Positions 1-64,000 of a stretch of DNA of 64,000 nucleotides are shown here, one piece after another. The translations under genes were made by a program, and so were the position numbers. Location: the NCBI GenBank assembly GCA_028130375.1, contig GCA_028130375.1_3658.1. The stretch is one strand, 5' to 3'. How positions within the stretch are numbered: the stretch's first letter is position 1; each line of letters opens with the position of its first letter. The notes beneath the pieces were generated by a model. That model saw only the letters and a program-made list of their open reading frames with translations. It had not been told where the DNA came from and made no database searches. The DNA is from a phage.

Positions 1-112
1 GGTCAACGTCTAGCGTGACAGGTGTCACAATCTCCTGTCCCACTGTGATCGTTAGTCGTTCTAACTCAAGCTTCCAGGGACCTTGGAACGAGTCTCACTA
101 CTAACCTTTAAA

Positions 113-139
113 GCCCCGCTTCGGCGGGGTTTATTTTTA
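113..139 (+). terminator. Rho-independent terminator (stem ccccgc / gcgggg, ttcg loop, T-run)
   Basis: Perfect 6-bp GC stem with ttcg loop at 114-129 followed by tttatttttat; the same hairpin recurs at 26545-26560. Confidence 0.65.
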
Positions 140-147
140 TGCTCAGA

Positions 148-176
148 TTGACTATTGTTACAAAATTTGGTAAAAT
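148..176 (+). promoter_or_regulatory. sigma70-like promoter TTGACT-17-TAAAAT upstream of baseplate operon
   Basis: TTGACT at 148-153, 17-bp spacer, TAAAAT at 171-176, about 35 bp before the first CDS. Confidence 0.5.
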
Positions 177-209
177 ACCTTGTAGAGATTTTCATACCGG
201 AGGAGTGAC

Positions 210-1700
210 GTGGCTAAGTATGGATTGACAGAGGCTGGTTTCGTTATACCAACCCTAAATGACCTAATCGTTGAAACTAAGCAAAGCCTGATCCGTGCTT
301 TTGGCGAAAACTTCAACGTACAGAGTAACTCCGTTGCAGATAAGCTGACCACTATCTTCAACGAGCGAGAGTATCAACTTATTCTTATGGCAGCATCTGT
401 ATACGCATCACAGACGCTGTATGGGGCAGAAGGTATCTACCTAGATGAGCTTCTTGGAAGACAGGGTATTTACCGAAGAGGCCGTTCTAAATCATCAGGT
501 ACCTGCCAGTTGACAATCAACACAACTGTGCCGTACAATATGATTTATGATTCCAAAACTTATACGCTGGACAGTGGCAACTTTGTTCTTAGCAACGATG
601 TGCAAGTAGCAGGGAATCTTATTGCTCACAGAATAAATGCTCCAGACCTAAGGATTGGGAAATACAACTTCCAAATTACCAACCAGACAGATGGAAGTAT
701 CAAAACAAAAAGCCTGGTTTTAACAGATAAATCTCTGGACTCTTCTGATTTGCCAAGCTTTTACGGAGAGATTAAGCAATTCATTGTCGATAATACAACC
801 CTGTTGAACGACGATTTGATTCAGATCGATATGTTGACAGGAACGTTGTGGATAGGGTACAATTCGAATCTTGATCAAGTTGGACTTAACAGTAGGGTAG
901 ATTTCAGAGTATCCCCGATTGTAGGGGAAAGAACTATCACACTGGATGTTATCGCTAACGAGGCTGGTGAGCTGTCAAGAGAAGCAGAAACCGTGACAAC
1001 AATGTCACCTACTCCTAGTGGATTTATCAAGCTTACCAACCGAGAAAGATTCAATGAGGGCAGGGATGTTGAGAAAGACTCAGAGTATCGCTTAAGAGCT
1101 TCCAGCACAAAACAGTTAACATCTAAGGCTACCCGTCCTGCAATCCTTAGCGCTGTAAGCGAGGTGAAAGGTGTTGAGAAAGTGAGAGTGTTCTCCAACA
1201 ACACCGATAAAACTGATGCTAAAGGTATACCTCCTTACAAGTTCCAAGTGGTTGTGTTTGGTGGTGCAACAGAAGACATTTGCCAAGCACTTTACCAAAC
1301 TATAGCCTGTACGAACAGGACTTATGGTAATATTTTCTACGATGTCACTACATCTGACGGTCAAACTGAAAGAATTTATTACTCCAAGGCAAACACCTAC
1401 CGCCTAGATGTAAGAATTACCTACTCCGGTGCTGCGCTTTCTACAACCGAAAAAGATGCCATTATAGAGGCTCTTTTGCAGGTTGTTAACGGACTGGATG
1501 TTGCAGATACGTTGTATAATATCCAATTGGTAGGTGCTGCATCTGCTGCTGTGTCAATAGGTAGATTTAATAGGCTGGTAATTCAAGTTAAATCCGTAGG
1601 AGCTTCTGATGAAGCTTACACTACAAACGATATTGTTGCGAACATGACCGAGGTGTTTGACCTCGACGAAAGTAATATAACTTTCCAACAAACTATTTAA
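210..1700 (+). CDS. Baseplate J-like (wedge) protein
   Basis: 496-aa ORF heading a run of tail genes; N-terminal region resembles baseplate J / Mu gp47-type proteins from memory; no search done. Confidence 0.5.
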   Translation: MAKYGLTEAGFVIPTLNDLIVETKQSLIRAFGENFNVQSNSVADKLTTIFNEREYQLILMAASVYASQTLYGAEGIYLDELLGRQGIYRRGRSKSSGTCQLTINTTVPYNMIYDSKTYTLDSGNFVLSNDVQVAGNLIAHRINAPDLRIGKYNFQITNQTDGSIKTKSLVLTDKSLDSSDLPSFYGEIKQFIVDNTTLLNDDLIQIDMLTGTLWIGYNSNLDQVGLNSRVDFRVSPIVGERTITLDVIANEAGELSREAETVTTMSPTPSGFIKLTNRERFNEGRDVEKDSEYRLRASSTKQLTSKATRPAILSAVSEVKGVEKVRVFSNNTDKTDAKGIPPYKFQVVVFGGATEDICQALYQTIACTNRTYGNIFYDVTTSDGQTERIYYSKANTYRLDVRITYSGAALSTTEKDAIIEALLQVVNGLDVADTLYNIQLVGAASAAVSIGRFNRLVIQVKSVGASDEAYTTNDIVANMTEVFDLDESNITFQQTI

Positions 1701-1711
1701 GGCGGCGAGAT

Positions 1712-2398
1712 ATGGCAGAGATTAAGTCGGATGTTAATCACATCCACACTCTGCCAGATTTTGTTCAGGGAGGTCTTGACTACCTGCCTGGAGATTTTCT
1801 GGCTGAGAAGGTTAATTTAGTCACATTCTTAACCGTATACCTTAAAAGGTTGGAGGATGTTGATAAGATGCTGGTAGGTTTGGCTGAAGGAAGATTGCTT
1901 AACAATGCCAGCGGAAGATACCTTGACGAAGTTGGTAATCAACTTGGTATTCTTAGGAATGGACTTTCAGATGCTGATTTTCGTGCCACACTAATTATTC
2001 AGCAGGCCGCAGCATCAAGGGGCGGGACTCGCGAAGATGTCATCTCCACCTTGCGACAATTGTTCGGAAGAGACAATTTCGATACGTGGAAAGGAGACAA
2101 CTTCAGGTTTGACATAAATATTAGAAAAACTTGCTTTGACATATTGCAGTCTATCGATCAGATCTTAGATATGCTACCATTACCTTGTCATTTGCGTCTT
2201 ACAGAATCGCAAGGGCAAGCTTTTGGTTTTGAAGGGGACTCTACAGCTCTTGGCTTCGGATCAGTGTGGGAAGAAAACCAATTCGGAGTTGGTGGTCTGG
2301 CTACTTTGCTATATGTTCCTGACGTAAGACCTGATTGGGACACCACAACCATTTATTGTGAAAGTATTACAGTAAACGCAACTAGACAGGAGGGTTAA
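1712..2398 (+). CDS. Putative baseplate/tail protein (P2 gpI-like position)
   Basis: 228-aa ORF immediately after the baseplate J-like gene, 11-bp gap; assignment is positional. Confidence 0.35.
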   Translation: MAEIKSDVNHIHTLPDFVQGGLDYLPGDFLAEKVNLVTFLTVYLKRLEDVDKMLVGLAEGRLLNNASGRYLDEVGNQLGILRNGLSDADFRATLIIQQAAASRGGTREDVISTLRQLFGRDNFDTWKGDNFRFDINIRKTCFDILQSIDQILDMLPLPCHLRLTESQGQAFGFEGDSTALGFGSVWEENQFGVGGLATLLYVPDVRPDWDTTTIYCESITVNATRQEG

Positions 2399-4470
2399 TG
2401 GCAACAGCTGTTTTTAAACCTTACCGTGATTACTCTACAATGGCTGCACGGTTTCATTACCGAACAGTTCAGGATACTGCCGTTCCTGGTAGGGATTATG
2501 ATCATGTTGAGGGCGATGTAACTATCCCAGTTGGGGCAACCAGTATTGAGATCCCCGTGGAAATTGTTGACAAATTACCCAACAGGTTGCCAAGAAGCTT
2601 CTTTATGGAGTTTTCATCAAAATCTCAAGGGGTGATGATTGGAACACAAAGGGCGAAATGTACAATAGTTTCAGATGAGAATCTTGACAGGATATCTTGG
2701 GATACTATTGAGGAGAGAATGTTTCACCCAAGATATTGGGTTACAACCACTCAGCAGACTGAAAGTACCTGTATTGTTGCAGATAACAACTGTTGTATTA
2801 ACCGTTTAGTGTCAAGAACATATGGAGGTATGGCTGGGTGCATTTGGGAAACAGTTGACAAGTATGACCATTTCGGTATTGGGTTTGATGATCACTATGA
2901 GATGAGAAACACCAAGCTTTGGTTCAGAATGTCAATAACCAACGCCAGCAACTTCTCCACTCCTGAAAAGATGATTATGACTGTAGACCTTGTTGATGGC
3001 ACAATCATCTATGTTCCTTTAGCTCAATATGCTGTCAGCATCTCAGAGGATAAGAATGTTGCAGAAATTCATATTGATTTTGAGGACTGCGTCGGGATGG
3101 ACCAGAACAACAACATGATGGGTGTTGATCCTCGGCAGGTGAGAAGGATTTTAATACCGCTTATGCCTAAAGACTGGGTAAGTAATAGCACAGACCCGAG
3201 AACGGAAAATGTAGAGTGTGAGTTGCGCCTAGATCTGCTTCAGCCAGACACAGGCTGGAAAATGATGCAACTTAACAATATCCAGGTGAGAGAGCACGAT
3301 GTTGGGATCTGCACCGCATATGACGATATGTGGAACGTGTCTCCTTTAAGGGTGTTGAACAATATCAAGCGTCTGGGCTATACCGGAACCATAAACCATT
3401 ATGTTGGTATGAGTCATTATTATGACTACACATGGTCAGGAACCCAATGGTCTATAAACAGAACAGGAGCGCTAAACGCTGCAGCTTATAAATGGCATGA
3501 TGATTTTATGTACAATGCCAAACGACATAACTTCGACGTTATGCAATCTGTAAGTTTTGAGCTTTTCAGCGATGCCTGCCCGTTGGAATGGACCCAAAGA
3601 GACTGGAACGATAACTACGCTAAAACAGGGTATACACCTTGTAGCTACCTCCTGTCTCCAACCATTGAAGAGGGTATGAATTTCCTTACTGCAGTATTTA
3701 AGAATTTTGCATCAGCCGCTATGAGAAACAACCTGCCAGTGATTATGCAGGTTGGTGAACCGTGGTGGTGGTACAATACCGATACTCGTAGACCTTGTAT
3801 TTATGATTACCCTACAAAACAGGCGTTTTATGATGAGACAGGCGAGTATGCATTAGATATTGGGACTATTGACGATCCTAAAACTGGAGGTGTTTACGAT
3901 AAGTATGTAGCATTTTGTCGTGGTAAGCTTGGCGCTCGTATTGCGGCTATTTCAAAGGCAATAAAGGCACACGCTGCATCAGCTCAGATGACAGCTCTGC
4001 TGTTTTTCCCAACCATTATGGAAACCGAGCTTACGCAAAAGCTTAACCTTGCTGACCAATATAAAAAGGAAGCAGGTGCTCTTGATTTCTTCTGCACCGA
4101 GTGCTACGATTGGGTGATGCAGGGAGGTATTGAAAAGGCAAAAGAGTCTGTAAACATACCTATCGTTAAGTTAGGTTGGCAACCGTCTGAAATACAATAC
4201 CTTGCAGGGTTCGTTCCTAGTAAAGAGCTTGCTCCGGTATATGGTTACGACCCAACCAGGAATTACCAAGAATTTTTATGGAGATGTATTTGCGGAAACA
4301 TGGCAACTATAGAGTATAGATATCCTGAGGTAAAACAGTATGTGTGGGCATACCCGCAAGTAATGTCTGACAGCATCACTGTTACCGCTAGAGATTCTAC
4401 CGTGCTTCATATGGGGCAGGTTGCTCTGAAAGGGTATGTAGAAGATGTTGTCCCGCCAGACTTCTCATAA
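2398..4470 (+). CDS. Putative baseplate or tail-fibre structural protein
   Basis: 690-aa ORF, start overlaps upstream stop (ATGG), sits in the structural operon. Confidence 0.4.
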   Translation: MATAVFKPYRDYSTMAARFHYRTVQDTAVPGRDYDHVEGDVTIPVGATSIEIPVEIVDKLPNRLPRSFFMEFSSKSQGVMIGTQRAKCTIVSDENLDRISWDTIEERMFHPRYWVTTTQQTESTCIVADNNCCINRLVSRTYGGMAGCIWETVDKYDHFGIGFDDHYEMRNTKLWFRMSITNASNFSTPEKMIMTVDLVDGTIIYVPLAQYAVSISEDKNVAEIHIDFEDCVGMDQNNNMMGVDPRQVRRILIPLMPKDWVSNSTDPRTENVECELRLDLLQPDTGWKMMQLNNIQVREHDVGICTAYDDMWNVSPLRVLNNIKRLGYTGTINHYVGMSHYYDYTWSGTQWSINRTGALNAAAYKWHDDFMYNAKRHNFDVMQSVSFELFSDACPLEWTQRDWNDNYAKTGYTPCSYLLSPTIEEGMNFLTAVFKNFASAAMRNNLPVIMQVGEPWWWYNTDTRRPCIYDYPTKQAFYDETGEYALDIGTIDDPKTGGVYDKYVAFCRGKLGARIAAISKAIKAHAASAQMTALLFFPTIMETELTQKLNLADQYKKEAGALDFFCTECYDWVMQGGIEKAKESVNIPIVKLGWQPSEIQYLAGFVPSKELAPVYGYDPTRNYQEFLWRCICGNMATIEYRYPEVKQYVWAYPQVMSDSITVTARDSTVLHMGQVALKGYVEDVVPPDFS

Positions 4471-4482
4471 TCAGGAGATAAA

Positions 4483-5523
4483 ATGTCAAAACCTAGTTTT
4501 CCATTAGAGATTTGGGCAGAGGAGGATCAGGTTCTGCCTAACACCCACAGACAGAACAGGCTACGCCCGATTGATGATTTGTGGAGAAAAGGTTGGGATC
4601 TTGGTCAAAAGCCCTCATGTGAAGAACTTAACTATATTTTCAATATGCTCGGGACTTGGGCAAAATACATTGCTGACGAGCAGATCCCAGCTCAAGAAGG
4701 CCGTTATCTGGTACGTGATAATAACTTGAGCGATCTTTTGAACATTCCTGTTGCCCGTAGAAACCTTGGGATTATCACTAAGGAAGAGGCAGACGCCAGG
4801 TATGTAAAAGTTACAGGTGATACAATGACAGGCCCCTTGGGGTTGCAACGTATCAACTTTAAAGCTGCCGAGACAGATAAGGCTTGGATAGAGACAACTA
4901 TTGGCCCAGATAAGACAACCCTCGACTTTGGGTTAAGTGATAATACCGGGCCGTTTGATGATGGTGGTACATCTACAGTAGATGCGTTTCGTTGGAGATT
5001 CCAGCCAACTCAGCCGGATATTAATCCAGAGTTCACTTTGATGTACCTTAACGCGATCACGGCTAATCGTGCGCTGTTGAAAGTGGTAGGCAATGTTGAA
5101 GTTGTTGATAACATGAGGTGCAATAACCTTACTATCAGCAATACAGCAACATTCACCAACTGTAATGTGGCCAGTCAGTTGACGGCTGGGTCAGTATATG
5201 TTAATGGTGGTGCAAGTTGTGACAGTATGGTTGTAAGAAGCCAGCACTGTGTTGTCGGCAACAGAAATGTGGTGCGCTCCGTGAATGGAGTGACGGCTAA
5301 CGGTAACGGTGATGTAACGATCACTATCCCGCAGACAGGTGTGCAAGACATCAGAATCGGTGCAAGACTTGTGGACGGCGTTTCTGAATCTCCAATCCGC
5401 AACGGATACGTTGTCACAGGCTGGCATTTCGGTGACAAAAAAGAGATGCGTGGTTCAACCTACTGGGCAGGACCTTTACAAAAACTTGTAAATGGTCAAT
5501 GGATCACTGTTAATTATGCATAG
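4483..5523 (+). CDS. Tail fibre protein, copy 1
   Basis: 346 aa; conserved fibre-type N-terminus (PLEIWAEEDQV...W..G), followed directly by a Tfa-type chaperone gene; C-terminal 20 aa nearly identical to the 6538-7581 product. Confidence 0.55.
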   Translation: MSKPSFPLEIWAEEDQVLPNTHRQNRLRPIDDLWRKGWDLGQKPSCEELNYIFNMLGTWAKYIADEQIPAQEGRYLVRDNNLSDLLNIPVARRNLGIITKEEADARYVKVTGDTMTGPLGLQRINFKAAETDKAWIETTIGPDKTTLDFGLSDNTGPFDDGGTSTVDAFRWRFQPTQPDINPEFTLMYLNAITANRALLKVVGNVEVVDNMRCNNLTISNTATFTNCNVASQLTAGSVYVNGGASCDSMVVRSQHCVVGNRNVVRSVNGVTANGNGDVTITIPQTGVQDIRIGARLVDGVSESPIRNGYVVTGWHFGDKKEMRGSTYWAGPLQKLVNGQWITVNYA

Positions 5524-5537
5524 ATCGGAGGACTAGC

Positions 5538-6122
5538 ATGAAAATACTTCAAGAGTTTAAACTTTACCAACCGGGATCTGGCGAATACCACTCCAACAAG
5601 GAAACCAAGGAGCTGACCCCTCAAGAGGTCGAGGATTACACCGCATACACTGGGTATTTTTTACGTAATGATGATGGTGATTGGTATGTGCAGTCACGAA
5701 CATTACGACAAGAAAATCCAGGTTGTATCTTCCTACTTGTTGACGAGAAGGGAATTCTTAAGACATCTACAGAAGAACCTGATGCCTTATGGCCTGCTCC
5801 AGGTCTTCGTGTGGTTATCGCCAAAAAAGAAGAGGTACCAGAAAACATTATGCTTCACCACGACGCTTTGCGTTTAGTTGGTGATGAATTTGTCACAGAC
5901 AATGAATTCTTTGTTCAACAGGCAGAGGGTGTCATAGAGACAGAACTTGCTTGGGCTACTGCTAGAATTGGTGCCTATCAAGACATGATTGACCTTGAAT
6001 ATGATCTTACTGATGACCAGAAACGTAACATCAGAGATTTGAAAATGTACAGGGTAAAACTTCTTGAAATAGATACATCTAAAGCCCCTGACATTTTCTT
6101 CCCGGAGCGACCTACCCTCTAA
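5538..6122 (+). CDS. Tail fibre assembly chaperone (Tfa family)
   Basis: 194 aa; C-terminus RNIRDLKMYRVKLLEIDTSKAPDIFFPERP matches the characteristic Tfa motif (YR..L..vD.S.APDI.WP..P) of lambda Tfa / Mu U / P2 G. Confidence 0.7.
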   Translation: MKILQEFKLYQPGSGEYHSNKETKELTPQEVEDYTAYTGYFLRNDDGDWYVQSRTLRQENPGCIFLLVDEKGILKTSTEEPDALWPAPGLRVVIAKKEEVPENIMLHHDALRLVGDEFVTDNEFFVQQAEGVIETELAWATARIGAYQDMIDLEYDLTDDQKRNIRDLKMYRVKLLEIDTSKAPDIFFPERPTL

Positions 6123-6133
6123 GAGGAGGTGTT

Positions 6134-6448
6134 GTGGAGTTGGATTTGGCGGCATTGTACGGTATCTGCATGGGTACCGTTGTCCCGATCTGTGTATGGG
6201 CTTTCAACCAGTGGCACACCAAATGGAAAGGCATTTCCAAGAGGTTGGATGAGCTGGAGAAAGACCTCATCTTAGTGAAAAACAGTATGGTTACAAAAGA
6301 TAAACTTGATTCCGTTATAGAGACCCGGTTAAGCAAGCTAGAGGCCGATATTAACGACCTTAAGCAGGATGTCAGGACAGATGTCTCCGGCATCAGAGCC
6401 GATGTACAAAAGATTTTGCACATGCTCGTAGAGCATAGTAAAAGGTAA
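6134..6448 (+). CDS. Membrane-anchored coiled-coil protein
   Basis: 104 aa; N-terminal hydrophobic segment LAALYGICMGTVVPICVWAF then heptad-like charged region; GTG/TTG start just after RBS agaggagg. Confidence 0.4.
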   Translation: MELDLAALYGICMGTVVPICVWAFNQWHTKWKGISKRLDELEKDLILVKNSMVTKDKLDSVIETRLSKLEADINDLKQDVRTDVSGIRADVQKILHMLVEHSKR

Positions 6449-6457
6449 ACAAAGGTC

Positions 6458-6490
6458 AGAACGGAAAGGACTCCGTTCTTGCATTTTGTT
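6458..6490 (+). terminator. Putative terminator hairpin (weak T-run)
   Basis: Stem agaacgga / tccgttct (6458-6479) followed by T-rich tract; overlaps the next promoter. Confidence 0.4.
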
Positions 6491-6507
6491 CTCTAAAGTG
6501 TTAAAAT
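6479..6507 (+). promoter_or_regulatory. sigma70-like promoter TTGCAT-17-TAAAAT for second tail-fibre gene
   Basis: TTGCAT 6479-6484, 17-bp spacer, TAAAAT 6502-6507, about 30 bp before the 6538 start. Confidence 0.5.
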
Positions 6508-6537
6508 AGTCCTAAGGAATTTTCTCAGGAGAACGCG

Positions 6538-7581
6538 ATGACTAAACCAGTTATCCCTCTTGATATTTGGGCCAATCAGGATGTTGTGCTTGAAAATACA
6601 GGAGAGTTGAATAAGTCTCAACCAAAAAAAGAAGAGAGATTGAAAGGTTGGGATATGACACAAAGAGTGGCATGTGAAGTTGTTAACTTTGAACTTCACA
6701 TGCTTTCTGCGTGGTTAAAGCATCTAACAGAAGATGTTGTCCCAGGATGGGATAATAGATTCTTAAGGGTCACTAATAATCTAGCAGACGTTCCAGACAA
6801 AGCTGCTGCACGTCAAGTTCTCAATGTATACTCGCCTGAAGAAATGGACGATCTGTATGTTGACAAGTCTGGAGACATAATGACTCAGACTCAAACTTTA
6901 GGTCTTCAAAGAATCGAGTTTGCATCTGCGTCAACAGACAATGCGGCAATATATACCACCATAACTCCAGACAAGACGACGATGGATTTCTGGATTATGG
7001 ACAACATCGGTGGTGCTGACGGCACAGACCTTGATGATCCTTCTCACCAAATAGACGGGTTCCGTTGGAGATTTCAACCTTCTGGTGGGCAGCCTGTGTT
7101 TTCGGCTATGAAGCTCAATGCTATAACTGCCAACCGTGCAAGACTGGCTATCCAAGGAAATCTTGAATGCAACGATGCAAAAAGTTCCTCTGCAAATGCC
7201 AATGCGGTCACGATACCAAGAGCCACTGTTAACGGACAACAATCCTGCGGAAGCGCTCAAATAGGTGGAAGAGTTGATTGTAACGATGAAACAGTCAGGG
7301 GTCAATATGCAACAGTTGGTGGAAGAAACGTGGTCCGCAGGGTAAATGGTAACGGCGCAGACAGTAGTGGTAACCTTACTATCCCTATGCCCAGCAGAGG
7401 GGTTGATGATGTAAGGATAGCAAACCGTTTCAAAACCACCTACAGAGAGTCAAGAGTCTACCCTGGACATGTGATGTGCTCTGGTAACTACGCTTATAAA
7501 CACCCTTATCAAGGTGATTACTGGACAGGTGCTATCCAAAAACTTGTAAATGGTCAATGGATCACTATATCTTATGCTTAA
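6538..7581 (+). CDS. Tail fibre protein, copy 2 (paralog of 4483-5523)
   Basis: 347 aa; N-terminus PLDIWANQDVV and C-terminus YWTGAIQKLVNGQWITISYA parallel copy 1; central region divergent. Confidence 0.55.
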   Translation: MTKPVIPLDIWANQDVVLENTGELNKSQPKKEERLKGWDMTQRVACEVVNFELHMLSAWLKHLTEDVVPGWDNRFLRVTNNLADVPDKAAARQVLNVYSPEEMDDLYVDKSGDIMTQTQTLGLQRIEFASASTDNAAIYTTITPDKTTMDFWIMDNIGGADGTDLDDPSHQIDGFRWRFQPSGGQPVFSAMKLNAITANRARLAIQGNLECNDAKSSSANANAVTIPRATVNGQQSCGSAQIGGRVDCNDETVRGQYATVGGRNVVRRVNGNGADSSGNLTIPMPSRGVDDVRIANRFKTTYRESRVYPGHVMCSGNYAYKHPYQGDYWTGAIQKLVNGQWITISYA

Positions 7582-7592
7582 AAAGAGGGTAA

Positions 7593-7859
7593 ATGAAACT
7601 AACTCAGTTTTTATGGGGACTGGTTGCGGCATCTGATGACCCTACGAAAGTGTCCCAATCTAAGCTATGGTCTAACATAGGCATGGCGGTGATGACTGGG
7701 GTGTTTATTCATATGGGGTATAATGATACGCTACCTGAATGGTATGCGTGGATATACGCGCCTTCAGTAGCTTGCCCCCAGCTTATTAGCAAATTCATCT
7801 CGCTCCGGTGGGGTTGCCAGCACCCTGACCACGTTAAAAACGAAGAGCAAAAAGCTTAA
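7593..7859 (+). CDS. Hypothetical small protein, possibly membrane-associated
   Basis: 88 aa with hydrophobic segments (SNIGMAVMTGVFIHMGY); follows fibre copy 2. Confidence 0.35.
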   Translation: MKLTQFLWGLVAASDDPTKVSQSKLWSNIGMAVMTGVFIHMGYNDTLPEWYAWIYAPSVACPQLISKFISLRWGCQHPDHVKNEEQKA

Positions 7860-7868
7860 GGAGAAATC

Positions 7869-9614
7869 ATGGCGCAAGACATGACAAGCTTTGAGCAGGC
7901 GGTAGATCAAGTAATTGTTGATTCTGAACGTTTGCACTTGGTTGTCAACGGTAACGCTGTGGATGAAGTTGTCGTAGAGGATGGGACCACCATCCCTACG
8001 GTACGAAAAGCCATGCTTGACAACCTTTATTTTAAAACGCCACCGATCCCTTGGGCGTATGGTGCATCCACAACAGTTTTTAACCAGCTGTATGAGTTTA
8101 AAGGGGACACAGGCCCTCAGTGGTGGTACGCTCCCGCAGCATCAAAATCTAACCCGGTTAGAATGCCAGCAGATCCTTCACAATCTCCAAACTGGAGATT
8201 ATACACCGATTCTGCAGTAATGGCAAAATATTACGCAAAACTTAACAGCCCAAGGTTCGAAGGTGACCCGCGAGTACCTACACCTCCAATGGACGATAAG
8301 TCAGAGTCTATAGCAAACACAGAGTTTGTTGTTGACTATGTTGATAGCATATTTGAAGCCATGGAGGGGATGAAAGTTACTGTAGGGTCTTTGGTGGTAA
8401 AAGGTCTTACAGAACTCGCCAACACCATAGTTGGAGGCACCCTTACCTTACATGGGCCTGTTAATGGAGCAGATTCTACTGCACGCTTCAGGAACCTAAT
8501 CCTCACGGCAAATACTTCTACACTCACTTTTGCGTGGAGCGATCCTAAGCATGCAGACTGGAGAAGCACAGAGCTGCAACCTCATGAAGTGTCCACCCAC
8601 AGGATTATAGCTGACACTATAACTTCCGGGAAACCAGTGGCTAATAATAACGATGTGCATTTTGATGGTCTGGGTAATAACTTTTTTGACTACGTGTACA
8701 TTCGTGGTAATGCCATGAAGTCAGCAACCGAACCGACATTGCAGGTCGATGGGACCACCAGGGTTAAGAACCTTGAGGTGACAGGCACCGTTACAGGGAT
8801 AACCTACTCTGTAGATGGCACCATGATCTACCCTAGCTATATTGAAAGCACGGGTGACGCATTAATAAATGGTGATTTGGAGGTTGGCGGGTCTGTAGTT
8901 ATTCGAGGTACGGCCTCTATCCAAAACATAGCTCTGAATACCTTAAGAGTCAATGAGCGTGCAACTTTTGAAGGAGAAGGGCTTACAGCCAACAAAGGTG
9001 TAATTACCGAGCTGACAACAACCACTTTAACTGCAACAACTGCAAACTCTGAAAACTGCAACGTTACCCGCAACTTGCAGGTAAATGGAGATGTCAGTTT
9101 AAACGCAGCAGGGACTGGCACCACCTCTGTTCACAACCTTGAAATATCCGGCACGGTGACCGGATGGCTGCCAGACTTCTCTAATGTCAACTTTGTCTGT
9201 AATGGCATTAACTCCAGTGGTAAGATAACCACCTCTCAAGAAATTGAGGCTGGTAAAACCATCACTGCCCCTACTTTCCACGCAGGGAAGGTAGATTTCG
9301 ATTTAGAGGAGGTTGACGCGTCCAGTGGGACATGGACACCTAACGGGCAGGCCAGTATGTATGTTGTCCACGCTAAAGGGGATTTTACAATAGGGCAGTG
9401 GCCTGGGACATCAGCGGAAGATAAACCTTATCCGTTCACTGCGGTTATCTATGTAATTCAGGATGCTGTAGGTCACAACGTGACTTTGCACGATAAGTAT
9501 GCTATCCTGTCGGCAACACCTGTTATTAACAACAGGGCTAACAGTGTTACCTTGCTGCAATTAACGTATTGTGGTGTTGGTGATATCGTAGACGTAGTAA
9601 TTGCACAACGTTAA
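7869..9614 (+). CDS. Tail fibre / tail spike protein
   Basis: 581 aa, Thr/Gly/Asn-rich with repeated TGTVTG-type motifs typical of beta-structured fibre shafts. Confidence 0.5.
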   Translation: MAQDMTSFEQAVDQVIVDSERLHLVVNGNAVDEVVVEDGTTIPTVRKAMLDNLYFKTPPIPWAYGASTTVFNQLYEFKGDTGPQWWYAPAASKSNPVRMPADPSQSPNWRLYTDSAVMAKYYAKLNSPRFEGDPRVPTPPMDDKSESIANTEFVVDYVDSIFEAMEGMKVTVGSLVVKGLTELANTIVGGTLTLHGPVNGADSTARFRNLILTANTSTLTFAWSDPKHADWRSTELQPHEVSTHRIIADTITSGKPVANNNDVHFDGLGNNFFDYVYIRGNAMKSATEPTLQVDGTTRVKNLEVTGTVTGITYSVDGTMIYPSYIESTGDALINGDLEVGGSVVIRGTASIQNIALNTLRVNERATFEGEGLTANKGVITELTTTTLTATTANSENCNVTRNLQVNGDVSLNAAGTGTTSVHNLEISGTVTGWLPDFSNVNFVCNGINSSGKITTSQEIEAGKTITAPTFHAGKVDFDLEEVDASSGTWTPNGQASMYVVHAKGDFTIGQWPGTSAEDKPYPFTAVIYVIQDAVGHNVTLHDKYAILSATPVINNRANSVTLLQLTYCGVGDIVDVVIAQR

Positions 9615-9621
9615 TATATCT

Positions 9622-9648
9622 AACCGCTCCTGACGGGGCGGTTTTCTT
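9622..9648 (+). terminator. Putative rho-independent terminator
   Basis: Imperfect hairpin aaccgc..tgac..gcggtt followed by ttttc, just after the 9614 stop. Confidence 0.45.
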
Positions 9649-9662
9649 ATCTGGAGAACACA

Positions 9663-12600
9663 ATGCTTCCAATCCCTTTGCTAAAACTTGGTCGTCATTT
9701 CCTCGATAAGAGGGGTGGAATTAAGGAACTTGCTGTTCTGTCATACCCAATAGACAACAGTGATGGTACAAGCAACACAGTATCCTATGTAAATAGCTTA
9801 GCTATACTTTTTGATGATGGTCAGCTTAATATTACTGGCTATAACAAGTTCGGAGAGTGCCGCACTGGGGATCGTAGCCCTATAAACTATCCGAGCGAAA
9901 CAGCCTGGAATGTTGATCATGTGTGGAGAGCAGACCGCGCGTTTGTGATCCGGACTTTTGATAACCAGTTTTTCTACATCGGCTGCACTGCAGGTCTTAT
10001 CGGATCCACTGCGGCAGGCGGTAATGATGTTTGCGTAAACGAGTGGACACCACTCCCAGAGCAGATTGTTAAAGGATTGCACCTTGACACCCACCCAGAA
10101 CGCCTTATTGAGGTGATGGGCGGTATTAACAACACTGTCTGGGTTATTGCAGAGGCAGAAGGTACTGGCATACTTAACCTGTATGGATCTGGTAACAACA
10201 CCTACGGATCTTTGCATGTAGATAAAAATCAGCATGCAACCCCTGTAAAGATTGGTGAGACATCGGAAAATCCTGAAACAGGCCCTTGGAAAAACCCAAG
10301 CATCAACTGTGAGGTGCATGACAACTCTGTTATTTTCGGTGGTCCTAGGGGTTTCTGGATTGCTGGATACGACTTTCTGAGAAATAACAGTAGAAACGAC
10401 CTTGTTTGGCCTCCTGTGCAGGTTACTCGTAACGATTTGAGGGGCATTCCTGCAGATGAGGAGTGGAAAGGGTTTATGTGTGGTCCTAACGGGGCAGTAA
10501 TTGCTACACAGAGGATGCATAGACCCGATGACCAGCAGCTTGTTAACGTATTTTATGGTCAAAACATTTGGGGAGATGATACATGGCGGGAACTGAATAT
10601 CACCTACACCCATGAGGTAATGATGGCTCGTGGGTACGGCACAAGTGGCATTTTCTTCAATAATGGCACTAAGCAGTATCGTGGGTTCTCTCGCAACTTA
10701 TGTAATGATATTGGTGCACAATCTGCAAACAATAGTCCTAGGGCCGATTTTATCCACTATCAAGCTCTTGCTACAGCTAAATATGTTGAGCAACGCCTGC
10801 CAGTCAGCTGGACAGAGAGTGTTTATTTCCAAGGCATCCACAGAGAAGGTTTCTTAGGGACCTTTACTGTTGTTAATGGTAAACTTTGGTGGTCAGGTAT
10901 CCCAAGGGGAAGTTTTACAGGCTCTAATAACCTGTTTGGCGGCAGACTTAATAGTCAGGGGTTCACAGAGGTTCCTGAGAATTGGTATAAAAATGTCCCA
11001 GTAGACAGTTGGGGCGTTGATGATATTTTCGACGTTAATGGTGTTAGCAGTGTTAGCAATATCTACATTGGTGACACGGTCAAGATGAAATTGAAGCCTC
11101 AGCCAGAGGGAGCTACGTTCATCATTGACAAGATTGAACTGGTGAATGCTGCAGGTACGGTTGTTACAGATGCAAATTACCAATTCTCCACCAACTGGAA
11201 CCACGGCGGGGCCAACGAAGTTGTTGTTACCCAGTATAACAGAAATGTTAACAGACGTGGCCTGTACTCTGTAAAAATAACCTATCATGACAAGCATGGC
11301 ACAGGCAGAACTCACACGACAAGGACTTTGAACTGGAACACCATAGTTCCTGCGTATCCGTCCAACGGCAAGTGGCATACCGTTGGTAGAAACAAGCAGT
11401 TCCATGTTAACGATACTGTATACTTTGGGCTGAATGGGACCCAGCCTGCAGTAGAAGGGGATACATCGTATATGGTCAGACTCCACAGAATGGATGCTGG
11501 ATCAGTCACTTATGATGTGACCCAAGAGATCTACGATCAAAGACGCGCCACGTATGACAATATTGTGAAAACACAAGCCTTGTGGGAGTTCAATCCTAAT
11601 GGCAAGGGTGGTAAAATGTTGCAGATTAATGAGCAGAACGGAACGTCGTTGACTGTTCACGAACACCCAGACCCTTGGCCTGATCCTGGAAAACCTCACC
11701 CGGGAGCTCGTACACTGAAAATTGTCAGCCATGATGCAGGATATTTCGGAATACGCTGGGAAGCTACAGTAAGATATGTCGACGGGACAACAAACAACAT
11801 AGGGATTACACTTGGCGGCACTAGTGAAGATAACTCGCTGAAAATTGCCTACACGCCCAGAGGTATCTCTATTGATAATATGGATGTTGTTCGCAATGGT
11901 TACGGCGATGTGAATGTCAAAGTTACTCTTGGCGAACATCTTGGTGGGGAAAGGATCATCATGTATGCCTTTGATCATGATCCACGCACCAATGGAACTT
12001 ATGCAAATCAGGCATGGAGTTACCTGATAAATGCACCTGAGCCGAATACTAAAGAGTTCTACTATGGTATGAAGCGAGATGTGTGCAAGAAAACAGGAAC
12101 ACATGACTGGATTGCTATCTGCGTTAAAGATGAGCGCACAGCTTGGGATGAGCCTGTTAACAGATGGTTCATAGGTATTCCTACCAGAAGTGATAAGTAT
12201 GTCGCAGAATATATTGTATGCATGGGCGGTACCAACCTAAACATGTGTTGGAACGAAGATGTAAACAAATACTCTGATTATGACTATATGAGGGATTACT
12301 CTTGTAATTTGTGGTTTAACCAAACTACAGGTTACCCTCCAAGACAGGCGAGAGTAAACCCTGCAATCTTCACAGACACGCAGGTTTTCTTGACAAAACA
12401 GGCCAACGAGGTTCAGACCTTCAAGAATAAATACGATCCTAACAAGTGGTTCTACAACTGTTACGGCGCATTTTTCTGGGGACCTGGTGAGTTACCTGGT
12501 GGGGGATCTTGCTTGAATGAGGCAACTTACGCAAGTGACTACATCATGGGGCAGGTCAAGAAGTATAAGATAATCCCCGGTCCTGAGACTTTGGGCAATG

Positions 12601-15299
12601 CAGTTGACCCTTATATCATCATGACTGCACTGAGATCAAACATGGATGGGACATCCATGTCCATGCAAATTCCGGTAACAAACGGATACAAACGTGTTGT
12701 GATGATCATTAAGTGCGACCTGATAGGTAAACAAGTTCTTGCAGAAAACGGGACATCCACACATCCTTTTGAGATCGCTCTGCACTATCAGTTTGCTGAC
12801 TCACCTTTTGCAGGGGATAAGAGAATATCTGATACAGACGCACAGCGTTGTAAGAAAGTATTGTTGGGTGCAGGTTGGTGGTGGTATGAGTTTGATTTAA
12901 CAGACAAATTCACCGACACGTCTAAAGTTGTAACAGGACTTCGTCTAGACCTTGGCGAGAACATGCACAAAGCTGTTTGTGATGGCACCTATGGTGACCC
13001 TACAATATACCTAAAATATGTTTCTTTTGAGCATCCGGAAGATGTTGTCTACGGTCCAAAACTGAGATTGTTTGGCAGCTGGATTGCAAAAGATAGGGTA
13101 GGCATGGGTAAGAAGGTAAGAGGGTTCTTGGTTGATGCAGGAACAGAAGACATGCTGGTTAATGCAGTATGGCCTGAATTACCTGGGACTCAGTGGGACA
13201 ACTCAGCCAAATCTATAAACTGGTTTAACATTCATAGGGCCATGTGGACCACTAACTGCTACTTGTGGAGAGAGCTTAACGATCAGGCCTTTGGATTCAG
13301 CGATGGTAGAAGGATGGCGATCATTTGCTGGACAACACTGCAAAGATGTTATGACCATGACTATGAGATTGGGGGCAGGGCATGGAAAAATATCAGGGAT
13401 AGAATCATAACCAATTTTGCAGACGACAACGGTGGTGGAGCACATAACTTTGGCACAAGCCGACTCATCCATTTGAACGGATCCTCAGCCTACAAGAAAG
13501 AAGGTTACTCTGGGTCTATGATCGAGTGGGGTCTGGTGAAAGATGCTCGCGTATTGATGGGCCAGCAACTTGCTGCCGCAATAGGTCCCAGCGCAGTGCA
13601 GTCGGTTAAACCAGCGTGGTTCGATATTCCATTGTGGTCACCCGGAACACCGGGAACTGCTGCAATCAACCCTGCCACTGGGGATCTGGAAATCTCCTGG
13701 GAAGACCTGAAGCAGGTCGGTGGTTGGGACAAAACAGGGTATCAGGTTCAATGGTGGAGGGCTGACGGATCTTTAGCCGCTGATGAGTTTGTTAAGGACA
13801 ATTTCTACACTATGTCCTCTGCAAAAGCACAGCAATTATTTGGTCAGGCAACTCCGTCAACGATCACCATGTCTATGTGCTGTAAAGACAACAGGACTGG
13901 AGCTTTGGGGCCAAGGGTTGCTAAAGTTTTCTCAGGTATTAAATGGAATCTACCTGTCCAAAGTATTTCATGGAAGCAAATAGGTGATAACAAGCTGCTG
14001 GTTACCCCTGCCTGTCAGTTCAACGCAACTCTTAACGTTGATCCTGCTGTTGCGGCAAACTCAGCTAAAGCTTCTGACTTCTCTGTGTCTAACACTGCTA
14101 TGGCAGATGTGAGGAAGATTGACACGCTGAACGCCAGAATTACCTGTAAAAACACTTATGGCACATTCCAAATCATCAACAACTTCACAGATGCTGATTC
14201 TAAGGTAGTGAGGACAGCAAGCCAGACTCTGAGTTTAGGAACTCTGGCCTATGCGGCCCTGATCACCGAACAGTCGGCAACACTCCAAGGAGGTGGTGTA
14301 GGCAAGTCCATTACAACACCTGTGTGGAAGCCAAATGAGTGGGTTGTGTTTGATTTGACTGTGGACTTCTCCAGCGATAATAACTGGACATGGGTAAGGA
14401 ATTGTTTGTCACAGTTGATGGGCGGTCCAAGCTCCGTTAGTGATAGTCACGACTCTACTGACCCGAGTGTGTTCCAGGTAGGTAAAACTCACCCAGAGAC
14501 TGGAGAAACGTTGCCTGACAGGAAGTATGCTTTGGTTTGCATCTCTTACGGGAAGGCAGATGTCACCTTCTCAGGGACACACACTTATAACGGAACCTAC
14601 AACTTCTCAAGGAAGTATAGTCTCAAAGCAGGGAACATTATAGACGAGGTTGGTGTGCTGTATAATCCGGGCAACGGCATAGGGATTGTTGGTGGTAAAC
14701 TGCAGATGCAGGAACCTTCTATTACCCCTTCCAACGTATCCGGGATTAGAAAGACTTGGGAAAGTAGTAATACCAACATTGCAACAGTGGATGCCACCAC
14801 AGGACTGGTAACATTTAAAGCTACTGGGAATGTCACCATAAAGTTTGTAGTTACAGATGATGCAGGGCGCAAAACGTCTTCAACATCTTTTACTGTCAAA
14901 CAGATGGCACCACAGTGGAGAATGTGGATAGGTACAGCAACAAACGGGGCATACCCTAATCCGGCAGGTACTTCTGGTATGAAGACTTTCTCTACAAGCA
15001 AACCGATGGAGTACGGCAGCGGTCCTAAGGTAGGGCAGATGGTGTACTTTGGTGCGTATATTCCTGAAATTATAGGGCTTCCGAGAAGTCAGCTTCAGTT
15101 GCTGTTTGGGGCTGGTGTTGACGATCTTGCCACTTTCGGGTATAGCGACAACATCGAGGCTGCAAGGAGTTCAGGATGGGTAGGGTTCAGAATGGAGTCT
15201 GGAAAGGAAGGCAGGATTCTAGGGACAGCCTCTATAGGTGTTATGTTCCCTGGTGACCAGCAGTATCGTCTAGAAGCCTACGCAACCTTTTCTCGTTAA
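9663..15299 (+). CDS. Giant tail fibre / adhesin with Ig-like (Big_2-type) domain
   Basis: 1878-aa ORF at the end of the structural operon; C-terminal segment ITPSNVSGIRKTWESSNTNIATVDATTGLVTFKATGNVTIKFVVTDDAGRKTSSTSFTV resembles bacterial Ig-like group 2 domains. Confidence 0.55.
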   Translation: MLPIPLLKLGRHFLDKRGGIKELAVLSYPIDNSDGTSNTVSYVNSLAILFDDGQLNITGYNKFGECRTGDRSPINYPSETAWNVDHVWRADRAFVIRTFDNQFFYIGCTAGLIGSTAAGGNDVCVNEWTPLPEQIVKGLHLDTHPERLIEVMGGINNTVWVIAEAEGTGILNLYGSGNNTYGSLHVDKNQHATPVKIGETSENPETGPWKNPSINCEVHDNSVIFGGPRGFWIAGYDFLRNNSRNDLVWPPVQVTRNDLRGIPADEEWKGFMCGPNGAVIATQRMHRPDDQQLVNVFYGQNIWGDDTWRELNITYTHEVMMARGYGTSGIFFNNGTKQYRGFSRNLCNDIGAQSANNSPRADFIHYQALATAKYVEQRLPVSWTESVYFQGIHREGFLGTFTVVNGKLWWSGIPRGSFTGSNNLFGGRLNSQGFTEVPENWYKNVPVDSWGVDDIFDVNGVSSVSNIYIGDTVKMKLKPQPEGATFIIDKIELVNAAGTVVTDANYQFSTNWNHGGANEVVVTQYNRNVNRRGLYSVKITYHDKHGTGRTHTTRTLNWNTIVPAYPSNGKWHTVGRNKQFHVNDTVYFGLNGTQPAVEGDTSYMVRLHRMDAGSVTYDVTQEIYDQRRATYDNIVKTQALWEFNPNGKGGKMLQINEQNGTSLTVHEHPDPWPDPGKPHPGARTLKIVSHDAGYFGIRWEATVRYVDGTTNNIGITLGGTSEDNSLKIAYTPRGISIDNMDVVRNGYGDVNVKVTLGEHLGGERIIMYAFDHDPRTNGTYANQAWSYLINAPEPNTKEFYYGMKRDVCKKTGTHDWIAICVKDERTAWDEPVNRWFIGIPTRSDKYVAEYIVCMGGTNLNMCWNEDVNKYSDYDYMRDYSCNLWFNQTTGYPPRQARVNPAIFTDTQVFLTKQANEVQTFKNKYDPNKWFYNCYGAFFWGPGELPGGGSCLNEATYASDYIMGQVKKYKIIPGPETLGNAVDPYIIMTALRSNMDGTSMSMQIPVTNGYKRVVMIIKCDLIGKQVLAENGTSTHPFEIALHYQFADSPFAGDKRISDTDAQRCKKVLLGAGWWWYEFDLTDKFTDTSKVVTGLRLDLGENMHKAVCDGTYGDPTIYLKYVSFEHPEDVVYGPKLRLFGSWIAKDRVGMGKKVRGFLVDAGTEDMLVNAVWPELPGTQWDNSAKSINWFNIHRAMWTTNCYLWRELNDQAFGFSDGRRMAIICWTTLQRCYDHDYEIGGRAWKNIRDRIITNFADDNGGGAHNFGTSRLIHLNGSSAYKKEGYSGSMIEWGLVKDARVLMGQQLAAAIGPSAVQSVKPAWFDIPLWSPGTPGTAAINPATGDLEISWEDLKQVGGWDKTGYQVQWWRADGSLAADEFVKDNFYTMSSAKAQQLFGQATPSTITMSMCCKDNRTGALGPRVAKVFSGIKWNLPVQSISWKQIGDNKLLVTPACQFNATLNVDPAVAANSAKASDFSVSNTAMADVRKIDTLNARITCKNTYGTFQIINNFTDADSKVVRTASQTLSLGTLAYAALITEQSATLQGGGVGKSITTPVWKPNEWVVFDLTVDFSSDNNWTWVRNCLSQLMGGPSSVSDSHDSTDPSVFQVGKTHPETGETLPDRKYALVCISYGKADVTFSGTHTYNGTYNFSRKYSLKAGNIIDEVGVLYNPGNGIGIVGGKLQMQEPSITPSNVSGIRKTWESSNTNIATVDATTGLVTFKATGNVTIKFVVTDDAGRKTSSTSFTVKQMAPQWRMWIGTATNGAYPNPAGTSGMKTFSTSKPMEYGSGPKVGQMVYFGAYIPEIIGLPRSQLQLLFGAGVDDLATFGYSDNIEAARSSGWVGFRMESGKEGRILGTASIGVMFPGDQQYRLEAYATFSR

Positions 15300-15312
15300 C
15301 AAGGGGGTAAAT

Positions 15313-15342
15313 AAAAAGGGGCCAAACGGCCCCTTTCTTTTT
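15313..15342. terminator. Bidirectional rho-independent terminator between convergent genes
   Basis: A-run, stem ggggcc / ggcccc with aaac loop, then T-run; lies between + stop at 15299 and - stop at 15347. Confidence 0.7.
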
Positions 15343-15346
15343 ATAG

Positions 15347-15547
15347 TTAGTAATACTCCCAACATGCCCCATCTTCAGACGGCTTGACGCGCTTACCTTT
15401 ATGGTCAACATAGGTATAGCCACAACCTTCACAAATAGCAGGTGCTGCATAGCCTTCCTTCCACTGATCCTCAGTGATCAGACCTTCCAAATCTTTGCAG
15501 TCAAAGCCAAACAACTCTTCAGAGCAATCTTTACAAAAATCAGCCAT
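15347..15547 (-). CDS. Small Cys-rich zinc-ribbon-like protein
   Basis: 66 aa with CKDC...C...CEGC...C spacing. Confidence 0.45.
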   Translation of the reverse strand: MADFCKDCSEELFGFDCKDLEGLITEDQWKEGYAAPAICEGCGYTYVDHKGKRVKPSEDGACWEYY

Positions 15548-15550
15548 TTC

Positions 15551-16015
15551 TCAGTCCTCGCATTTAACAAATTTTTCTATAGATCCACCAAGCACAGCTT
15601 GTTGTTTGATGGCACTTTCTTCATCATAGTGGATAGACTTATGTTCCGTACCTCCAAACTTACCTGTGTGGAAGGTGTGCACCCAAATCTCTTTAGGAAG
15701 GGATTTATTCTCTTCCTCCACCAACTCCCACATACCCCACAAGTGATCTGTGATATCTCTGATGAAATATCCCTCGCCGAGGTTTGTATTCACACTGTAA
15801 GCTGATTCGTGATCTCCGCAAATATAACGGAAGGCAGTGTACTCTTTACCTGGTGTGAAGTGAGTATCCATTAGTATGGCTGTTAAAGAATAAGGGTCTC
15901 GAAAGCCCAAGAACTTTAGTTTAACAATTTCGACATTTACATCTGCAAGATTATCCATGACGATCTCCTCTGTTTGGTTGGTGAGAATTATATATAGATC
16001 TGGTGGTGGTGTCAA
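15551..16015 (-). CDS. Hypothetical protein
   Basis: 154-aa ORF; true start may be the internal Met at about 15958. Confidence 0.45.
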   Translation of the reverse strand: MTPPPDLYIILTNQTEEIVMDNLADVNVEIVKLKFLGFRDPYSLTAILMDTHFTPGKEYTAFRYICGDHESAYSVNTNLGEGYFIRDITDHLWGMWELVEEENKSLPKEIWVHTFHTGKFGGTEHKSIHYDEESAIKQQAVLGGSIEKFVKCED

Positions 16016-16215
16016 GCCTAATTTTAAGAGATCTGAGAGGGTATTTTATTCAGGAAGGCAATCGCACAGGGTGGAGAAATTTATGAAGGCACAGGCCTCG
16101 TTTGAGGCCTTAAATTCTATTATGACACTTTGACATAGCGCTCTGACAAAGCTGGGAAGCCAAAAGTAGTGCCTATACTACCATAGGCTATCCACCATTG
16201 GAGTTCATCGTGACA

Positions 16216-16500
16216 TCATTTTCCGATCAGGAAGGTGCTGGGATAGCGGGTCAGTATTTTGGCATAAGCTTTAGGATCTGCATCTTCTGGGATAATGATG
16301 CTTGGAATATCTTTGTTATGACCACAGCAGCAGTTTAGCGTTTTCAAACCTGCTGCCCACAAACTCATGATAGGCTTAGCCATACACTTATCAAGGCACA
16401 CACGTTTTTTGCCGTCACGAAGATTTTTAGGCACATCAACGATAACATTTGGATGCTTGGCACCTTTCACTTTCCAATTATAGGATTTACACTTGCACAT
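16216..16500 (-). CDS. Cys-rich hypothetical protein (CCCGH motif), possible metal-binding/nuclease-like
   Basis: 94 aa with C-x-C, C...C and CCCGHNK motif; family not recognised. Confidence 0.4.
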   Translation of the reverse strand: MCKCKSYNWKVKGAKHPNVIVDVPKNLRDGKKRVCLDKCMAKPIMSLWAAGLKTLNCCCGHNKDIPSIIIPEDADPKAYAKILTRYPSTFLIGK

Positions 16501-16554
16501 TTAATCAGTCTCCGTCTAGAAAGCCGCACTATACGTTTTTGAGGTATACTTTAC

Positions 16555-16721
16555 TTAAAGTCTTTATCACCTGCCACGATTGCATGAATCCACTCATTGT
16601 GATGCTCAATAGCGGTGAGATGTAACATGATGTAGTGATCGTCATTGCCAAACATGGTATGATAGGCTTTGGCAGCATTTTGATATAACTTCCACATCAG
16701 GTAATGATATCTTCGCCTCAT
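16555..16721 (-). CDS. Small hypothetical protein (55 aa)
   Basis: Unlisted short ORF on - strand with GGAG 8 nt upstream of ATG at 16719-16721, filling an otherwise empty 230-bp gap. Confidence 0.25.
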
Positions 16722-16726
16722 GGCTC

Positions 16727-17197
16727 TTACTCCGGTTCAGGATCTGGGTAATCTTCAATAATAAAGGGCCATCCGTTCCGCTTAGCCTCAGACTTATACT
16801 CAATCTCCTTCATTGCAAACTCTAACTGATTCTTAGCCGGAATACATGCCGGAGAATCATCAATCCAGATATCTGGGTAGATATCAAACTGCGCCAGGTA
16901 GGCTGCCTTCTGAACACCACCTGTGTAGAACACACCAACATCGAGCTCCTTGCGCCAATACTCAATGTCTACATTGTCTTGAGTAATGAATCGGAAAGTC
17001 ACAAGGTAGACTGTCCACCCCTCCTTCTTCAGATCCCTGATCAGGCTGGAGAAGATGAAAGGGCTCGCATTAAACGTTCCATCAAAGTCGATGGCAATGA
17101 TGTGCGTGCCGTGGCGAGTCTCATATGGATTGCTCGTGGTAAGATTGCTGTAATTAAAAGGGACTTCTTCCCCGCAGTAGCTGTAGTCCATATTCAC
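16727..17197 (-). CDS. HAD-superfamily phosphatase / nucleotidase-like protein
   Basis: 156 aa; motif I IIAIDFDGT (DxDGT) and C-terminal IWIDDS acidic motif typical of HAD hydrolases. Confidence 0.6.
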   Translation of the reverse strand: MNMDYSYCGEEVPFNYSNLTTSNPYETRHGTHIIAIDFDGTFNASPFIFSSLIRDLKKEGWTVYLVTFRFITQDNVDIEYWRKELDVGVFYTGGVQKAAYLAQFDIYPDIWIDDSPACIPAKNQLEFAMKEIEYKSEAKRNGWPFIIEDYPDPEPE

Positions 17198-17469
17198 ACC
17201 TTCTCGTTGATAAATTTACGGGCGGTTTGGTGAGTTGTTTCTGCTGTCTTCAGAATGATATTAATTTTATCGTCAAGATCATTCATCTCGGCAGTTAATT
17301 CAGGAATCTCTCCGGCATGCATGGTGAAATCATACATAGACATGCCCAAGATCTCATTGATGCGGCGGTTGCATTCTGCAGCACGCTGGTTCATTTTCCA
17401 AGCTAACACCAAAGCCTCCTGCGTAGCCTCTAGTGCAAAATCTAATACGTCGGCCTCTTCTTTCGTCAT
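17194..17469 (-). CDS. Hypothetical protein
   Basis: 91-aa ORF, start overlaps downstream gene by 4 bp. Confidence 0.45.
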   Translation of the reverse strand: MTKEEADVLDFALEATQEALVLAWKMNQRAAECNRRINEILGMSMYDFTMHAGEIPELTAEMNDLDDKINIILKTAETTHQTARKFINEKV

Positions 17470-17526
17470 CTTAGTCTCTCCTGTTGTATTGTTGGTAGGT
17501 GTATGAATACCTTATAACTCACCTTT

Positions 17527-18093
17527 TTATTCAAACTGCAATAGTAAGTCCACCACCGCGCTAGGTCTGTCAACAAATTCCCCAGGTCCACATGCCCACA
17601 GAGGGTATCCGTCTACATACCGCCAAATCCAACCTGCAGTGTGGAGTTCGAGCAGGGCAGTACCGTCCTTACTGTCAACCACTCTTTCCCACAGTGTCGG
17701 GCAGCGAAGCTTGAGGATCGGATCCCCTCCCTTATACCCATCCATGTAGATACCCATTGCAAAGTTCAGCATCATCTTTTTGTGCACTGATCTTTTACTG
17801 AGGGTACTCATCACTTCCTCTTTGTGAATGTTTGTAAGCTTCTCCTTGGCTACCCGCAGATCGTTGCAACCATTGTTCAGCAGATCTTCCAGACACTTGA
17901 TCCGAAGGTCGTGAATGTCTTTGTCGTGTACCGTTGGCACAGGGTCGTAGCGGTATAGCACTGTTGATACAAGGTTGCTCGGGTGTGGGTCTGACAGCAA
18001 CCCATAACCCCAATACTCTTCTGTATCTGAAAGGACAAGACACCCAATGTCTCTGTCAAGCTTTCCTGTGTTGTAAGCCACATTGACCGCCAT
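17527..18093 (-). CDS. Hypothetical protein
   Basis: 188-aa ORF, no recognisable motif. Confidence 0.5.
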   Translation of the reverse strand: MAVNVAYNTGKLDRDIGCLVLSDTEEYWGYGLLSDPHPSNLVSTVLYRYDPVPTVHDKDIHDLRIKCLEDLLNNGCNDLRVAKEKLTNIHKEEVMSTLSKRSVHKKMMLNFAMGIYMDGYKGGDPILKLRCPTLWERVVDSKDGTALLELHTAGWIWRYVDGYPLWACGPGEFVDRPSAVVDLLLQFE

Positions 18094-18095
18094 GA

Positions 18096-18341
18096 CTATA
18101 GCTCCACTAGCAAAGTGCTTTCAAAGTGCCGTTCATGCAAACCGTTGTAAGGGACCACTTCTACAACGCCATCACGGACATATGGGGCCATCATGGTGGT
18201 ATAATCTCCAAACGGGTTGGTATTGTCACTAACCACAACCACCTTCTGCCATTCCTTGGCAGAGTGCCAAATAGATCTGCACTTCATCAGGTGTTCGAGA
18301 GCTCCAGGTAAAATTTTGTTACGTTCTTTACGGGTCTTCAT
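18096..18341 (-). CDS. Hypothetical protein
   Basis: 81-aa ORF tightly packed between neighbours. Confidence 0.4.
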   Translation of the reverse strand: MKTRKERNKILPGALEHLMKCRSIWHSAKEWQKVVVVSDNTNPFGDYTTMMAPYVRDGVVEVVPYNGLHERHFESTLLVEL

Positions 18342-18787
18342 AACAGATATAGCTCCTTATGAAAGTGGTCTTTTAATTTCTCACTGAGAAACTTCTTGAT
18401 ACCTTCCTCTAAAGTGTTTTCGATGTAGTCCAGCTTAACTGCTTCGATGGACATATCATAGATTGCCAGCTCTAAGCTGTCAAGTCCCATCATAGCATGA
18501 ACCATAAGATTTTCATCTTCAGATACATTCAGGGGACTTCCTATAACATCTGGAGGCAGAATAGTTTCCCAATTATTCTGGGTGGTAGTTCTCCCGCCAT
18601 CTACTTTACGGCGCAGTTCGAATGTGTTCTTAGTGTAGAACACTTCATAAGAAACGATACGACTGTCACTCTCATAATAAACGAAGTTCAGGTAGGAGCC
18701 TAGCCGCAGTCGGCAAACTTCCACCCCAAACCATTGTTTCTTATAAGAATTCAGGCTAATGCTGTCGCATTCACGTTTGCTCAACAC
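18338..18787 (-). CDS. Hypothetical protein
   Basis: 149-aa ORF. Confidence 0.5.
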   Translation of the reverse strand: MLSKRECDSISLNSYKKQWFGVEVCRLRLGSYLNFVYYESDSRIVSYEVFYTKNTFELRRKVDGGRTTTQNNWETILPPDVIGSPLNVSEDENLMVHAMMGLDSLELAIYDMSIEAVKLDYIENTLEEGIKKFLSEKLKDHFHKELYLL

Positions 18788-18803
18788 GGCTATCTCCTTT
18801 TTG

Positions 18804-19037
18804 TTAATCTTCGTAAATCAGGATTTCTGCTTTAGGTTTTCGTGCTTTCAGGTCCAGCTCTATCCAGTGCACCATAGCTGTTTCAAGAAAAACAGCTTGG
18901 ATGCATCCGTCCTCAGCGTGCCCCACCAACATAACGAGATCTTCACCTTCGTCATCTGCATCACGAACATAAAGAATCTCTCCAGATTCGAAGTCTTTCA
19001 CAACCTGATTGCTAGATAATTTTCTAATTTTTGCCAT
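18804..19037 (-). CDS. Small paralogous protein, array member 4 (divergent)
   Basis: 77 aa; shares the G-x-V/I..V and I.ILGE/IEIL themes of the three upstream 87-aa genes. Confidence 0.45.
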   Translation of the reverse strand: MAKIRKLSSNQVVKDFESGEILYVRDADDEGEDLVMLVGHAEDGCIQAVFLETAMVHWIELDLKARKPKAEILIYED

Positions 19038-19038
19038 A

Positions 19039-19302
19039 TCAGAAACCCTCTAAAAAGCTCTTGTAGAAAACAATCTCAGTATCCACACCAGTCACAATCT
19101 TGTCGTTCCTGATTTCATCGGTAAGATAGGTGTCAAAACGCAGAACCTGTGTGGTGTTGTCACACATCCACTCAGCTGTGACCATTGCGAAAATCTTAGC
19201 ATCTTCATTATCTGGTGTGAATGTTACCACCTCACCGCACTTAAACTTTTCGATAGGCTGAGTGTTAGCTTTCGGTTCTGCGATAGTGATTTTTGTGGTC
19301 AT
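19039..19302 (-). CDS. Small paralogous protein, array member 3
   Basis: 87 aa; CGEVVTF...IVFY pattern parallels the neighbouring paralogs. Confidence 0.5.
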   Translation of the reverse strand: MTTKITIAEPKANTQPIEKFKCGEVVTFTPDNEDAKIFAMVTAEWMCDNTTQVLRFDTYLTDEIRNDKIVTGVDTEIVFYKSFLEGF

Positions 19303-19565
19303 TATTCTCCTCCTTCTTTTGAATAGCTTGTCTCTCCAAGGATGGTAATTTTGGTGTCAAGCTCTGTAACTTTCATGTTTGGCGGCAGATCGTACAACTC
19401 ATTATTTTCTAAATCGAACCCCCACACACAATGTTCTCCTGTTTTGACAATCATAACTATGTTTTGAATGCCGTCTCCGTCGCAACTTACCACGGTCCCA
19501 CACGGAAAACTGTCTGCACGCTTTTTGTTCTTCACCTTAGAATTGAATACAATGCTGGTAGCCAT
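19302..19565 (-). CDS. Small paralogous protein, array member 2
   Basis: 87 aa; MATSIVF..CGTVV...ITILGE; start and stop overlap its neighbours. Confidence 0.5.
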   Translation of the reverse strand: MATSIVFNSKVKNKKRADSFPCGTVVSCDGDGIQNIVMIVKTGEHCVWGFDLENNELYDLPPNMKVTELDTKITILGETSYSKEGGE

Positions 19566-19828
19566 TATTGTTCCTCCACCATAACTTCGCCAAGAATTTC
19601 TATGCAGGCATCCATTTCTGTAACAACCAAACTGTGAGGCAGTTCTACAAACACCTTTCTGAACAGGTCAAATACCCCAACATATATGTTTGCAGGATGT
19701 GATTTTACAACAAGTGCTGTATTCACATCCCCAAGTTCATCAACAAACATCACCACAGTGCCTGGAGCTACTGAGGACAGATACTTCTTAGTTTTACGGT
19801 TTGATGCAAATTTTAACTCTGTTGCCAT
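19565..19828 (-). CDS. Small paralogous protein, array member 1
   Basis: 87 aa; MATELKF..PGTVV...IEILGE. Confidence 0.5.
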   Translation of the reverse strand: MATELKFASNRKTKKYLSSVAPGTVVMFVDELGDVNTALVVKSHPANIYVGVFDLFRKVFVELPHSLVVTEMDACIEILGEVMVEEQ

Positions 19829-19843
19829 AAATAACCTCCTCTC

Positions 19844-21325
19844 TTACTTAGCGTACTCGATTAATTCCACAGTTTTCCCAAAGCTCGGGATATAATTTTT
19901 ATTATACCCCTCAGTGAGGACCCATAGAGTATCGTACTTTTTCCACTTGTTGTCAACAACCTTTTGTTCAAAGTTATGCTCAAAGTATAGGTCGGTCAGG
20001 ACGATGACATCTTTTGCATTAGGTATGTTGGCATCCAGATACTCGAACACGCAAGCAGCTGTTGTGCCCCATGTTGAGTGGACCTCATAGTTGACCATCT
20101 CGTCTATGTTGCCGCGAGTGTATACTTTAACCTCTCCAACCTCAGTTGACCAACAGAACATTGTAACCTTAAACTCTTTATACAGATTGCACAATCCGGT
20201 GATTTCATTGAACATTTTCTTTAAAGTTCTTTGAGAGATCGAGCCAGAAACGTCTAAAGCCACCACAATATCTATAGTGTTTTCCGGATTACGACCAGGA
20301 ACAATAACGTGCTGGTTCTTGTTTATAGCCCCAACTTTTCGCATTGTGCTGGTCAAAGACCCAGATCGGCGACCAGGTTTTCTGTAGGTCAGTTCGGCCT
20401 TTCTTTTAGACAACATACGTTGCTTAATGATGTCTATATAGTTGATTACAGGCTTACCTCTGTTCTTGACAAACTCACGCACCGCCTCAGGGCAACGGCC
20501 TCCGGACGCTTGCATTGCTGCCTCCAGCATATCACCAGAGTCCTGCATGGCCTGATCTTTATCAGATTGGCTGATTACAGGTTGTGGCTGATCATACCCC
20601 ATAGCCTTTCCAAGATTATCACTGGTGCCACCGTTCCCACTCATGTGATCATCGGTTTGTCGCTTATCACTTTGAGAGTTCTCACCTTTACCGTTCTTAC
20701 TTTTACCGTTATTCTGATCTCTTTGCTTATCAAGAACTGCATAAACGTTCTCAGCAATCCATCCATGAAACTTCATGTCGCAGTAGCAGCTGGCTAAGAA
20801 GCCAAAAGGCTTACCTTTCATGAACGTAGTGCTTTTCCCCTTCGGGAAGAAAACACAAGGAGGTTTGCTAAAGTCAACCACAAGGCCTGTGTTGATAACG
20901 TGATCACAAGCAATATTGAACAGTTCCGGCTCAAAGCTTTTACCACGGACTAGGTGATCACAGATAATATGCCCCACCTCATGTGACAGAAGGAAGGCCA
21001 CCTCTTTCACAGATTTTGGGGAATAGAAAACTTCAGCCATCTCAAACTGCTCGTCAGTTAGAGAAGCCTTAAGAATAGCCTTGCGTTCATCAGCCAATCC
21101 CATAATGAACTCAGGACTGTAATAGATGCGTTTATGGTCGGTTGCCATGGTGGAGCACCATGTGTGGTTTTCTACGAACTGCAACCCTGACAGTAGTGTG
21201 CCATAAAACGGCAACTTTTCAAGGAGATACATACGTGCAGCCTGCAACATTCTCAGGGCATCATCTTTCTGCGAGGCAATGATTTCTGAACTTCTGCTAT
21301 CCATTAAAACTCCAGAAGGGGCCAT
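19844..21325 (-). CDS. VWA-domain protein with N-terminal HExxH metallopeptidase-like domain
   Basis: 493 aa; HEVGH zinc-binding motif in the N-terminal half; MIDAS-type motif DVSGSIS within DIVVALDVSGSISQ in the C-terminal half. Confidence 0.75.
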   Translation of the reverse strand: MAPSGVLMDSRSSEIIASQKDDALRMLQAARMYLLEKLPFYGTLLSGLQFVENHTWCSTMATDHKRIYYSPEFIMGLADERKAILKASLTDEQFEMAEVFYSPKSVKEVAFLLSHEVGHIICDHLVRGKSFEPELFNIACDHVINTGLVVDFSKPPCVFFPKGKSTTFMKGKPFGFLASCYCDMKFHGWIAENVYAVLDKQRDQNNGKSKNGKGENSQSDKRQTDDHMSGNGGTSDNLGKAMGYDQPQPVISQSDKDQAMQDSGDMLEAAMQASGGRCPEAVREFVKNRGKPVINYIDIIKQRMLSKRKAELTYRKPGRRSGSLTSTMRKVGAINKNQHVIVPGRNPENTIDIVVALDVSGSISQRTLKKMFNEITGLCNLYKEFKVTMFCWSTEVGEVKVYTRGNIDEMVNYEVHSTWGTTAACVFEYLDANIPNAKDVIVLTDLYFEHNFEQKVVDNKWKKYDTLWVLTEGYNKNYIPSFGKTVELIEYAK

Positions 21326-21333
21326 TGGCCCCT
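21316..21333 (-). terminator. Hairpin terminator for the 21338-22381 gene
   Basis: aggggcc-att-ggcccct palindrome with T-run on the - strand, immediately downstream of the stop at 21338. Confidence 0.45.
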
Positions 21334-21337
21334 GTCA

Positions 21338-22381
21338 TTATTTAACGTGTTTGAAAATACCTGCCAACTCGGTCATTGTCATGCGGGTGGTCTTCATAAG
21401 ATCTGTCATAGCTTTCTCCATAATTGGAGATACTACCATAAAGTTTCCTTTAGTGAAACCTTTATTCCAGTCGGTCACCAACAGGGGTTTAAGTCCAGCT
21501 CCAAGACGTTCACCAGTTAAAGCACAGCATTTGCGAATATACGAACTCTTAAATTGGCTGAACGACAGATCAACTTTCATACCTACATCGTAGAACGTTT
21601 GACAATAGAAAGTGTAAGCTTTGGCAATCTCAACATCATCAGGTAGTGCAGGAACCTCTTCTGTAAGCCCCTCTTCGACCTCCTGAGTCTCTTTTTCCTC
21701 TTCATGCACCTGTTGCGTCATTTCTTCAATCTCTTCTGTGATAGGCTCGTTTACAATGTCGGAAATGTGCTTCTTGGGTGCACGATAAGTAACTTTAGAC
21801 ATCGGTAGCATATCTTCCTCCTCTTCTTCGTCAAAGAGTGCTAGTTTATCCTCTTCCGTTCCATATTGCAAGATGAAATCTTCAAAAGTATAATCACCTT
21901 TCAATTTCTCCATACGCTCTTCGCTCAGGTGGAGCATCATCTGCTGGACAATTTTTCGATCAGTTTCGTCTTTAATCAAGACTGCAGTCTTTTTATCTAC
22001 CAGACAGTCCTTTAGAGAGTTGCATCTCAATCCCACCACACAACAGTTATCAACCGCATAAGGACCTTCATCATCTATCCGCTCCAGGGATGGGTAGAAA
22101 GGATTCCCCAGCCCGTTTTCATCTGTGTGCATGTCAAAAGGTATAAGGGTATAGTCGCATACTCCATCTCCTAAAAGTTTTTTACCAAATAGGAGGTATT
22201 CTTCCCATGACAGGTCGAACTCTATATCTCGTTTCCGTGCGTTATTCTGTTTGCGTCTATATTTTTTGAGCAAGCGCTCTAACTCTTCTGGTGTATAATA
22301 TTTTTCAAGATTCATGAGTCGTCTCTCGTGCTCTGTAAGTGAAGAAATCGTATCAATTGTCTCAACAGATGTCAACATCAA
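21338..22381 (-). CDS. Hypothetical protein with two Cys-containing modules and an acidic linker; internal start candidate
   Basis: 347 aa; module ERIDDEGPYAVDNCCVVGLRCNSLK and a second CCALTGERLG...module; Glu-rich linker; internal RBS gaggagga + ATG (MSKVTYRA) lies in a 29-bp inverted repeat. Confidence 0.55.
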   Translation of the reverse strand: MMLTSVETIDTISSLTEHERRLMNLEKYYTPEELERLLKKYRRKQNNARKRDIEFDLSWEEYLLFGKKLLGDGVCDYTLIPFDMHTDENGLGNPFYPSLERIDDEGPYAVDNCCVVGLRCNSLKDCLVDKKTAVLIKDETDRKIVQQMMLHLSEERMEKLKGDYTFEDFILQYGTEEDKLALFDEEEEEDMLPMSKVTYRAPKKHISDIVNEPITEEIEEMTQQVHEEEKETQEVEEGLTEEVPALPDDVEIAKAYTFYCQTFYDVGMKVDLSFSQFKSSYIRKCCALTGERLGAGLKPLLVTDWNKGFTKGNFMVVSPIMEKAMTDLMKTTRMTMTELAGIFKHVK

Positions 22382-22388
22382 AAACGTG

Positions 22389-22417
22389 TTGACTTTACTC
22401 TAACTCCACAATATAGT
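22389..22417 (+). promoter_or_regulatory. sigma70-like promoter TTGACT-17-TATAGT in divergent intergenic region
   Basis: TTGACT 22389-22394, 17-bp spacer, TATAGT 22412-22417, about 40 bp before the 22458 start. Confidence 0.55.
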
Positions 22418-22457
22418 GCACCCATTCGAAAGAAAACTAACATAGGAGCACTTACTT

Positions 22458-23357
22458 ATGGCAAATCTTAACAGTTTTAGTACGCGGTGGAAACAGGACA
22501 TAACAACCAATCTTTCAGCTGGGGACATCCTTTCTGCAATTTACGAGGCTTTAGATGATAAAGCTACTTCAAAAGCGGTTTGTACCAACCCATTAATTCC
22601 TATAGTGATGAAGGTTATTGAGCGTAGATTGGTATCTGGGTCTGATAAGTGGACATATTTAGATAATGAAGGACACACCTATTCCAATGGGTATGTCGAT
22701 ATAAAAGTAGAATACGCGGTATCATACCGCCGGAGCGGTTCTGTAACTTTCAACTTCTCTGGAGGTTTTCGATCTCTGGCTACCTCACCTTTTGTTTCCT
22801 CAGAGGAGAAGTATGAGCTGCCATTTCTTTGGATGATGGCTAACGCGACAGGAAAAACCCCCGTTAGCATCCGAGTAAAATACAACTACAACGGATCTAG
22901 TAAGATCTATGCCGAAAGTGTCTCAGCAAGTTTTTATTTTGTGATGGGGGATGGAATCCTCAAACATATAAAGATGTGCGATATGCATGATGTTATAAAT
23001 GAAGTGACTGATAAGAATGTTCTAGTGAAAGACCTCAACAATTTTTATACACCTGGAGACTATTACGTCAGCCGTCCACTGTGCATCTTTAATGCCGCAC
23101 ACCCTCTAGGTGAGTATTTGATCGCCAATAGCGATATTGCCAATAACCGCTTCGAGGTAGCAAGAGTTCAGAATGAGGTATTGACATCTTGCAAGAGCGG
23201 TGATAAGTTTACCGAAGAAGAGATGGGTGTTTTAGAAATGATGGGATATAAGTGTAGCCTTTGGGTAGATGAGGTGTTTAATGATTGCATCTATGGACAG
23301 GATATTTACCCATTAAAGAAGTATACTGATACAAGTTTAATTTATGCGAGGGTTTGA
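22458..23357 (+). CDS. Hypothetical protein
   Basis: 299-aa ORF opening the + strand block. Confidence 0.55.
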   Translation: MANLNSFSTRWKQDITTNLSAGDILSAIYEALDDKATSKAVCTNPLIPIVMKVIERRLVSGSDKWTYLDNEGHTYSNGYVDIKVEYAVSYRRSGSVTFNFSGGFRSLATSPFVSSEEKYELPFLWMMANATGKTPVSIRVKYNYNGSSKIYAESVSASFYFVMGDGILKHIKMCDMHDVINEVTDKNVLVKDLNNFYTPGDYYVSRPLCIFNAAHPLGEYLIANSDIANNRFEVARVQNEVLTSCKSGDKFTEEEMGVLEMMGYKCSLWVDEVFNDCIYGQDIYPLKKYTDTSLIYARV

Positions 23358-23632
23358 CTATGATGAAGGCATGTGGTAATGTATATTACGTCGGTGAACA
23401 TGTTCAGGCAGACAGTGTGTGGAAATCTATTAAGTCCACCACTGACGATGCCTTTCTGAGTGGACTATGTTTCCCCAATCCGGGAGACATCCTCCCTCAT
23501 CCTGGAGATTTTGTTGTCAACAAGATGGACGGTTATACCGTGTGCCTGATGGTTGAAAAAATCTTTTTAGACACTAGACACAATCACCGTCTTGTGTTAA
23601 AATTTCAAGAATGTAAAATGACAATTGCCTAA
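23354..23632 (+). CDS. Hypothetical protein
   Basis: 92-aa ORF, start overlaps upstream stop. Confidence 0.45.
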   Translation: MTMMKACGNVYYVGEHVQADSVWKSIKSTTDDAFLSGLCFPNPGDILPHPGDFVVNKMDGYTVCLMVEKIFLDTRHNHRLVLKFQECKMTIA

Positions 23633-23645
23633 GGAGACCTTACCG

Positions 23646-24002
23646 ATGTCTAAAGTTACTTATCGTGCAGCTATTTACTGCAATGAACACCCAATCAATA
23701 ATGATGGTCACTGCCTTTTTAAAGAAAATCAATTGGGCTGTATTGTCCTCCCTGATGAAGGGGAAGGTTATCTGATTGCATTGACAGGGTTTGAACCTGA
23801 GGCTCTGGAAGCCAATCTGGACTACCTGGTAGAAGAGGGTGCTGCAGACCTGGTTGCCAATGGCCTCTCCATAAGCCTTGACGAAGTAGAGCGCTTCATG
23901 GGCAATTACCGTGTAGTGCGTGAGTTTACTATCGAGGTGGAAACTCCCGAGTGGGGTAGCCATGAAACTAATGCCGAAGAAAAAGAAGAGGAGGTAGAAT
24001 AA
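23646..24002 (+). CDS. Hypothetical acidic protein (starts MSKVTYRA)
   Basis: Start moved to ATG 23646, preceded by aaggagacc; the first 8 codons are identical at DNA level to an internal segment of the 21338-22381 gene. Confidence 0.5.
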   Translation: MSKVTYRAAIYCNEHPINNDGHCLFKENQLGCIVLPDEGEGYLIALTGFEPEALEANLDYLVEEGAADLVANGLSISLDEVERFMGNYRVVREFTIEVETPEWGSHETNAEEKEEEVE

Positions 24003-24259
24003 TGAAAGTGCAGATCTTGACTAATGCCGAGAAGATGTTTATTGAAGATACACCTTTTGAAGCTGGTGAGCTACAGTTCGTTTATTTTGTTGACTTAGAT
24101 AAGGTGTTTCCTGCACTGAATCTAGGTTTGGATGAAGTTCCTCATAAGGTTTTGTGCCAAGTTGTTCGTGCCTTGGCGGCAGAGGGGGAGTTCCACACCC
24201 TTCAAGATGTCCAGACCTACGGGTATCTTGAACTACAACGAGAAGAAGAGGTGGACTGA
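24002..24259 (+). CDS. Hypothetical protein
   Basis: 85-aa ORF, ATGA overlap with upstream gene. Confidence 0.45.
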   Translation: MKVQILTNAEKMFIEDTPFEAGELQFVYFVDLDKVFPALNLGLDEVPHKVLCQVVRALAAEGEFHTLQDVQTYGYLELQREEEVD

Positions 24260-24261
24260 TA

Positions 24262-24642
24262 ATGGCTCAGTGGAAGACAACAGTTGACCTTCATGATCAG
24301 TGGTTAGGACGCATCACTGAAGACGGGAAGCTAGTGGAGTGGGACAATAAGCATGTTAGCGAGTTGGCAAGTATTGTGGCTGGCAAGTTACGCTCCAAGT
24401 TCCCTGAACAACTGGATCCTGATAGTTCAAAGTTCGATCCTGAGTTAGAGGATGTTGTATACTACTTCGACACCGTTGATGACTACGACGCGTGGTTTGC
24501 AGCACGGGAGCTTTACCCACAAGGCTCTGCTATGCGCCAGATGGAAGAAGATTATCCTCCGTGTGAGCAATTCAATAGTGCAATGACTTGCCTCTATGAT
24601 TGGGCAGATAAGAACCTTGTCTGGATTCGGACTGCATTTTAG
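24262..24642 (+). CDS. Hypothetical protein
   Basis: 126-aa ORF. Confidence 0.5.
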   Translation: MAQWKTTVDLHDQWLGRITEDGKLVEWDNKHVSELASIVAGKLRSKFPEQLDPDSSKFDPELEDVVYYFDTVDDYDAWFAARELYPQGSAMRQMEEDYPPCEQFNSAMTCLYDWADKNLVWIRTAF

Positions 24643-24686
24643 TGGGCAGGAATGGCGGCAAGGATGCTGCTTAAGGAGTAGTAGAG

Positions 24687-24956
24687 ATGTTATACCAGCA
24701 ATATGAACTTCGTGCAGAAAAAGAGTTAAATTTTGACAAAGATATTCACAGATATTATTATGGGAAAGTTAGAGGGCAAGCAAGAAAGTGTACTCCAACA
24801 CTCTTTTATGCCAGCAGACGACTAGCGCCAGAAGAGGCAACAGCAGAAAGGGTTGCGTACAACTGGAGAGTCACGTATGATATTGACAGATTCGATGTGA
24901 TATCTGTTTTGGAAAACTTTGAAAACACTTACACACAAGTAGAGGACTTTTACTAA
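24687..24956 (+). CDS. Hypothetical protein
   Basis: 89-aa ORF. Confidence 0.45.
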   Translation: MLYQQYELRAEKELNFDKDIHRYYYGKVRGQARKCTPTLFYASRRLAPEEATAERVAYNWRVTYDIDRFDVISVLENFENTYTQVEDFY

Positions 24957-26140
24957 TGTCAAGAAACGTATTCGAAAGTGGTCAAATCACTGTCCGTGAG
25001 TTGCCAGCTATTATTCAGTTTGCCCAACGTCATAGCCGATCTGTCCTAATTTTGGGACCAATGGGTGTGGGTAAAAGCCAGGTGATGAAGCAGATCGCTG
25101 ATAATATGTTCGGTGAGCGAGATGACAACCTTGTTGACGTGCGACTGTCAGATAAAGATCCTGCCGACTTATCTGGGCTACCTATCCCTGTAGAAGCGGA
25201 TGGAACTACACGTACAGTGTTTGCAATTCCAGAATTTTGGCCTGCGGATCCTGACTGGAGCGGAATTATCTTTCTGGATGAGCTCACTCATGCAGATAAC
25301 TACCTGCAAAAGGTTGCAATGCAAATTATGCTTGACCACAAGTGCGGCACCTATGCATTCCCTAAGGGTTCTGTTTTTGTGGCTGCGGGTAACCGTTCTA
25401 CAGATGGTGCGGTTCTTTCGGCGCTCGAAGCCCCTCTGGCTAACCGTTTTATCATTGTAGAGGTTACAAGCAATGCAGAGGTGTTTATTGAGGACTACGC
25501 ATTCCTCAACGGGGTTCACTCCTCTGTAATTGGGTATCTGAAAAGAGTTCCATCAGCTATTGATAATTATGAGGCTATGGCTGAGATTAATTGTCCATCT
25601 TTTGCCACACCACGATCTTGGGTTGCTGCATCTGACATCTTGCACGATTTTGACAGCGGTATTATTTCTGACGCTATGGCCCGTGTTCTTCTACAAGGTG
25701 CTATTGGTCACACTGCAGCGGTAGAGATCTGGACTTACCACACCAAGAAACGTAATTTACCGGAAATCGGTCGGATTATGGCAGGTGGCTGCAAAGAATA
25801 CGTAGGTCCTAAGCAGCCAGACATTTTGTGGATTCTTGGATCTGAAGGTTGTATCGCTATTCGCAATATGATGGAAAATGCAAGTATCTCAGACGAAGAT
25901 CTTGTCAGCTGCGTGGCAAACTTCCTCGATTTCCTTTGGGAAAACTTCAAGGACGAGAACCGAGATTTTGTATTCTCAGTCTTTATGGCGATGATGAAAC
26001 CTAATGCCTTAGGAAATGCCTTGCTTATCGGTAAAGGGCGTGACAAGATTGTTGCTCAGCTGATCAAAGCATACCCAAACCTGATGAAGATTGTAAAAGA
26101 GTTTGGTGAAGAGTTTAGCGCCATTTTGGCTAAAGCTTAA
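24956..26140 (+). CDS. AAA+ ATPase, MoxR/CobS-like
   Basis: 394 aa; Walker A GPMGVGKS, Walker B IIFLDELTHA, sensor-like AAGNRS. Confidence 0.8.
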   Translation: MSRNVFESGQITVRELPAIIQFAQRHSRSVLILGPMGVGKSQVMKQIADNMFGERDDNLVDVRLSDKDPADLSGLPIPVEADGTTRTVFAIPEFWPADPDWSGIIFLDELTHADNYLQKVAMQIMLDHKCGTYAFPKGSVFVAAGNRSTDGAVLSALEAPLANRFIIVEVTSNAEVFIEDYAFLNGVHSSVIGYLKRVPSAIDNYEAMAEINCPSFATPRSWVAASDILHDFDSGIISDAMARVLLQGAIGHTAAVEIWTYHTKKRNLPEIGRIMAGGCKEYVGPKQPDILWILGSEGCIAIRNMMENASISDEDLVSCVANFLDFLWENFKDENRDFVFSVFMAMMKPNALGNALLIGKGRDKIVAQLIKAYPNLMKIVKEFGEEFSAILAKA

Positions 26141-26150
26141 GGGGGGTTGT

Positions 26151-26531
26151 ATGGCTAAAGTAGGTAAGCGGGGAAACTACCTGGTGGTATTGACCGAGGA
26201 GCCGGAGAAGGAGTACGAATGCAGCTCCACTTGCGTGATCGATATCCGAGAAAAAGATGTAGATGAAGTCTGGTTTAAAATATTGGACGCTTGCGATAGC
26301 AGTGATTATTTCTTCATTTATGTCAACGATAAGGCTGGATTCTTCCATGACGACGGAGAGTTGCCGTATGAAATCTATGAACTTGTAGAGGCTTGCCATC
26401 GTGGAGATGCGGAGTTGTTTGGCCTACGGCTGAAAAGCGGTAAATTCTTCTATCAAGATGAGTGCATGAATCTTCATAACTTTGTAGAGGGAACTTGCAA
26501 CGATGGAGAGATTTTGGCACACTACGATTAA
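26151..26531 (+). CDS. Hypothetical protein
   Basis: ORF trimmed to ATG 26151 after RBS aagggggg; 126 aa. Confidence 0.45.
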   Translation: MAKVGKRGNYLVVLTEEPEKEYECSSTCVIDIREKDVDEVWFKILDACDSSDYFFIYVNDKAGFFHDDGELPYEIYELVEACHRGDAELFGLRLKSGKFFYQDECMNLHNFVEGTCNDGEILAHYD

Positions 26532-26543
26532 TTTCTAAGACCT

Positions 26544-26570
26544 CCCCCGCTTCGGCGGGGATTTTCTATT
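26544..26570 (+). terminator. Rho-independent terminator (ccccgc-ttcg-gcgggg + T-run)
   Basis: Same hairpin as at 114-129, followed by attttctattt. Confidence 0.65.
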
Positions 26571-26580
26571 TGGAGTCATT

Positions 26581-27081
26581 GTGAAAATTAAGATCTTTGC
26601 TATTATTTTGAGCGCACTTTTATCGCTGCCTGTTGTTGCAGCACCAAAACAAAAAGTATATCATACTTGCAAGCCATCAGATACTAAGGAAAACATTCTG
26701 GCATGCAATATCTACAGGGAAGCTAGAGGAGATGGCACGATGGGTATGCTGGCATCTGGGTTTGCCACACTAAACAGGAAATCCCACCCTAAATACCCAG
26801 ACACTATAAGAAAGATTGTCTACCAACCTAACCAGTTTTCGTGGACAAACCACGGCAAAACTTTTAAGGTGACAGAAAAAGATTCATGGGATCACGCTAA
26901 AAGTCTTGCAAAGATGCTTCTAAAGGTCTATAATAACAACCATGTTGCATACATGGCTATGGACATAACAGGTGGAGCAACACACTACCATACAACCAAA
27001 GTACGACCGAAATGGGCAAAAAAGATGCAGAGGACAGCTCAATTCGGGAGCCATATCTACTACAAGGAGCGCAATAAATGA
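26581..27081 (+). CDS. SleB-family cell-wall hydrolase with N-terminal signal peptide
   Basis: 166 aa; signal-like MKIKIFAIILSALLSLPVVAAP; NIYREARGDG...TLNRKSHPKYPDTIRKIVYQPNQFSW closely parallels the SleB catalytic core as I recall it. Confidence 0.8.
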   Translation: MKIKIFAIILSALLSLPVVAAPKQKVYHTCKPSDTKENILACNIYREARGDGTMGMLASGFATLNRKSHPKYPDTIRKIVYQPNQFSWTNHGKTFKVTEKDSWDHAKSLAKMLLKVYNNNHVAYMAMDITGGATHYHTTKVRPKWAKKMQRTAQFGSHIYYKERNK

Positions 27082-29060
27082 TTGTAAACAGTAATGAAAC
27101 TAAAGCAGTGCTGACCGGAAATATGGAGGTCACCAGGGGCTCAATTTCTCTGAACAAAGAGACTTTTGGGCTAATCATTAAAGGGATTTACGAAGATAAG
27201 GTGCTGGCAAGCTGCCGTGAACCAATCTTCAATGCTGTGGACTCCCATGTTGAGTCTGGACGGGGTGATGTACCGATCATCATTCACTCTCCTACAGACC
27301 TTGAACCATACTTCTTTGTGCAGGACGTTGGATTGGGCATGTCAGAAGAGATGGTCCGCAACACTTTCATGAATCTCGGGGAGTCAACCAAGCGCAACAG
27401 CAACGCTCTGGTAGGTAATAAAGGTGTAGGTTCAAAGGCCCCGTTCAGCATGGTGGACACTTTCGATGTGATTAGTGTGCACAACGGTGTTGAAAGCACA
27501 TATCTATTGTTCTTGGATCAGGGTATCCCAAACGTTACCAAGATCCGCGAGCGGAAGACTGAAGAGCACAACGGGGTAAAAGTTCAGTTCCATGTTAAGA
27601 AAGAGCATGTTCTGAAATATCGCACTGCTATTGCGTCATGCCTACGCTATGCAAAGTTTCCGTTTACCGTTACCGACCCTATGACCAGTAAGATGCTGGA
27701 AGGTGACAAGGTTGAGGCGCAGTATCGCTACGAGAAAGATGGTTGGAAAATGACTATCCTGAAAGGTTATACCAGTTCTGATGAGAGCCGTGTTGTGATG
27801 GGTCACCAACCTTACCGCTCTAAGTTCCTGGAGACATTGACCGATTACCCTGCAATCTGCGTGGAAATTCCTATTGGGGATTGCAATATTAACCCTGGGC
27901 GTGAATGGACCATAGAGGGCCATGACGACGGTGGATTCCAGGATCGCCTGGAGGCCTTTGTCAAAGAAGGTATACGTCTTCGCGGGGCAGAAGTTGTTGC
28001 AGAACTGGAGACGGCAAAAACCTCCGCAGAAGCACGTGAAATGATGAAGAATAGTGGGGTGTTCGGACACATCTTCGGCAAAAACTTTATGTGGAACCGT
28101 TGGGAAGAAACAGGACTTGGAGACTTAGGCGATTGTGAAATTTTCGCTGGCGGCTTAAATAAAGGCCGCATAGGCTATGCTCGTTATGGAAAGTCAGAGT
28201 TCTTACGGGGAGTCTATTTAGTATTTAACGACGGAGACGGCAAATATAACCGAAATAAGTGTAACTACTTAAGCGAGATCACCGGACGCAACGTTTTCTA
28301 TTGCCGTAACACGGATCTGGTGGAAGAGTTTAAAGAAGCGGCACACCACCCGTTCTTTGCAGATACGGTCAAATTGTTATCAGAGCTCCCTCGCCGACCT
28401 GTCAAGAAAGGTGAAACAAAAACTCGTTATGAGCCAGGCTATTGGGTTAAAAAACTTGAGAAGGATGGTTACTTCCGCCGTGAGCGTATTACTAAGGCAG
28501 AGTTCCGGAAGATTAAACACTGCATCCCTTATGAGGGTGATATCCAACGTGGAAGTTGTTGGCTGGGGCAGATGAGTAACATCTACCAGCAAGATTATGA
28601 CCGTGTACGTGCGGCACTTCAGATTCCTGAAGGTGAAGATCTGTATCTGGTATCTGAATCTCGTCTGCTTTGGACTGATCCTGATTGCCAGTATGTTACA
28701 GAGAAGAATGTGGAGCACCTGTTGAAAGAGGATGCTTGGAAATTCTTACTGACCCGTGCAGCAAATGAAACTTCTTATGACAGCCTGTATAGACAATTAG
28801 GGAAAATTATTCCCATGCAAGATTTTGGAAATTATCGGCCACATTTCCACAAGTGGGAAGGTAACACCACGTGGAAGCACAGTGAGCTAAATCATCGTGC
28901 CAAAATCTTAATCGCCAACCGAGTTAAATGCGGGAAGGCCTATATTGCAAGATTGGAAAAGAAATACCCACTTTTGAAGCATGTAGGCTTGAAATATTGG
29001 GACACCCCTGCTATGATTGAATACCGTGAGCTGATTGATACAAAGAATAACACCAAATAA
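27078..29060 (+). CDS. rIIA: rIIA-like protein (GHKL ATPase fold)
   Basis: 660 aa; N-box EPIFNAVDSH, G1 QDVGLGM, G2 GNKGVGSKAPF; immediately upstream of an rIIB homolog. Confidence 0.85.
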   Translation: MIVNSNETKAVLTGNMEVTRGSISLNKETFGLIIKGIYEDKVLASCREPIFNAVDSHVESGRGDVPIIIHSPTDLEPYFFVQDVGLGMSEEMVRNTFMNLGESTKRNSNALVGNKGVGSKAPFSMVDTFDVISVHNGVESTYLLFLDQGIPNVTKIRERKTEEHNGVKVQFHVKKEHVLKYRTAIASCLRYAKFPFTVTDPMTSKMLEGDKVEAQYRYEKDGWKMTILKGYTSSDESRVVMGHQPYRSKFLETLTDYPAICVEIPIGDCNINPGREWTIEGHDDGGFQDRLEAFVKEGIRLRGAEVVAELETAKTSAEAREMMKNSGVFGHIFGKNFMWNRWEETGLGDLGDCEIFAGGLNKGRIGYARYGKSEFLRGVYLVFNDGDGKYNRNKCNYLSEITGRNVFYCRNTDLVEEFKEAAHHPFFADTVKLLSELPRRPVKKGETKTRYEPGYWVKKLEKDGYFRRERITKAEFRKIKHCIPYEGDIQRGSCWLGQMSNIYQQDYDRVRAALQIPEGEDLYLVSESRLLWTDPDCQYVTEKNVEHLLKEDAWKFLLTRAANETSYDSLYRQLGKIIPMQDFGNYRPHFHKWEGNTTWKHSELNHRAKILIANRVKCGKAYIARLEKKYPLLKHVGLKYWDTPAMIEYRELIDTKNNTK

Positions 29061-29070
29061 GGAGACAGTT

Positions 29071-30276
29071 ATGATTTTCATCTACGAACACTTCAAAACT
29101 CGTAAAGAAGCACGCGACCGCCGTGCAGAACTTGAGAAGAAGGGTTTCACATGTGCCATTGAGAAAGGCGACACAACCTGGACACTGGCAGTTGGTGCCC
29201 CAGAGTTGTTCGATCCTGACCGTGACAGCGTCTGCTACACCCGTGAGGATTTTGAAACCCGCGAAGAGGCCCGTTTATTTCGATACGGTCTGGAAGATAA
29301 CGGTAAGTACGCTATGATCTTAGATTTAGGCGAAGGTTCCGTTAAACGTTGGGGCGTGGTATACCCACTGTGTGTTGTTCACGGTGTGGGGTTCACTGGG
29401 GTAGCAATCAAGTCAGAAGAACCTTTAGTAGAAGTCAAAGATCCGGTGCTGGAGGTGGTGAGCAGTGTGTCTCAGCAACAGACTCGAAGCATCGAGCCTT
29501 TGGTAGTTATTTGTGGGGAACTCCTCCAGATCACCTGCAACGAAGGCATTTTTGAAATTCGCCGCAGCGAAAGTGAGGAAGTTTACCAGAAAGTCTTCGA
29601 CCATATCTCTGTTCAGGAATATGATGAGGCAATTGGTGAAATCCTTGTCTGGCTGGAACGCAAGAATGAGTTCACCACACTTGCAGACAACCTGATCATG
29701 AAAGATGGTAAGCTCTACTACTACGGTGTAGAGATGCGATCCACCATTGCAAAGAAAATTGAGAAAGATTATGCAGATGGAACACTGGATGACCGCTATG
29801 TGAAATTCCTCGTTCGCCTGCTACGCAATCCTTCTGCAAAATCTGTAAACATGCTCTACGATTTTATGCAGGCCAACGATATCCAGATTGCAGAAGATGG
29901 TCGAATCATTTGCTACAAAGGGGTTCAGTTTAACGGCAGCAAGTGGGTGGATTGGCACAGTGGTAAAGTTCCACAATACCAGGGTGCTTTTGTATCCATG
30001 CCTCGTAACTTTGTAGAGGATGATCCGGAAGCTGCGTGCTCCTATGGCTTACACTGCGCCAGCAAAGAGTATGCAAAGAGCTACGGCACTGTAATGACTG
30101 TTATGGTTGATCCTGCAGATGTGGTTAGTGTGCCATACCAACACAATAGCGCTAAGTGCCGTGCATGCCGCTATGAGATTGTAGTAGCTCCGGAAGCACG
30201 CAAAGATGGAGACCCTATTGAATATGTAGTTGATCGTGACGGTAACACTATCGACATTCTTTACGAGGAGGCGTAA
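29071..30276 (+). CDS. rIIB: rIIB-like protein
   Basis: Start moved to ATG 29071 after RBS ggagaca; C-terminal region matches T4 rIIB as recalled from memory (shared NPS.KSV..L.DF, MPR, CS.GLH..SK.Y, DVVS.P, AK.R.C.YE). Confidence 0.85.
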   Translation: MIFIYEHFKTRKEARDRRAELEKKGFTCAIEKGDTTWTLAVGAPELFDPDRDSVCYTREDFETREEARLFRYGLEDNGKYAMILDLGEGSVKRWGVVYPLCVVHGVGFTGVAIKSEEPLVEVKDPVLEVVSSVSQQQTRSIEPLVVICGELLQITCNEGIFEIRRSESEEVYQKVFDHISVQEYDEAIGEILVWLERKNEFTTLADNLIMKDGKLYYYGVEMRSTIAKKIEKDYADGTLDDRYVKFLVRLLRNPSAKSVNMLYDFMQANDIQIAEDGRIICYKGVQFNGSKWVDWHSGKVPQYQGAFVSMPRNFVEDDPEAACSYGLHCASKEYAKSYGTVMTVMVDPADVVSVPYQHNSAKCRACRYEIVVAPEARKDGDPIEYVVDRDGNTIDILYEEA

Positions 30277-31646
30277 TGGAAAAAGGGCAGTATGATGTAG
30301 GCACAGATGCTGCCCTCGTTGCAATCATGAGCGGTGAGAATGTCTTCGTTTCAGGACCCGCAGGTTGTGGGAAGACGTACCTCATCAACATGATCCAGTC
30401 AATGTATGGGGACTCTTGCATAACGGTTGCCCCGACAGGGGTAGCCGCTTTAAACGTTAATGGAGCAACAGCACACCGAACCTTCGATCTTGCAGCAGGT
30501 GTGAGCATGGAGTCAGACTGGACCGCAATAAGGGCAAAAACAGCAAAGCCTTTGAAAAGCAAGGCATTTACCATCCTAATTATCGATGAAATCTCTATGA
30601 TCCGCGCTGATAAGTTTATAGAGATGGATAGGAAACTCCGCTTCCTTCGAAAAAACGACAAACCTTTCGGAGGCATACAGGTCATATTGTTTGGCGATTT
30701 TTACCAGGCACCTCCTGTTGTCTCTTCTATGGAGAAGGAAGCCTATTTCAACTTCTACCATACGGACCTGTGTTGCTATACCGAATCTTGGAAAGAGCTT
30801 GACCTCCACAACATAGCCCTAATAGATCAGTTCCGACAGGAGTCTATTCGATTTGCCACAATGCTCAACTGTGTTCGTGAGGGTCGTCGCATAAAAGAGG
30901 TTGTAGCAGAACTTAATGCTCGCTGTTACAAAGGTGGTGTACCAACAGATGCTCTCACAATTTGCGCCACCAACAAACAAGCAGAGGAAGTGAACAGAAG
31001 GTTCTATGATGCCATCAACGCCCCAGAGAAGGTATACACTGGTGAAATGAAGGGTAAGTTTCCCTCCACCCTGCCAGTTGAGCAGGAGATGAAGTTGAAA
31101 ATTGGCATGAAAGTTATGATAACCGCCAACGATGTTGACCCGACGCACAAAGTACCTTATTATGTTAACGGAACACGTGCCACAATTGTTAAATTTAAGA
31201 ACAAGGCGGTGGTGGTAGAGCTTGAAGATGGAACACAGGTTGACATAGAGCAGAGGTTGTGGGAGAATAACGAGTATAAGCCATCTCAGAGATACAACAT
31301 TGCAGAAAGGAAGATGGAGAAGTTTATAGAGAGGGTAGTGATTGGGTCATACAAGCAACTTCCTCTGAAATCTGGGTACGCCGTAACATCTCATAAAAGT
31401 CAAGGACTTACGCTAGATTGTTACAACCTAGACCTTGGAAAGAACGGAGCTTTCTCTCCTGGGATGACGTATGTTGCTTTGAGTCGGGTTAAGACAATAC
31501 AAGGAATAAACCTGTTGCGTCCACTAAGAGAAGTTGACATTATTGTTGACCCGCGAGTCGTAGAGTTTTACAATACAACATTCCCTGACTTAGACAAAAT
31601 TGTCAGGAAAGATTTTGAAACCAGAGCCGAAGAGGGGGACGTATGA
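30276..31646 (+). CDS. SF1B DNA helicase, Dda/RecD/Pif1-like
   Basis: 456 aa; Walker A GPAGCGKTY, motif Ia TVAPTGVAA, motif II LIIDEISM, motif III GDFYQAPPV, motifs V/VI TSHKSQGLT and YVALSRVK. Confidence 0.85.
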   Translation: MEKGQYDVGTDAALVAIMSGENVFVSGPAGCGKTYLINMIQSMYGDSCITVAPTGVAALNVNGATAHRTFDLAAGVSMESDWTAIRAKTAKPLKSKAFTILIIDEISMIRADKFIEMDRKLRFLRKNDKPFGGIQVILFGDFYQAPPVVSSMEKEAYFNFYHTDLCCYTESWKELDLHNIALIDQFRQESIRFATMLNCVREGRRIKEVVAELNARCYKGGVPTDALTICATNKQAEEVNRRFYDAINAPEKVYTGEMKGKFPSTLPVEQEMKLKIGMKVMITANDVDPTHKVPYYVNGTRATIVKFKNKAVVVELEDGTQVDIEQRLWENNEYKPSQRYNIAERKMEKFIERVVIGSYKQLPLKSGYAVTSHKSQGLTLDCYNLDLGKNGAFSPGMTYVALSRVKTIQGINLLRPLREVDIIVDPRVVEFYNTTFPDLDKIVRKDFETRAEEGDV

Positions 31647-31984
31647 GTTTGTGGAGAAATATAGTTAACTACGTGTGTGGCAATCCAACTCCTGAAGAGA
31701 AGGATGTTGTGATTCACGATTTTACTAAAAGATCCCGTGAAAAAGATCTACTGTTAACAAAGGTGACTGATAAAGACCCTGCAGCAGGGGACTGGGCAGG
31801 TTTTGCGTTTACATTGGACAAATACACCTTTAACAAAGGTGACTACCTTGTTGTGGATTTTAACGAAGACATTGAGGGTGCTGAACCTTACTATCAGACC
31901 CTTATTGTTGCAGGGTGTGTTAATCTATCTGCAGGTATGCACAGTTTGATTCTTTTTGAGCTTGACTCTGAAGACCTTGAGTAG
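31643..31984 (+). CDS. Hypothetical protein
   Basis: 113-aa ORF, ATGA overlap with helicase stop. Confidence 0.45.
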   Translation: MSLWRNIVNYVCGNPTPEEKDVVIHDFTKRSREKDLLLTKVTDKDPAAGDWAGFAFTLDKYTFNKGDYLVVDFNEDIEGAEPYYQTLIVAGCVNLSAGMHSLILFELDSEDLE

Positions 31985-32045
31985 TAAGATGTGAGTATAA
32001 AGGGGAGGCCTCCTCCCCACAAAAAACTAAGGAGAGCACCAAACG

Positions 32046-33371
32046 ATGAGCAAAACCAAATTAGAACTTACCTGGATAGGTAAAAACGAGCGCAAAAAGT
32101 TAGAGCCCCACATTTTGTTAGAAGATTCTAGCAAATCTTACCACAGCCAGAAAGTGACCGAAAACGATATTTTTGATAATAAACTGATTTTTGGAGATAA
32201 CTTATTAGCATTGAAGGCGCTAGAGCAAGAGTATGCAGGCAAAGTGAAGTGTGTTTACATAGACCCACCATTCAATACCGGGAGGGCTTTTGAGCATTAC
32301 GATGATAGCCTGGAGCATTCCATTTGGCTGGGCTTAATGAGGGATAGGTTAGAAATAATTCGTAATCTTCTAAGTGATGATGGGGTAATATTCGTTCACT
32401 TAGATGATTGCGAAATGGCGTATTTAAAAGTTTTGATGGACGAGATTTTTGGTCGTGCAAATCAGTTAAATACCATATCGATGACCACAAATTCCCCTTC
32501 GGGATTTAAGGCAACAGGAGCCACAGTTTTCTCCACAGCAAACTTTTTGCTTGTATATGCAAAAGATCGCACCCAGAAACCGCTTAACAAAATCTATATA
32601 CCTAAAGGGTATGATACAGGATATAACAAATACCTATTAAACCCGGATGACCATTATAAAAATTGGACGTGGTGCGGTATTGCCGATGCGTTTGCAAAGG
32701 CCAATGGCTATAAAGATGCAAAAGAAGCCAAGAAAAAACTGCCTGATACATTCGATGATGAATTAGCACAATTCGCAATTGATAATGCAGAACGTGTATT
32801 TCAATCTGTTGCAATTGGTGGTGGTGCTAAAATAAAGAGAAAAGAAACTATCGAGAAGTCAAAGAAAGATAGGGATAAGGTTTATGTACATCCAAATGAG
32901 GATGTTGAAGGATTTTATATCGCAAATGGTAGGCAAATGGTCTTTTACTCCAATAGGCTTTTGGAAATTGACGGTGAGATGCAACCTGCGGAACTAATAA
33001 CTGATGTTTGGACAGACATTAGTTGGAATGGAATAGCAAATGAAGGCGGCGTTAGTTTCAAAAATGGGAAAAAACCAGAAGCGCTTTTGAAGCGGATTTT
33101 CGAAATGTGCACGCGAGAAGGCGATTTGGTATTGGATTCATTCGGTGGTTCTGGAACTACTGCTGCTGTAGCTCATAAGATGAAAAGACGCTGGATCTCA
33201 ATCGAGCTAGGTGATCATTGTCATACCCATATTATTCCGCGCTTGGAAAAAGTGATCGATGGCGAAGATCAAGGTGGTATTTCTAAGTCTGTAAACTGGC
33301 AAGGTGGTGGTGGCTTCCGTTATTACAAACTTGCCCCGGCCTTAGTTGCGAAAGATAAGTCTGATCAATAA
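32046..33371 (+). CDS. DNA methyltransferase, amino-MTase type (N6-adenine or N4-cytosine), beta-class order
   Basis: 441 aa; catalytic motif IV VYIDPPFNTG precedes AdoMet motif I DSFGGSGTTAAVA. Confidence 0.75.
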   Translation: MSKTKLELTWIGKNERKKLEPHILLEDSSKSYHSQKVTENDIFDNKLIFGDNLLALKALEQEYAGKVKCVYIDPPFNTGRAFEHYDDSLEHSIWLGLMRDRLEIIRNLLSDDGVIFVHLDDCEMAYLKVLMDEIFGRANQLNTISMTTNSPSGFKATGATVFSTANFLLVYAKDRTQKPLNKIYIPKGYDTGYNKYLLNPDDHYKNWTWCGIADAFAKANGYKDAKEAKKKLPDTFDDELAQFAIDNAERVFQSVAIGGGAKIKRKETIEKSKKDRDKVYVHPNEDVEGFYIANGRQMVFYSNRLLEIDGEMQPAELITDVWTDISWNGIANEGGVSFKNGKKPEALLKRIFEMCTREGDLVLDSFGGSGTTAAVAHKMKRRWISIELGDHCHTHIIPRLEKVIDGEDQGGISKSVNWQGGGGFRYYKLAPALVAKDKSDQ

Positions 33372-33375
33372 AGAG

Positions 33376-33690
33376 TACAATCAAATGATGAAACGTTATA
33401 AACCATACACTTTTGAAATCGATTTCGAACTTGACGATATGTTCACTGTGGAAGCTCAGGCAGTTGTCCAGTTGCCAGACCCAGAGTGTCGTGATTCTGA
33501 TGTTGACTATTATGGATTTAGACAGATCACTGATGTGCATGTTTACCACAACGGTGAAGAGGTGGACTTCCACAAACTGCCAAACGATATGCGCCACTCA
33601 ATTTACAAACGTGCAGCCCGTGAACTAGAGTCCTATCTTGATGCAGCGACGACAGCAGCTGCATTTGCCGAAGAAGTGGGAGGTTTCTGA
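33376..33690 (+). CDS. Hypothetical protein
   Basis: ORF trimmed to ATG 33376 to avoid overlap with the MTase; about 104 aa. Confidence 0.4.
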   Translation, partial: YNQMMKRYKPYTFEIDFELDDMFTVEAQAVVQLPDPECRDSDVDYYGFRQITDVHVYHNGEEVDFHKLPNDMRHSIYKRAARELESYLDAATTAAAFAEEVGGF

Positions 33691-34085
33691 TGATTACAGA
33701 TGTGAAGATTGTCCAATACCACTTAACCAAGTTGGAAGATGCTGAGAAAGAGCTTGCAGAAGTTCTGAATAGTGGATATACTTTGCTATCATGCGCCTGC
33801 TCAGACACCTACGCTGTGTGGACACTTATCAGGAAGGAAGAGCCTGCAGGGATCTTGGTGCCAAACCCTAAGATTATTAGTGAGGTGGATGACTACCCCC
33901 AGGACGGCCTGCCAGAAGGCTGGGAAGTATGGGAAGGTGGTGAAAACCCTGCACCAGGTAAGTGGGTAAAATACAAACTACGTAGTGGTGCACAGTACGC
34001 TGACTACTCTGATGACCTAGACTGGAGTCATTCTTCACCAGGATCATCTGCAAGTTCATATGATATCGTTGCTTTTCAGGAATAA
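33690..34085 (+). CDS. Hypothetical protein
   Basis: 131-aa ORF. Confidence 0.45.
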   Translation: MITDVKIVQYHLTKLEDAEKELAEVLNSGYTLLSCACSDTYAVWTLIRKEEPAGILVPNPKIISEVDDYPQDGLPEGWEVWEGGENPAPGKWVKYKLRSGAQYADYSDDLDWSHSSPGSSASSYDIVAFQE

Positions 34086-34097
34086 GGAGAGGGTGTT

Positions 34098-34580
34098 ATG
34101 TCAGATTTTATGTGGAAAGTAGGCTATGCCACTCCTGAAATGTGCGAGGCTTGCTTTGTGAAAATAGGCCGCGAGGATATCGACAAAGTGATCCTTAAGT
34201 TTCGTGATGTGGCTGTGATCGGCAACCGAGTGCTTAAGCACTTAAAGAATCTGAAGCTCACTAAAAAGAAGTTCTTCGGGCTTTTCGAAGAGAAAGTTGA
34301 TGCTTGGACCCATTGCATTCAGGAAGCTAAATCTCACTACAGTGCTATCGTTACTCCAGAACGGGTAGCTAAGATGGAAGGATTCATTAACAGCACAGAA
34401 TTTGAGTGTCTGAAAGCTGCACTCGATAGTTATCCGAAATGCCTTAAGCACTTGGACAAGTATGCAGAAAAGGATGGGGAAATGTATCTAACCCTGGACG
34501 CATATTATGAGATGCAAGAAATTTTAAATTTAGATTTGACATTGGTATCCACCGAGTATACAATAGGTATCCGGGTTTAA
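34098..34580 (+). CDS. Hypothetical protein
   Basis: 160-aa ORF with RBS ggagagggtg. Confidence 0.5.
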   Translation: MSDFMWKVGYATPEMCEACFVKIGREDIDKVILKFRDVAVIGNRVLKHLKNLKLTKKKFFGLFEEKVDAWTHCIQEAKSHYSAIVTPERVAKMEGFINSTEFECLKAALDSYPKCLKHLDKYAEKDGEMYLTLDAYYEMQEILNLDLTLVSTEYTIGIRV

Positions 34581-34586
34581 CACTAG

Positions 34587-34614
34587 GCCCTGCCCGAAAG
34601 GGTGGGGCTTTTTG
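34587..34614 (+). terminator. Rho-independent terminator (gccctgcccgaaagggtggggc + T-run)
   Basis: GC hairpin with gaaa loop then ttttt; identical 22-bp hairpin at 44754-44775. Confidence 0.65.
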
Positions 34615-34631
34615 CATTAGGAGACAGCAAA

Positions 34632-35396
34632 TTGAAATTTATCTACAAAGAACACTACCACAAAGGTGTTGTGTGGAGTCTATTTGACGGGTCTGGTGGT
34701 GCAGTCATTGACTGGGCAAAAGCTGGGTACCTGTGCCTGTGCTTTAATGCAGAAGGCGCTGATCACGGCAGTTATGCAGAGGTGATCACCGATCATCCCA
34801 ACATTCACTATGTGGACTATTGGATTGACCCGTGGTTCCCTCAGGAAACTTTTTGCATGTATCCGGCTCCAGATTTTATTCTTGCATTTCCTCCGTGCAC
34901 GCATTTAGCGGTATCAGGTGCTGCACATTTTAAGAAAAAGCTGGCTAAGGACCCCATGATCCAAATTAATGCTGTAAAGGATGCTCGGGTTGCGGAAGAG
35001 CTGGGAGAGATTTACGATTGCCCGTGGCATGTAGAGAATCCTGTGGGTGTTATGTCCACACTGTGGCGCAAACCTGATTACCGTTTTCACCCTTCGGATT
35101 ATGGCGGGTATTTACCGGAAGATGATGTAAACCCATGGTTTCCTGAATTTATAGCTCCACGTGATGCCTATCCAAAAATAACTTGCGGCTGGATAGGTAA
35201 TGGATTTATAATCCCAGCCACAAAACCTGTCCCGCAAATAGTTGACGCGGTTAGCGGGTATTCCATGCAACACGCCAAGCTGGGTGGAAAGAGTGCAAGA
35301 ACGAAGATGATTCGAAGCCTCACACCACGTGGCTGGGCAAAAGCCGTATTCCTAGCAAACGAGCCTGTAGTAAGGAGCAGAATTAATGGGAAGTAA
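34632..35396 (+). CDS. Divergent C5-cytosine methyltransferase-like protein
   Basis: Start placed at TTG 34632, 7 nt after aggaga; motif I-like LFDGSGGA, PC-motif-like AFPPCTHLAVSG, ENV-like HVENPVG; short and atypical (PCT rather than PCQ). Confidence 0.5.
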   Translation: MKFIYKEHYHKGVVWSLFDGSGGAVIDWAKAGYLCLCFNAEGADHGSYAEVITDHPNIHYVDYWIDPWFPQETFCMYPAPDFILAFPPCTHLAVSGAAHFKKKLAKDPMIQINAVKDARVAEELGEIYDCPWHVENPVGVMSTLWRKPDYRFHPSDYGGYLPEDDVNPWFPEFIAPRDAYPKITCGWIGNGFIIPATKPVPQIVDAVSGYSMQHAKLGGKSARTKMIRSLTPRGWAKAVFLANEPVVRSRINGK

Positions 35397-37464
35397 ATTT
35401 ATGGCATCTGCATACAACCGTTTCGGTGAGCCAAACCCGAAAGCAACTAAGTATAAAAGTGGGGGAAGTGTGAAACGAGACTATCGTGATGAAAAAGAAG
35501 TTGAAACTGTAGAGACTGTTTTAGAAAATACTAAAATTGTCCCTGTCCCACAACAAAATATCGGTCTGATGGCTGCACAATATTTTGGTGTGCGATCAGC
35601 ATTGTCACAAGAAGACGGTGTGACAGTCACTGCAACATATTTCCCATATTACGACCGCTACGGAAATCTGTCCGGTTTCAAAAAGCGTGACTGGACTATT
35701 CCTAAAGAACAAAGGGGCCACTTCTCCGTTGTTGGCATCGTAAAGGCCAACTCCCAGATGTTTGGTCAAAAGCTGTGTGCATCTTCCAACAACCGTAAGC
35801 AGATTAACGTTTGTGAGGGAGAAGGTGATGTTATTGCAGCATGGCAGGCTGCATATCAGATACAAGTAAAAGGGATTCTCACCAACGCTAAAGCCCCGGC
35901 AAAGGTGAAGCAGTGGGCTAAAGAGGTCCAGGACGGGATCGACGCAGTTATCAACGGTGGTGATCTGGCAGGAAAACCCTGCCTGCCTTTTGTTGGAATT
36001 AACTGTGGATGTGCAAACGCAGTAGATACTTTTGCAAACAATGAGAAGTTTATCCGTAGCTATGGAACAGTTGTACTGGCAATGGATAACGATGCAGCTA
36101 ACGAGGTAGAGAAGCAAAAACACGTCATTAAAGGTGTTGAGGCCACGCACAATATCGCAGCATTTTTGATGGCTGATAACGTTTACCACGTAGAATACCC
36201 TGGTGAAGTAAATGACCCTGACGGGGTAAAAGATATCCGTGACATGCTGAAGGCTAAAAAGCTGGAAGATATTGTCAACATGTTCCGGCATCCTGTTAAA
36301 TATGTGCCTGATGCTGTGTCGGATTTAGAAGACTTCTCTATCGAGTCTTTGCGGAAAAAGACTTCCAACGGGGTAGATATCAGCGCAGAGTTCCCAAAAC
36401 TGCAAAAAATGCTAAAAGGCTTGCACAAAGGGACACTCGTAATGCTTACAGGGCCATCAGGGGGCGGTAAAACAACTGTAGCTAAAAAACTGGAACATTG
36501 TATTGCAAGATACCTAATGGACCCGACATGCCCGAAGGCTGATGACTATGAAGAGGATGATCGTCTATGTATGATCCATCTTGAGGAGGACCCAGAGGAA
36601 GCAATTAACTCCTTGTATGCAAACCAGTTAGGGTTTGATGTTAAAGAGTTTGTTGAAGATCCTAGCCAGTTTTTAACTGATCAAGAACACGCAGAGATTC
36701 ACCAATCATGGGCAAAAGCTGGAAAAATCAAAGTGTTCAAACATTTCGGGTCTATTCCGGTGGATGAGTTGATTACCAAGCTTAAGCAAATGGTTTGCCT
36801 GTACCATTGCCGTTATATTGTGCTGGATCACCTGTCCATGGTAATTTCAGGGCTTAATGTTAAGGATGAGCGAAAAGAACTGGACATGGCTATGACTCAG
36901 CTGGCTGCGTTTTGTAAGCAGTTTAACGTGTTTATCTTGGTGATCGCTCACCTCAAACGTACAGAGATTGTGCCTCCTAAGGACAAGGATGGTAACCCGT
37001 TACCTTTCTGGTATCCTGTGCGAAAAGAGAATTTGCGAGGATCGGCGGGGCTTGAACAGTTGAGTTGGGTAGTCATAGGTGTCGAGGCCGAAGAAATGGT
37101 GGATCGTTCTCGTGGACGTGTCCGTCTGGTAGGTCTTAAAAACCGTCCAGCAAAAACTCTAGGTATTGCTGACACTTTGGTTATGGACCCGCACACAGGT
37201 AAGTTCCATGATGCCAGTAATTGGTACTGGGACAAAGAAATGCAAATGTTTACAGACGGAGAAGGTGGGGAGGTTGTTTGGAGACCTCAAGCTATGTTTG
37301 AGGATCAGGAGCATGCAGTTGTAGAAACACCTATGGGCAAGGTTGTGGCTGATAAGGTTGTAACTCCTACTGTTAAGCCTGTTGACACGCAGGAAGACCT
37401 CCAGTACGATGATCCATCCTCTGACCAGGTCCCTGGTTTTGAGGATGATGAAACGCCTTTTTAA
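35386..37464 (+). CDS. Primase-helicase (TOPRIM primase + DnaB-like helicase, T7 gp4-like)
   Basis: 692 aa; TOPRIM CEGEGD and MDNDAAN; Walker A GPSGGGKTT, Walker B-like IVLDH; acidic C-terminus ending DDETPF. Confidence 0.8.
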   Translation: MGSKFMASAYNRFGEPNPKATKYKSGGSVKRDYRDEKEVETVETVLENTKIVPVPQQNIGLMAAQYFGVRSALSQEDGVTVTATYFPYYDRYGNLSGFKKRDWTIPKEQRGHFSVVGIVKANSQMFGQKLCASSNNRKQINVCEGEGDVIAAWQAAYQIQVKGILTNAKAPAKVKQWAKEVQDGIDAVINGGDLAGKPCLPFVGINCGCANAVDTFANNEKFIRSYGTVVLAMDNDAANEVEKQKHVIKGVEATHNIAAFLMADNVYHVEYPGEVNDPDGVKDIRDMLKAKKLEDIVNMFRHPVKYVPDAVSDLEDFSIESLRKKTSNGVDISAEFPKLQKMLKGLHKGTLVMLTGPSGGGKTTVAKKLEHCIARYLMDPTCPKADDYEEDDRLCMIHLEEDPEEAINSLYANQLGFDVKEFVEDPSQFLTDQEHAEIHQSWAKAGKIKVFKHFGSIPVDELITKLKQMVCLYHCRYIVLDHLSMVISGLNVKDERKELDMAMTQLAAFCKQFNVFILVIAHLKRTEIVPPKDKDGNPLPFWYPVRKENLRGSAGLEQLSWVVIGVEAEEMVDRSRGRVRLVGLKNRPAKTLGIADTLVMDPHTGKFHDASNWYWDKEMQMFTDGEGGEVVWRPQAMFEDQEHAVVETPMGKVVADKVVTPTVKPVDTQEDLQYDDPSSDQVPGFEDDETPF

Positions 37465-37522
37465 TGTTTAACAAAGAGTGGGAGGGGTAGTACAACCGCC
37501 TCCCCTTTAAGGAGAACTGTAT

Positions 37523-40300
37523 ATGAGCATGTGGTCGTTCGATTTTGAGTCATCCGGTTTGCTGGAAGACCCAGATCTTTATTATCACTGCGGTCTGTTT
37601 AAAGAGCTGAATAAGAACCGTTTTATGCTGTTCCTTCCTCTAAATGACCGCACACACTACTCCGAGGAGGATATGGAGAAGGCTAAGAACTTTATTCTGG
37701 CAAAGAAAACTCTTTATAAAGATTTTGAAGTTCGCATAGCAGATTTTTCGGAGTTGGAAGGTTGGCTCACAGGCAATTCCGACTGGTCACCAACAGCTTT
37801 GAACTGCCATAACTGCTACAGTTATGACTTTATGCTGATGGAAAGATTATCCGGTATTCATTTTGATATGTTCCGTGATCCTAAATGCATGGGGACTATC
37901 AACGACCACCAGGTTAACCTGTTTGATACGTTGGCGATGAGCCGAATCTTATGGCCTGATCGCCCTTTACCAAAAGGTTGTCCTGACTCCGTATTCAACC
38001 CGGTTACTAAGAAAATGCAGCCTGTTGGTCCTCACGGCCTTATGGCATGGGGCTACGCCCTTGGTAACCAGAAAGTTCAAATTGATGACTGGCGCGATCT
38101 TCCGTTGTGGAAGTATGTGGATCGTGTATTCGAGGACGTTATCATCCAGGAGCTGCTCTGGAAAGAGCTGGTAGCGGAATCAAAAGGTGTATTCTACGGC
38201 AAATCTGACATGCAGAACTTTATGTACGATCCTGCCAAAGAGAAGCCGAAAGGGTTCAAGAAGATCACCTGGAAGAACGCATTGCGCCGGGGTATGCTGC
38301 AACACTTCCTGATGGAGCTGCAGGCCCGTCAGGGTGTGTATTTTGACATAGATGGAGCTATTGCTTTACGTGACCGTTGCGATGCGTGGATGAAAGAAAT
38401 CGCTGATCGTGTTGAACCGCAACTACCTTTAAAAGAGCTGTCAATGTCTCAGCGGCCCAAGTTCCCTGAAAAGCCGTTTAACCAAGATGGGACAATCTCC
38501 AATAATGGTTGGAAATGGTTAAAAGATAAGCTTGGCTATCCTGTAGATATGAGCGCTTTAGAGTTCAAAGCCCCGCCTAAGCGAGCATTTACCTCTACAG
38601 GAGATGTCAGTAAGATGGGGATAAAATGGTGTGAAGAGATGGGCTGCAAAGACCCCGATAAGATGGCTGATTTCTTGAGAGGCTATATTAAGGGCACCTC
38701 CACACCACAACCTTTACCTAAAGAGCTAATGGATCAGGCAATAAGTGATCTACAGCAGAAGCGAATGCCGGACTGCAAGATACCTATGAAAATCAGCAAC
38801 CAGGACGACATTAAGCGATACCTGATCAGTGCTGGTTGGCTTCCAACAATGTGGAGAACTAAGGATGTAACTAAAGACAGCAAGAAGAAAGCTCTACCTG
38901 ATGCAGATGTTGATGCACGAGTATATGCATATATGGACGAGCTTTTAGAGTCAGAGTATTGTGACCTGATTATCAACTTCTGGAACAAAACTGATGCTAA
39001 GTTCCAGACAACCGTGCACAAGTTCCGAAGCTTTCCTAACTCCGAAAGGATTAAAAAGGAAGTATTCGGGAAAATACGTAGAAAAGCTAGGGCACTTATT
39101 ACTTCTCCGCAACTGAAAGATACGTTTGGACACCTATGCCCTAATCTTGAAAAATTGAACGGAGAGATGGCTAAAGATATCGTCTTGTGGTTATCATTGC
39201 GAAACCGCAGATCGGTCCTTGATCCAATCAAGGAGGATAAGGTTGATACTGGTCTTCTTAATCACCCACGTTTGAAGATTGACCATAAGCTTCCTGCTAA
39301 AAGTTCTGGATTAACAAACACTTCCCGACAGAAACACAGTATTTGTGCAAACATGCCTAAACCATCTCCTAAAGTGGTTATGGGTAAAGAGATGCGTAGT
39401 CTGTGGGGTGTTCCTCCAGGATACTTTGAGATCGGTATTGACGGGTCCAACTTAGAGCAGCTTATCGGGGCTTGGGGTGCCTTTGAGTTCGACAACGGCC
39501 TGTATTACGATGTTGTAAGTAACGGGGACGCACACCAAAACAATGCTGAGGCATATACAAAAGTAGCAGGTAGAGAGGTGTCTCGTAACGACGGTAAACC
39601 TATCACGTATGGGGTTATGTATGGGGCACAAAAAGATAAAGTTGCAGATATGCTGGACATCTCTCCAGAGTTGGGACAAAGGGTAATCGATGCACTCTGG
39701 GATGCCAACCCTGGTCTTAAGGGGCGTAAAGAAGATCTGGAGAAATTCTGGGAAGCAACGGGTAAGAAGTTTATCTACTCTTTTGATGGTCATGCTATCT
39801 GGACCCGATCTAAACACTCTTTACTTAATGCATACCAACAAAATGGCGGTGCATCGTTGTGTGATTTAGTTGGGATACTCATGCACCACCAAATGGTGAA
39901 GCGTGGGTGGTACGATGAAGGTGTCCGTCGTATTATTTATTACCATGACGAATATCAGCTTCAAGTCCCTGACACACCGAAGTATAAGACTGTGTACACC
40001 TTCGACACAATTGAAGAACTGGAAGCATTTAAGGCAGAACAGGAGGCCAAACTTCATGTGTTCGACGGTCATAAGTACAAAAAGGCACGCAAAGATGAGG
40101 ACGGAAACGAAGTAGTTGACAGGGACGGAAACACGGTGTACGATCCTATCCTGAACGATGACGGAAAGCTTGAGCTTATCTGGAGCCCTGTGGGTGAAAT
40201 GGTGGTGCATTGCTTCTGGCAAGCTTCTAAAATGATGGGAGTCCCGTTCCAGATCACAGGTGAATACCTGTGTGGTCGTAATTGGGGTGATTGTCACTAA
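37523..40300 (+). CDS. DNA polymerase, family A, with 3'-5' exonuclease domain
   Basis: 925 aa; Exo I FDFESSG; motif A-like IGIDGSNLEQL, motif B-like RNDGKPITYGVMYG, motif C YYHDEYQL. Confidence 0.9.
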   Translation: MSMWSFDFESSGLLEDPDLYYHCGLFKELNKNRFMLFLPLNDRTHYSEEDMEKAKNFILAKKTLYKDFEVRIADFSELEGWLTGNSDWSPTALNCHNCYSYDFMLMERLSGIHFDMFRDPKCMGTINDHQVNLFDTLAMSRILWPDRPLPKGCPDSVFNPVTKKMQPVGPHGLMAWGYALGNQKVQIDDWRDLPLWKYVDRVFEDVIIQELLWKELVAESKGVFYGKSDMQNFMYDPAKEKPKGFKKITWKNALRRGMLQHFLMELQARQGVYFDIDGAIALRDRCDAWMKEIADRVEPQLPLKELSMSQRPKFPEKPFNQDGTISNNGWKWLKDKLGYPVDMSALEFKAPPKRAFTSTGDVSKMGIKWCEEMGCKDPDKMADFLRGYIKGTSTPQPLPKELMDQAISDLQQKRMPDCKIPMKISNQDDIKRYLISAGWLPTMWRTKDVTKDSKKKALPDADVDARVYAYMDELLESEYCDLIINFWNKTDAKFQTTVHKFRSFPNSERIKKEVFGKIRRKARALITSPQLKDTFGHLCPNLEKLNGEMAKDIVLWLSLRNRRSVLDPIKEDKVDTGLLNHPRLKIDHKLPAKSSGLTNTSRQKHSICANMPKPSPKVVMGKEMRSLWGVPPGYFEIGIDGSNLEQLIGAWGAFEFDNGLYYDVVSNGDAHQNNAEAYTKVAGREVSRNDGKPITYGVMYGAQKDKVADMLDISPELGQRVIDALWDANPGLKGRKEDLEKFWEATGKKFIYSFDGHAIWTRSKHSLLNAYQQNGGASLCDLVGILMHHQMVKRGWYDEGVRRIIYYHDEYQLQVPDTPKYKTVYTFDTIEELEAFKAEQEAKLHVFDGHKYKKARKDEDGNEVVDRDGNTVYDPILNDDGKLELIWSPVGEMVVHCFWQASKMMGVPFQITGEYLCGRNWGDCH

Positions 40301-40349
40301 TGTAAACTATCAACACATGGAAGTGTTGTTGAGCAAAGAGGAGACTTTT

Positions 40350-40667
40350 ATGGTAGTAGAACCAACAAAAACATTTACATCCATGACTATCCCTGTTATT
40401 ATGCAGGTGGAGTGTGTTCAGGTATCTCAAGTGTGGCCAGGCACTAAAATCCCAACAGGGCCTGATTTCTTTCAGGTTGGGAAAGTGTACAATGTCTGGA
40501 AGGCACCAGATTGTCACCCTTTCATTAAAGAGAAGGCACCAAATTGCTACCCTTTCATCAAAGATGACCGTGGAATGCTGTGGTATCTTGGAAATGATTT
40601 GACACTGCACCTTGGGAATGCTATTATTGCAGTATTCAGACTTAACAAGAAGGAGACTGATCAATGA
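40350..40667 (+). CDS. Hypothetical small protein
   Basis: ORF trimmed to ATG 40350 after gaggag; contains internal tandem repeat HPFIKEKAPNCYPFIKDD. Confidence 0.35.
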   Translation: MVVEPTKTFTSMTIPVIMQVECVQVSQVWPGTKIPTGPDFFQVGKVYNVWKAPDCHPFIKEKAPNCYPFIKDDRGMLWYLGNDLTLHLGNAIIAVFRLNKKETDQ

Positions 40668-40891
40668 CGACTTTGGTTAAAGCTACCTTTGTAGAAGAAA
40701 AGATGACAGACCTGTCATTCTTTAAAGAAGGAAAGACCTACGAGGTTTATTACGATAAAGCTCGTGCAAACAAGATGATTAAAGACGAGGAAGGGATTGC
40801 CTGGTTTATCTCCCATCTGGCAAACGGTGAGTATCATATCTACGGAACCACCCTGCTTGCCAAGTTTGTAGCTGTTGAAGAGGACCTATGA
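40664..40891 (+). CDS. Hypothetical small protein
   Basis: 75-aa ORF, ATGA overlap. Confidence 0.4.
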   Translation: MTTLVKATFVEEKMTDLSFFKEGKTYEVYYDKARANKMIKDEEGIAWFISHLANGEYHIYGTTLLAKFVAVEEDL

Positions 40892-41082
40892 AAGTAAAGT
40901 ATCTGGCTGAGGGTATGAGTAGGTATTTCACCCTTGGTGAAGAATATTGGCCCTTTACAAGCAACGGCGATGTCTACGTGAAAGATAATTTCGGCACGCC
41001 GTGGTTTCTGCACCCTAATGGGCTGGGATACTCCATTTACTGCGGTGCAGTGAACAACACAACACTTGCAGAGTTTGTATAG
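40888..41082 (+). CDS. Hypothetical small protein
   Basis: 64-aa ORF, ATGA overlap. Confidence 0.4.
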   Translation: MKVKYLAEGMSRYFTLGEEYWPFTSNGDVYVKDNFGTPWFLHPNGLGYSIYCGAVNNTTLAEFV

Positions 41083-41092
41083 AGGAGGTAGA

Positions 41093-41464
41093 ATGTTAGT
41101 AAAAGGTACCCACACAGTCAAACAACGTATTGAAGTTGAGATTGATGACTGCGAGCTGAAGCATATTTTACGGTCATGCTCCAACGTTTTGCTCCTTAGC
41201 ATTCTTCAGGAGCGAGCAGAGAACGAGTTCTTAAATGCACTGGCAGGCCGTCCTGGTGACTTCTGTGTGCGTAAGCGTGGTGACAACAAGTCATGGCTGT
41301 GGGAAATCGATGCCGACTGGGATTACCACAAAAATGAGGGTATAGATGAGCCTATTCGTGAATTGACAGACAAAGAGGTTCAGATGTACAATGAAGTTTG
41401 TCATTGGGCAACACGCCAACAAATTTACCTCGACCCTGTGTGGTTGATTGAAAATAGTCATTGA
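41093..41464 (+). CDS. Hypothetical protein
   Basis: ORF trimmed to ATG 41093 after gaggaggtaga. Confidence 0.45.
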   Translation: MLVKGTHTVKQRIEVEIDDCELKHILRSCSNVLLLSILQERAENEFLNALAGRPGDFCVRKRGDNKSWLWEIDADWDYHKNEGIDEPIRELTDKEVQMYNEVCHWATRQQIYLDPVWLIENSH

Positions 41465-41540
41465 CAAGAAGTAAGATTAGATATAAGATGCTTCACACAA
41501 ACAGAGCGTTGATTGTTTAACACTTAAGGAGACCGCTAAG

Positions 41541-41795
41541 ATGAAAATTACTTTGAAGCCAGAATGCGTTGCAAATGACCGAGCTTTTAAAGATTGCACA
41601 GTCGGTGCAATTTATGAAGCAGAGTTTTGTGAGAACCCTCTGGTAAAAGCCCTTCTGGAAGAAGGGGCCCCTTTATCACAAGAAGAGATCGATGAGCTGG
41701 AAAACTCAGCACAGTGCCTTACCTTTAAAGATGACGAAGGAGACTCTGTCTGGTGCACTGTTAATGAAGTAGTTTTTGTAAAACCTGAACATTAA
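41541..41795 (+). CDS. Small Cys-containing protein, paralog A
   Basis: 84 aa; KPECVANDRAFKDCT...DDEGDSVWCTVNEV parallels the next gene. Confidence 0.45.
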   Translation: MKITLKPECVANDRAFKDCTVGAIYEAEFCENPLVKALLEEGAPLSQEEIDELENSAQCLTFKDDEGDSVWCTVNEVVFVKPEH

Positions 41796-41798
41796 TAC

Positions 41799-41827
41799 TT
41801 GACAACAGTGATGGGGCCTAATATAAT
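41799..41827 (+). promoter_or_regulatory. Consensus sigma70 promoter TTGACA-17-TATAAT
   Basis: TTGACA 41799-41804, 17-bp spacer, TATAAT 41822-41827; about 30 bp before ATG 41859. Confidence 0.6.
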
Positions 41828-41858
41828 GGCCCTATCAAAACGAAAGGGGACCACAGCA

Positions 41859-42119
41859 ATGACCAAACAATATCAACGAATTAAAGCCAAGGTTAAGCCA
41901 GACTATCTGGAGAAGGACTCTGCTTTTCGGGACTGCACAGCCGACAAAGTTTACACAGGGACTGTCCTGTTGAACGATAAACTTGAAGTAGATGTGCTGG
42001 GTAAAGAGGCCGTTATCGAGGATGACAACGGTGACTGTGTTTTCTGCACCACACGGGAGCTAGAAGTCTTAGAATACTTCGGTGAAATCTTCAACTCCTT
42101 AGACGACGAGGAAGCGTGA
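41859..42119 (+). CDS. Small Cys-containing protein, paralog B
   Basis: Start moved to ATG 41859 downstream of the promoter and RBS aaagggga; KPDYLEKDSAFRDCT...DDNGDCVFCTTREL. Confidence 0.45.
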   Translation: MTKQYQRIKAKVKPDYLEKDSAFRDCTADKVYTGTVLLNDKLEVDVLGKEAVIEDDNGDCVFCTTRELEVLEYFGEIFNSLDDEEA

Positions 42120-42508
42120 TGAAAAATATTTGGGATATTGGTATCTTTGAAGCCTCTAAGCTTGACGGTGCTGATGGGGTGATTATGGTGTCTGATGGCA
42201 AGGCAACACTAACTTCAGGAGATATCATCTATGCCTTGGACGAGCTGGCGCTTCTGAAATCTACCGGTAACACTTTAGAGGAGCGTCTTCAAGGCTTCGC
42301 CTTCAAAGAAGGCACAAATACCGCCATGATGTGCACCACACGGACAGTCCAGGTTGGTAACGGTGTCTATATGATCATTGCTGTGTGTCCTAAATTCAGC
42401 AACGTCAACAAAGATGATGCTGACGCTGTCAACGATGTGGTTGTTCTCTTCGTGGGTGACGCTATGGCAGACCTGATGAATGCAGGAGAAGCGGCAAATG
42501 AAGACTGA
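42116..42508 (+). CDS. Hypothetical protein
   Basis: 130-aa ORF. Confidence 0.45.
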   Translation: MMKNIWDIGIFEASKLDGADGVIMVSDGKATLTSGDIIYALDELALLKSTGNTLEERLQGFAFKEGTNTAMMCTTRTVQVGNGVYMIIAVCPKFSNVNKDDADAVNDVVVLFVGDAMADLMNAGEAANED

Positions 42509-42800
42509 AAACATTACCCCAGCAGGGTTCTTAAAAGTATACCGTGAACTGCTATATACTACAGAGGACAGTGTTCTAGAGTATCCAGAATATCTTTTGC
42601 TGTATAAGTATCTACAGGAAGCTGGTGAAAATCTGCCAGTTAGTGCAGAAGGCGGTCCGAACTGGGTATACAGCGCATGGAGAAAGGTTGACATTCTCCC
42701 AGATCCAGGTAAAGATATGGTAGTTTGGCAGCTTATCAACAACATCGGGATTCCAATCTTTGATGAAGCTGTTAAAATCTATTTTGAACTTAACGATTAA
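42498..42800 (+). CDS. Hypothetical protein
   Basis: ORF trimmed to ATG 42498. Confidence 0.4.
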   Translation: MKTENITPAGFLKVYRELLYTTEDSVLEYPEYLLLYKYLQEAGENLPVSAEGGPNWVYSAWRKVDILPDPGKDMVVWQLINNIGIPIFDEAVKIYFELND

Positions 42801-42817
42801 TATCAGGAGACCTTAAG

Positions 42818-43063
42818 ATGACTGAAGTAGTTGCTCGCGCAGGACAGAAAGTACGTTGTGTTGAAGTAGGTTTTGGTGGCAAAGGGTGTCAAAACTTGAC
42901 TCAAGGTAAGGAATACGCTGTTATTTCTGGTGGTGGCGACGAAAGTATCGTGTTCGAGGGTCACATCCTGGATGCTGAAAACTTTGAAATCTTTGACGAC
43001 GATGGGGATCCGATCACCTGCCTGCTGGACGGGAATTGGGGAACTTTTGAAGTGATTGGCTAA
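42818..43063 (+). CDS. Hypothetical small protein
   Basis: 81 aa, RBS aggagacc. Confidence 0.45.
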   Translation: MTEVVARAGQKVRCVEVGFGGKGCQNLTQGKEYAVISGGGDESIVFEGHILDAENFEIFDDDGDPITCLLDGNWGTFEVIG

Positions 43064-43146
43064 CAAATATCTATTGTAATTTGCAGAAGGGGATGCTAAA
43101 ATAGTGTCTCCTTCTATGTTGTTCAAATAAAATCGGAGATTCCATA

Positions 43147-43512
43147 ATGGAACAAATGAACGATCAAACGTCGGTTGCAATGAACGAGCAAGAACAACCT
43201 CAAGAATTTTTCTTAGGGTTAAGTAAAGATCAAGTGTCTCTTTTGCTAGTGCTTTCTTCTTTCATGGGAAGACTTCAGGAGCTCACACAACAACCGGAGG
43301 CTGAACAATTATTTCAGGCTCTGCGCGAAGAAGAAAAATATCGTCGTTTGGACTATGCCTTAGGTTGGGTAGCTCAACAACGAGATATGCTGATGGCTCT
43401 CTCTGGGACCACAAGTTTTGCAATGGGCCTGTTGGCTCAAGTTCAGGACAAATTAATTCAGGCAGGGTTTGCACACACGGCAAACACTAACGAAGAACAA
43501 GGAGACAAATAA
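43147..43512 (+). CDS. Hypothetical protein
   Basis: 121-aa ORF directly upstream of SSB. Confidence 0.45.
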   Translation: MEQMNDQTSVAMNEQEQPQEFFLGLSKDQVSLLLVLSSFMGRLQELTQQPEAEQLFQALREEEKYRRLDYALGWVAQQRDMLMALSGTTSFAMGLLAQVQDKLIQAGFAHTANTNEEQGDK

Positions 43513-44738
43513 TGAGCGTTATTCAACAATTCGCTAACCCGATGAATCCGCGTGAAACTGTTTTACTGGCTCACGGCATGATTAAACGTGTCAGCATCAA
43601 GCCTATCAAAGGTGCTGATCCTACAACAGGTATTAAAACCACTGTGTGGCAAGGTAAGAAAATTGAATCCAGCCACACCATCTCTTTACTGATTTCTGAA
43701 CTGGATTCCTCTGATAACCTGCTTCAAGGTGGTGAAGAAGTTTGGATCAGTATGGGTGATAAGCTGCTTAAACCTGGTCATCAAGACTCTGTCTCTGTTA
43801 AAATTGATGACAAGTGGGAAACCGTAACGCCGGGATGGATCGTAAATATCCCTTTGAAGGCAAACGAGCATAACGGTAAGACCTATTACAAAGGCTCACT
43901 AGCTAAGATGGTCAAGCTGGGTGCAGGAGAGGCTCCAGCAGCGACCCAGCAGCAAAAACAGCAACAAGGTGCACAATCACAAGGCCAGAAGCAGAAACCT
44001 CAGCAGAATGCCAATCAGGACGTTTTACGCATCTATGGCGATGTGACTCAGATTGTTGGCAACGTGGTTACTGTTAATGACCACAAGATTGGCGAAGGTG
44101 CCATGGTTGTCACTGATGAGCAGCTTAAAGACCTGGTGGTAGGTGGTCGTGTTGCAGCCATTGTTGACAAAGACACCGGAAACATTATCAGTGGTTTCAA
44201 AGCCTATCCACCTAAGGCAGAGAACGGCACCCAAGGCTCTGGTGGCAAGCGTAAATCCTCTTACGACCCTATTGGTGTGGAGACGGGACATAGCATCAAT
44301 GCGTTGCAAATCATCCTAGATCGCGGGTTTAAGGTGGACGACCCACTAAGCGTGGCTAAAACACTGCACGTAGTCACCGTTGAGCTTAAGAAAGAGTATG
44401 CTCAAGCCACCAACCGAACTGAGGATGAAGTAGGTGCCAGTGTCGGTAATGCGGTGTTGAACGCTTGTCGCCGTATTGACAAGAAAACGAAAGTTGATGA
44501 TTTTGCAGCGGCAATTACTGCAGAAGCAAAAGATGTCTTGACTAATCTGGCTGAGCCGTTGTACGATTGGATCAAGAACGGTGCTGGGTCAACTGACCAT
44601 CAAGAACCTCAGGCTGCCAAACAGGAAGCAGCTCCACAGCAAAACACTGTAGACGCTCCTCCTGTAAATGATGAGGAAGATGACCCAATGGATCAGAATC
44701 CAGCACAGTACGCCTTTGATGATGACATCCCTTTTTAA
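43512..44738 (+). CDS. ssb: Single-stranded DNA-binding protein
   Basis: 408 aa; Gln/Gly-rich linker and acidic C-terminus ending DDDIPF, as in E. coli SSB; located in the replication module. Confidence 0.6.
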   Translation: MSVIQQFANPMNPRETVLLAHGMIKRVSIKPIKGADPTTGIKTTVWQGKKIESSHTISLLISELDSSDNLLQGGEEVWISMGDKLLKPGHQDSVSVKIDDKWETVTPGWIVNIPLKANEHNGKTYYKGSLAKMVKLGAGEAPAATQQQKQQQGAQSQGQKQKPQQNANQDVLRIYGDVTQIVGNVVTVNDHKIGEGAMVVTDEQLKDLVVGGRVAAIVDKDTGNIISGFKAYPPKAENGTQGSGGKRKSSYDPIGVETGHSINALQIILDRGFKVDDPLSVAKTLHVVTVELKKEYAQATNRTEDEVGASVGNAVLNACRRIDKKTKVDDFAAAITAEAKDVLTNLAEPLYDWIKNGAGSTDHQEPQAAKQEAAPQQNTVDAPPVNDEEDDPMDQNPAQYAFDDDIPF

Positions 44739-44753
44739 CAATTAGTTAACATA

Positions 44754-44782
44754 GCCCTGCCCGAAAGGGTGGGGCATTTTTG
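44754..44782 (+). terminator. Rho-independent terminator (identical hairpin to 34587-34608)
   Basis: gccctgcccgaaagggtggggc followed by attttt. Confidence 0.65.
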
Positions 44783-44800
44783 TATAATGAGATCTGAAAA

Positions 44801-45217
44801 ATGACATTAGAAGATATCATTGTTAAACCTGAGAACTATGACCAATACAATCTGTCAACTCAATCTGTAGACCTCGGATGCGCCACAGTCAGTGCATGGC
44901 TGGTTAACGGAAAAGAGCTGGATAAATGCTTAGAAGCTCACATGTCTATTAACAAGTTTCTGGATGAAAATACTCACTGGCTTGAAGGTGCAGGCGTATA
45001 TGCTTCATGGTTGGAGAGTATGGGATTCGACTACCAATCTGAAGAGGGGTGGTGGAGCTATTTAGCTATCTGCCCAGAGACGCTGCAATGCTTCATGAAA
45101 TATTCTGAAGATTTGGAGTACCGGGCGGTGGTTGATAGTGCTATTGCCCGTTATAGCCGTAAACCTTTTTCCCACGACATTAAAACTGTGGAAGAATTTG
45201 TTGAAGTTTTCTGTTGA
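44801..45217 (+). CDS. Hypothetical protein
   Basis: 138-aa ORF. Confidence 0.45.
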   Translation: MTLEDIIVKPENYDQYNLSTQSVDLGCATVSAWLVNGKELDKCLEAHMSINKFLDENTHWLEGAGVYASWLESMGFDYQSEEGWWSYLAICPETLQCFMKYSEDLEYRAVVDSAIARYSRKPFSHDIKTVEEFVEVFC

Positions 45218-45313
45218 CACAAGTTGAAAGGTGTGCAATTATAACTTCATAGAACGGGAGGACGTGATGAACGAAGAAAACTGGGATGTATAACTAACAG
45301 GAGGCCACTGCCC

Positions 45314-45511
45314 ATGATTTATCGAATCCGTGTAAGAGAAGATGCACCAGGCTGTTACTTTGACTGGCGTGGGTGGTGGTTTCTCCACCCGATGGATGGA
45401 CTCACAGATAGAATGCTGGATGCTGCCCTTTATACAGATACCGACATAGAATATAATCTCTATCTGAAGGACGGTATAGATAACGGTCTATTTGAAGCAA
45501 TTCCTGTGTAA
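45314..45511 (+). CDS. Hypothetical small protein
   Basis: 65 aa, RBS aggagg. Confidence 0.4.
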   Translation: MIYRIRVREDAPGCYFDWRGWWFLHPMDGLTDRMLDAALYTDTDIEYNLYLKDGIDNGLFEAIPV

Positions 45512-45579
45512 GAGACTGTGATAGCCATGTTTTATGATCTTCCTGTAGCACCACCACCTGTTGAACCCGGAGAACTAAG

Positions 45580-46005
45580 ATGACCTATGAAATGCCAAAA
45601 CTGATTCGTGACGATGCCCAAAACGCCCACACCTTTATCATGGGCAAACGCATGGATATTATTTGTCATAAAGATTTCTGGGAAGGGAGTTACTTCACAG
45701 AGTATTTTGGTAAACTGGACAATGGTCTGCTGATCCAGCTCTACACCGATGCGGAAAACAACATTCACTGGGAGTTCGAAACTGAAGATATCCATAAACT
45801 TTTCACCTTCCTCGGTATTAAGGTTGAGGCCAAGTTTGAAGAAGGTGAGTGCGACGATTGTGGATTCTATGAGGTAACAGATTTCTATCTCCCGAGTGGT
45901 GAGAACCTTTACTATGAAAGCCACTTCGGTAACTCCAATATGCCACAGTGCTGGACTGAGTTTTTTGAAATTGCGGAAGAGGAGCTGGCATACCGTGATT
46001 ATTGA
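45580..46005 (+). CDS. Hypothetical protein
   Basis: 141 aa, RBS ggagaa. Confidence 0.45.
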   Translation: MTYEMPKLIRDDAQNAHTFIMGKRMDIICHKDFWEGSYFTEYFGKLDNGLLIQLYTDAENNIHWEFETEDIHKLFTFLGIKVEAKFEEGECDDCGFYEVTDFYLPSGENLYYESHFGNSNMPQCWTEFFEIAEEELAYRDY

Positions 46006-46453
46006 TACTGTAGAGGGGGATTTAATCTCCCTTTTTAAGAGCGGTGCTGGTCACCTGATCCACGGTTGCAACTGCTTCCACACAATGGGCAAGGGGATAG
46101 CAAAACAGATCGCCCGTGAGTTCCCTCAAGCACTGGCAGCTGACAAAGAGACCAGACATGGTTGCCTAAGTAAACTGGGCGCGTTCTCAAGATGGGAGCA
46201 CTTATCTCCGATAGGTATTGTCTACGGAATAAATCTGTATACTCAGTTCTACCCAGGGCCTAATGCTGAATATTTCTCAATCCTGAAAGGCTTTGAGCGA
46301 GTCAATGAGGTATTCGAGGGATCGACTTTACCATTCTACATCCCTAAGATCGGGTGCGGCATAGGCGGTTTGAAGTGGGAACACGTAGAGGACGTTATTA
46401 ACCTTGCCACTTTCGACATAGATATTGTCGTGGTGGAGTACAAAAAGTGTTGA
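45993..46453 (+). CDS. Macro-domain (ADP-ribose binding/hydrolase-like) protein
   Basis: GTG start after gaggag; GDL...HLIHGCNC...MGKGIAKQI and FYIPKIGCGIGGLK resemble the macro-domain signature segments. Confidence 0.55.
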
Positions 46454-46705
46454 CGACAATCTTCTGAGGTGATATAGTTTCCACAACAACTAAGAGAGGA
46501 GAGCACTGTGGAGACTAAAATCTTAATTCTTGCTGTGGTAGATACAACCGAAGGAGCTATATTCGAATCTGCAGGAGGGTATTTCTACCTACCATACGGA
46601 AAAAGAACTTCCGAGCCAAGTAAAGATTCAATCCTCAAAGTGTTCCCGTGTGCTTTCTGGCTGGAGATTTTGGTATAAGATTGCAGAGGATTTGGGAGAG
46701 AATTA

Positions 46706-46899
46706 TGAGAAACAAGAAAGAACTTTACTCTGGTGAGTGGATCAACGATCAACAGGTGGGAGAGGTAACCTGCTTCCGATGTTTTACCAGGTACAATCTT
46801 AAAACTGCACCAAAAAGTGTTCCAAAGACTGACGGTTATTACATAAAAGAACCTCATTGCCCAAAATGTAAATGCCGATTGTACTGGAGCAATCTGTAA
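46706..46899 (+). CDS. Small zinc-ribbon protein
   Basis: Start ATG 46706 after gggagaga; CFRC...CPKCKC. Confidence 0.4.
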
Positions 46900-46903
46900 G
46901 AGG

Positions 46904-46931
46904 TTGACATCTGAAAACTGCAGTGTATAAT
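46904..46931 (+). promoter_or_regulatory. Consensus sigma70 promoter TTGACA-16-TATAAT
   Basis: TTGACA 46904-46909 and TATAAT 46926-46931. Confidence 0.55.
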
Positions 46932-46962
46932 ATACGCATAAACTAACAGAGAGCGATGTATT

Positions 46963-47154
46963 ATGGTAATTTTTAACCGGGATGGTATCATAGTTAGACA
47001 GCACCCGTTCCTTGAATACTATCAAATTGAGCAATGGTGCTACGGGGATTGCAGTCACTCCTATGGACAAAGTTGGGGGTATCGCACAGTTTTTGAATCA
47101 ACAGATCTTGACAAAGTAAGACAGAAAGTTTTAGAACTTCTTAACAACAAGTGA
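46963..47154 (+). CDS. Hypothetical small protein
   Basis: 63-aa ORF downstream of the promoter. Confidence 0.35.
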   Translation: MVIFNRDGIIVRQHPFLEYYQIEQWCYGDCSHSYGQSWGYRTVFESTDLDKVRQKVLELLNNK

Positions 47155-47164
47155 GTATCGTGCC

Positions 47165-47497
47165 ATGGTAACATTGGAAAGACGTAAAGCTATCGCCGCC
47201 ACACTGGCAGACATCTTTTGGGATTGCAACTTAAAAGATACCCGATATTGTGGCGCATCTGTAGATGTATTATTCCCACGGCCCACCATTGTTGCAATGG
47301 GCAACCTGCTCGATGTGGTATATGGAGCATGGGACAAGGAAGGTGGATTCTATATCTGGCAACCTGACTACGGGACCTGGAAAGAGGTTAGTGGTTCTGC
47401 GGACTTCACTCCTGCAGAGGCTAAAATGGATGGCTGGAAAATCTATGTCGGTAACGACATGGAACTGAAAGGCGAAATTGTTTACTGGTTACCTTAA
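47165..47497 (+). CDS. Hypothetical protein
   Basis: 110-aa ORF. Confidence 0.45.
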   Translation: MVTLERRKAIAATLADIFWDCNLKDTRYCGASVDVLFPRPTIVAMGNLLDVVYGAWDKEGGFYIWQPDYGTWKEVSGSADFTPAEAKMDGWKIYVGNDMELKGEIVYWLP

Positions 47498-47517
47498 GAA
47501 AGTGCAGGAGATAAAGT

Positions 47518-47763
47518 ATGAACAAAGGGTGGACATTTGTAGACGGCGTTAAAAACATGCCTCTAGGAAAGTATATTGTAGCCATGGCAGATGAGAATGG
47601 CAAGGTGGATTTCGGAGTTTGCGAGGTTGTTCTTGCAGGATCTGGTGACTATGCTCACAAAACTGGGATAATTAACGGTCATTTCTACTTTGATTACAAC
47701 CCTGTTGTGGCGTATATGGCTATGCCAGAGTTAGAGCTCTCAAAGGAGGGTGCAGATGTTTAA
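47518..47763 (+). CDS. Hypothetical protein
   Basis: 81 aa, RBS aggaga. Confidence 0.45.
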   Translation: MNKGWTFVDGVKNMPLGKYIVAMADENGKVDFGVCEVVLAGSGDYAHKTGIINGHFYFDYNPVVAYMAMPELELSKEGADV

Positions 47764-47953
47764 GCTTAAATCTGCATGGAACATCGCTGTGGGGGACGAG
47801 ATCCGTATCCCAGGTGGAAAGACCATTATGAAGATATCTCGTATCGAGTACGAAGGTGATCGTGTATTTCATATCTTTGCAGAGGATGGTCGAGAAATTT
47901 ATATACAGGCAGGCTCTCACATCTATATTCGTAAGAAAGGGGACGACAAATGA
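47750..47953 (+). CDS. Hypothetical small protein
   Basis: 67 aa, overlaps neighbours. Confidence 0.4.
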   Translation: MQMFKLKSAWNIAVGDEIRIPGGKTIMKISRIEYEGDRVFHIFAEDGREIYIQAGSHIYIRKKGDDK

Positions 47954-48279
47954 CAGAGATCATCATTTCAACTGCAGGGTATGTGTTCCTGACAATCATT
48001 GCACTGACCATTCTGGTTGTGGTATATGGAATTGTTATTCTCCCTATTCTTGAGACAATTAGTTTGTGTCGGTGTTGGAGAAAGGCTTACGGTCCACAGC
48101 CGTGGAAGGACTGGCCCCACCTTGTGCACATAGCGTTCTCTTATGCTTATGATCACGCCAGCAGTGCATGCATAACCGGGTATCACGCCCACAACTGGAG
48201 CTGGGAAGGGTTGAGGAAATGGAATGTTACAAAGACCATACCTCTCCGCATGTACAAACCTAAAAACAAAGACAGCTGA
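47950..48279 (+). CDS. Putative membrane protein
   Basis: 109 aa; N-terminal hydrophobic stretch YVFLTIIALTILVVVYGIVILPIL. Confidence 0.45.
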   Translation: MTEIIISTAGYVFLTIIALTILVVVYGIVILPILETISLCRCWRKAYGPQPWKDWPHLVHIAFSYAYDHASSACITGYHAHNWSWEGLRKWNVTKTIPLRMYKPKNKDS

Positions 48280-48589
48280 TACTTGAAAATTCCTGGCATA
48301 TCAAGTGTAAGGAGGATTTCTAAAATGGATTTCCTCCTTTTGATATTTCACCGGGTTAGATATTTTAAAATTCTTAGAAAATCAGAAAATGGATCGAAAA
48401 CTAAAATGGATTTTTCAGAGCAGGCGCGACAAACCGAATCACTCATCCTATCGTTTGCACCATATTCCAGTCCACCATTACAGATTTCCCGCACATGCTT
48501 ACATCCTTCTACTGGAACTTCCTCCACTTACCCTTGACCTTTTATGGTAATAATCTAACCACTATCTTGAGGTTGCGGTACAGCTTTCC

Positions 48590-48770
48590 GGGTACTCGAT
48601 CTGTTTTTCGTTTCAAAGATTGAATTTTCTTAAAATTTTTCTCGATAAATTTCTCAGTACTCGATCTGTTTTTCGTTTTCTGAATCGGATTTTCTGGAAA
48701 TCGTTCCGGAGCTCGACCTGAAATTTTTGGGAACGAAATCGATTTTTCGTTTTCAGAAATGGATTTTTAA
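48590..48770. repeat. AT-rich direct repeats (tactcgatctgtttttcgttt x2 plus degenerate copy)
   Basis: Exact 21-bp repeat at about 48591-48611 and 48655-48675; related cgatttttcgttttc near 48740; aaatggattt motif recurs 4 times in 48320-48760. Confidence 0.6.
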
Positions 48771-48881
48771 AATTTCTATATGGGAATATTTTATGGGATA
48801 CTGTTTTATAGGAAATTGTTACGGAGGGTAATTAGCACGCTAATTAAATTTATTAAATGCGAGGAGTTCTCATTTAGAATT

Positions 48882-48900
48882 TTGAATGATAATCATTCTC
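48882..48900. promoter_or_regulatory. Fur-box-like operator (15/19 match to GATAATGATAATCATTATC)
   Basis: ttgaatgataatcattctc. Confidence 0.45.
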
Positions 48901-49016
48901 GTTTGCAGAATAACGGGCACCCCCGGTGATTGTCTCCCGGCCCCTGTTGCCCCGGCTTGTTATTATAGTATCACACAGGACAAAGAAGGCAAGGATTTTT
49001 TGCATAAATTTTTAAA

Positions 49017-49035
49017 TGATAATGATAACCGTTCT
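49017..49035. promoter_or_regulatory. Fur-box-like operator (16/19 match)
   Basis: gataatgataaccgttctc; followed, like the first copy, by a GC-rich about 35-bp element. Confidence 0.45.
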
Positions 49036-49055
49036 CATTTTATGCAGCGCCCATC

Positions 49056-49090
49056 CCCGGTGGTTATCTCCCCCGTCACCGGTGCCTGCC
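49056..49090. repeat. GC-rich dispersed element (inverted copy at 58031-58066, partial copy at 48918-48945)
   Basis: ccggtggttatctcccccgtcaccggtgcctgccg versus reverse complement of 58031-58066 (about 31/35 identical). Confidence 0.55.
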
Positions 49091-49529
49091 GTCCTTTCGA
49101 TAGGTATATTGTGCCACCTGGCGGGGCCGCTGTCAACACCTTTCAAAAAAAATTATAACCAGGTGCGCCCACTGCCAGGACCTGGCGGGGCCAGTCTGGC
49201 AGGGGAGAGTGAAAGCTTGCAAACCTGGTAGGGCTATGCTATAGGGTAGGCAACAACTGGAGAGGAGGTACAAAAATGAAAGGTAATATGATCCCCTGGA
49301 AAATGTAGCGACTAATGACGCTGAGGCTATCGCCATGGTTGAAAAGGCTATGGCGGGAGCGTTGGAACATAAAGAAGAGTACGAAAAAATGGTGGTTAAC
49401 CTGGCGGGGGCGGCAGGTGGATTCTATCATAAAAATAATTTAAAATAGTCGTTGACAACAAGGTTAATCATGGTATTATTACCCTACAAGGTGAACAACA
49501 CCGCACTAACCAGTAAAGAGGATAAATTT

Positions 49530-49727
49530 ATGAACGCATACGGGATCAAAGTACGTCGCAACACTCGCCAGGTGGTCACCAATCAAGTGATTTGCCGGGT
49601 GGATGTAACCATCAACAACGGGCAAGGCCTTTATAAATTTCGTCGCGGTCATAGCTATACCCTGCAACAGCTTAATCGTTGCGCCCTGACAAAAGGTCAG
49701 ATCAACCACTGGTTTAATAAAAAATAA
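49530..49727 (+). CDS. Hypothetical small protein (first gene of small-gene cluster)
   Basis: ATG 49530 after aaagaggataaa; upstream TTGACA at 49463-49468. Confidence 0.35.
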   Translation: MNAYGIKVRRNTRQVVTNQVICRVDVTINNGQGLYKFRRGHSYTLQQLNRCALTKGQINHWFNKK

Positions 49728-49791
49728 GTATTGACATATAGTCCGACACCAAATACACTAAAAGCACAAAAGACACTAAGAGGATAAAATC

Positions 49792-50190
49792 ATGAAAACC
49801 ACTACCTTTAATTTTGATAATGCAGACTTTTCTTTTTCTGATGTCAAGAACTGCCGCCGTGATCGTGGATTTTACAAGGCTTATAATCTGGTGGGCCTGG
49901 ACGATGACAATAATTTGCACGAAGTAGCTGAGATCCGGTATTATGCCGCCGCCAGCGGGAACACTTACTACTGCGTTTTTTGGATACACGACAACAAGAA
50001 CAATAAGTACGGCTATACTGGCGGCAAGGCGAGCGGTCACGGTTATGATAAAGCTAACGCAGCACTTGAGAGCGCATTAAATGCTATGGGGATCACTGCC
50101 GACGGCTGGATCTACGAAGAAGAGTTTTTGTCGGCACTTGCTGACCACCTAGGCTATAAAAAGCACATTGTAACATGCGCCCACGAATAA
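49792..50190 (+). CDS. Hypothetical protein
   Basis: 132 aa; preceded by TTGACA..TACACT promoter and conserved UTR aagaggataaaatcATG. Confidence 0.5.
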   Translation: MKTTTFNFDNADFSFSDVKNCRRDRGFYKAYNLVGLDDDNNLHEVAEIRYYAAASGNTYYCVFWIHDNKNNKYGYTGGKASGHGYDKANAALESALNAMGITADGWIYEEEFLSALADHLGYKKHIVTCAHE

Positions 50191-50272
50191 AAATCATTGA
50201 CACGCTGCAAAATTTAAGTAAACTAGACACAAAAGGCGGGAATGTTTCCCGCCAGCACAAAGGAAAAAGATC

Positions 50273-50677
50273 ATGAATAAGAACGTACGCCGCATCATGA
50301 ACGAGTTGGCAAACGATGAAAAAATTATTGACATGCATTTGATCAACATTTGCCGCCGTTGTGTAACATATAACAACCGCGCCGCAAAAGCGCGTGAGAT
50401 GAACGCAAAAGGCACCTTAAAGCCATTCCAGGTGGTGGTAAAGGCCATTAAAGATGTAACTAATACGGCAAACCAGGTACAGGGGAACACCAACGAGAGT
50501 ACCAATATTGATCCAGCTTACATCATGAAACGGATCCGGACCTGCAAGAACAAAGAGCAAGTGTATAATGTCATAGACTGGTTGGATTCTATGGGCGATG
50601 TGGTTTACAATAGGTTTTCTGCAGCTATCGAGATCCAGCTTGACAGGTTGGACGGTAAAGTACTGAAAACTTACTAA
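50273..50677 (+). CDS. Hypothetical protein
   Basis: 134 aa; cassette TTGACA-16-TAAACT, hairpin ggcgggaatgtttcccgcc, SD, ATG. Confidence 0.5.
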   Translation: MNKNVRRIMNELANDEKIIDMHLINICRRCVTYNNRAAKAREMNAKGTLKPFQVVVKAIKDVTNTANQVQGNTNESTNIDPAYIMKRIRTCKNKEQVYNVIDWLDSMGDVVYNRFSAAIEIQLDRLDGKVLKTY

Positions 50678-50678
50678 G

Positions 50679-50725
50679 TTTATTTTTAGATGGCCTTGAC
50701 TTCAGGGCCATCAATAAAGTAAACT
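50679..50725 (+). repeat. Promoter-bearing stem-loop repeat, copy 1
   Basis: ttatttttagatggccttgacttcagggccatcaataaagtaaact; 7-bp stem gatggcc / ggccatc with TTGACT in the loop, TAAACT downstream. Confidence 0.65.
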
Positions 50726-50757
50726 AATCTCAACTAAGCGAAAAAGGGGGCTTTAAG

Positions 50758-50877
50758 ATGAGCACTACACGCCAATACACAAAGGTAACTATTATCGTTT
50801 GCGTTGTCGGTTACATCCTGGCGCAAATGTTAATGAGTAGCGCTAACAGTTTTGCAAAATTTTTCTTAAATTTTTAA
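50758..50877 (+). CDS. Tiny hydrophobic peptide (39 aa)
   Basis: Unlisted short ORF after the repeat; RBS aaaaaggggg; sequence MSTTRQYTKVTIIVCVVGYILAQMLMSSANSFAKFFLNF. Confidence 0.3.
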   Translation: MSTTRQYTKVTIIVCVVGYILAQMLMSSANSFAKFFLNF

Positions 50878-50956
50878 TTGACAAACTGACTTAGATCGAT
50901 ATACTTAAACACGTAAACGGGAAAACTTCCCAGAGCACACAAAAGGAGAAAACACC

Positions 50957-51298
50957 ATGACTACTATGACCGCCGCAGAAAAAGCTATGCAGATCGCCGC
51001 GCTGAAAAAACAGATCGCAGACCTTGAGAACAAGATCGATAACTTTGAAATCGACGAGGACAAGTACGACGAAAACTATGATGAATGGTTAGACGAGATC
51101 TACGGCGAAATTATGATCGGAAACATTTCTTTTCTTCCGTCGCGTATCCTCAAGGAGCTAGATCCTATCGCTTACCGCTGCGGATTTGGCGACTACATCG
51201 ACAGCCTGGATATTGAGGACGATGAAGAATACCAGGAACTACAGACAGAGTTAGAAGAAGCAAAAGAAGAGCTTGCGGAGCTGGAAGAAAACGAGTAA
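50957..51298 (+). CDS. Hypothetical acidic protein
   Basis: 113 aa, Asp/Glu-rich C-terminus; cassette TTGACA-16-TATACT + hairpin + aaaaggagaaaacaccATG. Confidence 0.5.
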   Translation: MTTMTAAEKAMQIAALKKQIADLENKIDNFEIDEDKYDENYDEWLDEIYGEIMIGNISFLPSRILKELDPIAYRCGFGDYIDSLDIEDDEEYQELQTELEEAKEELAELEENE

Positions 51299-51300
51299 GA

Positions 51301-51346
51301 TTATTTTTAGATGGCCTTGACTTCAGGGCCATCAATAAAGTAAACT
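51301..51346 (+). repeat. Promoter-bearing stem-loop repeat, copy 2
   Basis: Identical to copy 1 over about 46 bp, directly after the 51298 stop. Confidence 0.65.
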
Positions 51347-51387
51347 TTATACTGTTAACACTGAACTAATTCAGAGGAGTTAAAACC

Positions 51388-51633
51388 ATGGCAGCACTAA
51401 TCACCAAATATTATGCCCCTACCAACACCAAAAGCGCCCGTATCATGGTAAAAGGCTTCGGACGTAAAAAGGTTTACACCTGGGATTATGCCTTAGACAC
51501 GGAAGACAACTACACCAACGCGATGACCGATTTTATTAATGATCTGAACACGCGGATCTTGACAAATTATAAAATTACCGATATTGCCTATATAGGGGAA
51601 GGCGGGATCTGTTTTGTCGGTATCGTCAAATAA
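51388..51633 (+). CDS. Hypothetical protein
   Basis: 81 aa with RBS gaggag. Confidence 0.5.
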   Translation: MAALITKYYAPTNTKSARIMVKGFGRKKVYTWDYALDTEDNYTNAMTDFINDLNTRILTNYKITDIAYIGEGGICFVGIVK

Positions 51634-51709
51634 GCTGTTTTTTCGGTGGTCCTGGTAGCAGGGCCATCTATAAAGATAGTTTATCAACACAATGAAAGGA
51701 GAAAGTAAC

Positions 51710-52063
51710 ATGATCAGCGGGGCAAGTTTTATTATTGGCGCTATTGCTACGGCTTTAATTGTAAACAAGATCCAATCCAAAAACGAAAAAGAGAGCAACG
51801 CGCTTACAGAATACCCATTTTGGGTATTCAACGACAATGAAGACTACATTATCAAGTACAAGGATGAGAAAGGGGACCAGGTAACACCGAGACCGATCCC
51901 AGCTTACAAGATGCAAGAAACATTATACCGCTTAAAGGCTGGCGGCGCAAAAATCGTAGACTTTTGGGGATATGATTGCAAGGATCAGGAGACTATAAAA
52001 CGTCGTATCCGGGCGATTCAGGCAAATATTGAGATCAGTAAAGGGGGCGTTTATGAAAATTAA
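51710..52063 (+). CDS. Putative membrane protein
   Basis: ATG 51710 after aaaggagaaagtaac; N-terminal TM-like ISGASFIIGAIATALIV. Confidence 0.45.
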   Translation: MISGASFIIGAIATALIVNKIQSKNEKESNALTEYPFWVFNDNEDYIIKYKDEKGDQVTPRPIPAYKMQETLYRLKAGGAKIVDFWGYDCKDQETIKRRIRAIQANIEISKGGVYEN

Positions 52064-52250
52064 TTTCGAAAAAATTGTAAAGCGCCCCCACGATTCCGAA
52101 GAGCTGCCGGAACGCCGCCAGCGTAACAATAAACTGAATAAACCGAAAAGGTTCGGGAAGATCTGGAGAAATCACTATGATCGCAAATTACCGAGCCTGC
52201 TTTTGGAACGTGAACGACAGGCGGAACGATACCGCCACAAAGACAAATAG
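52053..52250 (+). CDS. Small highly basic protein
   Basis: About 65 aa rich in Arg/Lys (KRPHDSEELPERRQRNNKLNKPKRFGK); followed by a terminator hairpin at about 52268-52297. Confidence 0.4.
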   Translation: MKINFEKIVKRPHDSEELPERRQRNNKLNKPKRFGKIWRNHYDRKLPSLLLERERQAERYRHKDK

Positions 52251-52495
52251 CAACCAACGCCCCGCCATTGTGAGGGGCTTTTTATTTCTATCCCGCCGAT
52301 AGCGCCCCTGGTTGGCCCTACAAGCGCCATAAAGGCCCCTACCTATGCAATCCCCTTTCTTAACCTGAAAACAGCGTCTAGGGCCGTTTTATGGCGTTAA
52401 AAATATTATTGACAGTGATTCTATTTAAAGCTTGACACCTTGGGATAGTCCGGATATACTAACCACATCAAAGCAAGAAGGAAGGAGTAAACGCC

Positions 52496-52756
52496 ATGCG
52501 TAAATTAAAAAATTTTGATAAAGTCGATGTTGTCCTGAATAATTTTTACTACTGCAATAATAAAGCCGTTTGGTGGCGTGATAGTTCCACCGATAAAGTT
52601 AAAGCGCGCTTTCTCCAAGGGCACTGGCAAGGCCGTCCAGTGATTAAAATCCTGGGGCAATTGGTAGCGTTTAAAAATTGCCGCCGTGTTGATGACGTTG
52701 AAGAGATTCTAAACATTTTACGCCACAATAATTTAAAAAATAGTGTTGACAAGTAA
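52496..52756 (+). CDS. Hypothetical protein
   Basis: 86 aa; cassette TTGACA-17-TATACT upstream. Confidence 0.5.
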   Translation: MRKLKNFDKVDVVLNNFYYCNNKAVWWRDSSTDKVKARFLQGHWQGRPVIKILGQLVAFKNCRRVDDVEEILNILRHNNLKNSVDK

Positions 52757-52830
52757 GTCTCAATAAGTATACTTAAACACACAGGCGGGAAGTTTTCCCG
52801 CCACTAACAAAGAAAATAGGAGAAAATATC

Positions 52831-53454
52831 ATGACCACCGTTAACATTACTACAGGTTACAATTTATCTTTCGACGTGCTGACCGGCGAACAAAAAGAAA
52901 AAGCTGTTGAAATGGTCCGCGAAAGAGAAGAACACAGCGGGGATAACTTTTTTGCAGAAAGTGTAATTGAGTACTATAAAGAATATGTTTTTCCAGAGTA
53001 TGGCCTTGAAGATACCGAAATACATTGGTCCGGCTTTTGGTGTCAAGGCGACGGCGCATCAATTAGCGCTGAAAATGTAAACTTAGAAAAATTCTTGCGT
53101 AAGGTTAAAGCGCTTACAAAATTCCGCTTAATTAGACACTTGTTCGGCACAATGCATGATGGCGAACTGTCAGCCAGCGTTGAACGTATCCCGTTTAGCC
53201 ATTATCATCACGAAAACACAATAGGCGGGTGCATCGATACCAATTGGCTAGACCTGACCACCAAGCAAGAGGATAAAGTTGAAGAGCTGGAAGAGCTGAT
53301 CACCGAGACGGTACGGGAGTTATCCCGCAAGGTTTACGTAGACCTGGAGCAAGCCTATCTTGAACAATTCACCACCGAAAACCTGATCGGCCTTATCGAG
53401 GCCAATGATTGGCGGTTTGATGTGGATGAATATGGCGAGATGACTTTTTCATAA
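52831..53454 (+). CDS. Hypothetical protein
   Basis: 207 aa; cassette TTGACA-16-TATACT, hairpin ggcgggaagttttcccgcc, aaataggagaaaatatcATG. Confidence 0.55.
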   Translation: MTTVNITTGYNLSFDVLTGEQKEKAVEMVREREEHSGDNFFAESVIEYYKEYVFPEYGLEDTEIHWSGFWCQGDGASISAENVNLEKFLRKVKALTKFRLIRHLFGTMHDGELSASVERIPFSHYHHENTIGGCIDTNWLDLTTKQEDKVEELEELITETVRELSRKVYVDLEQAYLEQFTTENLIGLIEANDWRFDVDEYGEMTFS

Positions 53455-53542
53455 ATAAAGTGTTGCAATAACCTAAAAACCTGCTATATTAGAACTCAAG
53501 GGGCAAGAAGTTTGCCCCACACAAAACAAAGAGGAAAACATC

Positions 53543-53923
53543 ATGAAAAGCACCACTAAAGCCATTGACACCGTTATGTTTAACCTGGTTACCTTTCGCG
53601 AGGATATGAAAGATCTTCCACGTGAAACAGTGCGCGATCACATTGAAAACTATCGCAAACTAATCAAAGAGTTGCCTTTAAAACGTGACCAGTACGCGGC
53701 TAACGCTATGCTTAACGCTATGATCAAGAAAATGATCCAGTGTGATTTGACTTTAGCTTATGATTATGCAGGTGGTCGTTTTGCAGTATACAATCAGCCC
53801 GTGCCCGGTATGAGCACCACCGAAGAATTGCACGCGTTAAATCTGAAACAAGATGTATGGGATAACATGCCCCGCGTGGTGGTGTGGGCAGAAAGCGGAA
53901 AGATTTACGGCGATAATTTTTAA
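53543..53923 (+). CDS. Hypothetical protein
   Basis: 126 aa; upstream hairpin ggggcaagaagtttgcccc and aaagaggaaaacatcATG. Confidence 0.5.
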   Translation: MKSTTKAIDTVMFNLVTFREDMKDLPRETVRDHIENYRKLIKELPLKRDQYAANAMLNAMIKKMIQCDLTLAYDYAGGRFAVYNQPVPGMSTTEELHALNLKQDVWDNMPRVVVWAESGKIYGDNF

Positions 53924-53987
53924 TCAGGTAACAGGCGGCATATTTGCCGCCTTATTGTTAAACAGAACTGCAAAAGAGGTACATAGA

Positions 53988-54359
53988 ATGGAATTTATTA
54001 TTTTGGCTGTAGTAGTTGCCTTGTTCAACGCCTGGATAGCTGGCAAAATAGGTAGATCCGCTTTTCTATGGTTTGTTATATCTATTTTCCTGGGAGTGGT
54101 TGCAACCATTGTACTAGTTATCCTTGCAATTGTTGACAAGGATAATAATAAGAAGGGTAAAGTATTTTCCGACCTGTATGACGCCCAAACTTTTGTTAAC
54201 GCCTATTATAGTGATCTTCCGGTCTCCTTGCGCTGCAGCCTGGCGCAACAAGTTTTTGATGAGGCTAAAACCAGAGATCAAGCCCATGAGATATGTTTAA
54301 CTGAGGCGGATCGCCTATTTGAGAGGAATAGAAAATATGTGGGCCAACCGTTTAAATAA
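53988..54359 (+). CDS. Putative membrane protein (2 TM)
   Basis: ATG 53988 after aaagaggtacatagA; MEFIILAVVVALFNAWIAGKIG and FLWFVISIFLGVVATIVLVILAIV. Confidence 0.45.
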   Translation: MEFIILAVVVALFNAWIAGKIGRSAFLWFVISIFLGVVATIVLVILAIVDKDNNKKGKVFSDLYDAQTFVNAYYSDLPVSLRCSLAQQVFDEAKTRDQAHEICLTEADRLFERNRKYVGQPFK

Positions 54360-54582
54360 TGCCACGTTAATTAATCCCTTTAGTGAAGATTTGAAGCCAG
54401 CCGCCTGGCGTGACGGATTCAATAACGAACGCTTTATTTTCAGGCCTGATCTTGAGGAATTTTATAACAATGGATCGAACAACAGCGGAGATAATTTTTC
54501 TTGTGGTGTGTGTCGTGATGGTACTCCTGGGGGCCATTGTAAACCACGTCACTACTACCAGGAGGAAAGGGGGAGACGATGA
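54337..54582 (+). CDS. Hypothetical small protein
   Basis: ATG 54337 after gagaggaa; overlaps an alternative-frame ORF, so it is uncertain. Confidence 0.3.
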   Translation: MWANRLNNATLINPFSEDLKPAAWRDGFNNERFIFRPDLEEFYNNGSNNSGDNFSCGVCRDGTPGGHCKPRHYYQEERGRR

Positions 54583-54837
54583 CAACCAAGGATAAGCCAT
54601 GCACCGATAAGGTGCGCCGCGTTATGGTATGGCTTGAGATTATCGCCCTTGAAATATTGCTAGGAGTAGGGATGTACTTTATCGCTGTAAGTAACTAGGA
54701 ACGGCCCCCGATCATGGGGGCCTATCTTTTTAAAAAATTTTTCTTCCGTGGTGTTGCAATCCGGTCCGGAATGTGGATAATAACAATCAACGGGGAGCTA
54801 ATCCCCACCACCACAAAAACCAGAAAGGAGAAACAAA

Positions 54838-55038
54838 ATGAGCAACAATATCCGCGTTATTAACTTCAAAAAAGAAGAAAAAATTGCCGTGCTGATTGAC
54901 GGTCAAGAAATCTTCAAGGGCGACTATGAAGATCATCAAACGGCGATTAGTATCACTCGCGTGATTGGTTACCATAATTTTTACCCCCAAGGCGCTGAGG
55001 CAGCGGTTAAACGAATCAAAGAGATTGTAGGCCTGTAA
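54838..55038 (+). CDS. Hypothetical small protein
   Basis: 66 aa; promoter TTGCAA..GATAAT, hairpin ggggagctaatcccc, aaaggagaaacaaaATG. Confidence 0.5.
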   Translation: MSNNIRVINFKKEEKIAVLIDGQEIFKGDYEDHQTAISITRVIGYHNFYPQGAEAAVKRIKEIVGL

Positions 55039-55041
55039 AAT

Positions 55042-55085
55042 TTATTTTTAGATGGCCTTGACTCCAGGGCCATCAATAAAGTAAA
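55042..55085 (+). repeat. Promoter-bearing stem-loop repeat, copy 3
   Basis: Same element with one substitution in the loop (ttgactcc vs ttgacttc). Confidence 0.65.
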
Positions 55086-55131
55086 TTTAAACCCTGTTAA
55101 AATACCACACAGTTAACAAGGAGTGATAGAC

Positions 55132-55431
55132 ATGTTTATCCAGGCTAATAATCTTTATTTCTTTGATGGTCAGATCGTAGATGGTGTGGAAGTGGAGATC
55201 ACCGGGTGCCCTGGCGGTCAGGCTATGACTTTTCGGAATAATGCCTTTGATGATTCTCATATCGTTATGAGAATGGAAGTTACGAAGCTGGACGACAAGA
55301 AAACACTTATTGACTATTCTGTGAAAGATCATCCAGACTACCGCATGATCCATGGCGATTTGTGCATTGTTGACCGTGACAAGGTGGGCGGCATTGTGAT
55401 CGCTATTGTGAACGATGTTTTCTCAAACTAA
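55132..55431 (+). CDS. Hypothetical protein
   Basis: ATG 55132 after aaggag. Confidence 0.5.
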   Translation: MFIQANNLYFFDGQIVDGVEVEITGCPGGQAMTFRNNAFDDSHIVMRMEVTKLDDKKTLIDYSVKDHPDYRMIHGDLCIVDRDKVGGIVIAIVNDVFSN

Positions 55432-55448
55432 TTTCAGCAGGCGATTTT

Positions 55449-55799
55449 ATGAAAGTCAAACTATATTACCTTAATGAGCTTAACCCCCTTGCCCAGGTCC
55501 GCGCCCTAGCTAATACCTTGATTTGTGAGAAATCTGTATATTGTGTTGAGCTTAACGCCATGCGTGAACGTCTCAAAGGTGGTTACTTTGACATCCATGC
55601 TGCAATCAACGGCCTGAATATAGAATTTATACGCTTACGTAACAGCCGCCGGAATCTGGCAAGAATGGAACAAGATCCGGCCCACCTTCGTAAGCTGGTT
55701 ATTGAAAATCATCTGATGTTTAATGCCGAGGGTGATTATTACCATTTTCACCGCAAACGCTGGTACCGTGGCGGCAATACAGGCAAGAATGCAAAATAA
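55449..55799 (+). CDS. Hypothetical protein
   Basis: 116 aa; followed by terminator hairpin aggctatgc-aat-cgcatagcct at about 55836-55866. Confidence 0.5.
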   Translation: MKVKLYYLNELNPLAQVRALANTLICEKSVYCVELNAMRERLKGGYFDIHAAINGLNIEFIRLRNSRRNLARMEQDPAHLRKLVIENHLMFNAEGDYYHFHRKRWYRGGNTGKNAK

Positions 55800-56001
55800 G
55801 GCCCCAGGCAGGGCCTACAGCGACCTAAACACTAGCAGGCTATGCAATCGCATAGCCTTTATTGTTTTGACGTTACAACGGCCCTAAGGTGCTTAAAAAA
55901 AAATTTTAAATAAAGGCTTGCATCAAGTCGAACAATATGGATAATAAGAGGTGTAGGGAGGTGATGCCTCCAATCATTAACAAAAACAGGAGTTAAAGAA
56001 T

Positions 56002-56286
56002 ATGGCTATTGTTACCGCTGGCGATGTAGTAAAAATGGAAGCGAAGTATTTAAAAGCTGGTATGCATATCATCCGCAATGATCTTGAACTGGTCCTCACT
56101 ATGGTTGATTATAACCCTGGTCAAGATTATCCAAGTGTTGACTACTTTTTTGAGTATGTCGATGAAGAGCTAAAAGAGGATGAGGCCTACTGCGGAGAAT
56201 TCTGCAACTACTTTTGCCCTGACGAGGTTGTAAAAGTTATCTACCAACCTGGCGTACCTTTCCCGCTACACGCTATCAATAAATAA
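56002..56286 (+). CDS. Hypothetical protein
   Basis: 94 aa; promoter TTGCAT-17-(G)ATAAT at about 55919-55950. Confidence 0.5.
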   Translation: MAIVTAGDVVKMEAKYLKAGMHIIRNDLELVLTMVDYNPGQDYPSVDYFFEYVDEELKEDEAYCGEFCNYFCPDEVVKVIYQPGVPFPLHAINK

Positions 56287-56341
56287 ACCCGGCGGGGCCG
56301 AAAAGGCCCCCAATTATGAAAATAAAGAGAGGTAAATCATC

Positions 56342-56575
56342 ATGATGGAACAAATTAAACGCACTGAGGCTATTAATGGCAATGTGATCTATTTTGTCAG
56401 CAAAAACGAAAAAGGCGTACCCTATGCGGCGGTAACAGTACAACCTGACGGCGATTATTGGTTTACTGTGTACGGCGCTTATTCTTTTGGGCGTCCAGTG
56501 CATGATAAAATTTTGAAAGTAGCGAACCCTACCGGGAAGAATATCACAGCAGAAAAATTTTTTGAAAATAGTTGA
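56342..56575 (+). CDS. Hypothetical protein
   Basis: 77 aa, RBS agagaggtaaa. Confidence 0.5.
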   Translation: MMEQIKRTEAINGNVIYFVSKNEKGVPYAAVTVQPDGDYWFTVYGAYSFGRPVHDKILKVANPTGKNITAEKFFENS

Positions 56576-56650
56576 CATGACCATATAAGACTGTAATATA
56601 TAAATCAAAGGGGGCAACAAGCCCCACCAACCACAAAGAGGATAAAAATC

Positions 56651-56830
56651 ATGGCTATTATTGCAAAGACTGAGATCGTAGGCTTAGATTCTATTCTCCT
56701 CGCATATGAGGAAGCTATAGAAATGTATGTGGTTTCCTATGGTGAGTATATCCGTGAATATAAATCTATTGATCTGGCTTTTGAATGTTATATTCGCCAG
56801 GTTAATAAAGCGTACGATGATTATCGTTAA
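56651..56830 (+). CDS. Small hypothetical protein (59 aa)
   Basis: Unlisted short ORF with full cassette TTGACA..TAATAT, hairpin, acaaagaggataaaaatcATG. Confidence 0.35.
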   Translation: MAIIAKTEIVGLDSILLAYEEAIEMYVVSYGEYIREYKSIDLAFECYIRQVNKAYDDYR

Positions 56831-57035
56831 AATAGTTTGACAACAAACAACCATCTAACAAAGCATAATACATAAGGTGGTAGAATGATCCGCCACCCGG
56901 AACAAAGAAGAGGTAAACACCATGAAACAAAAATTAATTGATGCTGTGATCCTGGTTATTGCCCTGGGTATTGGCCTGATTGCAACCATGGCTAATATGA
57001 TCTTGTCTTCCAACGGTATCTGGTGAGGTTGGCAA

Positions 57036-57251
57036 ATGATCACTAACAAAACAGGCAAAACAGAATTTTTACGCAACTTACAGATCGGCAAGCCTGAGAT
57101 CTGGTATTGCACTAAAACACCACGTGACGAAATGAAAGACTTCACCGCCACGTTGCAACGGGTAAAGATATCCATCACGCAGAAAAAGGCCTTATTAGTG
57201 GTGGAAGGTGAGATCCCCCAAACCGTTGTTATAGTTGAGCGTACAGCATAG
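57036..57251 (+). CDS. Hypothetical protein
   Basis: 71-aa ORF. Confidence 0.4.
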   Translation: MITNKTGKTEFLRNLQIGKPEIWYCTKTPRDEMKDFTATLQRVKISITQKKALLVVEGEIPQTVVIVERTA

Positions 57252-57342
57252 TTTAATTTATACCGATACCCGAAAATTAACCAACAAAGCATAAACAGGC
57301 GGTTACCGCCGCCTTAAACGTAGCAGAAAGAGGATAGACACA

Positions 57343-57627
57343 ATGAAAAAGATGATCGCAGTGGTTGCCCTGGTTGTTGGACTTAATGCGCCTGTAATGG
57401 CTAAAGAGCTGGCAAAAGAGGTTAATCTAACGGATATTCATGCCGTCAATAAAATCGGGGTTACTTATCGCTTATGCCTTGCCGCTAAAACTTTCCAGGA
57501 CGGCACGACAGAGTACTACGGATTCGAGGGTATCCGGTGCGGTGAGCTTGCTCGCGACCTTAAGGAAGATCCAGACCTGGAAGATCTGCCCATCACCGTA
57601 AACGGTAAAGCTTACGTAAACCGTTAA
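57343..57627 (+). CDS. Small secreted/periplasmic protein (signal peptide)
   Basis: 94 aa; MKKMIAVVALVVGLNAPVMAKE looks like a Sec signal; RBS agaaagagga. Confidence 0.5.
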   Translation: MKKMIAVVALVVGLNAPVMAKELAKEVNLTDIHAVNKIGVTYRLCLAAKTFQDGTTEYYGFEGIRCGELARDLKEDPDLEDLPITVNGKAYVNR

Positions 57628-57779
57628 CCATGAGAAAGATAATCATCACCTTGGGGATTGTGGCGGGATCGCTGGCGCTCTTTCCCCTTATGGTTAGGTA
57701 TGTGCTGATCAGTATTGTCCTGGTAGTCAGTGATCTATTGGAAACGGTTGGCACCTTGTTTTAAAGAGCGATAAAAAAA

Positions 57780-57971
57780 ATGAATGTCGAACAAGTTAGA
57801 AAGGTATTGGCGGTACTGCGTTATCATAATCATAGAAAGGTCATAGACGATCCTGATTATGTCGATTCAAACCTGGAAGAGGATACACTACAAGCCATAA
57901 GTAACATGCAAGAATTGCTAAAGCGCATGACAGAGAAAAACCGACCGGACTACATAGGCGAAAAAATATAA
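57780..57971 (+). CDS. Hypothetical small protein
   Basis: 63 aa; followed by hairpin aaaacagg..cctgtttt + T-run at about 57986-58015. Confidence 0.4.
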   Translation: MNVEQVRKVLAVLRYHNHRKVIDDPDYVDSNLEEDTLQAISNMQELLKRMTEKNRPDYIGEKI

Positions 57972-58030
57972 TATTTATAAACTACAAAACAGGGCTTGCA
58001 ATGGTCCTGTTTTTTGTTATACTTATTCCA

Positions 58031-58066
58031 CGGCAGGCACCTGGCGACGGGGGAGACAATCACCGG
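58031..58066. repeat. GC-rich dispersed element, inverted copy
   Basis: Reverse complement matches 49056-49090. Confidence 0.55.
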
Positions 58067-58181
58067 GCCTGCCTGTCATATAAGAACTATAAAAACCGTT
58101 GACATCTGCCATGGGGTGGGGTAACATTTATCTTGAAGGGGCAAAAGTGCCCACACAACAACCAGGAGAGAGGAAAACATT

Positions 58182-58454
58182 ATGTCAAGCTGGATTAATC
58201 AAGAAGTCGAATCACGTTTTAATGCTATATGGGATCTCATCGAAAAAGAGGACGGAACATCAAGCCCCTACCTCAACAATTTGGAATTCCATTTTGTGGA
58301 AGCGATGAACGCAGAACATGATCACGAAGGTGGCGCGGATGAGTTCGCTAAAGGTTATGGCTTTAACAATGCCAACGAAATGATCGAGGCGGTAGTACTC
58401 CAGGCTGAGGAAGATTATCAATTAAAAACGCTTGAATTCTGCCGCCGTAAGTAA
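58182..58454 (+). CDS. Hypothetical acidic protein
   Basis: 90 aa; promoter TTGACA-17-TAACAT at about 58086-58114. Confidence 0.5.
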   Translation: MSSWINQEVESRFNAIWDLIEKEDGTSSPYLNNLEFHFVEAMNAEHDHEGGADEFAKGYGFNNANEMIEAVVLQAEEDYQLKTLEFCRRK

Positions 58455-58514
58455 TAAGATAATGACACGGGCCAAAAGGCCCACTAATCAGAACCACACA
58501 AAGAGAGAAAGAAA

Positions 58515-58733
58515 ATGACAACCCGTAAAATTAAAGTTGTTTGCATTGAATCGACTGGGGGCGCTTTTGTAGTTGGTCAGGAATATAATGCGGTTTTAAT
58601 GGGTACGGATTGGAAGGTTAAAGGCCTTAATGGTTACGAGTACGGCACTACTTGCGGCTTGCGTGGTCGAATCGGATACGTGAGTTTAGACAATAAAGAA
58701 AAATTTGTTTTCGACACCCTTGTGAGTAAATAG
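58515..58733 (+). CDS. Hypothetical small protein
   Basis: 72-aa ORF. Confidence 0.45.
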   Translation: MTTRKIKVVCIESTGGAFVVGQEYNAVLMGTDWKVKGLNGYEYGTTCGLRGRIGYVSLDNKEKFVFDTLVSK

Positions 58734-58810
58734 CATGAATTGCTAAAGACTGATCTGCGAACTGCTGTATTATCAACTAATCAAAACGAACCACATAAAG
58801 AGTAAACATC

Positions 58811-59074
58811 ATGAAACGTCTGGATCAGCTTAAATTAGTTCAGTACATGGCCTACAGAATTCTTGAAGTCCAAAAAGGTAGCAAAAAAGAGGTTTGCGAG
58901 AAAGCTTATAAGATCTTTACCCGCAAAAAAGATGACTGGATGCTGCGCCAGACCAAAAAGGCTGACATCTTGGGGTACCTGGAAGAAGAGATCCGCCTTG
59001 AAGAGCAAGAAGAGATCCGCCGTAGTGAGGCAGATTATCAGGCAGCTTGGGAAAGCTGGATGAGTAACAAATAA
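58811..59074 (+). CDS. Hypothetical protein
   Basis: 87-aa ORF. Confidence 0.5.
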   Translation: MKRLDQLKLVQYMAYRILEVQKGSKKEVCEKAYKIFTRKKDDWMLRQTKKADILGYLEEEIRLEEQEEIRRSEADYQAAWESWMSNK

Positions 59075-59217
59075 TACAACAAGTTACGGTCAGGGGGTAA
59101 TAAAGCCCCTTGATCACATAAAAATTATGCTATCCCTGGTTGACAGGGATCGGCAGTTTTGCTATATTCTTTTTTGAAGGGAAGTTGTAAGAAAATTAAC
59201 TAAGAGGTAAAAACACC

Positions 59218-59637
59218 ATGAACATTAAATCTAATAATCCGGCATATAGCTTTGATAACGCTTTTTGTCACGGTCCGGCGGCGAAAGGATTCGAAATCGA
59301 TGGTAAACTAATTATTGTCAATGTTGACGGGGAAGAGGTTGCAGTATATCCGGTGGCAGACGTAAAAAGTCGTTTACAATGCCGCATGGATGTTACCGCC
59401 TACCAGCTTGATCCGGTCCGCATAGTTGCCCTGGTCCTGGAAGGAGAAATTAAAGCCATGCACCATAGCAACAGGTTTATTGGTGACGCTCAGGATAATA
59501 TGAAAGTATGCCGCCATAAAGTTAATGAAGTGCTTAAAGAGTACGGCTATAAAGATCTTATGATCAAACGTGAGGAAAAATTCCGCTACCGTAACGACCT
59601 GGCAAATCGGATTTTTGAAATATACGAATCATTATAA
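59218..59637 (+). CDS. Hypothetical protein (last gene of cluster)
   Basis: 139 aa; promoter TTGACA-17-TATATT at about 59141-59169; terminator hairpin aaggggcttaggcccctt + T-run at 59655-59680. Confidence 0.5.
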   Translation: MNIKSNNPAYSFDNAFCHGPAAKGFEIDGKLIIVNVDGEEVAVYPVADVKSRLQCRMDVTAYQLDPVRIVALVLEGEIKAMHHSNRFIGDAQDNMKVCRHKVNEVLKEYGYKDLMIKREEKFRYRNDLANRIFEIYESL

Positions 59638-60298
59638 TTTTTAACTGAATTATCAAGGGGCTTAGGCCCCTTTCTTTTTGTCTGCTCTTCCCCCCTACCA
59701 TAAACGGCCCTACCTGGCAAGTGGAATAATTGACGAGCCATCAATCCCACACACTGTACAAATATACATGTAAAATAGCTATTGCATAACCTTTCATTGT
59801 GTGGTAGCGGTGCTATTTTTTACCCGTTTTCCTTCCAAAATTGCACGTAATGCAGTTATTGCACAAAATTTAACCTGATGCACATCTTCAATATCTTGTC
59901 AACAACTAAAAATCTTTATAAGTCATACACTTACACAAACCAAAGAGCGTGTTCTACGTGAAAAATCGAGTATAACTATAGCCGCCAGATCTCAGAATTT
60001 ACGTACGCTCGCCATTCTATAGCCTGCTAAGCATTTATTCCAACCATAGAATAACGGAATAGTCAATACCTGCATAAAATAATTATTCGTGTAAACTGCA
60101 TAACATAAATCAGCTTAGGTGTCAACATTTTTCGTAAACAGTCTGAAATTATCACGGTGAGTTATCATAAACAGAGAAATCTTTAGTCGTCTAATGTTTA
60201 CTGTACGTTACTATACTAACTGAAATCATTAGATGACTAATAGAAAGATAAGAAATAATTAACAATACAATTATTTTATCTGTAACAATAAGGCAACT

Positions 60299-60530
60299 AT
60301 GCAAACGAATGGCATGGCGCGACGGAGTCGCGACATAATATAAAAGCAGTAACCATCACCCCCGTGATAGTTTGTCTGCAAACTATTAATCAGATCATAG
60401 TTGCCTTGTATTTAGTTAATCATGACATAACAAGCAAGGCAACTATAGATCTTCTAATAGTTGCCCTGCTTTTATATTATGTCATAGATTATTAACTTGC
60501 TAATAGTTATCATGCAAACGAATGGCATGG
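60299..60530. repeat. Nested inverted/direct repeat block (GGCAACTAT arms; 20-bp direct repeat atgcaaacgaatggcatggc)
   Basis: ggcaactat at about 60292 and 60437 with reverse complement atagttgcc at about 60399 and 60458; exact 20-bp direct repeat at 60299-60318 and 60511-60530. Confidence 0.6.
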
Positions 60531-60533
60531 CTT

Positions 60534-60608
60534 ATCATTTCCATGTAAACTGTCAAGGTGTAAACTATCCAGGCGTAAACAGTCTATGCGGGAACAATCT
60601 ATACGTGA
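60534..60608. repeat. Iteron-like tandem array (5 copies, period about 15 bp, core GTAAAC-W-GTC)
   Basis: gtaaactgtcaagg / gtaaactatccagg / gtaaacagtctatg / gaacaatctatacg / gtgaacagtgaaac; further GTAAACAG copies near 60100, 60136, 60907, 61676. Confidence 0.6.
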
Positions 60609-61254
60609 ACAGTGAAACATGAAATAATAACAGTCGTTATTGTTCCATATTGTGTCATAGTATGTCACCATTATGTCTAAAGTGTCTAAGGTGTCAGACA
60701 AGTTTTTCTCCTCTTTGTCAAGTGCTGCATGAAAAATTTACAATCTTGTATGGTAGCATTTTTGCGGCCATGTTTACATTCAGCGATGTATGTATAAGCC
60801 TTGTTGTGTGGGCGTTTAGACGTCTAGACGGTTGGAAGTCCACAGGTCAATATCTAATCTATCGGCTGCTAACTATATCCCACACAAATAGTAATAAATA
60901 TAATTGTTATATGCGTAAACAGTAACTCATGTTATCAATCCCTGTATGTATCGCCAGTGGTGCGCATAATGGGTATTATGTTAAATTGCCCGTAATGATA
61001 ACAGTTCTCACAATGATAGGTATTCTCATTCATCCACACAAAATAGGTTGCAAATGTTGTGCCACTGTGTGAACGGCCTGGCCTATTAATTTCTCTCACT
61101 GCCTCGATATTTGAGAATTGTTATAAGAATGAGAAGTATTCCCATTCCGTCCGCCTGGCAGCGCTCCTGTAGGTCCTGCAAGGACTCTAGCTGAAAGCTA
61201 GACCCTTCGGGCCTCCCTGTAGGTCAGGTCAAAATCGTGGCAGAACTGAGCCTG

Positions 61255-61470
61255 TTCAGATATTTCTGGCTGACTCTTCAGGTCTGTGTGGGAAAAGCCA
61301 ACCTCTCCGGCGGGGCAGGGGGAGGTCAATTAAAAAATTTACGTGGTGTATGAAGCGCTCTTCAGGTAAGGCAGGTATTATGGGATGAAACCCTCTTCAG
61401 GCAATGATATTTGTGGGTGTGATATTTGCTGGAAAGCCAGATATGACGGGACTCCCGGCGGGGCAGGGGT
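61255..61470. repeat. GC-rich direct repeats (CTCTTCAGG several copies; cYccggcggggcagggg x2)
   Basis: ctcttcagg at about 61275, 61349, 61393 (again near 61805); ccggcggggcagggg at 61307-61321 and 61455-61469. Confidence 0.55.
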
Positions 61471-62165
61471 AGTACAGACAGGGAAAATATGAGAATGTAG
61501 TTGGGGAAATTGATCAGACAGGTAGAGTATGGAATATGTTACAAGTATGTTAAATATGGAGGTTGAATATCTGTAGGATTTGTGTGTAAAATCAAAGACT
61601 TAAGGGGTGTTGTGGTATTTTCTATAAATAATTCAAGTTTAATAGGCAATATTTGTCTCTATCCGCTTTGTGTGGTAAACAGATTCAGATTAGATTGGTT
61701 TACAAGTGTATACATAATATACAAATTAAAGATACAAGAAACCCCCCTCCCCCCTTCGGCTACCATTCACCTTTTCCTCTGACTGGTACTTAAACACTTA
61801 TTCAGACTCTTCAGGTTATCACCCATATATCATATGGCAGTGACTGGTGTCCTCCGGCCCCTCTTTCGTCACCCGTCCGCTTCGCCATGCTAATGCCATA
61901 GCTAATGGTTCGGTTGTTCACCCTGTTCACTCAGGTGTATCTCTATACCCCTTCAAACCGAAGAGAACAGAAAACCCGAATTACTCGGTAAAAGAAAAGA
62001 GAAGAACTTAATTTTATCAGGATAGGCAAGAATGTCAAGGCATGACTGCTCACTAAACAAGCAAACAGTCATGTGTGGGAGGTAAGTGATTGTGGTGGTA
62101 GGAAATTTAGTTGAAAGATGTGTTATAGGTGCTTCCAGCACTTTAGCCGGGCAGCTAATTGTGTG

Positions 62166-62381
62166 TCAGTCCAGCGGTTCATCCTCTACTTCACTGAAAT
62201 CAATGTTCATGGTCTCTTCCCAACCATCGATCTCAGCACAAGAGTGGAGTTCTTTAGGGTTTACTCCCAAAGCCTCAGCAACAGAGTCTATATTTAACAC
62301 CTCTGGCAGGTATGATTCATCGAATTCAAGGTAAATCAGGCCACGAGTGTTGTCAGCTCCACCAAATATCTCTATCTTCAT
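62166..62381 (-). CDS. Hypothetical acidic small protein
   Basis: 71-aa ORF on - strand. Confidence 0.4.
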   Translation of the reverse strand: MKIEIFGGADNTRGLIYLEFDESYLPEVLNIDSVAEALGVNPKELHSCAEIDGWEETMNIDFSEVEDEPLD

Positions 62382-62502
62382 AAAATCTCCTCTGGGAATG
62401 AAAGTGTGAACAGGGTTTTATACGTTCTAATGCACAGGAATTATACACGTTTGCCTCTTCAGGCCATGCTTTAGCATGAGGAACCTGTGTGGGCTCGGTG
62501 CT

Positions 62503-62715
62503 TCATAGTCTACCACCTCTGAACTCTTCGTGCTCAGGCATAATAGAGAACCAGATATCTACGATGTCCTCCCACGTCAGGTCATCAGCCTCAGGATCTG
62601 TCTGGGACGAAGATGAAGAGTCCTCAGAATCTAAGTTTTCCTCTTTAACTGGCTCATCCAAGGGACATATGGTCACTCCTTCGGATGTCTCTTCAGATGC
62701 ATGTGTGTTGATCAT
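62503..62715 (-). CDS. Hypothetical acidic small protein
   Basis: 70-aa ORF; an overlapping + strand ORF also exists so strand is uncertain; - strand chosen to match neighbours. Confidence 0.3.
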   Translation of the reverse strand: MINTHASEETSEGVTICPLDEPVKEENLDSEDSSSSSQTDPEADDLTWEDIVDIWFSIMPEHEEFRGGRL

Positions 62716-63075
62716 GTTCCACCCGTGAGTATTCCGGCAACAGCCGCTATGGAAGTAATGATCATCAGGATCACCACTAAAACTTCAGACAATGTTCTCA
62801 TTGTGTATTCCATATTCTCCAAACTGTGTGTGGATACTATCACGGGAGCGGTAATGTGTCAACAGAAACGCCGCGAGGGTTTGGTTAAAATCCGAGCGTA
62901 TGGTGATTTGGGTCAAAACGGACGTGCGTTCTCGCTACGCTCGAAAGAGAGATTTGTTTGTAGGAAGCTCTTAAACGCTCTGTAATGAGATTATCTGTCC
63001 AAGGTATGCAATCGTGCACCAGATAAAGAAAAGGACGCCACAGAGCGTCCTAGGTGTCTTAAATTTGATATTTTG

Positions 63076-63375
63076 CTATACCCATGAGGGCTTATCAAGG
63101 TTGGAGTAGCTGAAAGGTGTCAAAAGGTGACTGTCAAAATCTCTCAAACTATCTAAATCTTTTTCCTCGTCCTGACACCATCTGTGCCTACATTTATTGT
63201 TGTAGTGCATAGAATGCATAGCGTTCTGCAATTTAACAGGCACAAGTGATTCAGGAGTAGATAGTATTGTTGGGTATGCCAGAACCACCTCAAACAGTGG
63301 AAACACATCGAAACTAAAGTCTACCTCTGCAGAGGTTGATGGCATGTAAGAGTATTTAGCCGCCTTTGTAGACAT
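63076..63375 (-). CDS. Hypothetical protein
   Basis: Start moved to ATG at 63375 after gaggtgg; about 99 aa. Confidence 0.45.
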   Translation of the reverse strand: MSTKAAKYSYMPSTSAEVDFSFDVFPLFEVVLAYPTILSTPESLVPVKLQNAMHSMHYNNKCRHRWCQDEEKDLDSLRDFDSHLLTPFSYSNLDKPSWV

Positions 63376-63383
63376 AATCCACC

Positions 63384-63710
63384 TCACACAGGTTTGATAA
63401 TACCTTTACCGAATAACTCTTCGTATCTAATCTTATCCGGATCCCACTCCTGGATAATTTCGAAGACAATATCCAACCCTGGGATAATCACTTCTCCAGT
63501 GTCGAGCTTAGCAAGAACAAAACCGGAAGGTTGAATGGTTTCCCAGTTGCGCCGATTGGAATAGAAGACCTCGAAAATATCGCCGACCTTTATCTGTTGA
63601 TCAAGATGTTCAAGATTCTCTTTCATATAGACGCAGCGGATTTTTCGTGCAGGCCATAGACCACCTGCATCACGTTCATTTAGCTCTTTTACAGTGATTG
63701 GTATACCCAT
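63384..63710 (-). CDS. Hypothetical protein
   Basis: 108-aa ORF. Confidence 0.5.
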   Translation of the reverse strand: MGIPITVKELNERDAGGLWPARKIRCVYMKENLEHLDQQIKVGDIFEVFYSNRRNWETIQPSGFVLAKLDTGEVIIPGLDIVFEIIQEWDPDKIRYEELFGKGIIKPV

Positions 63711-63733
63711 CTCAAATCTCCTTCATAGATAGT

Positions 63734-63763
63734 AAAAAGAGGGGCCCAAGCCCCTCTCTTTGT
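63734..63763 (-). terminator. Terminator hairpin (agaggggc-ccaa-gcccctct)
   Basis: Perfect 8-bp GC stem flanked by A/T runs, downstream of a - strand gene ending at about 63766. Confidence 0.55.
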
Positions 63764-63765
63764 CA

Positions 63766-64000
63766 TTATTCTACAGAGCGTTTGAACAGAATGTCTGCCT
63801 CAGACATGTGCTCAACCTCTTCTTCGATTTTAGCGCGACGTTTTTCAGCCTCATAGCGAATATCGAACTCGGTAGCCACCAGAGATTTGATGAATTTAGG
63901 AGAATACAGGTGATCCTGCTTCTCAACGAGAATGATATCCTTAATGGCATCTTTCAGATCTTTAATCTGAAGTTGGAGTTCTACCAGTTCTTCGATTGTT
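63766..64000 (-). CDS. Hypothetical protein, C-terminal fragment (continues beyond window)
   Basis: Open - strand frame across the window edge, hand-translated as ...TIEELVELQLQIKDLKDAIKDIILVEKQDHLYSPKFIKSLVATEFDIRYEAEKRRAKIEEEVEHMSEADILFKRSVE-stop. Confidence 0.4.
   Translation of the reverse strand, partial: TIEELVELQLQIKDLKDAIKDIILVEKQDHLYSPKFIKSLVATEFDIRYEAEKRRAKIEEEVEHMSEADILFKRSVE

Follow-up and report, generated by a model that had tools for sequence, protein, structure and literature searches.

Three copies of a GC-rich element in a 64-kb stretch of phage DNA (the window), which comes from an rV5-like coliphage (Vequintavirus), are best read as a conserved promoter-linked transcribed element, a small early unit that would make a ~50-nt structured RNA or leader. 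We give this reading a probability of about 45%. A search of the window for the core GGGAGAYAAYCACCGGG with up to 3 mismatches found exactly 3 sites compared to a mean of 0.24 in shuffled sequences, and none of 100 shuffles reached 3. The repeat search recovered the inverted pairs I3 (29 nt, 86% identity) and I7 (25 nt, 88% identity). The GC-rich inverted pair reported in a preliminary description is therefore real and has the sequence given there, and the repeat and core searches agree that its copies enclose most of the small-gene cluster. The identity of 31/35 quoted for the 49056 and 58031 copies is only approximate because the two differ by an indel, and the supposedly shorter copy at 48923-38 turned out to be a complete third one (c1) that shares its core and 3′ flank with the others and has a different 5′ half. 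Every copy, read on the G-rich strand, begins 6 to 8 nt past a sigma-70-type −10 box. This means that host RNA polymerase should make an RNA that begins with the ~50 nt of the element, since the G-rich strand is the non-template strand directly after the promoter (Table 1).

Table 1. Positions in the window of the element copies, their promoters, and neighboring features
Feature	Position	Strand	Basis or remark
Three 57-nt direct repeats (family D4)	48585..48780		Repeat search; lie farther out in the leftward direction
Fur-box-like palindromes, AAATGAGAAT-N-ATTCTCATTT type	48856..48900		Directly downstream of c1 as transcribed
c1 element	48908..48958	−	Predicted RNA start ~48958
c1 core	48922-48938	−	Mismatch search
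c1 promoter (weaker)	48965..48992	−	Read from sequence; homologous promoters in relatives
c2 element	49042..49101	−	Predicted RNA start ~49101; reads leftward
c2 core	49056-49072	−	Mismatch search
c2 promoter, TTGACA-17-CACAAT, TG upstream	49108..49136	−	Promoter scan
Terminator of preceding gene and overlapping c3 promoter	57986..58023	+	Promoter scan
c3 element	58030..58081	+	Predicted RNA start ~58030
c3 closing helix, GGCAGGC:GCCUGCC	58032-38:58067-73	+	Predicted fold
c3 hairpin, CCUG-GCGA-CGGG	58040-51	+	Predicted fold
c3 core, GGGAGACAATCACCGGG	58051-58067	+	Mismatch search; sequence
Second promoter, TTGACA-17-TAACAT	58099..58127	+	Between c3 and first operon gene

The c3 promoter is fused to the terminator of the preceding gene, a hairpin and T-run at 57986-58013 on the plus strand. 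Its TTGCAA lies in the loop of the terminator hairpin and is followed after 16 nt by TATACT, with a TG upstream. The same kind of fusion occurs in CR8, POP17, phiWec188, and the freshwater phages described below. The c1 promoter consists of TTGCCT (48987-92), 16 nt, and TG-n-TACTAT (48965-70); it scores 8/12, which is under the threshold of the promoter scan, and its position is kept in all genera examined. The spacer of the c2 promoter holds GCCCCGCCAGG, which is the motif CCTGGCGGGGC (here at 49117-27) that the preliminary description called related to the element; a promoter with a similar GC-rich spacer is present in Certrevirus. The motif itself is over-represented in the window (7 matches at up to 1 mismatch compared to 0.41 expected) and was confirmed at all three named sites, but it is no copy of the element. 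Its second site (49181-91) falls within a GC-rich palindromic hairpin at 49170-49205, and its third (49400-10) lies within a small ORF.

The promoter-plus-element unit recurs in Certrevirus, Seunavirus, Mydovirus, Serratia phages, and Phapecoctavirus. The layout, in which the predicted start falls at the base of the closing helix, is shared by CR8, KaOmega, POP17, CB7, and F1M1E (Certrevirus), SSE121 and FENT2 (Seunavirus), Seu621, Ro1, and AV124 (Mydovirus), SSBI34 (unassigned Vequintavirinae), the Serratia phages Kashira and ChuuTotoro, and phiWec188 (Stephanstirmvirinae). Uncultivated freshwater metagenome phage contigs carry 5 or 6 copies per 12 to 13 kb. A 47-kb freshwater-phage contig (UViG_3300027123_000194 / Ga0255090_1000022) has at least 5, and the unit is also present on the IMG/VR contig UViG_3300046810_000101. 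Nearly all freshwater copies read terminator, TATAAT, 6 to 7 nt, and CAAUACCUG-AAAA-CGGGGGAGACAAnCACCGG. The element was not found in E. coli genomes, and 185,579 species genomes yielded 5 matches when scanned, about the chance expectation. Of these, only a contig from a Pseudobdellovibrionaceae genome bin looks genuine; it has two copies, after each of which come a strong hairpin and a 3′ GUGCCAU that is complementary to the 5′ AUGGCAC. Rfam 15 gave no gathering-score match in the window or in 12 related loci and only chance-level hits at E ≤ 10, and no description of the element was found in the literature. Many GenBank records have annotated ORFs that run over the element, and these are probably spurious.

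Further analysis of the copies showed that AGACAAnCAC is invariant and that most copies contain GAGACAAnCACC. Short predicted helices flank this core, namely, a closing helix and a small, frequently GNRA-looped hairpin. Several trends were apparent. First, across 12 diverged c1 sequences, 87.5% of the closing helix is paired compared to 30 to 56% when the partner is slid. Second, a hairpin of at least 4 bp ending within 2 nt of the core is present in 20 of 29 distinct variants, whereas 300 shuffles averaged 9.0 and never exceeded 14; this enrichment may partly reflect composition, since the 3′ arm belongs to a G-run with several pairing registers. Third, G·U pairs account for 18 of the 109 hairpin pairs; read from the opposite strand, they would become C·A mismatches, and they thus favor the G-rich strand as the RNA. 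Finally, the c1-type stems vary by lineage and stay complementary (CCGG/CCGG, CCAG/CUGG, CGGG/CCCG, and GCGA/UCGC). In c1 of the window, the predicted helix directly 5′ of the core is CCGG/CCGG with an 11-nt loop, and the 3′ flank is GGGUGCCCGUUAUUC. The c3 RNA has a predicted minimum free energy of −24.4 kcal/mol (z = −3.4), and the z-scores of most copies are unremarkable (mean, −0.77). Formal covariation was not significant, as shuffles matched the values for the closing helix and the fixed-register hairpin, and RNAalifold on a MAFFT alignment gave essentially no consensus structure. Among the three options of the preliminary description, a conserved RNA structure is nonetheless the best supported. 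All copies are promoter-proximal on the G-rich strand, and the fold itself has only moderate support. Searches for a complementary target gave nothing in the window and, in E. coli rRNA, nothing beyond shuffled controls.

The genes downstream of the element also bear on its role. Of 39 distinct instances, 23 have a same-strand ORF, mostly 105 to 225 nt away, and 14 have none within 400 nt. In the gene-associated cases that were read, a second promoter lies between element and gene. These orphan copies and intervening promoters are easier to reconcile with an independent unit than with a simple 5′ UTR. For example, c1 and c2 are directed antisense into plus-strand genes, c2 has no credible downstream ORF, and the copies L014a and L057a run into convergent terminators. 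On the other hand, a discrete short RNA is not assured because the enterobacterial copies have no clear terminator after the element.

We infer from these features the start sites, 3′ ends, length, fold, and function of the RNA. Its 5′ end would pair with the sequence just past the core to form the closing helix, between whose arms a small, often GNRA-looped hairpin would form, and the nearly invariant (G)GAGACAAnCACC(GG) would be displayed between the two helices. Promoter and element would thus constitute an autonomous small early transcription unit with a short, abundant, structured RNA as its product. The invariant loop may bind a partner, protein or RNA, that is conserved across hosts or phages, and any read-through into downstream genes would be incidental. 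A trans-acting RNA is our first guess and a cis-acting antiterminator our second.

The strongest rival, which we regard as possible but rather unlikely, is a cis-acting signal that changes RNA polymerase cotranscriptionally through processive antitermination, anti-pausing, or attenuation. The signal could reside in the nascent RNA, as with put of HK022, or in the non-template DNA strand, as with the ops of RfaH, and transcripts bearing it would pass the many terminators of the early cassette region. Early regions are indeed packed with promoter-terminator cassettes (further ones in the window, D1 and D7, came from the repeat search), and c3 heads the last plus-strand early operon, whose four genes (58182-58454, 58515-58733, 58811-59074, and 59218-59637) end at a terminator at 59655-59672. 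The orientation to the promoter is strict, whereas the distance from −10 box to core varies from 23 to 36 nt, and a universal target such as RNA polymerase would suit an element conserved in phages whose hosts differ. The G-run of the freshwater phages has two possible partners, an upstream CCUG and a downstream CCUGU followed by a U-run, and this predicted alternative looks like an attenuator. Like putL (PMC9378689), the element is also predicted to form the very 5′ end of its transcript. However, about one-third of the copies, including c1, c2, L014a, and L057a, have no downstream gene to serve, and a second promoter separates element from gene in the gene-associated copies that were read. 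Moreover, ~50 nt with one closing helix is not the ~70-nt double stem-loop of put, the HK022 nun-PL region contains no core-like sequence, and the core does not match ops.

An improbable alternative is a double-stranded DNA operator, in which a phage or host protein would bind the conserved 12 to 17 bp just after early promoters, e.g., as a roadblock repressor for early shut-off, and the flanking complementarity would be incidental. Conservation of primary sequence rather than covariation is the strongest signal that we see, and it is equally compatible with a DNA-level signal, the RNA structure being predicted. Other likely protein sites are close by. Fur-box-like palindromes follow c1 in every genus and, in Certrevirus, c3 as well, and those of the window match the 19-bp E. 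coli Fur box GATAATGATAATCATTATC at 15 of 19 positions (48882-48900) and, after c2, at 16 of 19 (49018-49036), which makes them candidate Fur sites. Phased TGTAA repeats also lie near the element. Separately, the 57-nt direct repeats beyond c1, with start-to-start spacings of 65 and 74 nt, look like iterons; they contain CTCGATC-N-GTTTTTCGTTT, a word also repeated in CR8. Against an operator, the site is asymmetric and used in one orientation only, its distance from the promoter varies by more than one helical turn, the G·U-compatible substitutions and GNRA loops of the adjoining hairpin indicate RNA, and flanks that are wholly different between lineages are still self-complementary.

More doubtful still is a 5′ stabilizer or ribosome-binding leader, in which a 5′-terminal helix and a Shine-Dalgarno-like GGGGGAG lacking a start codon would shield downstream mRNA from RNase E and RppH, in the manner of mRNA-protecting 5′ elements such as the ompA 5′ hairpin and the STAB-SD element. 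Most enterobacterial copies have a paired 5′ nucleotide in the predicted fold, the G-run plus GAG is similar to a Shine-Dalgarno sequence, and in the freshwater phage the element resembles the 5′ UTR of that same phage, with the Shine-Dalgarno sequence kept and the AUG absent. Such a role leaves unexplained the invariant ACAAnCACC, the orphan copies, and the intervening second promoter.

The preliminary description had also suggested recombination sites or the boundaries of an acquired module. A 1-kb query over c1, c2, and both flanks aligned in one piece (at least 80% coverage) in 102 of 122 related phage records, and a 0.8-kb query over c3 did so in 103 of 118. These intact alignments argue against inversion, which would break them at the element. 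In phages listed by both searches, the two sites share a strand and lie 8.6 to 9.4 kb apart, and CR8, KaOmega, POP17, and phiWec188 have collinear loci. With ~100 relatives collinear over the two sites, there is no hint of inversion. Among the 10 ORFs scanned (nine larger ones of the 49.8- to 59.6-kb cluster and one flanking ORF), none matched a resolvase or integrase family of Pfam. The outward-facing pair is kept in Vequintavirus, Certrevirus, and Phapecoctavirus, so that an acquired-module boundary is not borne out either; in Mydovirus Seu621, the second copy is in direct orientation. The apparent inversion arises because c1 and c2 belong to units transcribed leftward from the left end of the early small-gene cluster, and the last rightward early operon starts with c3. 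Ordinary homologous exchange between copies does occur, as seen in a c2/c1 hybrid in AlexBoehm, formed by deletion between direct copies, and in a GGGUG/GCCUG linker exchanged between c1 and c3 in the window and Gotham. Sites that let the ~9-kb segment flip, or that mark a recently acquired module, are therefore very improbable and the inversion reading is largely refuted: the copies do flank most of the cluster in inverted orientation and can recombine, and the terminator-promoter part of c3 resembles the T4-type cassettes that mediate shuffling (PMC4122927), but none of the ~100 relatives has the segment flipped, the arrangement is kept across subfamilies, and many other phages carry the element as single or tandem promoter-linked copies.

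The element may, tentatively, represent a new and widespread class of phage early RNA signal, either a processivity signal or a multicopy decoy RNA, coupled in rV5-like phages to Fur-box-like operators. A processivity signal would be protein independent (put-like) or ops-like and would operate in virulent phages of many hosts, whereas the invariant GAGACAAnCACC loop of a decoy would titrate a conserved host factor or defense protein. Large virulent phages have early regions full of tiny genes of unknown function whose regulation is poorly understood. A short signal on a subset of early promoters, spanning rV5-like, phi92-like, and unrelated freshwater phages and reaching dozens of copies in some genomes, would point to a regulatory device or small RNA that these phages have in common. 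It is also a cheap and concrete target in coliphages that are widely used, for example, those of the BASEL collection or the O157 typing phages.

Among known systems, put RNAs act in cis to cause terminator read-through, which depends on the β′ zinc-binding domain. Like put, the element is predicted to be transcribed directly after sigma-70 early promoters, and putL and putR of HK022 are likewise two divergently oriented copies that need no adjacent protein gene, with putL beginning at the 5′ end of its transcript (PMC9378689). However, put is ~70 nt long and has two long stem-loops and a triplex, whereas the element is ~50 nt and is predicted to combine one closing helix and a 4-bp hairpin with a conserved core that stays single stranded; the two have no sequence similarity, and many element copies have no downstream genes. 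The ops signal of RfaH, GGCGGTAGnnTG, acts in the non-template strand of operon leaders. It too is short, orientation specific, conserved, and located in the early leader at a variable distance from the promoter, but the core GAGACAAnCACC is unrelated to it; an 8-nt partial ops match, GGCGGTAG, occurs only in one c1 variant (L003/L017), in the hairpin loop outside the core. The pseudo-ToxI of the Certrevirus phiTE is a small phage decoy RNA that binds a host protein (PMC3475682). It is a noncoding RNA of an rV5-group phage, as is proposed for the element together with host-protein binding, and differs in its ToxI sequence relation, tandem 36-nt repeats, and known partner. Finally, c3 and the freshwater copies share with the promoter-early stem-loops (PeSLs) of T4-type phages a terminator stem-loop fused to a sigma-70 promoter, and PeSLs are likewise repeated between small ORFs of an early plastic region (PMC2839356, PMC4122927). 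Both kinds of repeat can recombine, here with one clear case, the AlexBoehm c2-c1 deletion. The phages studied here are rV5-like, however, not T4-like, and where the described PeSL consists of promoter and stem-loop only, the element adds a third, strongly conserved transcribed block that is common to unrelated phage groups.

Searching the 64-kb window for the core GGGAGAYAAYCACCGGG with up to 3 mismatches gave exactly three sites, called c1, c2, and c3 (see the table), compared to a mean of 0.24 in shuffled windows, and none of 100 shuffles reached three. The window phage is an rV5-like coliphage (Vequintavirus), with O157 typing phage 14, EduardKellenberger, and Gotham as best matches. A repeat search recovered the inverted pairs I3 and I7 independently, and on re-reading, the bases agree with the preliminary description of a GC-rich 35-bp inverted pair around a ∼9-kb cluster of small genes. 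Its "shorter copy" is really a full third copy, c1, which differs in the 5′ half. c1 and c2 lie inside a ∼900-bp ORF-poor stretch that divides a long plus-strand gene block from the plus-strand cluster of small early genes, and c3 lies 1.6 kb short of the right end of that cluster, which is marked by a terminator. The rV5 genome paper has a "non-coding" box on its genome map and describes no motif (PMC3606486). Many GenBank relatives have "hypothetical protein" ORFs annotated over c1 and c2 (for example, F10B_0202 of Gotham, L001 1886-2173); these cross the promoters and the element and are probably spurious.

Features in and around the element copies (window coordinates unless a related locus is named)
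Feature	Position	Strand	Basis or remark
c1 core	48922-48938	minus	pattern search
c2 core	49056-49072	minus	pattern search
c3 core	58051-58067	plus	pattern search
c1 promoter, TTGCCT-16-TG-n-TACTAT	48992-48965	minus	8/12, under scan threshold
c2 promoter, TTGACA-17-CACAAT, TG	49136-49108	minus	promoter scan
c3 promoter, TTGCAA-16-TATACT, upstream TG	57996-58023	plus	promoter scan
Terminator preceding c3 promoter	57986-58013		-35 box in its loop
Second promoter 3′ of c3	58099-58127		between c3 and ORF
ORF-poor stretch with c1 and c2	about 48540-49450
CCTGGCGGGGC site	49117-49127		spacer of c2 promoter
CCTGGCGGGGC site	49181-49191		inside GC-rich palindromic hairpin
CCTGGCGGGGC site	49400-49410		inside small ORF
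GC-rich palindromic hairpin	49170-49205		CUGCCAG...CUGGCAG around CUGG-CGGGG-CCAG
10-codon ORF	49277-49309		after promoter-like site
Fur-box-like palindromes, AAATGAGAAT-N-ATTCTCATTT	48856-48900, 49018-49036; CR8 (L019) 11911-12020, 22742-22766; L023 11858-12022
Three 57-nt direct repeats	48585-48780		start-to-start 65 and 74 nt
∼110-nt block	CR8 (L019) ∼12130-12245	minus	promoter-proximal
Terminator-plus-promoter cassettes	50675-50725, 51296-51346, 51631-51681, 55037-55087; 50215-50267, 52764-52816		between small early genes
185-aa ORF	45896-46453	plus	partial Macro-domain match, E = 3e-6
Terminator at cluster end	59655-59672
Region at and past cluster end	59640-63000		mostly minus-strand promoter-like sites; includes an ORF-poor stretch
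Perfect 18-nt inverted repeat	60332-60349 / 60466-60483
34-nt direct repeats	60381-60414 / 60441-60474

Read on the G-rich strand, all three copies stand after a sigma-70-type promoter. With 7 nt assumed between the -10 box and the start, the predicted RNA 5′ ends fall at about 58030 (c3), 49101 (c2), and 48958 (c1), which is the base of the element for c3 and c1 and gives c2 a 12-nt 5′ extension. In the cassettes between the small early genes, the loop of the hairpin holds the -35 box, and the -10 box comes after the hairpin.

The same linkage was found in relatives. A 300-nt query matched 201 phage records, and in the distant ones only ∼60 to 75 nt aligned, namely, the palindromes and the element. 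With loci oriented as in the window, c1 was on the minus strand behind a conserved, mostly TG-extended promoter in every locus of the comparison set: Certrevirus (CR8, KaOmega, POP17, CB7, and F1M1E), Seunavirus (SSE121 and FENT2), Mydovirus (Seu621, Ro1, and AV124), the unassigned Vequintavirinae phage SSBI34, the Serratia phages Kashira and ChuuTotoro, and phiWec188 of the Stephanstirmvirinae. Certrevirus and phiWec188 carry an outward-facing c3, likewise terminator-fused, about 9.5 to 10.6 kb rightward, Seu621 has a second copy in direct orientation, and in the SSE121 and Serratia phage loci c1 was the only copy found. The bracket arrangement is therefore old but not universal.

Pattern scans for the promoter-plus-element unit also found it beyond the rV5 group. 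A 47-kb freshwater-phage contig (IMG/VR UViG_3300027123_000194 = Ga0255090_1000022) has at least 5 copies on both strands, a 168-kb contig (L039) has one, and other freshwater metagenome phage contigs have 5 to 6 per 12 to 13 kb. Nearly all copies in this last group follow one form: terminator, TATAAT, 6 to 7 nt, CAAUACCUG-AAAA-CGGGGGAGACAAnCACCGG-nnn-AGCCUGU, and a U-rich tract. The 47-kb contig gave no match to GenBank phages by BLAST, and its ORFs gave no PHROGs families. Among 185,579 species genomes there were 5 matches, about the chance expectation, of which a Pseudobdellovibrionaceae contig alone looks genuine; the two copies in this genome bin both precede a strong hairpin and GUGCCAU, the complement of the 5′ AUGGCAC. 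c3 had 0 matches in E. coli genomes. IMG/VR homologues of the gene 3′ of c3 (L026-L032) lie in another context without the element and were uninformative.

The RNA of the element probably folds. The invariant columns are A-A-n-C-A-C inside (G)GAGACAAnCACC, and two helices are predicted around them. First, the 5′ end would pair with sequence 5 to 6 nt beyond the core in a closing helix, such as GGCAGGC/GCCUGCC in c3 and AUAGCGGG/CCCGCUAU in CR8. This helix was 87.5% paired among 12 diverged c1 sequences compared to 30 to 56% with the partner slid. Most of the changes in it are G-C to G-U, and shuffles score equally. Second, a small hairpin adjoins the core (CCUG-GCGA-CGGG in c3), with loops GCGA, GUGA, GCAA, GGAA, AAAA, or AGAA and stems CCUG/CAGG, CUUG/CAGG, or CACCG/CGGUG; c1-type stems are CCGG/CCGG, CCAG/CUGG, CGGG/CCCG, and GCGA/UCGC. 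A hairpin of at least 4 bp with its end no more than 2 nt from the core occurred in 20 of 29 distinct variants, compared to a shuffle mean of 9.0 and maximum of 14 (300 shuffles), and 18 of its 109 pairs are G·U. The fixed-register hairpin pair count in the MAFFT alignment did not exceed the slid or shuffled controls, since a G-run includes the 3′ arm, and RNAalifold gave essentially no consensus structure on this alignment. Neither RNAalifold nor the fixed-register counts gave significant covariation, and the structural claim is limited for this reason. MFE z-scores were modest (mean, -0.77), with c3 (-3.4) and CR8 c1 (-2.9) as exceptions. No Rfam family matched the window or any of 12 loci at either the gathering score or E ≤ 10, and a tRNA/tmRNA scan of the window found none. 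In L003 and L017, the c1 hairpin loop is GGCGGTAG, the first 8 nt of ops, the RfaH signal, probably by coincidence; window c1 has GGCAACAG.

An sRNA read from the C-rich strand (with a hairpin, a linker, and, at c3, a bidirectional terminator) was rejected because that strand lacks a conserved promoter, the Certrevirus terminator is one-directional, and each G·U pair would there be a C·A mismatch. We conclude that the element is probably transcribed on the G-rich strand.

The proposal that the inverted pair is a recombination site that flips the intervening segment did not hold up, since relatives align unbroken and no recombinase was found in the ORFs scanned. Of 122 related records, 102 aligned unbroken to a 1-kb query with c1, c2, and both flanks, and 103 of 118 did so to a 0.8-kb query across c3. 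In Gotham, EdH4, bov10K2, MaxBurger, and PMBT16, which were in both searches, the two sites are on the same strand, 8.6 to 9.4 kb apart. Recombinase family matches numbered 0 among the nine largest scanned ORFs of the bracketed cluster and the one scanned flanking ORF. Sequence exchange between copies was apparent. One example is AlexBoehm (L055, minus strand, ∼480), in which recombination of the two direct copies has deleted ∼134 bp and left one hybrid element, with its promoter and 5′ half from c2 and its 3′ half from c1. In L017, c2 is chimeric, and the GGGUG/GCCUG linker is swapped between c1 and c3 in the window compared to Gotham. Such exchange is the behavior of any repeat.

Several other motifs neighbor the element. 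The motif CCTGGCGGGGC, previously described as related, is indeed over-represented in the window, but it is distinct from the element, and its three sites in the table have separate explanations. The hairpin around one site is rich in CCWGG (Dcm) sites. Certrevirus has a promoter with a comparable GC-rich spacer, TTGACG...CATAAT, that drives another conserved block of ∼110 nt (GGAGACGCCACCCCACGGCGAAAAGGCGGGGCUAAC...GGUCGGAAGGUGGAUCGCCGGUAG), also present in L020-L023, L033-L036, and L050-L054. In Certrevirus, Seunavirus, Mydovirus, and Phapecoctavirus, this block precedes the c1 promoter; the window has c2 in that place. Rfam gave no match to the block. Right after the 3′ end of c1 and c2 (in Certrevirus also of c3) stand Fur-box-like palindromes (14 to 16 of 19 positions of the E. 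coli Fur box); CR8 and phiWec188 have them in clusters of 4 to 5. A weak promoter on the opposite strand, TTGAAT-18-CAGAAT, faces the element and has these palindromes in its spacer. The 57-nt repeats contain CTCGATC-N-GTTTTTCGTTT with GATC embedded, a word that CR8 also has three times in its corresponding non-coding region (L019 ∼11700-11880); they look iteron-like, a candidate origin or pac region. Phased TGTAA repeats, which a shared DNA-binding factor may recognize, lie upstream of the c1 -35 box in L019, L020, and L021 and downstream of the element in L011, L070, L073, and L082. The non-Vequintavirus genera have two copies of TGTAAAGA with an 11-nt spacing, and freshwater phages have TGTAAC-N5-TGTAAT. 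Many GenBank records of the group begin close to the region past the cluster end.

A same-strand ORF lies within 400 nt of the element, typically 105 to 225 nt away, in 23 of 39 distinct promoter-linked instances and is lacking within that distance in 14. In the cases read (window c3, L011, L014, and L039), a second promoter lies between the two. c1 and c2 are among these 14 and are aimed leftward at palindromes, repeats, and plus-strand gene 3′ ends, and some other gene-less copies run directly into convergent terminators. Because second promoters intervene and many copies are gene-less, an independent small transcription unit fits better than a plain 5′ UTR. From this pattern we therefore favor, tentatively (probability of roughly 0.45), a short early RNA, produced by promoter and element together, that would bind a conserved partner through its invariant loop. 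No complementary target was found in the window, and the conserved loop was no more complementary to E. coli rRNA (16S, 23S, and 5S) and three tRNAs than shuffled queries were. The main rival, which we consider rather improbable, is that the element acts in cis on RNA polymerase, as an ops-like signal or one like put, the antiterminator RNA of HK022. The 5′-terminal position is common to the element and putL (PMC9378689), but size, fold, and sequence are unlike put. A duplex-DNA operator is unlikely, and a 5′ stabilizer more doubtful still. A -10-like sigma-dependent pause element (GACAAT) was rejected because its final T varies, and a translation start at AUC because AUC is not conserved.

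Literature searches on the motif sequence and on rV5-group transcriptomics turned up no account of the element; it could be among the >10,000 candidate viral RNAs of a 2023 catalogue. What is new is a conserved transcribed block common to unrelated phage groups. The terminator-promoter part of the unit is PeSL-like. The repeated terminator-promoter cassettes of the window are like the promoter-early stem-loop (PeSL) cassettes of T4-type phages, and exchange among the element copies resembles the PeSL-mediated deletion in those phages (PMC4122927).

Follow-up and report, generated by a model that had tools for sequence, protein, structure and literature searches.

Promoter-hairpin cassettes ahead of small genes in an rV5-like coliphage: candidate portable expression units and recombination substrates

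What are the recurring promoter and hairpin elements that precede many of the small genes at positions 49450-59640 of this phage DNA, and what might they do for the genes they accompany? The window (the whole 64,000-nt stretch analyzed) comes from a Vequintavirus, an rV5-like phage of E. coli, and comparison with rV5 showed that the region equals rV5 ORF196-164. It holds 29 genes, all on the plus strand, with products of 34-207 aa; the earlier note had the strand and size range right but counted about 27. Every product matches a PHROG family (all of unknown function), so these are conserved phage genes. Tiny membrane and signal-peptide proteins are present, as had been claimed: seven products carry a hydrophobic segment or signal peptide (genes 50758, 51710, 53988, 54579, 56922, 57343, and 57630). 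A Pfam match was obtained for a single product (E=1.8e-11):

52053..52250, plus strand: 65-aa gene, the sole Pfam family in the region, PF08200 Phage_1_1 (T7 gp1.1)

T7 gp1.1 is itself of unknown function. PHROG and Pfam gave no assignable function for any of the other 28 proteins, and no PDB sequence relatives were found for the three region proteins searched. The 207-aa protein (gene 52831-53454) has a confident predicted fold (pLDDT 86) that matched nothing among known folds. The payload genes are described here as accessory, with function not assigned; the host-takeover or anti-defense role proposed earlier is putative and not supported by any direct evidence.

Two cassette types could be distinguished, a division that the earlier note overlooked, as it did the fact that the architecture is of the known PeSL type. 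Type A opens with a sigma70-like promoter; 8-13 nt further on comes a GC hairpin, and then follow an unstructured leader rich in C and A, an AAGAGG/AAGGAG Shine-Dalgarno (SD) sequence, and the ATG. The examples below are given as -35, spacer, -10, distance to the hairpin, and hairpin arms and loop.

50197..50272, plus strand: type A, gene 50273-50677; TTGACA-16-TAAACT, 10 nt, GGCGGGAA-TGT-TTCCCGCC (50235-50253), leader AGCACAAAGGAAAAAGATC
50878..50956, plus strand: type A, gene 50957-51298; TTGACA-16-TATACT, 13 nt, GGGAA-AAC-TTCCC (50919-50931); rV5 P192
52746..52830, plus strand: type A, 207-aa gene 52831-53454; TTGACA-16-TATACT, 10 nt, GGCGGGAA-GTT-TTCCCGCC (52784-52802)
53463..53542, plus strand: type A, gene 53543-53923; TTGCAA-16-TATATT, 9 nt, GGGGCAA-GAAGT-TTGCCCC (53500-53518)
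54754..54837, plus strand: type A, gene 54838-55038; TTGCAA-16-GATAAT, 10 nt, GGGGA-GCTAA-TCCCC (54792-54806)
55918..56001, plus strand: type A, gene 56002-56286; weaker -35 TTGCAT, GATAAT, 11 nt, GGAGG-TGATG-CCTCC (55957-55971)
56572..56650, plus strand: type A, 59-aa gene 56651-56830; TTGACA-16-TAATAT, 11 nt, GGGGC-AACAA-GCCCC (56611-56625)
58099..58181, plus strand: type A, gene 58182-58454; TTGACA-17-TAACAT, 11 nt, GGGCA-AAAG-TGCCC (58139-58152); rV5 P168
58432..58514, plus strand: type A, polymorphic 72-aa gene 58515-58733; TTGAAT-17-TAAGAT, 8 nt, GGGCC-AAAA-GGCCC (58469-58482)
56837..56921, plus strand: degenerate type A in slot B, 34-aa gene 56922-57026; AAAATAGTTTGACAACA ... CATAAT ... 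GGTGG-N9-CCGCC
57285..57342, plus strand: degenerate cassette, signal-peptide gene 57343-57627; AACAAAGCATAAAC, AGGCGG-TTACCG-CCGCCT (57297-57314), with no convincing -35 found

Type B is a 51-nt repeat in which the -35 is enclosed by the hairpin. It is listed with the units that have a promoter and no hairpin, and with a terminator-like element that forms the right edge of variable slot D and has the layout of a promoter-coupled terminator.

50675..50757, plus strand: type B copy 1, 39-aa membrane gene 50758-50877; GATGGCC..GGCCATC with TTGACT in the loop, then TAAACT
51296..51387, plus strand: type B copy 2, gene 51388-51633; 98% identical to copy 1
55037..55131, plus strand: type B copy 3, gene 55132-55431; 92%, -10 TAAATT
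51631..51709, plus strand: degenerate type B, gene 51710-52063; 69%
49452..49529, plus strand: promoter only, gene 49530-49727; TTGACA-16-TATTAT, TG-extended; rV5 P195B
49731..49791, plus strand: promoter only, gene 49792-50190; TTGACA-17-TACACT, CA-rich leader; rV5 P195A
52409..52495, plus strand: tandem TTGACA (52409, 52432), gene 52496-52756; TTGACA-17-TATACT, rV5 P186
59140..59217, plus strand: promoter only, 139-aa gene 59218-59637; TTGACA-17-TATATT, TG-extended; rV5 P164
57986..58028, plus strand: terminator-like hairpin AAAACAGG..CCTGTTTT, -35 TTGCAA in the loop, T-tract spacer, -10 TATACT

The repeated cassettes described in the earlier note are therefore real, and that observation was partly confirmed, but it overstated their extent and uniformity. 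The full architecture, ascribed there to most genes, precedes only 9 of the 29 as type A (plus 2 degenerate); type B accounts for 3 (plus 1 degenerate) and promoters without a hairpin for 4, and about 9-10 genes lack a dedicated promoter. "Near-identical" fits the type B repeat, whose copies are 92-98% identical, and does not fit type A, whose members share 72-78% identity over 32-53 nt. The hairpins it quoted exist, one exactly at 50235 and the others at 52784 and 53500 (given as 52785 and 53498). That only 9-11 of 29 genes have a full cassette counts against a cassette explanation of the region.

The upstream motifs are nonetheless enriched relative to shuffled sequence. A strict scan for promoters with a GC hairpin 7-14 nt downstream gave 8 instances in the region, whereas shuffles yielded 0.30±0.53 (maximum, 3). 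On the plus strand 10 promoters scored 10/12 or more and on the minus strand none did (1.97±1.45 expected from 500 dinucleotide shuffles), and TTGACA occurred 17 times on the plus strand and 4 times on the minus strand (3.7 expected). Eleven of those 17 were intergenic or at a stop codon, while intergenic DNA makes up 22% of the region; the region's promoters are preceded by an A/T-rich tract holding the stop codon of the upstream gene. Six were annotated by the rV5 depositors. Translation initiation regions (TIRs) also differed from those of the window's remaining 41 plus-strand genes, bearing out the claim of a distinct TIR: A+C content at -35..-15 was 0.68 versus 0.53 (p=2e-4), A content at -8..-1 was 0.50 versus 0.32 (p=7.5e-5), and a CA motif preceded 11/29 versus 3/41 genes (p=0.002). 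GGAGAC preceded 1/29 region genes versus 8/41 others. The remaining 54 kb held one genuine type A copy only, ahead of a 441-aa DNA methylase gene (32046-33371; PF01555):

31962..32045, plus strand: full type A cassette outside the region; TTGACT-17-TAAGAT, 11 nt, GGGGAGG-CCT-CCTCCCC, CA-rich leader

Elements of this kind, termed PeSLs, have been described in T4-like phages, and promoter and attenuator activities were shown experimentally for RB49 (PMC2839356). RB49 PeSLs and the present region share an AAAA(T)AGTTG(T)TGACA motif, G-tract/C-tract stem-loops, and CA-rich leaders. In RB49, however, the stem-loop usually lies inside the promoter, whereas here it lies mostly in the 5' UTR. The novelty is modest: a known kind of element, found outside T4-like phages and with its stem-loop mostly in the 5' UTR.

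A literature search found no 5'-end or 3'-end mapping for rV5-like phages, and we placed start sites by the "+7 from the -10" rule (uncertainty, ±2 nt). Measured from the predicted 5' end, type A hairpins begin after 2-7 nt; their dG ranges from -5.5 to -14.6 kcal/mol, and the leader outside the hairpin is predicted to be unpaired. From SD to ATG, the probability of being unpaired was 0.51 at 56002 and 0.73-0.93 in the other 9 of the 10 cassettes. Among relatives, none of the 48 columns of the -35 hexamers varied, compared with 10 of 96 stem columns and 16 of 32 loop columns (Fisher p=7.6e-6), so that loops were variable five times more often than stems. Nearly every variant keeps the hairpin, including those with paired G/C insertions; hairpin 53500-53518 persists in all seven of its sequence variants, and two variants of 56611, from ev168/Murica, have weaker hairpins (-3.8 and -7.0 kcal/mol). 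The 18 paralogous hairpins have 12 distinct stems, in which 97.8% of positions pair, compared with 69.7±3.7% when 3' arms are permuted. Judged from these alignments, the cassette elements are under purifying selection among the relatives.

Comparison with 11 relatives supported the proposal of modular gene shuffling well: the region is not fully conserved or syntenic and varies by gene-sized presence or absence at five slots. Of 16 breakpoints, 14 were intergenic or no more than 10 nt from the end of a gene (28.5% expected; p=1.5e-6). Selection against gene-disrupting indels alone would put breakpoints at gene borders, so only the three events with overlapping homology, in which the crossover lies inside a repeat (the 51-nt repeat, a shared leader/TIR, and the AAAATAGTTTGACAACA promoter), directly favor exchange mediated by cassettes. 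In ECP26, one hybrid 51-nt repeat stands where the window has copies 1 and 2, and the DNA separating these copies (about window 50726-51286) is missing. The window has the 72-aa gene between copies of the repeat ACTAATCA..AACCACA.AAAGAG, and in five relatives one chimeric copy takes its place; the leader of that gene's cassette, ACTAATCAGAACCACACAAAGAG, recurs at 58776-58810 and is where the crossover of the slot E indel lies. At slot B, relatives carry insertions of one to three promoter-hairpin-TIR-gene modules that start precisely at AAAATAGTTTGACAACA or repeat the 22-nt TIR. Those of EmilHeitz are ~90% identical to Phapecoctavirus modules, with the order swapped and junction overlaps of 32 and 63 nt, and modules in common with Phapecoctavirus occur in permuted order. 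A Justusliebigvirus match to 56639-56832, covering the 59-aa gene alone, is 93% identical. Slots A and C are gene precise, yet not cassette bounded:

55449..55799, plus strand: 116-aa gene of slot A, missing in rV5 and phita32
57630..57764, plus strand: 44-aa membrane gene of slot C, missing in phage Murica

We favor, with a probability of roughly 0.6, the reading that these are portable early-expression cassettes that double as recombination substrates, PeSL-like but outside T4-like phages. The region would be the early accessory ("hyperplastic") arm of an rV5-like phage, built of small gene modules, many with their own cassette. Host sigma70 RNA polymerase would initiate at the near-consensus promoters, and co-regulated early expression from these conserved promoters, as proposed earlier, is plausible from the sequence. 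A type A transcript is predicted to start about 2-7 nt ahead of the 5-8 bp GC hairpin, which would therefore stand at the very 5' terminus of the mRNA, while the CA/A-rich unstructured leader would keep a strong SD (AAGAGG/AAGGAG) and the ATG accessible. The hairpin could then shield the 5' end from RppH/RNase E-type decay (those with 5-7 unpaired 5' nt might fail to block 5'-end-dependent decay) and keep upstream sequence from interfering with the ribosome site; read-through from the preceding unit may be attenuated as well. In type B and at 57986, a hairpin enclosing the -35 would link the end of each unit to the beginning of its successor. As scattered direct repeats of 20-60 nt, the cassettes recombine with one another, and single genes are thereby deleted, inserted, replaced, or reordered; the comparisons show this both within Vequintavirus and between Vequintavirus and Phapecoctavirus/Justusliebigvirus.

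In the original composite promoter-terminator PeSL model, the hairpins would instead act on upstream transcripts as terminators, attenuators, or 3'-end stabilizers, their 5'-UTR place being incidental. Arbiol et al. found that the RB49 PeSL211/210 stem-loop, GGGGATC-ACGT-ATCCCC, lowers the expression of a downstream lacZ to the same degree as rrnB T1; because this strong termination occurred without a U-tract, such a role is conceivable here too. The Murica annotators placed terminators at the type B copy positions, and 57986-58028 has a true T-tract. Type A hairpins, in contrast, are not canonical terminators: a T-run follows 0 of 9, the next 10 nt being A/C-rich, and the consensus scan already places canonical terminators at 53933, 54703, 55837, 57986, and 59655. 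An upstream-only role would also allow any hairpin place near the promoter, as in RB49's five subclasses, whereas the hairpin is fixed 8-13 nt after the -10 in all 9 window type A cassettes and, as read by eye from printed upstream sequences, in about 20 others from three other phages (3 EmilHeitz insert modules, 4 Justusliebigvirus, and 13 Phapecoctavirus cassettes). We consider this model unlikely, though a serious contender.

The palindromes might instead be operators in the DNA duplex, at about +3 to +25, through which a dimeric repressor from the phage (or host) turns off early promoters as transcription moves to its later phase. A position just 3' of the transcription start is typical of repressors, and one subfamily, GGCGGGAA-NNN-TTCCCGCC, keeps its sequence between genes and genera (50235, 52784, EmilHeitz inserts, Justusliebigvirus, and Phapecoctavirus). 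According to a preprint by Fletcher et al., terminator palindromes can also serve as transcription factor sites. The 18 hairpins, however, have at least 12 stem sequences, conserve complementarity alone, and vary freely in loop and stem length, and G·U-only pairing (56880, GGTGG/CCGCC; the ECP26 variant of 53500) fits a plus-strand RNA and breaks a DNA palindrome, making operators quite improbable. Still harder to credit is termination of antisense transcription from the downstream convergent unit through a T-rich tail on the minus strand. The consensus scan listed 52802-52784, 50253-50235, and 56625-56611 as minus-strand terminator-like sites, and the rV5 authors expected a bidirectional terminator between genes 163 and 164 and found none; against this, the tails on the minus strand are broken (TGTGTGTTTA, TTTTGTGTCT) and simply reflect the A-rich -10/+1 region, no promoter on the minus strand of the region reaches 10/12, and between the region and that unit lie terminator 59655 and 2.4 kb devoid of genes. 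Finally, there might be no cassette, just ordinary independent early promoters with unrelated look-alike hairpins: sigma70-like promoters occur across the window's whole plus strand, and type A identity is limited. We give this almost no credence, as it is contradicted by the enrichment of the joint architecture and by crossovers that map within repeats, alongside the fixed spacing, common leaders, and clear repeat families.

As to the genes that the favored cassettes would carry, the rV5_ev146 record is without window 52200-58058 (19 genes), which suggests that these are dispensable. The 116-aa slot A gene was present in 81 phage records, compared with 118 for the 207-aa gene.

The region between window positions 49450 and 59640 was matched by 234 phage records, of which 79 covered at least 80% of its 10 kb at ~92 to 96% identity; nearly all of these were Vequintavirus, the rV5-like E. 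coli myoviruses. Its counterpart in rV5 is the stretch from ORF196 to ORF164, which is on the minus strand of DQ832317. In the rV5 paper, these genes fall within the transcription unit "10-1-238-164," 33 sigma70-type promoters are reported genome-wide, and a "non-coding" box adjoins gene 164 (Kropinski et al. 2013, PMC3606486). The window carries, upstream of the region, tail-fiber genes and a minus-strand block with an anti-sigma factor, followed by a long plus-strand arm that runs through rIIA/B, helicase, methyltransferases, primase/helicase, DNA polymerase, and small genes and ends with the region itself. Twenty-three records labeled "Campylobacter phage" (MG0656xx, host C. jejuni) also matched the region, and those listed were ~94% identical; they are probably coliphage contaminants or records with mislabeled hosts.

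An earlier note, made from the sequence by a model, had counted about 27 ORFs of 34 to 207 amino acids here, all on the plus strand; strand and size range held, and the number is 29. All 29 products matched a PHROG family (E values of 1e-23 to 1e-95), so the ORFs are conserved phage genes and not chance ORFs; every one of the families is listed as function unknown. Seven of the 29 proteins carry either a signal peptide or a segment that is strongly hydrophobic, in line with the tiny membrane and signal-peptide proteins that the note had described. Pfam gave a single match, of 52053-52250 to T7 gp1.1 (E = 1.8e-11), a family that is itself uncharacterized, and the labels "DNA translocase," "putative holin," and "Rel homology domain" carried by relatives were set aside for want of Pfam support. 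The 207-aa protein yielded a confident predicted model (pLDDT 86, pTM 0.79) with no significant structural neighbors, and no PDB sequence relatives were found for the three region proteins searched. As a cluster of small, horizontally exchanged genes with fast turnover, the region resembles phage accessory or hyperplastic regions, whose small, nonessential genes turn over fast, are exchanged horizontally, and in many cases act in anti-defense (Silas et al., bioRxiv 2023, 10.1101/2023.04.06.535777). By that analogy a host-takeover or anti-defense label for these genes would be reasonable, although no gene of the region could be assigned to anti-defense.

Two kinds of cassette precede the genes. 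In type A, a TTGACA-like -35 element, a spacer of 16 to 17 nt, and a TAnnnT -10 element are followed, after 8 to 13 nt, by a G...C hairpin of 5 to 8 bp and then by a CA/A-rich leader of 19 to 32 nt with AAGAGG or AAGGAG. The SD and start codon end the cassette, the consensus of the cassette genes there being ..AaAAGgGgaAAAcAtCATGAaa. The dG values of the nine type A hairpins ranged from -5.5 to -14.6 kcal/mol, and the basal pair was G-C in all 18 hairpins compared. In type B, a 51-nt repeat, the hairpin GATGGCC/GGCCATC (three such hairpins) holds the -35 element within its loop, and the spacer is AATAAAG, with no T-tract.

Cassettes and promoters (window coordinates)
50273, 50957, 52831, 53543, 54838, 56002, 56651, 58182, and 58515, plus strand: genes preceded by a type A cassette
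56922 and 57343, plus strand: genes preceded by a degenerate type A cassette
50675, 51296, and 55037, plus strand: type B repeat TAAGnTTATTTTTAGATGGCCTTGACTTCAGGGCCATCAATAAAGTAAACT, copies 92 to 98% identical
51631, plus strand: type B copy with 69% identity
49530, 49792, 52496, and 59218, plus strand: genes with a promoter and no hairpin
57986-58028, plus strand: promoter-coupled-terminator-like element, with -35 TTGCAA in the hairpin loop, a T-tract spacer, and -10 TATACT
31962, plus strand: full type A cassette outside the region, driving a 441-aa DNA methylase gene (32046-33371; PF01555, E = 4e-42)

About 9 to 10 genes have no promoter and lie closely downstream of the preceding gene. The note had placed most of the genes under near-identical copies of the full architecture, and both parts of that description were too strong, because many genes are promoter-only or promoterless (full type A cassettes precede 9 of 29 genes, with 2 degenerate ones) and because the type A cassettes are only 72 to 78% identical to one another over 32 to 53 nt; near identity does hold for type B. 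All three hairpins quoted in the note were present, each within 2 nt of where it had put them. The distinct translation initiation region (TIR) that it described was also borne out by comparison with the window's remaining 41 plus-strand genes: the A+C content at -35 to -15 was 0.68 versus 0.53 (P = 2e-4), the A content at -8 to -1 was 0.50 versus 0.32 (P = 7.5e-5), a CA motif occurred in 11/29 versus 3/41 genes (P = 0.002), and GGAGAC occurred in 1/29 versus 8/41.

Ten promoters with a score of at least 10/12 were found on the plus strand and none on the minus strand, compared with 1.97 ± 1.45 in 500 dinucleotide shuffles. TTGACA occurred 17 times on the plus strand and 4 times on the minus strand (3.7 expected), and 11 of the 17 plus-strand copies were intergenic or at a stop codon in a region that is 22% intergenic. 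The 20 nt upstream of these intergenic boxes were 55 to 95% A+T, and at least 65% in 10 of 11 cases (e.g., cgtTAAaatagtTTGACA and aatTTTTAAtTGACA). When a promoter followed by a GC-rich hairpin 7 to 14 nt 3' of the -10 element was scanned for as a joint architecture, the region held 8 copies and shuffled sequences 0.30 ± 0.53 (maximum, 3), so that the upstream motifs are indeed enriched over shuffled sequence; one genuine copy was found in the remaining 54 kb of the window. The methylase gene behind the cassette at 31962 is a single case, and it agrees with the view that cassette-bearing genes are those required right after injection. (In the EmilHeitz annotation this gene is shorter, with its start 291 nt further in.) The rV5 record already annotates six promoters of the region as sigma70-type (P195B, P195A, P192, P186, P168, and P164) and omits equally good ones at 50197, 52746, and 56572. 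The cassettes stand up as a real feature, with solid statistical support and a coherent biology.

Variable alignment columns were then counted for eight cassettes in up to eleven relatives.

Variable columns by cassette element
-35 hexamer: 0/48
-10 hexamer: 6/48
Spacer: 24/130
Stem: 10/96
Loop: 16/32

Loops were more variable than stems (Fisher P = 7.6e-6), and nearly every orthologous hairpin variant retained its folding. At 53500, the AlexBoehm hairpin has an extra G in one arm and an extra C in the other, and the ECP26 hairpin is a differently paired 9-bp version with three G·U pairs; ev168 and Murica carry two weakened variants of the hairpin at 56611. Among 18 paralogous hairpins from four phages there were 12 different basal stems, and the stems were 97.8% paired, compared with 69.7 ± 3.7% when their 3' arms were permuted; what is conserved is therefore the pairing and not one sequence. 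One hairpin subfamily, GGCGGGAA-NNN-TTCCCGCC, turns up in several genes and in several genera. The G·U pairs indicate, at the level of sequence, that the hairpin functions in plus-strand RNA; only such pairs are informative on this point because a perfect inverted repeat is identical on both strands, and the G-rich 5' arm, being subject to the same symmetry, was dropped as proof of the relevant strand. RNAalifold returned no structure for a MAFFT alignment of 27 cassettes, in which stems of unequal length were misaligned. The type B repeat was restricted to Vequintavirus in a search of phage records (121 records, nearly all with three copies), and its 46-nt core was near-invariant across ten genomes except at two loop positions. 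Copies 1 and 2 had the same variable loop dinucleotide in 5 of the 10 genomes, which is only suggestive of concerted evolution.

The distance from the -10 element to the type A hairpin was 8 to 13 nt in the window, with a mode of 10, and was alike in three EmilHeitz insert modules, four Justusliebigvirus cassettes, and 13 Phapecoctavirus cassettes, as we read them from the printed sequences. Because this register relative to the start site is fixed, the hairpin appears to matter for the transcript that starts there. With start sites predicted 7 nt after the -10 element, the type A mRNAs would begin with 2 to 7 unpaired nt ahead of the hairpin, and in predicted folds the stretch from the SD to the ATG was unpaired with a probability of 0.73 to 0.93 in 9 of 10 cassettes, the leader being otherwise predicted to be unpaired as well. 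Known mRNA stabilizers of the 5'-terminal stem-loop kind include the E. coli ompA 5' UTR and, in T7, the hairpin at the 5' end of the phi10 leader; the predicted type A transcripts would resemble them in having a stable hairpin a few nucleotides from the 5' end, an unstructured leader, and a strong SD. From this precedent we infer that the type A hairpin would act as a protective and insulating 5'-terminal stem-loop, followed by an unstructured, strongly translated leader; the predicted 5' tails of 2 to 7 nt may, however, sometimes exceed the tolerated length.

Other roles for the hairpin were weighed against 5'-end protection. No T-run follows any of the nine type A hairpins (0 to 3 T residues in the next 10 nt), and they are therefore not canonical intrinsic terminators; terminator-like sites lie elsewhere, at 53933, 54703, 55837, 57986, and 59655. 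By analogy with the original idea about promoter-early stem-loops (PeSLs) in T4-like phages, the hairpins may nevertheless attenuate read-through from upstream, and the RB49 stem-loop that acts as a strong terminator likewise has no U-tract. The element at 57986-58028 matches exactly, by sequence, the layout of bacterial promoter-coupled terminators, in which the stem-loop DNA doubles as the -35 element, a T-tract forms the spacer, and the -10 element follows (Fletcher et al., bioRxiv 2026, 10.64898/2026.08.19.745784). The cassettes differ from that layout, in that type B has its -35 element in the loop but no T-tract and the type A hairpin comes after the promoter. No gene starts within 150 nt 3' of 57986-58028, the next gene being served by the promoter at 58099. 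Lambda-type nut/boxB RNA, with its conserved GAAAA-type pentaloop and boxA, and HK022 put RNA, with its two stems, were rejected on account of loops that are 3 to 9 nt long and unconserved, with half of their columns variable, and the lack of an Rfam match; RNase III sites were rejected because the stems are far too short. No tRNA or tmRNA was found, and no Rfam family came near significance.

As judged by sequence, the cassettes come closest to the PeSLs described from T4-like phages, among them RB49/phi1, PST/T4, and nt-1/KVP40 (Arbiol et al. 2010, PMC2839356; Comeau et al. 2014, PMC4122927). In a PeSL, a sigma70 promoter is preceded by an A/T-rich tract containing the upstream stop codon, a polyG/polyC stem-loop takes one of five positions (one subclass lies downstream of the -10 element), and an SD and ATG close the element. 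Promoter and terminator activity of PeSLs has been measured; they cluster among ORFans, they mediate indels, and the mini-circles that they form have been detected by inverse PCR (PMC2839356). The layout here is identical: the A/T-rich tract 5' of the -35 element carries the upstream gene's stop codon, the sigma70 promoter and a stem-loop of a G-tract and a C-tract follow, and a CA-rich leader runs to the SD and ATG. The cassettes are likewise clustered among ORFans in a variable region, with indel crossovers inside the element. Direct reading of the RB49 sequence showed that the motif AAAA(A/T)AGTTGTTGACA (AAAA(T)AGTTG(T)TGACA) and CA-rich leaders are common to both. The stem-loop of RB49 PeSLs, in contrast, lies mostly between the -35 and -10 elements or over the -10 element, and only RB49p207 resembles type A, whereas nine hairpins of the region are situated 8 to 13 nt 3' of the -10 element, in the 5' UTR, and three enclose the -35 element. 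The region also adds the far more uniform 51-nt type with its enclosed -35 element, and the carrier is a Vequintavirus whereas the PeSL phages are Straboviridae. Every PeSL feature that can be read from sequence was found except the usual stem-loop position, and on these grounds we class the elements as PeSL-like cassettes of Vequintavirinae and Stephanstirmvirinae whose chief peculiarity is that the hairpin lies in the 5' UTR. The principle that they exemplify had been described before, and six of the promoters had already been annotated in rV5. In full-text literature searches the term "PeSL" occurred in three papers, none of them concerned with rV5-like phages, and the rV5 paper (PMC3606486) contains no 5' hairpin, shared leader, 51-nt repeat, PeSLs, or cassette-bounded variation.

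The modular shuffling proposed in the note agrees with the comparison of eleven Vequintavirus loci aligned to the window, in which gene-sized differences occur at five slots.

Variable slots (window coordinates)
Slot A, 55449-55799, plus strand: 116-aa gene, absent from rV5 and phita32
Slot B, ~56846-56927: empty in the window; filled by a 246-nt gene in ev168, Murica, and AlexBoehm and, in EmilHeitz and phita32, by two or three promoter-hairpin-TIR-gene modules in tandem
Slot C: 44-aa gene, absent from Murica
Slot D, 57972-58012: 312-nt gene, present in four relatives
Slot E, 58515-58733, plus strand: 72-aa gene, absent from five relatives

The variation is cassette bounded in three events, in which the crossover lies inside the cassette (ECP26, slot E, and slot B). 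In ECP26, type B copies 1 and 2 are replaced by one hybrid 51-nt repeat, flanked on the left as copy 1 is and on the right as copy 2 is (60-nt overlap), and the 39-aa and 113-aa genes between these copies are missing. At slot E, the window carries ACTAATCAGAACCACACAAAGAG... upstream and ACTAATCAAAACGAACCACATAAAGAG... downstream of the gene, with a 36-nt overlap in the leader/TIR, and the relatives have one chimeric copy of this flanking repeat. Insertions at slot B either duplicate a 22-nt TIR or start exactly after AAAATAGTTTGACAACA, and each inserted gene comes with its own cassette. Overall, 14 of 16 breakpoints were intergenic or no more than 10 nt from a gene end, compared with 28.5% of positions (P = 1.5e-6), an excess to which selection against broken genes contributes. 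A "replacement" at 52648-52797 in typing phage 14 was discarded as a run of N, i.e., an assembly gap. At slot A (window 55425-55800 against rV5 locus 8945-9040), rV5 retains the last 11 nt of the 116-aa gene, ATGCAAAATAA, which makes a 3-codon ORF ahead of a hairpin also present in the window and looks like the footprint of a gene-precise deletion. Occupancy among phage records differed from gene to gene.

Phage records with each element
72-aa gene: 42 (18 at ≥99% identity)
116-aa gene: 81
39-aa and 113-aa pair: 115
207-aa gene: 118
Type B repeat: 121

The deposited genome of rV5_ev146 (LR699804) is 4.5 to 6 kb shorter than its siblings and lacks window 50259-50770, 52200-58058, and 59111-59656, with microhomology of 10 to 18 nt at each junction. 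Because the 19 genes of 52200-58058 are missing from that genome sequence, they appear to be dispensable.

Single genes of the region are shared with Stephanstirmvirinae at 76 to 94% nucleotide identity between unrelated flanks. The segment 56639-56832, which extends from 12 nt 5' of the ATG to 2 nt past the stop codon, was 93% identical in Justusliebigvirus JohannJBalmer, and Phapecoctavirus Schickermooser matched six window segments in changed order. In Schickermooser (MK373788 141090-150912), 13 of 28 small genes carry a cassette, TAAGAT-GTATCACGTA-GGGCGGCAATGGTGCCGCTC-ACAAC...ATG, that is more uniform than that of the window. The modules inserted at slot B in EmilHeitz (11310-12000 of its locus) were ~90% identical to Schickermooser modules, with their order swapped, and the overlaps at the module junctions, 32 and 63 nt, are the cassettes. 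At the sequence level, these modules point to recent exchange between the two phage subfamilies. A bolder and rather unlikely reading, to which we would give about one chance in four, is that the promoter, +3 hairpin, and CA leader form a "docking sequence" at which virulent coliphages with no other relationship, namely RB49 (Krischvirus), Vequintavirinae, and Stephanstirmvirinae (Phapecoctavirus and Justusliebigvirus), swap single early genes by integrase-free recombination over short homology. If so, the same 60 to 90 nt would provide strong immediate expression, a protected mRNA 5' end, and the site of the next exchange. The hairpin itself might be a recombination hot spot, e.g., through template switching at a stalled fork.

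If the assignment as PeSL-like cassettes is confirmed, large virulent coliphages in general, and not the T4-like phages alone, would use such cassettes to express and exchange accessory early genes. In annotation, the cassette would be a simple signature for fast-evolving accessory genes in rV5-like, phAPEC8-like, and phi92-like phages, several of which are therapy candidates; in engineering, cassettes would mark natural, tolerated insertion sites and supply compact, strong expression units. With its hairpin fixed at the transcript start, the cassette lends itself to testing whether phage early mRNAs are protected at their 5' ends.

Both borders of the region have features of their own. Directly upstream, window 48290-49300 is gene poor, contains three ~57-nt repeats at a spacing of 65 to 74 nt (48585-48780), and separates the small genes with an AGGAGAC-type ribosome-binding site (40 to 48 kb) from the cassette-bearing genes. 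Two of the three copies of a 19-nt motif, GGGGGAGACAATCACCGGG (0.01 copies expected), lie inside this stretch, at 48922-48940 and 49056-49074 on the minus strand, and the third is at 58049-58067 on the plus strand. Each copy is within a longer imperfect palindrome, and a role in binding a protein or as a structured RNA is conceivable. The palindrome at 58030-58075, between the terminator/promoter at 57986 and the promoter at 58099, folds at -25.9 kcal/mol (z = -3.1), and the 5.9-kb deletion of rV5_ev146 has its end inside it. Downstream of the region, window 59700-62100 is a stretch of ~2.4 kb, marked as a "non-coding" box in the rV5 paper, in which neither rV5 nor EmilHeitz has an annotated gene; it has perfect 18-nt inverted repeats at 60332/60466, several deposited genomes start within it, and it may be a site of genome ends, a packaging site, or an origin.

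Follow-up and report, generated by a model that had tools for sequence, protein, structure and literature searches.

The early gene cluster of a Vequintavirus (rV5-like) E. coli phage contains a short sequence that recurs directly at stop codons, which raises the question of whether it acts as a promoter, as a signal in RNA, as a site on the DNA or not at all. Phages of the rV5 type have found wide use in E. coli O157 typing, in biocontrol and in therapy cocktails; small unannotated genes make up their early region, for which no RNA signals have been described. The window, a stretch of 64,000 nucleotides, was searched for repeats and a 51-nt family was observed directly, consisting of three near-identical copies (92-100% identity) and one degenerate copy (69%, 51631-51681 in the repeat search), all located on the + strand of the early-gene cluster. 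The 24-mer GATGGCCTTGACTTCAGGGCCATC occurs exactly at 50689-50712 and 51310-51333 and with one T>C change at 55051-55074, and its chance expectation was 0 matches in 100 shuffles. A previous sequence-only reading had reported three copies, each at a stop codon, and a degenerate fourth near 51655, and this was confirmed, with its coordinates being right within 1-4 nt.

Copy 1, 50675..50725, + strand: begins at the TAA stop of a 134-aa gene (rV5 ORF194 homologue); -25 kcal/mol, z -6.6; covariance model 81 bits.
Copy 2, 51296..51346, + strand: begins at the TAA stop of a 113-aa gene (rV5 ORF192 homologue); -21.1 kcal/mol; covariance model 77.5 bits.
Copy 4 (diverged), 51631..51683, + strand: begins at the TAA stop of an 81-aa gene (rV5 ORF191 homologue); -27 kcal/mol on the + strand and -9.2 on the - strand; covariance model 71.5 bits.
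Copy 3, 55037..55087, + strand: overlaps the TAA stop (55036-55038) of a 66-aa gene (rV5 ORF179 homologue); -23.6 kcal/mol; covariance model 79.4 bits.

The copies lie between small early genes as direct repeats spaced 0.3-4.4 kb, and each of them directly adjoins a stop codon, with ORF ends at 50677, 51298, 51633 and 55038. A Shine-Dalgarno sequence follows downstream, with a start codon 30-45 nt away, and the flanking genes belong to PHROGs of unknown function. The element is unannotated in every record examined and unmentioned in the rV5 genome paper; the 'terminator', 'promoter' and 'repeat_region' annotations in HdK5, rV5 and isim were considered and found to denote other signals.

All four copies are predicted to fold into the same hairpin, in which a 10-bp A/U-rich lower helix, a 2x3 internal loop and a 10-bp upper helix (GAUGGCCUUG/CAGGGCCAUC, including one U.G pair) are closed by a loop of 4 nt. 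The parts of copy 1 are located as follows:

Lower helix, 50677-50686 / 50716-50725, + strand.
Internal loop, 50687-50688 and 50713-50715, + strand.
Upper helix, 50689-50698 / 50703-50712, + strand.
Tetraloop, 50699-50702, + strand.

The fold energies of the four copies range from -21 to -27 kcal/mol (z about -6.5), and the internal loop is situated 10 bp from either helix end in 4/4 copies. A U13-A40 pair is possible across this loop, and the helix measures ~21-22 bp in total. The sequence-only reading had drawn a 7-bp stem (GATGGCC/GGCCATC) with TTGACT in its loop, which would leave a loop of 10 nt; the predicted fold of 10 + 10 bp with a tetraloop corrects this, as the TTG of TTGACT is paired and only AC(N) falls into the tetraloop.

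Covariation at the RNA level was directly observed. When 24 distinct copies taken from 9 genomes were compared, 98.5% of cells were paired versus 35-57% with the register slid; double-sided changes were detected at 4 pairs and wobble-only changes at 3, much of this covariation stemming from one diverged paralogue and a small number of its variants in orthologues (5-49 C-G/U-A/U.G). Copy 3 differs from copy 1 by an A4-U50 pair in place of G4-C50. Copy 4 is identical to copy 1 at 35/51 positions; the 16 differences affect 10 paired and 6 unpaired positions, and all 7 affected pairs still pair (3 by double-sided and 4 by wobble changes), such that 20/20 pairs of the two-helix hairpin are kept at 31% sequence divergence, with GUAG as the loop. 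This copy, which had been described as degenerate, is therefore degenerate in sequence but not in structure. Orthologues differ at loop positions and at the base of the helix, while the stems are invariant over about 120 genomes. Strand specificity was equally evident, with 98.5% pairing on the + strand versus 85.8% on the - strand; for copy 4 the values are 99.3% versus 77.9%, with mean minimum free energies of -23.2 versus -8.7 kcal/mol. As pairing holds only on the sense strand, the conserved and selected feature is a sense-strand RNA hairpin, a reading that was absent from the earlier account.

These data also bear on a role of the repeat as DNA, either as an operator for a dimeric DNA-binding protein or as a cruciform that promotes recombination. 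Copies 1-3 do contain the perfect 7-bp inverted repeat GATGGCC/GGCCATC overlapping the -35 hexamer, copy 1 folds as DNA with -11.7 kcal/mol on the + strand and -9.7 on the - strand, and an EndoVII-like junction nuclease is among the proteins of the phage (rV5 ORF97). However, the palindrome of copy 4 is broken at 2/7 positions in a way that exactly preserves G.U pairing in the sense RNA, and the centre-to-centre distance of the half-sites is 17 bp, a non-integral number of helical turns. The previously suggested folding at both levels gave a stable RNA hairpin in 4/4 copies, whereas the DNA of copy 4 loses the full fold and forms no lower helix (-7.6 / -5.3 kcal/mol). A DNA-level function is thus considered highly improbable.

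The promoter-like hexamers for which the repeat was originally noted, TTGACT with TAAACT 18 bp downstream, are present, with copy 3 carrying TAAATT:

Promoter-like signal of copy 1, 50696..50725, + strand: TTGACT at 50696-50701, 18-bp spacer, TAAACT at 50720-50725.
Promoter-like signal of copy 2, 51317-51346, + strand: same hexamers as copy 1.
Promoter-like signal of copy 3, 55058-55087, + strand: the -10 hexamer is TAAATT.

The match to the sigma70 consensus is 9/12 with an 18-bp spacer, a quality that is common by chance (65 in the region versus 40.5 expected). The rV5 genome paper applied a criterion of 10/12 with N15-17, and the signal of the repeat is not found in the promoter table of its authors. 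TTGAC and the -10 hexamer are invariant in copies 1-3 and in their counterparts in relatives, the latter even opposite variable pairing partners. The sixth -35 position is free (T/A/G/C) and some relatives possess a perfect TTGACA; loop positions 27/28 vary as well. Copies 1-3 also have a T-rich upstream stretch, as PeSLs do, with TTTATTTTTA directly 5' of the upper stem. In copy 4, the -35 hexamer is lost. Judged from these sequence features, a moderate sigma70-type promoter is possible in copies 1-3 of 4.

Promoter activity would be the central function if the repeat were a PeSL (promoter-early-stem-loop) in the strict sense, i.e. an early sigma70 promoter for the downstream gene whose stem-loop terminates or attenuates upstream transcription. 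The hexamers with their T-rich stretch speak for this explanation, as does the pattern of variation in relatives, in which TTGAC and the -10 hexamer are fixed and the least informative -35 position varies. The intergenic location ahead of a Shine-Dalgarno sequence and start codon and the occurrence of copy-bounded indels, as described for PeSLs (PMC2839356), fit equally. Against it, the promoter falls below the criteria of the rV5 authors, copy 4 has dispensed with the -35 hexamer while compensatory changes kept the hairpin, and strong consensus promoters are already nearby. Moreover, no U-tract follows the hairpin on either strand (AAUAAAG follows the upper stem, and the sequence beyond the whole hairpin is not U-rich either), and it is therefore not a canonical terminator, in which a U-tract comes directly after a GC-rich hairpin: the element is missing from the list of a terminator scan, and terminator predictions in annotated relatives pass over it. 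A strict PeSL is accordingly regarded as unlikely. From the resemblance to PeSLs that the sequence-only reading had seen, the boundary positions and the sigma70-like hexamers remain, and the T-rich stretch adds to them, while the sub-consensus promoter, the missing U-tract and copy 4 do not conform.

Our main explanation, which we hold with about even confidence, is that the repeat is a genus-specific intercistronic cassette that provides an RNA processing or 3'-stability hairpin, possibly overlaps a promoter and serves as a recombination site. On polycistronic early mRNA produced by read-through, the hairpin would most likely serve processing and 3' stability. Cleavage by host RNase III would fall within the central internal loop, in the manner of the intergenic sites of T7 early mRNA, and the upstream cistron would keep a protective 3' hairpin and be parted from the downstream cistron, for which the promoter in 3/4 copies may restart transcription. 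The near-identical direct repeats would undergo homologous recombination, with occasional loss of the intervening genes.

The idealised E. coli RNase III substrate comprises 22 bp with a central target site and recognition about 11 bp off, and where loops or mismatches lie at the target, the enzyme makes one cut only, so that a stabilising 3' hairpin is left behind (PMC3867540; PMC1540722). The repeat has a helix of about two turns (10 + 10 bp, where about 20-22 bp are needed) and an internal loop at the helix-centre target in 4/4 copies. The RNase III boxes are partly matched: close to the loop, U.G/U-A pairs are similar to those of T7 R1.1, whereas in copy 4 this place is taken by C-G, and the internal loop is flanked by a G-C pair. 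As the published sequence rules are degenerate (PMC3867540), the box sequence neither confirms nor excludes RNase III cleavage. The overall geometry (~21-22 bp, a central internal loop, no U-tract, a position between cistrons) fits an RNase III-type or 3'-stability signal, and from it we infer either cleavage or stabilisation.

A stable hairpin could also work without RNase III, either by blocking 3'-to-5' exonucleases once the RNA has been cut at another place or by influencing, from its position at the stop codon, how translation of the upstream gene terminates or the ribosome is released; both roles would be comparable to those of bacterial REP hairpins. Fold energies, covariation and strand specificity apply equally to this explanation; the stop codon is located at or inside the helix base in 4/4 copies, and the place within the operon directly 3' of a cistron is REP-like. 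Yet a stable GC stem would be enough for a barrier, whereas the conserved A/U-rich lower helix with its double compensatory changes builds a two-turn duplex whose loop is central, and this suggests that the reader measures length, as RNase III does. No sequence similarity to the element was found in E. coli genomes either, and an RNase III-independent hairpin appears rather unlikely. The element is a concrete candidate for a signal through which a host RNase would punctuate early operons after transcription.

Comparison of relatives revealed what happens to the genes between copies, which are arranged in two cassettes:

Cassette between copies 1 and 2, 50726..51295, + strand: 39-aa ORF at 50758-50877 and 113-aa ORF at 50957-51298.
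Cassette between copies 2 and 4, 51347..51630, + strand: 81-aa ORF at 51388-51633.

The former also includes a strong promoter (TTGACA-16-TATACT, 50878-50905) with a 5' hairpin. Repeat-bounded deletions were directly observed. Phages ime, magaca and ECP32 lack exactly one 621-bp period (copy 1 to copy 2) and retain a single fused copy, and 241Ecol014PP lacks one 335-bp period, with a chimeric copy-2/copy-4 element at the junction. At each of these junctions, the overlap between the alignment blocks corresponds exactly to one element, with 49 nt in ime, 61 nt in ECP32 and 46 nt (chimeric) in 241Ecol014PP, and magaca shows the same. The flanks of ime and magaca are 100% and 99.7-100% identical to those of HdK5, which keeps the cassette, while ECP32 has a different flank allele. 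rV5_ev146, which has a single copy, was rejected as a further case of repeat-mediated deletion; its three deletions end at unrelated microhomologies, e.g. CACAAAGG. The expectation that copies mark boundaries of gene presence and absence was borne out in four phages, yet with 4 of about 120 genomes such losses are rare, and the majority of indels in this region do not involve the repeat. Since three copies are near-identical direct repeats, they can serve as recombination sites, and the junctions support the conclusion that the copies are sites of homologous recombination that occasionally deletes the genes between them. This documented route of accessory-gene loss bears on the genome stability of therapeutic stocks and on the choice of insertion sites for engineering.

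Searches for the element beyond these loci were carried out at several levels. With filters off, the covariance model (R1) found only the 4 known sites in the window, without further diverged copies, and neither the 27.5-110 kb part of rV5 nor any of seven distant IMG/VR loci yielded a match. A pattern scan of IMG/VR matched only rV5-like contigs. A host origin or a relationship to REP elements was also looked for and rejected: blastn returned nothing from 5,426 E. coli genomes, and the pattern had no exact match among 185,579 GTDB species genomes. Rfam gave no match at E<=1 on the elements and nothing relevant at gathering score in the window, and a literature search found no transcriptome or 5'-end map for any Vequintavirus. 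Where the 113-aa gene has distant homologues, at 47-61% aa identity, their stop codons lack the hairpin. As the element is absent from distant homologous loci, it is not a deeply conserved requirement.

The restriction to four copies within 4.4 kb of one genus, together with the viability of phages without one copy, would suit a functionless leftover of local duplications or a small selfish repeat in which hairpin and hexamers are incidental. However, stems that are invariant in about 120 genomes beside a variable loop, complete pairing in the most diverged copy and the conserved position relative to the stop codon are not expected of such a relic, and there is very little probability that the repeat has no function.

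A bolder proposal is that the same 50 nt carry two codes, being read as a sigma70 promoter of the downstream gene when DNA and, in read-through transcripts, as an RNase III punctuation hairpin by which the upstream message is ended and stabilised at its stop codon, and form plug-and-play cassettes that arose in Vequintavirus independently of the PeSLs of T4. This is advanced tentatively, as a doubtful though conceivable extension. If true, self-contained start and end signals would bracket each accessory gene, and homologous exchange between the brackets could bring in or take out genes while sparing regulation.

PeSLs of T4-like phages are defined by consensus-strength promoters (PMC2839356). 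The repeat shares with them (Arbiol et al. 2010, PMC2839356; Comeau et al. 2014, PMC4122927) the organization as repeated intergenic cassettes among small accessory early genes, the order of AT-rich upstream stretch, sigma70-like hexamers and stem-loop followed by a Shine-Dalgarno sequence and start codon, and the presence or absence of cassettes between two copies in close relatives with a single hybrid copy at the junction. It differs in belonging to Vequintavirinae without any sequence relationship, in a sub-consensus promoter with an 18-bp spacer that is missing from one copy, and in a hairpin that encloses the whole promoter as a two-turn A/U+G/C helix with an internal loop. The PeSL stem is a polyG/polyC terminator stem, whereas this hairpin lacks a U-tract; PeSLs, for which excised mini-circles are a further hallmark, number dozens of copies throughout hyperplastic regions, in contrast to 4 in one 4.4-kb stretch. 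The repeat is PeSL-like in behaviour but is not a PeSL, and it adds a second, independent case outside T4-like phages of regulatory repeats that double as recombination sites. Separately, another cassette in the same region, comprising a consensus promoter, a GC hairpin and a Shine-Dalgarno sequence, looks more PeSL-like than the repeat.

The T7 RNase III sites (R0.3, R0.5, R1, R1.1, R1.3) are likewise hairpins in gaps between early cistrons of a polycistronic mRNA, with a ~10-bp upper helix, a small loop, an internal loop and a lower helix adding up to about two turns. As the T7 RefSeq record does not annotate them, the intergenic gaps were folded for comparison, which yielded 10-bp upper stems with tetra- or penta-loops. 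In T7, the host promoters B and C and phage promoters share the same gaps with RNase III sites. Apart from a short UGGCCUU string, which is carried by the opposite arm, there is no sequence homology; the repeat has a smaller internal loop (2x3), its proximal and distal boxes are partly matched and its cleavage site is putative. REP elements stabilise upstream mRNA and can act as recombination sites. Like REP/BIME, the phage elements are imperfect palindromes that recur inside operons and are transcribed at the 3' ends of cistrons, but their hairpin is longer, bipartite and phage-borne, with four copies and no similarity to E. coli genomes.

A 51-nt repeat that lies between genes was found at four sites of the window, three of them near-identical and one diverged:

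50675-50725, + strand, repeat family, copy 1
51296-51346, + strand, repeat family, copy 2
51631-51681, + strand, 69%-identical member of the family, copy 4
55037-55087, + strand, repeat family, copy 3

This confirms what the sequence-only reading had observed, namely three copies, each placed after a stop codon and carrying promoter-like hexamers, and a degenerate fourth, although the proposed anatomy has to be corrected. A core 24-mer is shared at 50689-50712, 51310-51333 and 55051-55074 (one mismatch in the last; 0 occurrences expected by chance), each copy begins at the upstream gene's stop codon or at most 1 nt away from it, and TTGACT and TAAACT were found 18 bp apart, copy 3 reading TAAATT. 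Instead of a 7-bp stem with TTGACT in its loop, RNA folding of each + strand copy yielded a lower A/U-rich helix of 10 bp (positions 3-12 with 42-51 of the element) and an upper helix of 10 bp (positions 15-24 with 29-38), each including one U.G pair, which are separated by a 2x3 internal loop and capped by a tetraloop. The TTG of the putative -35 hexamer is thereby paired, and AC and the next base alone are left in a loop. Fold energies range from -21 to -27 kcal/mol (z about -6.5) and 0 shuffled sequences folded equally well. In the fold, the T-rich run on the 5' side of the GC stem is matched to an A-rich run on its 3' side, so that on both strands T residues precede the hairpin and A residues follow. 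This is the reverse of an intrinsic terminator, and that reading was ranked low; the hairpin is absent from a terminator scan and from the terminator annotation of the related phages rV5, HdK5 and isim, and the repeat is missing from the promoter and terminator table of the rV5 genome paper.

The structure was evaluated in an alignment of 24 distinct copies, drawn from the window and from eight relatives, in which 98.5% of the cells hold standard pairs, a value that drops to 35-57% once the 3' partners are shifted by 1-3 columns. Two-sided changes were seen in four lower-helix pairs (4-50 G-C/A-U/G.U, 5-49 U-A/C-G, 7-47 U-A/A-U/G.U and 8-46 A-U/U-A), and variation in the upper helix is confined to wobble changes at three pairs. 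Between copies 1 and 4, 16 of 51 positions differ; ten of these are paired positions, where all seven affected pairs still pair, and the other six belong to the small unpaired part of the element. Stem sequences do not vary among orthologues, while loop positions 27-28 show five different dinucleotides. Pairing is strand-specific (98.5% on the + strand versus 85.8% on the - strand), most clearly for copy 4 (99.3% versus 77.9%, mean MFE -23.2 versus -8.7 kcal/mol), and a DNA fold of copy 4 does not retain the full structure. From these results it follows that the conserved object is an RNA hairpin of sense transcripts, with covariation that derives largely from one old paralogue and a few variants of it. 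A covariance model run with filters off recovered only the four known sites in the 64-kb window, and no site in the portion of rV5 outside the window's coverage or in distant IMG/VR loci. By blastn, the 51-mer matched 121 phage records, all Vequintavirus and nearly always in three places each; no match was obtained in E. coli genomes, GTDB genomes or Rfam, and no hairpin of this type was found at distant homologues of the upstream gene.

The repeat sits in a + strand group of small early genes, a region matched at 92-97% identity by more than 100 genomes of Vequintavirus (rV5-like) E. coli phages, with O157 typing phage 14 as the top match. Among the records recovered here, 17 (MG0656xx) are titled 'Campylobacter phage' with C. 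jejuni as host but share 92-100% identity with rV5-like E. coli phages in this region, and this host label looks doubtful. Every gene of the cluster falls into a PHROG family of unknown function. The sole domain match is T7 gp1.1-like and belongs to a 65-aa gene (52053-52247, + strand; Pfam PF08200, bacteriophage T7 gene 1.1 protein, 44.7 bits against a cut-off of 21), which closes the small operon that holds copies 2 and 4.

An idealised E. coli RNase III substrate comprises 22 bp with a central target and recognition about 11 bp off; loops or mismatches at the target lead to cutting of one strand, the resulting 3' hairpins stabilise upstream RNA, and five such sites punctuate the T7 early mRNA (PMC3867540, PMC1540722). 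The hairpin spans about two helical turns with the internal loop exactly at its centre, and the folded T7 intergenic gaps show similar upper stems of 10 bp that end in small loops. On these grounds an RNase III-type processing or stability signal is ranked first as a candidate function, with box-level sequence rules that are only partially matched and are themselves degenerate. Copies 1-3 may act as promoters too: TTGAC is invariant while the sixth and least informative position shows all four bases, and no change occurs in the -10 hexamer, not even where the bases that pair with it on the 5' side vary. However, the match is 9 of 12 with an 18-bp spacer, a level frequently reached by chance in this region, and copy 4 has no -35 hexamer.

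A role in gene shuffling, as had been suggested, is supported by repeat-to-repeat losses in four relatives, but other indels nearby do not involve the repeat. The alignment of phage ime to the window reaches 50725 and resumes at 51298, both blocks sharing 49 nt of ime, which keeps one fused element and lacks 621 bp with two ORFs (39 and 113 aa) and a strong promoter. The same junction is present in magaca and ECP32. Compared with HdK5, which has kept the cassette, the flanks are 100% (ime) and 99.7-100% (magaca) identical; the ECP32 flank is another allele (about 88% identical to ime, 97% to the window), so the junction of copies 1 and 2 exists on at least two backgrounds. Phage 241Ecol014PP lacks 335 bp between copies 2 and 4 (an 81-aa ORF), and its junction is chimeric, copy-2-like through CATCAATAAAG and copy-4-like beyond. 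Junction searches indicate that, in a set of about 120 genomes, such losses are rare. Indels without use of the repeat include a 350-bp difference at 55439-55789 (rV5, V18), others, and three early-region deletions, about 6.9 kb in total, in the laboratory-derived rV5 variant rV5_ev146 (LR699804.1):

50260-50770, deleted in rV5_ev146
52200-58058, deleted in rV5_ev146
59111-59656, deleted in rV5_ev146

These deletions end in short microhomologies such as CACAAAGG, and they imply that the phage can dispense with about 5.9 kb of early genes, copy 3 included. The repeat is thus shown to serve as a recombination substrate, though a minor one. Within a genome, copies 1 and 2 often share the loop dinucleotide (TT/TT in the window; AC/AC in HdK5, V18 and 241Ecol014PP), which hints at gene conversion between them in a small, phylogenetically linked sample.

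Other repeats were noted in the region. A non-coding gap between small genes at 48585-48780, where Tandem Repeats Finder made no call, contains a 57-nt direct repeat in three imperfect copies (61-75% identity, spacing 65 and 74 nt). The stretch at about 59300-61900, the counterpart of 2.6 kb called 'non-coding' in the rV5 genome paper (gap ORF163-ORF164), had no match in an Rfam search; 20 nt are repeated there exactly and in direct orientation, at 60299 and 60512. A second type of intergenic cassette consists of a near-consensus TTGACA-16/17-TATACT promoter, about 10 nt, a GC-rich hairpin of 5-8 bp (for example GGCGGGAA...TTCCCGCC; as low as -14.6 kcal/mol), an SD and ATG, and its copies have sequence in common (repeat families D2, D4 and D7):

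50197-50260, second cassette type
50878-50935, second cassette type
52746-52805, second cassette type
53463-53520, second cassette type
54754-54812, also second cassette type
56572-56630, second cassette type
58099-58155, second cassette type

The promoter-early stem-loop cassettes (PeSLs) of T4-like phages, to which the repeat had been likened, combine by definition a sigma70 promoter of consensus strength, AT-rich DNA upstream of it and a stem-loop for which transcription termination has been shown; numerous copies flank ORFans, and they mediate indels and mini-circles (PMC2839356). In layout, the second cassette type comes nearer to this description than the repeat does. The likeness holds for recombination, as the genes enclosed by repeat copies are likewise dispensable and hybrid junctions remain after their loss, but not for promoter strength, terminator form or copy number, in which the repeat falls short, nor for sequence, in which no relationship exists. 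The repeat is therefore PeSL-like in recombination and stands outside the PeSL family; it is a real and conserved feature, best seen as a new variation on the recombinogenic regulatory cassette, built around an RNA hairpin.
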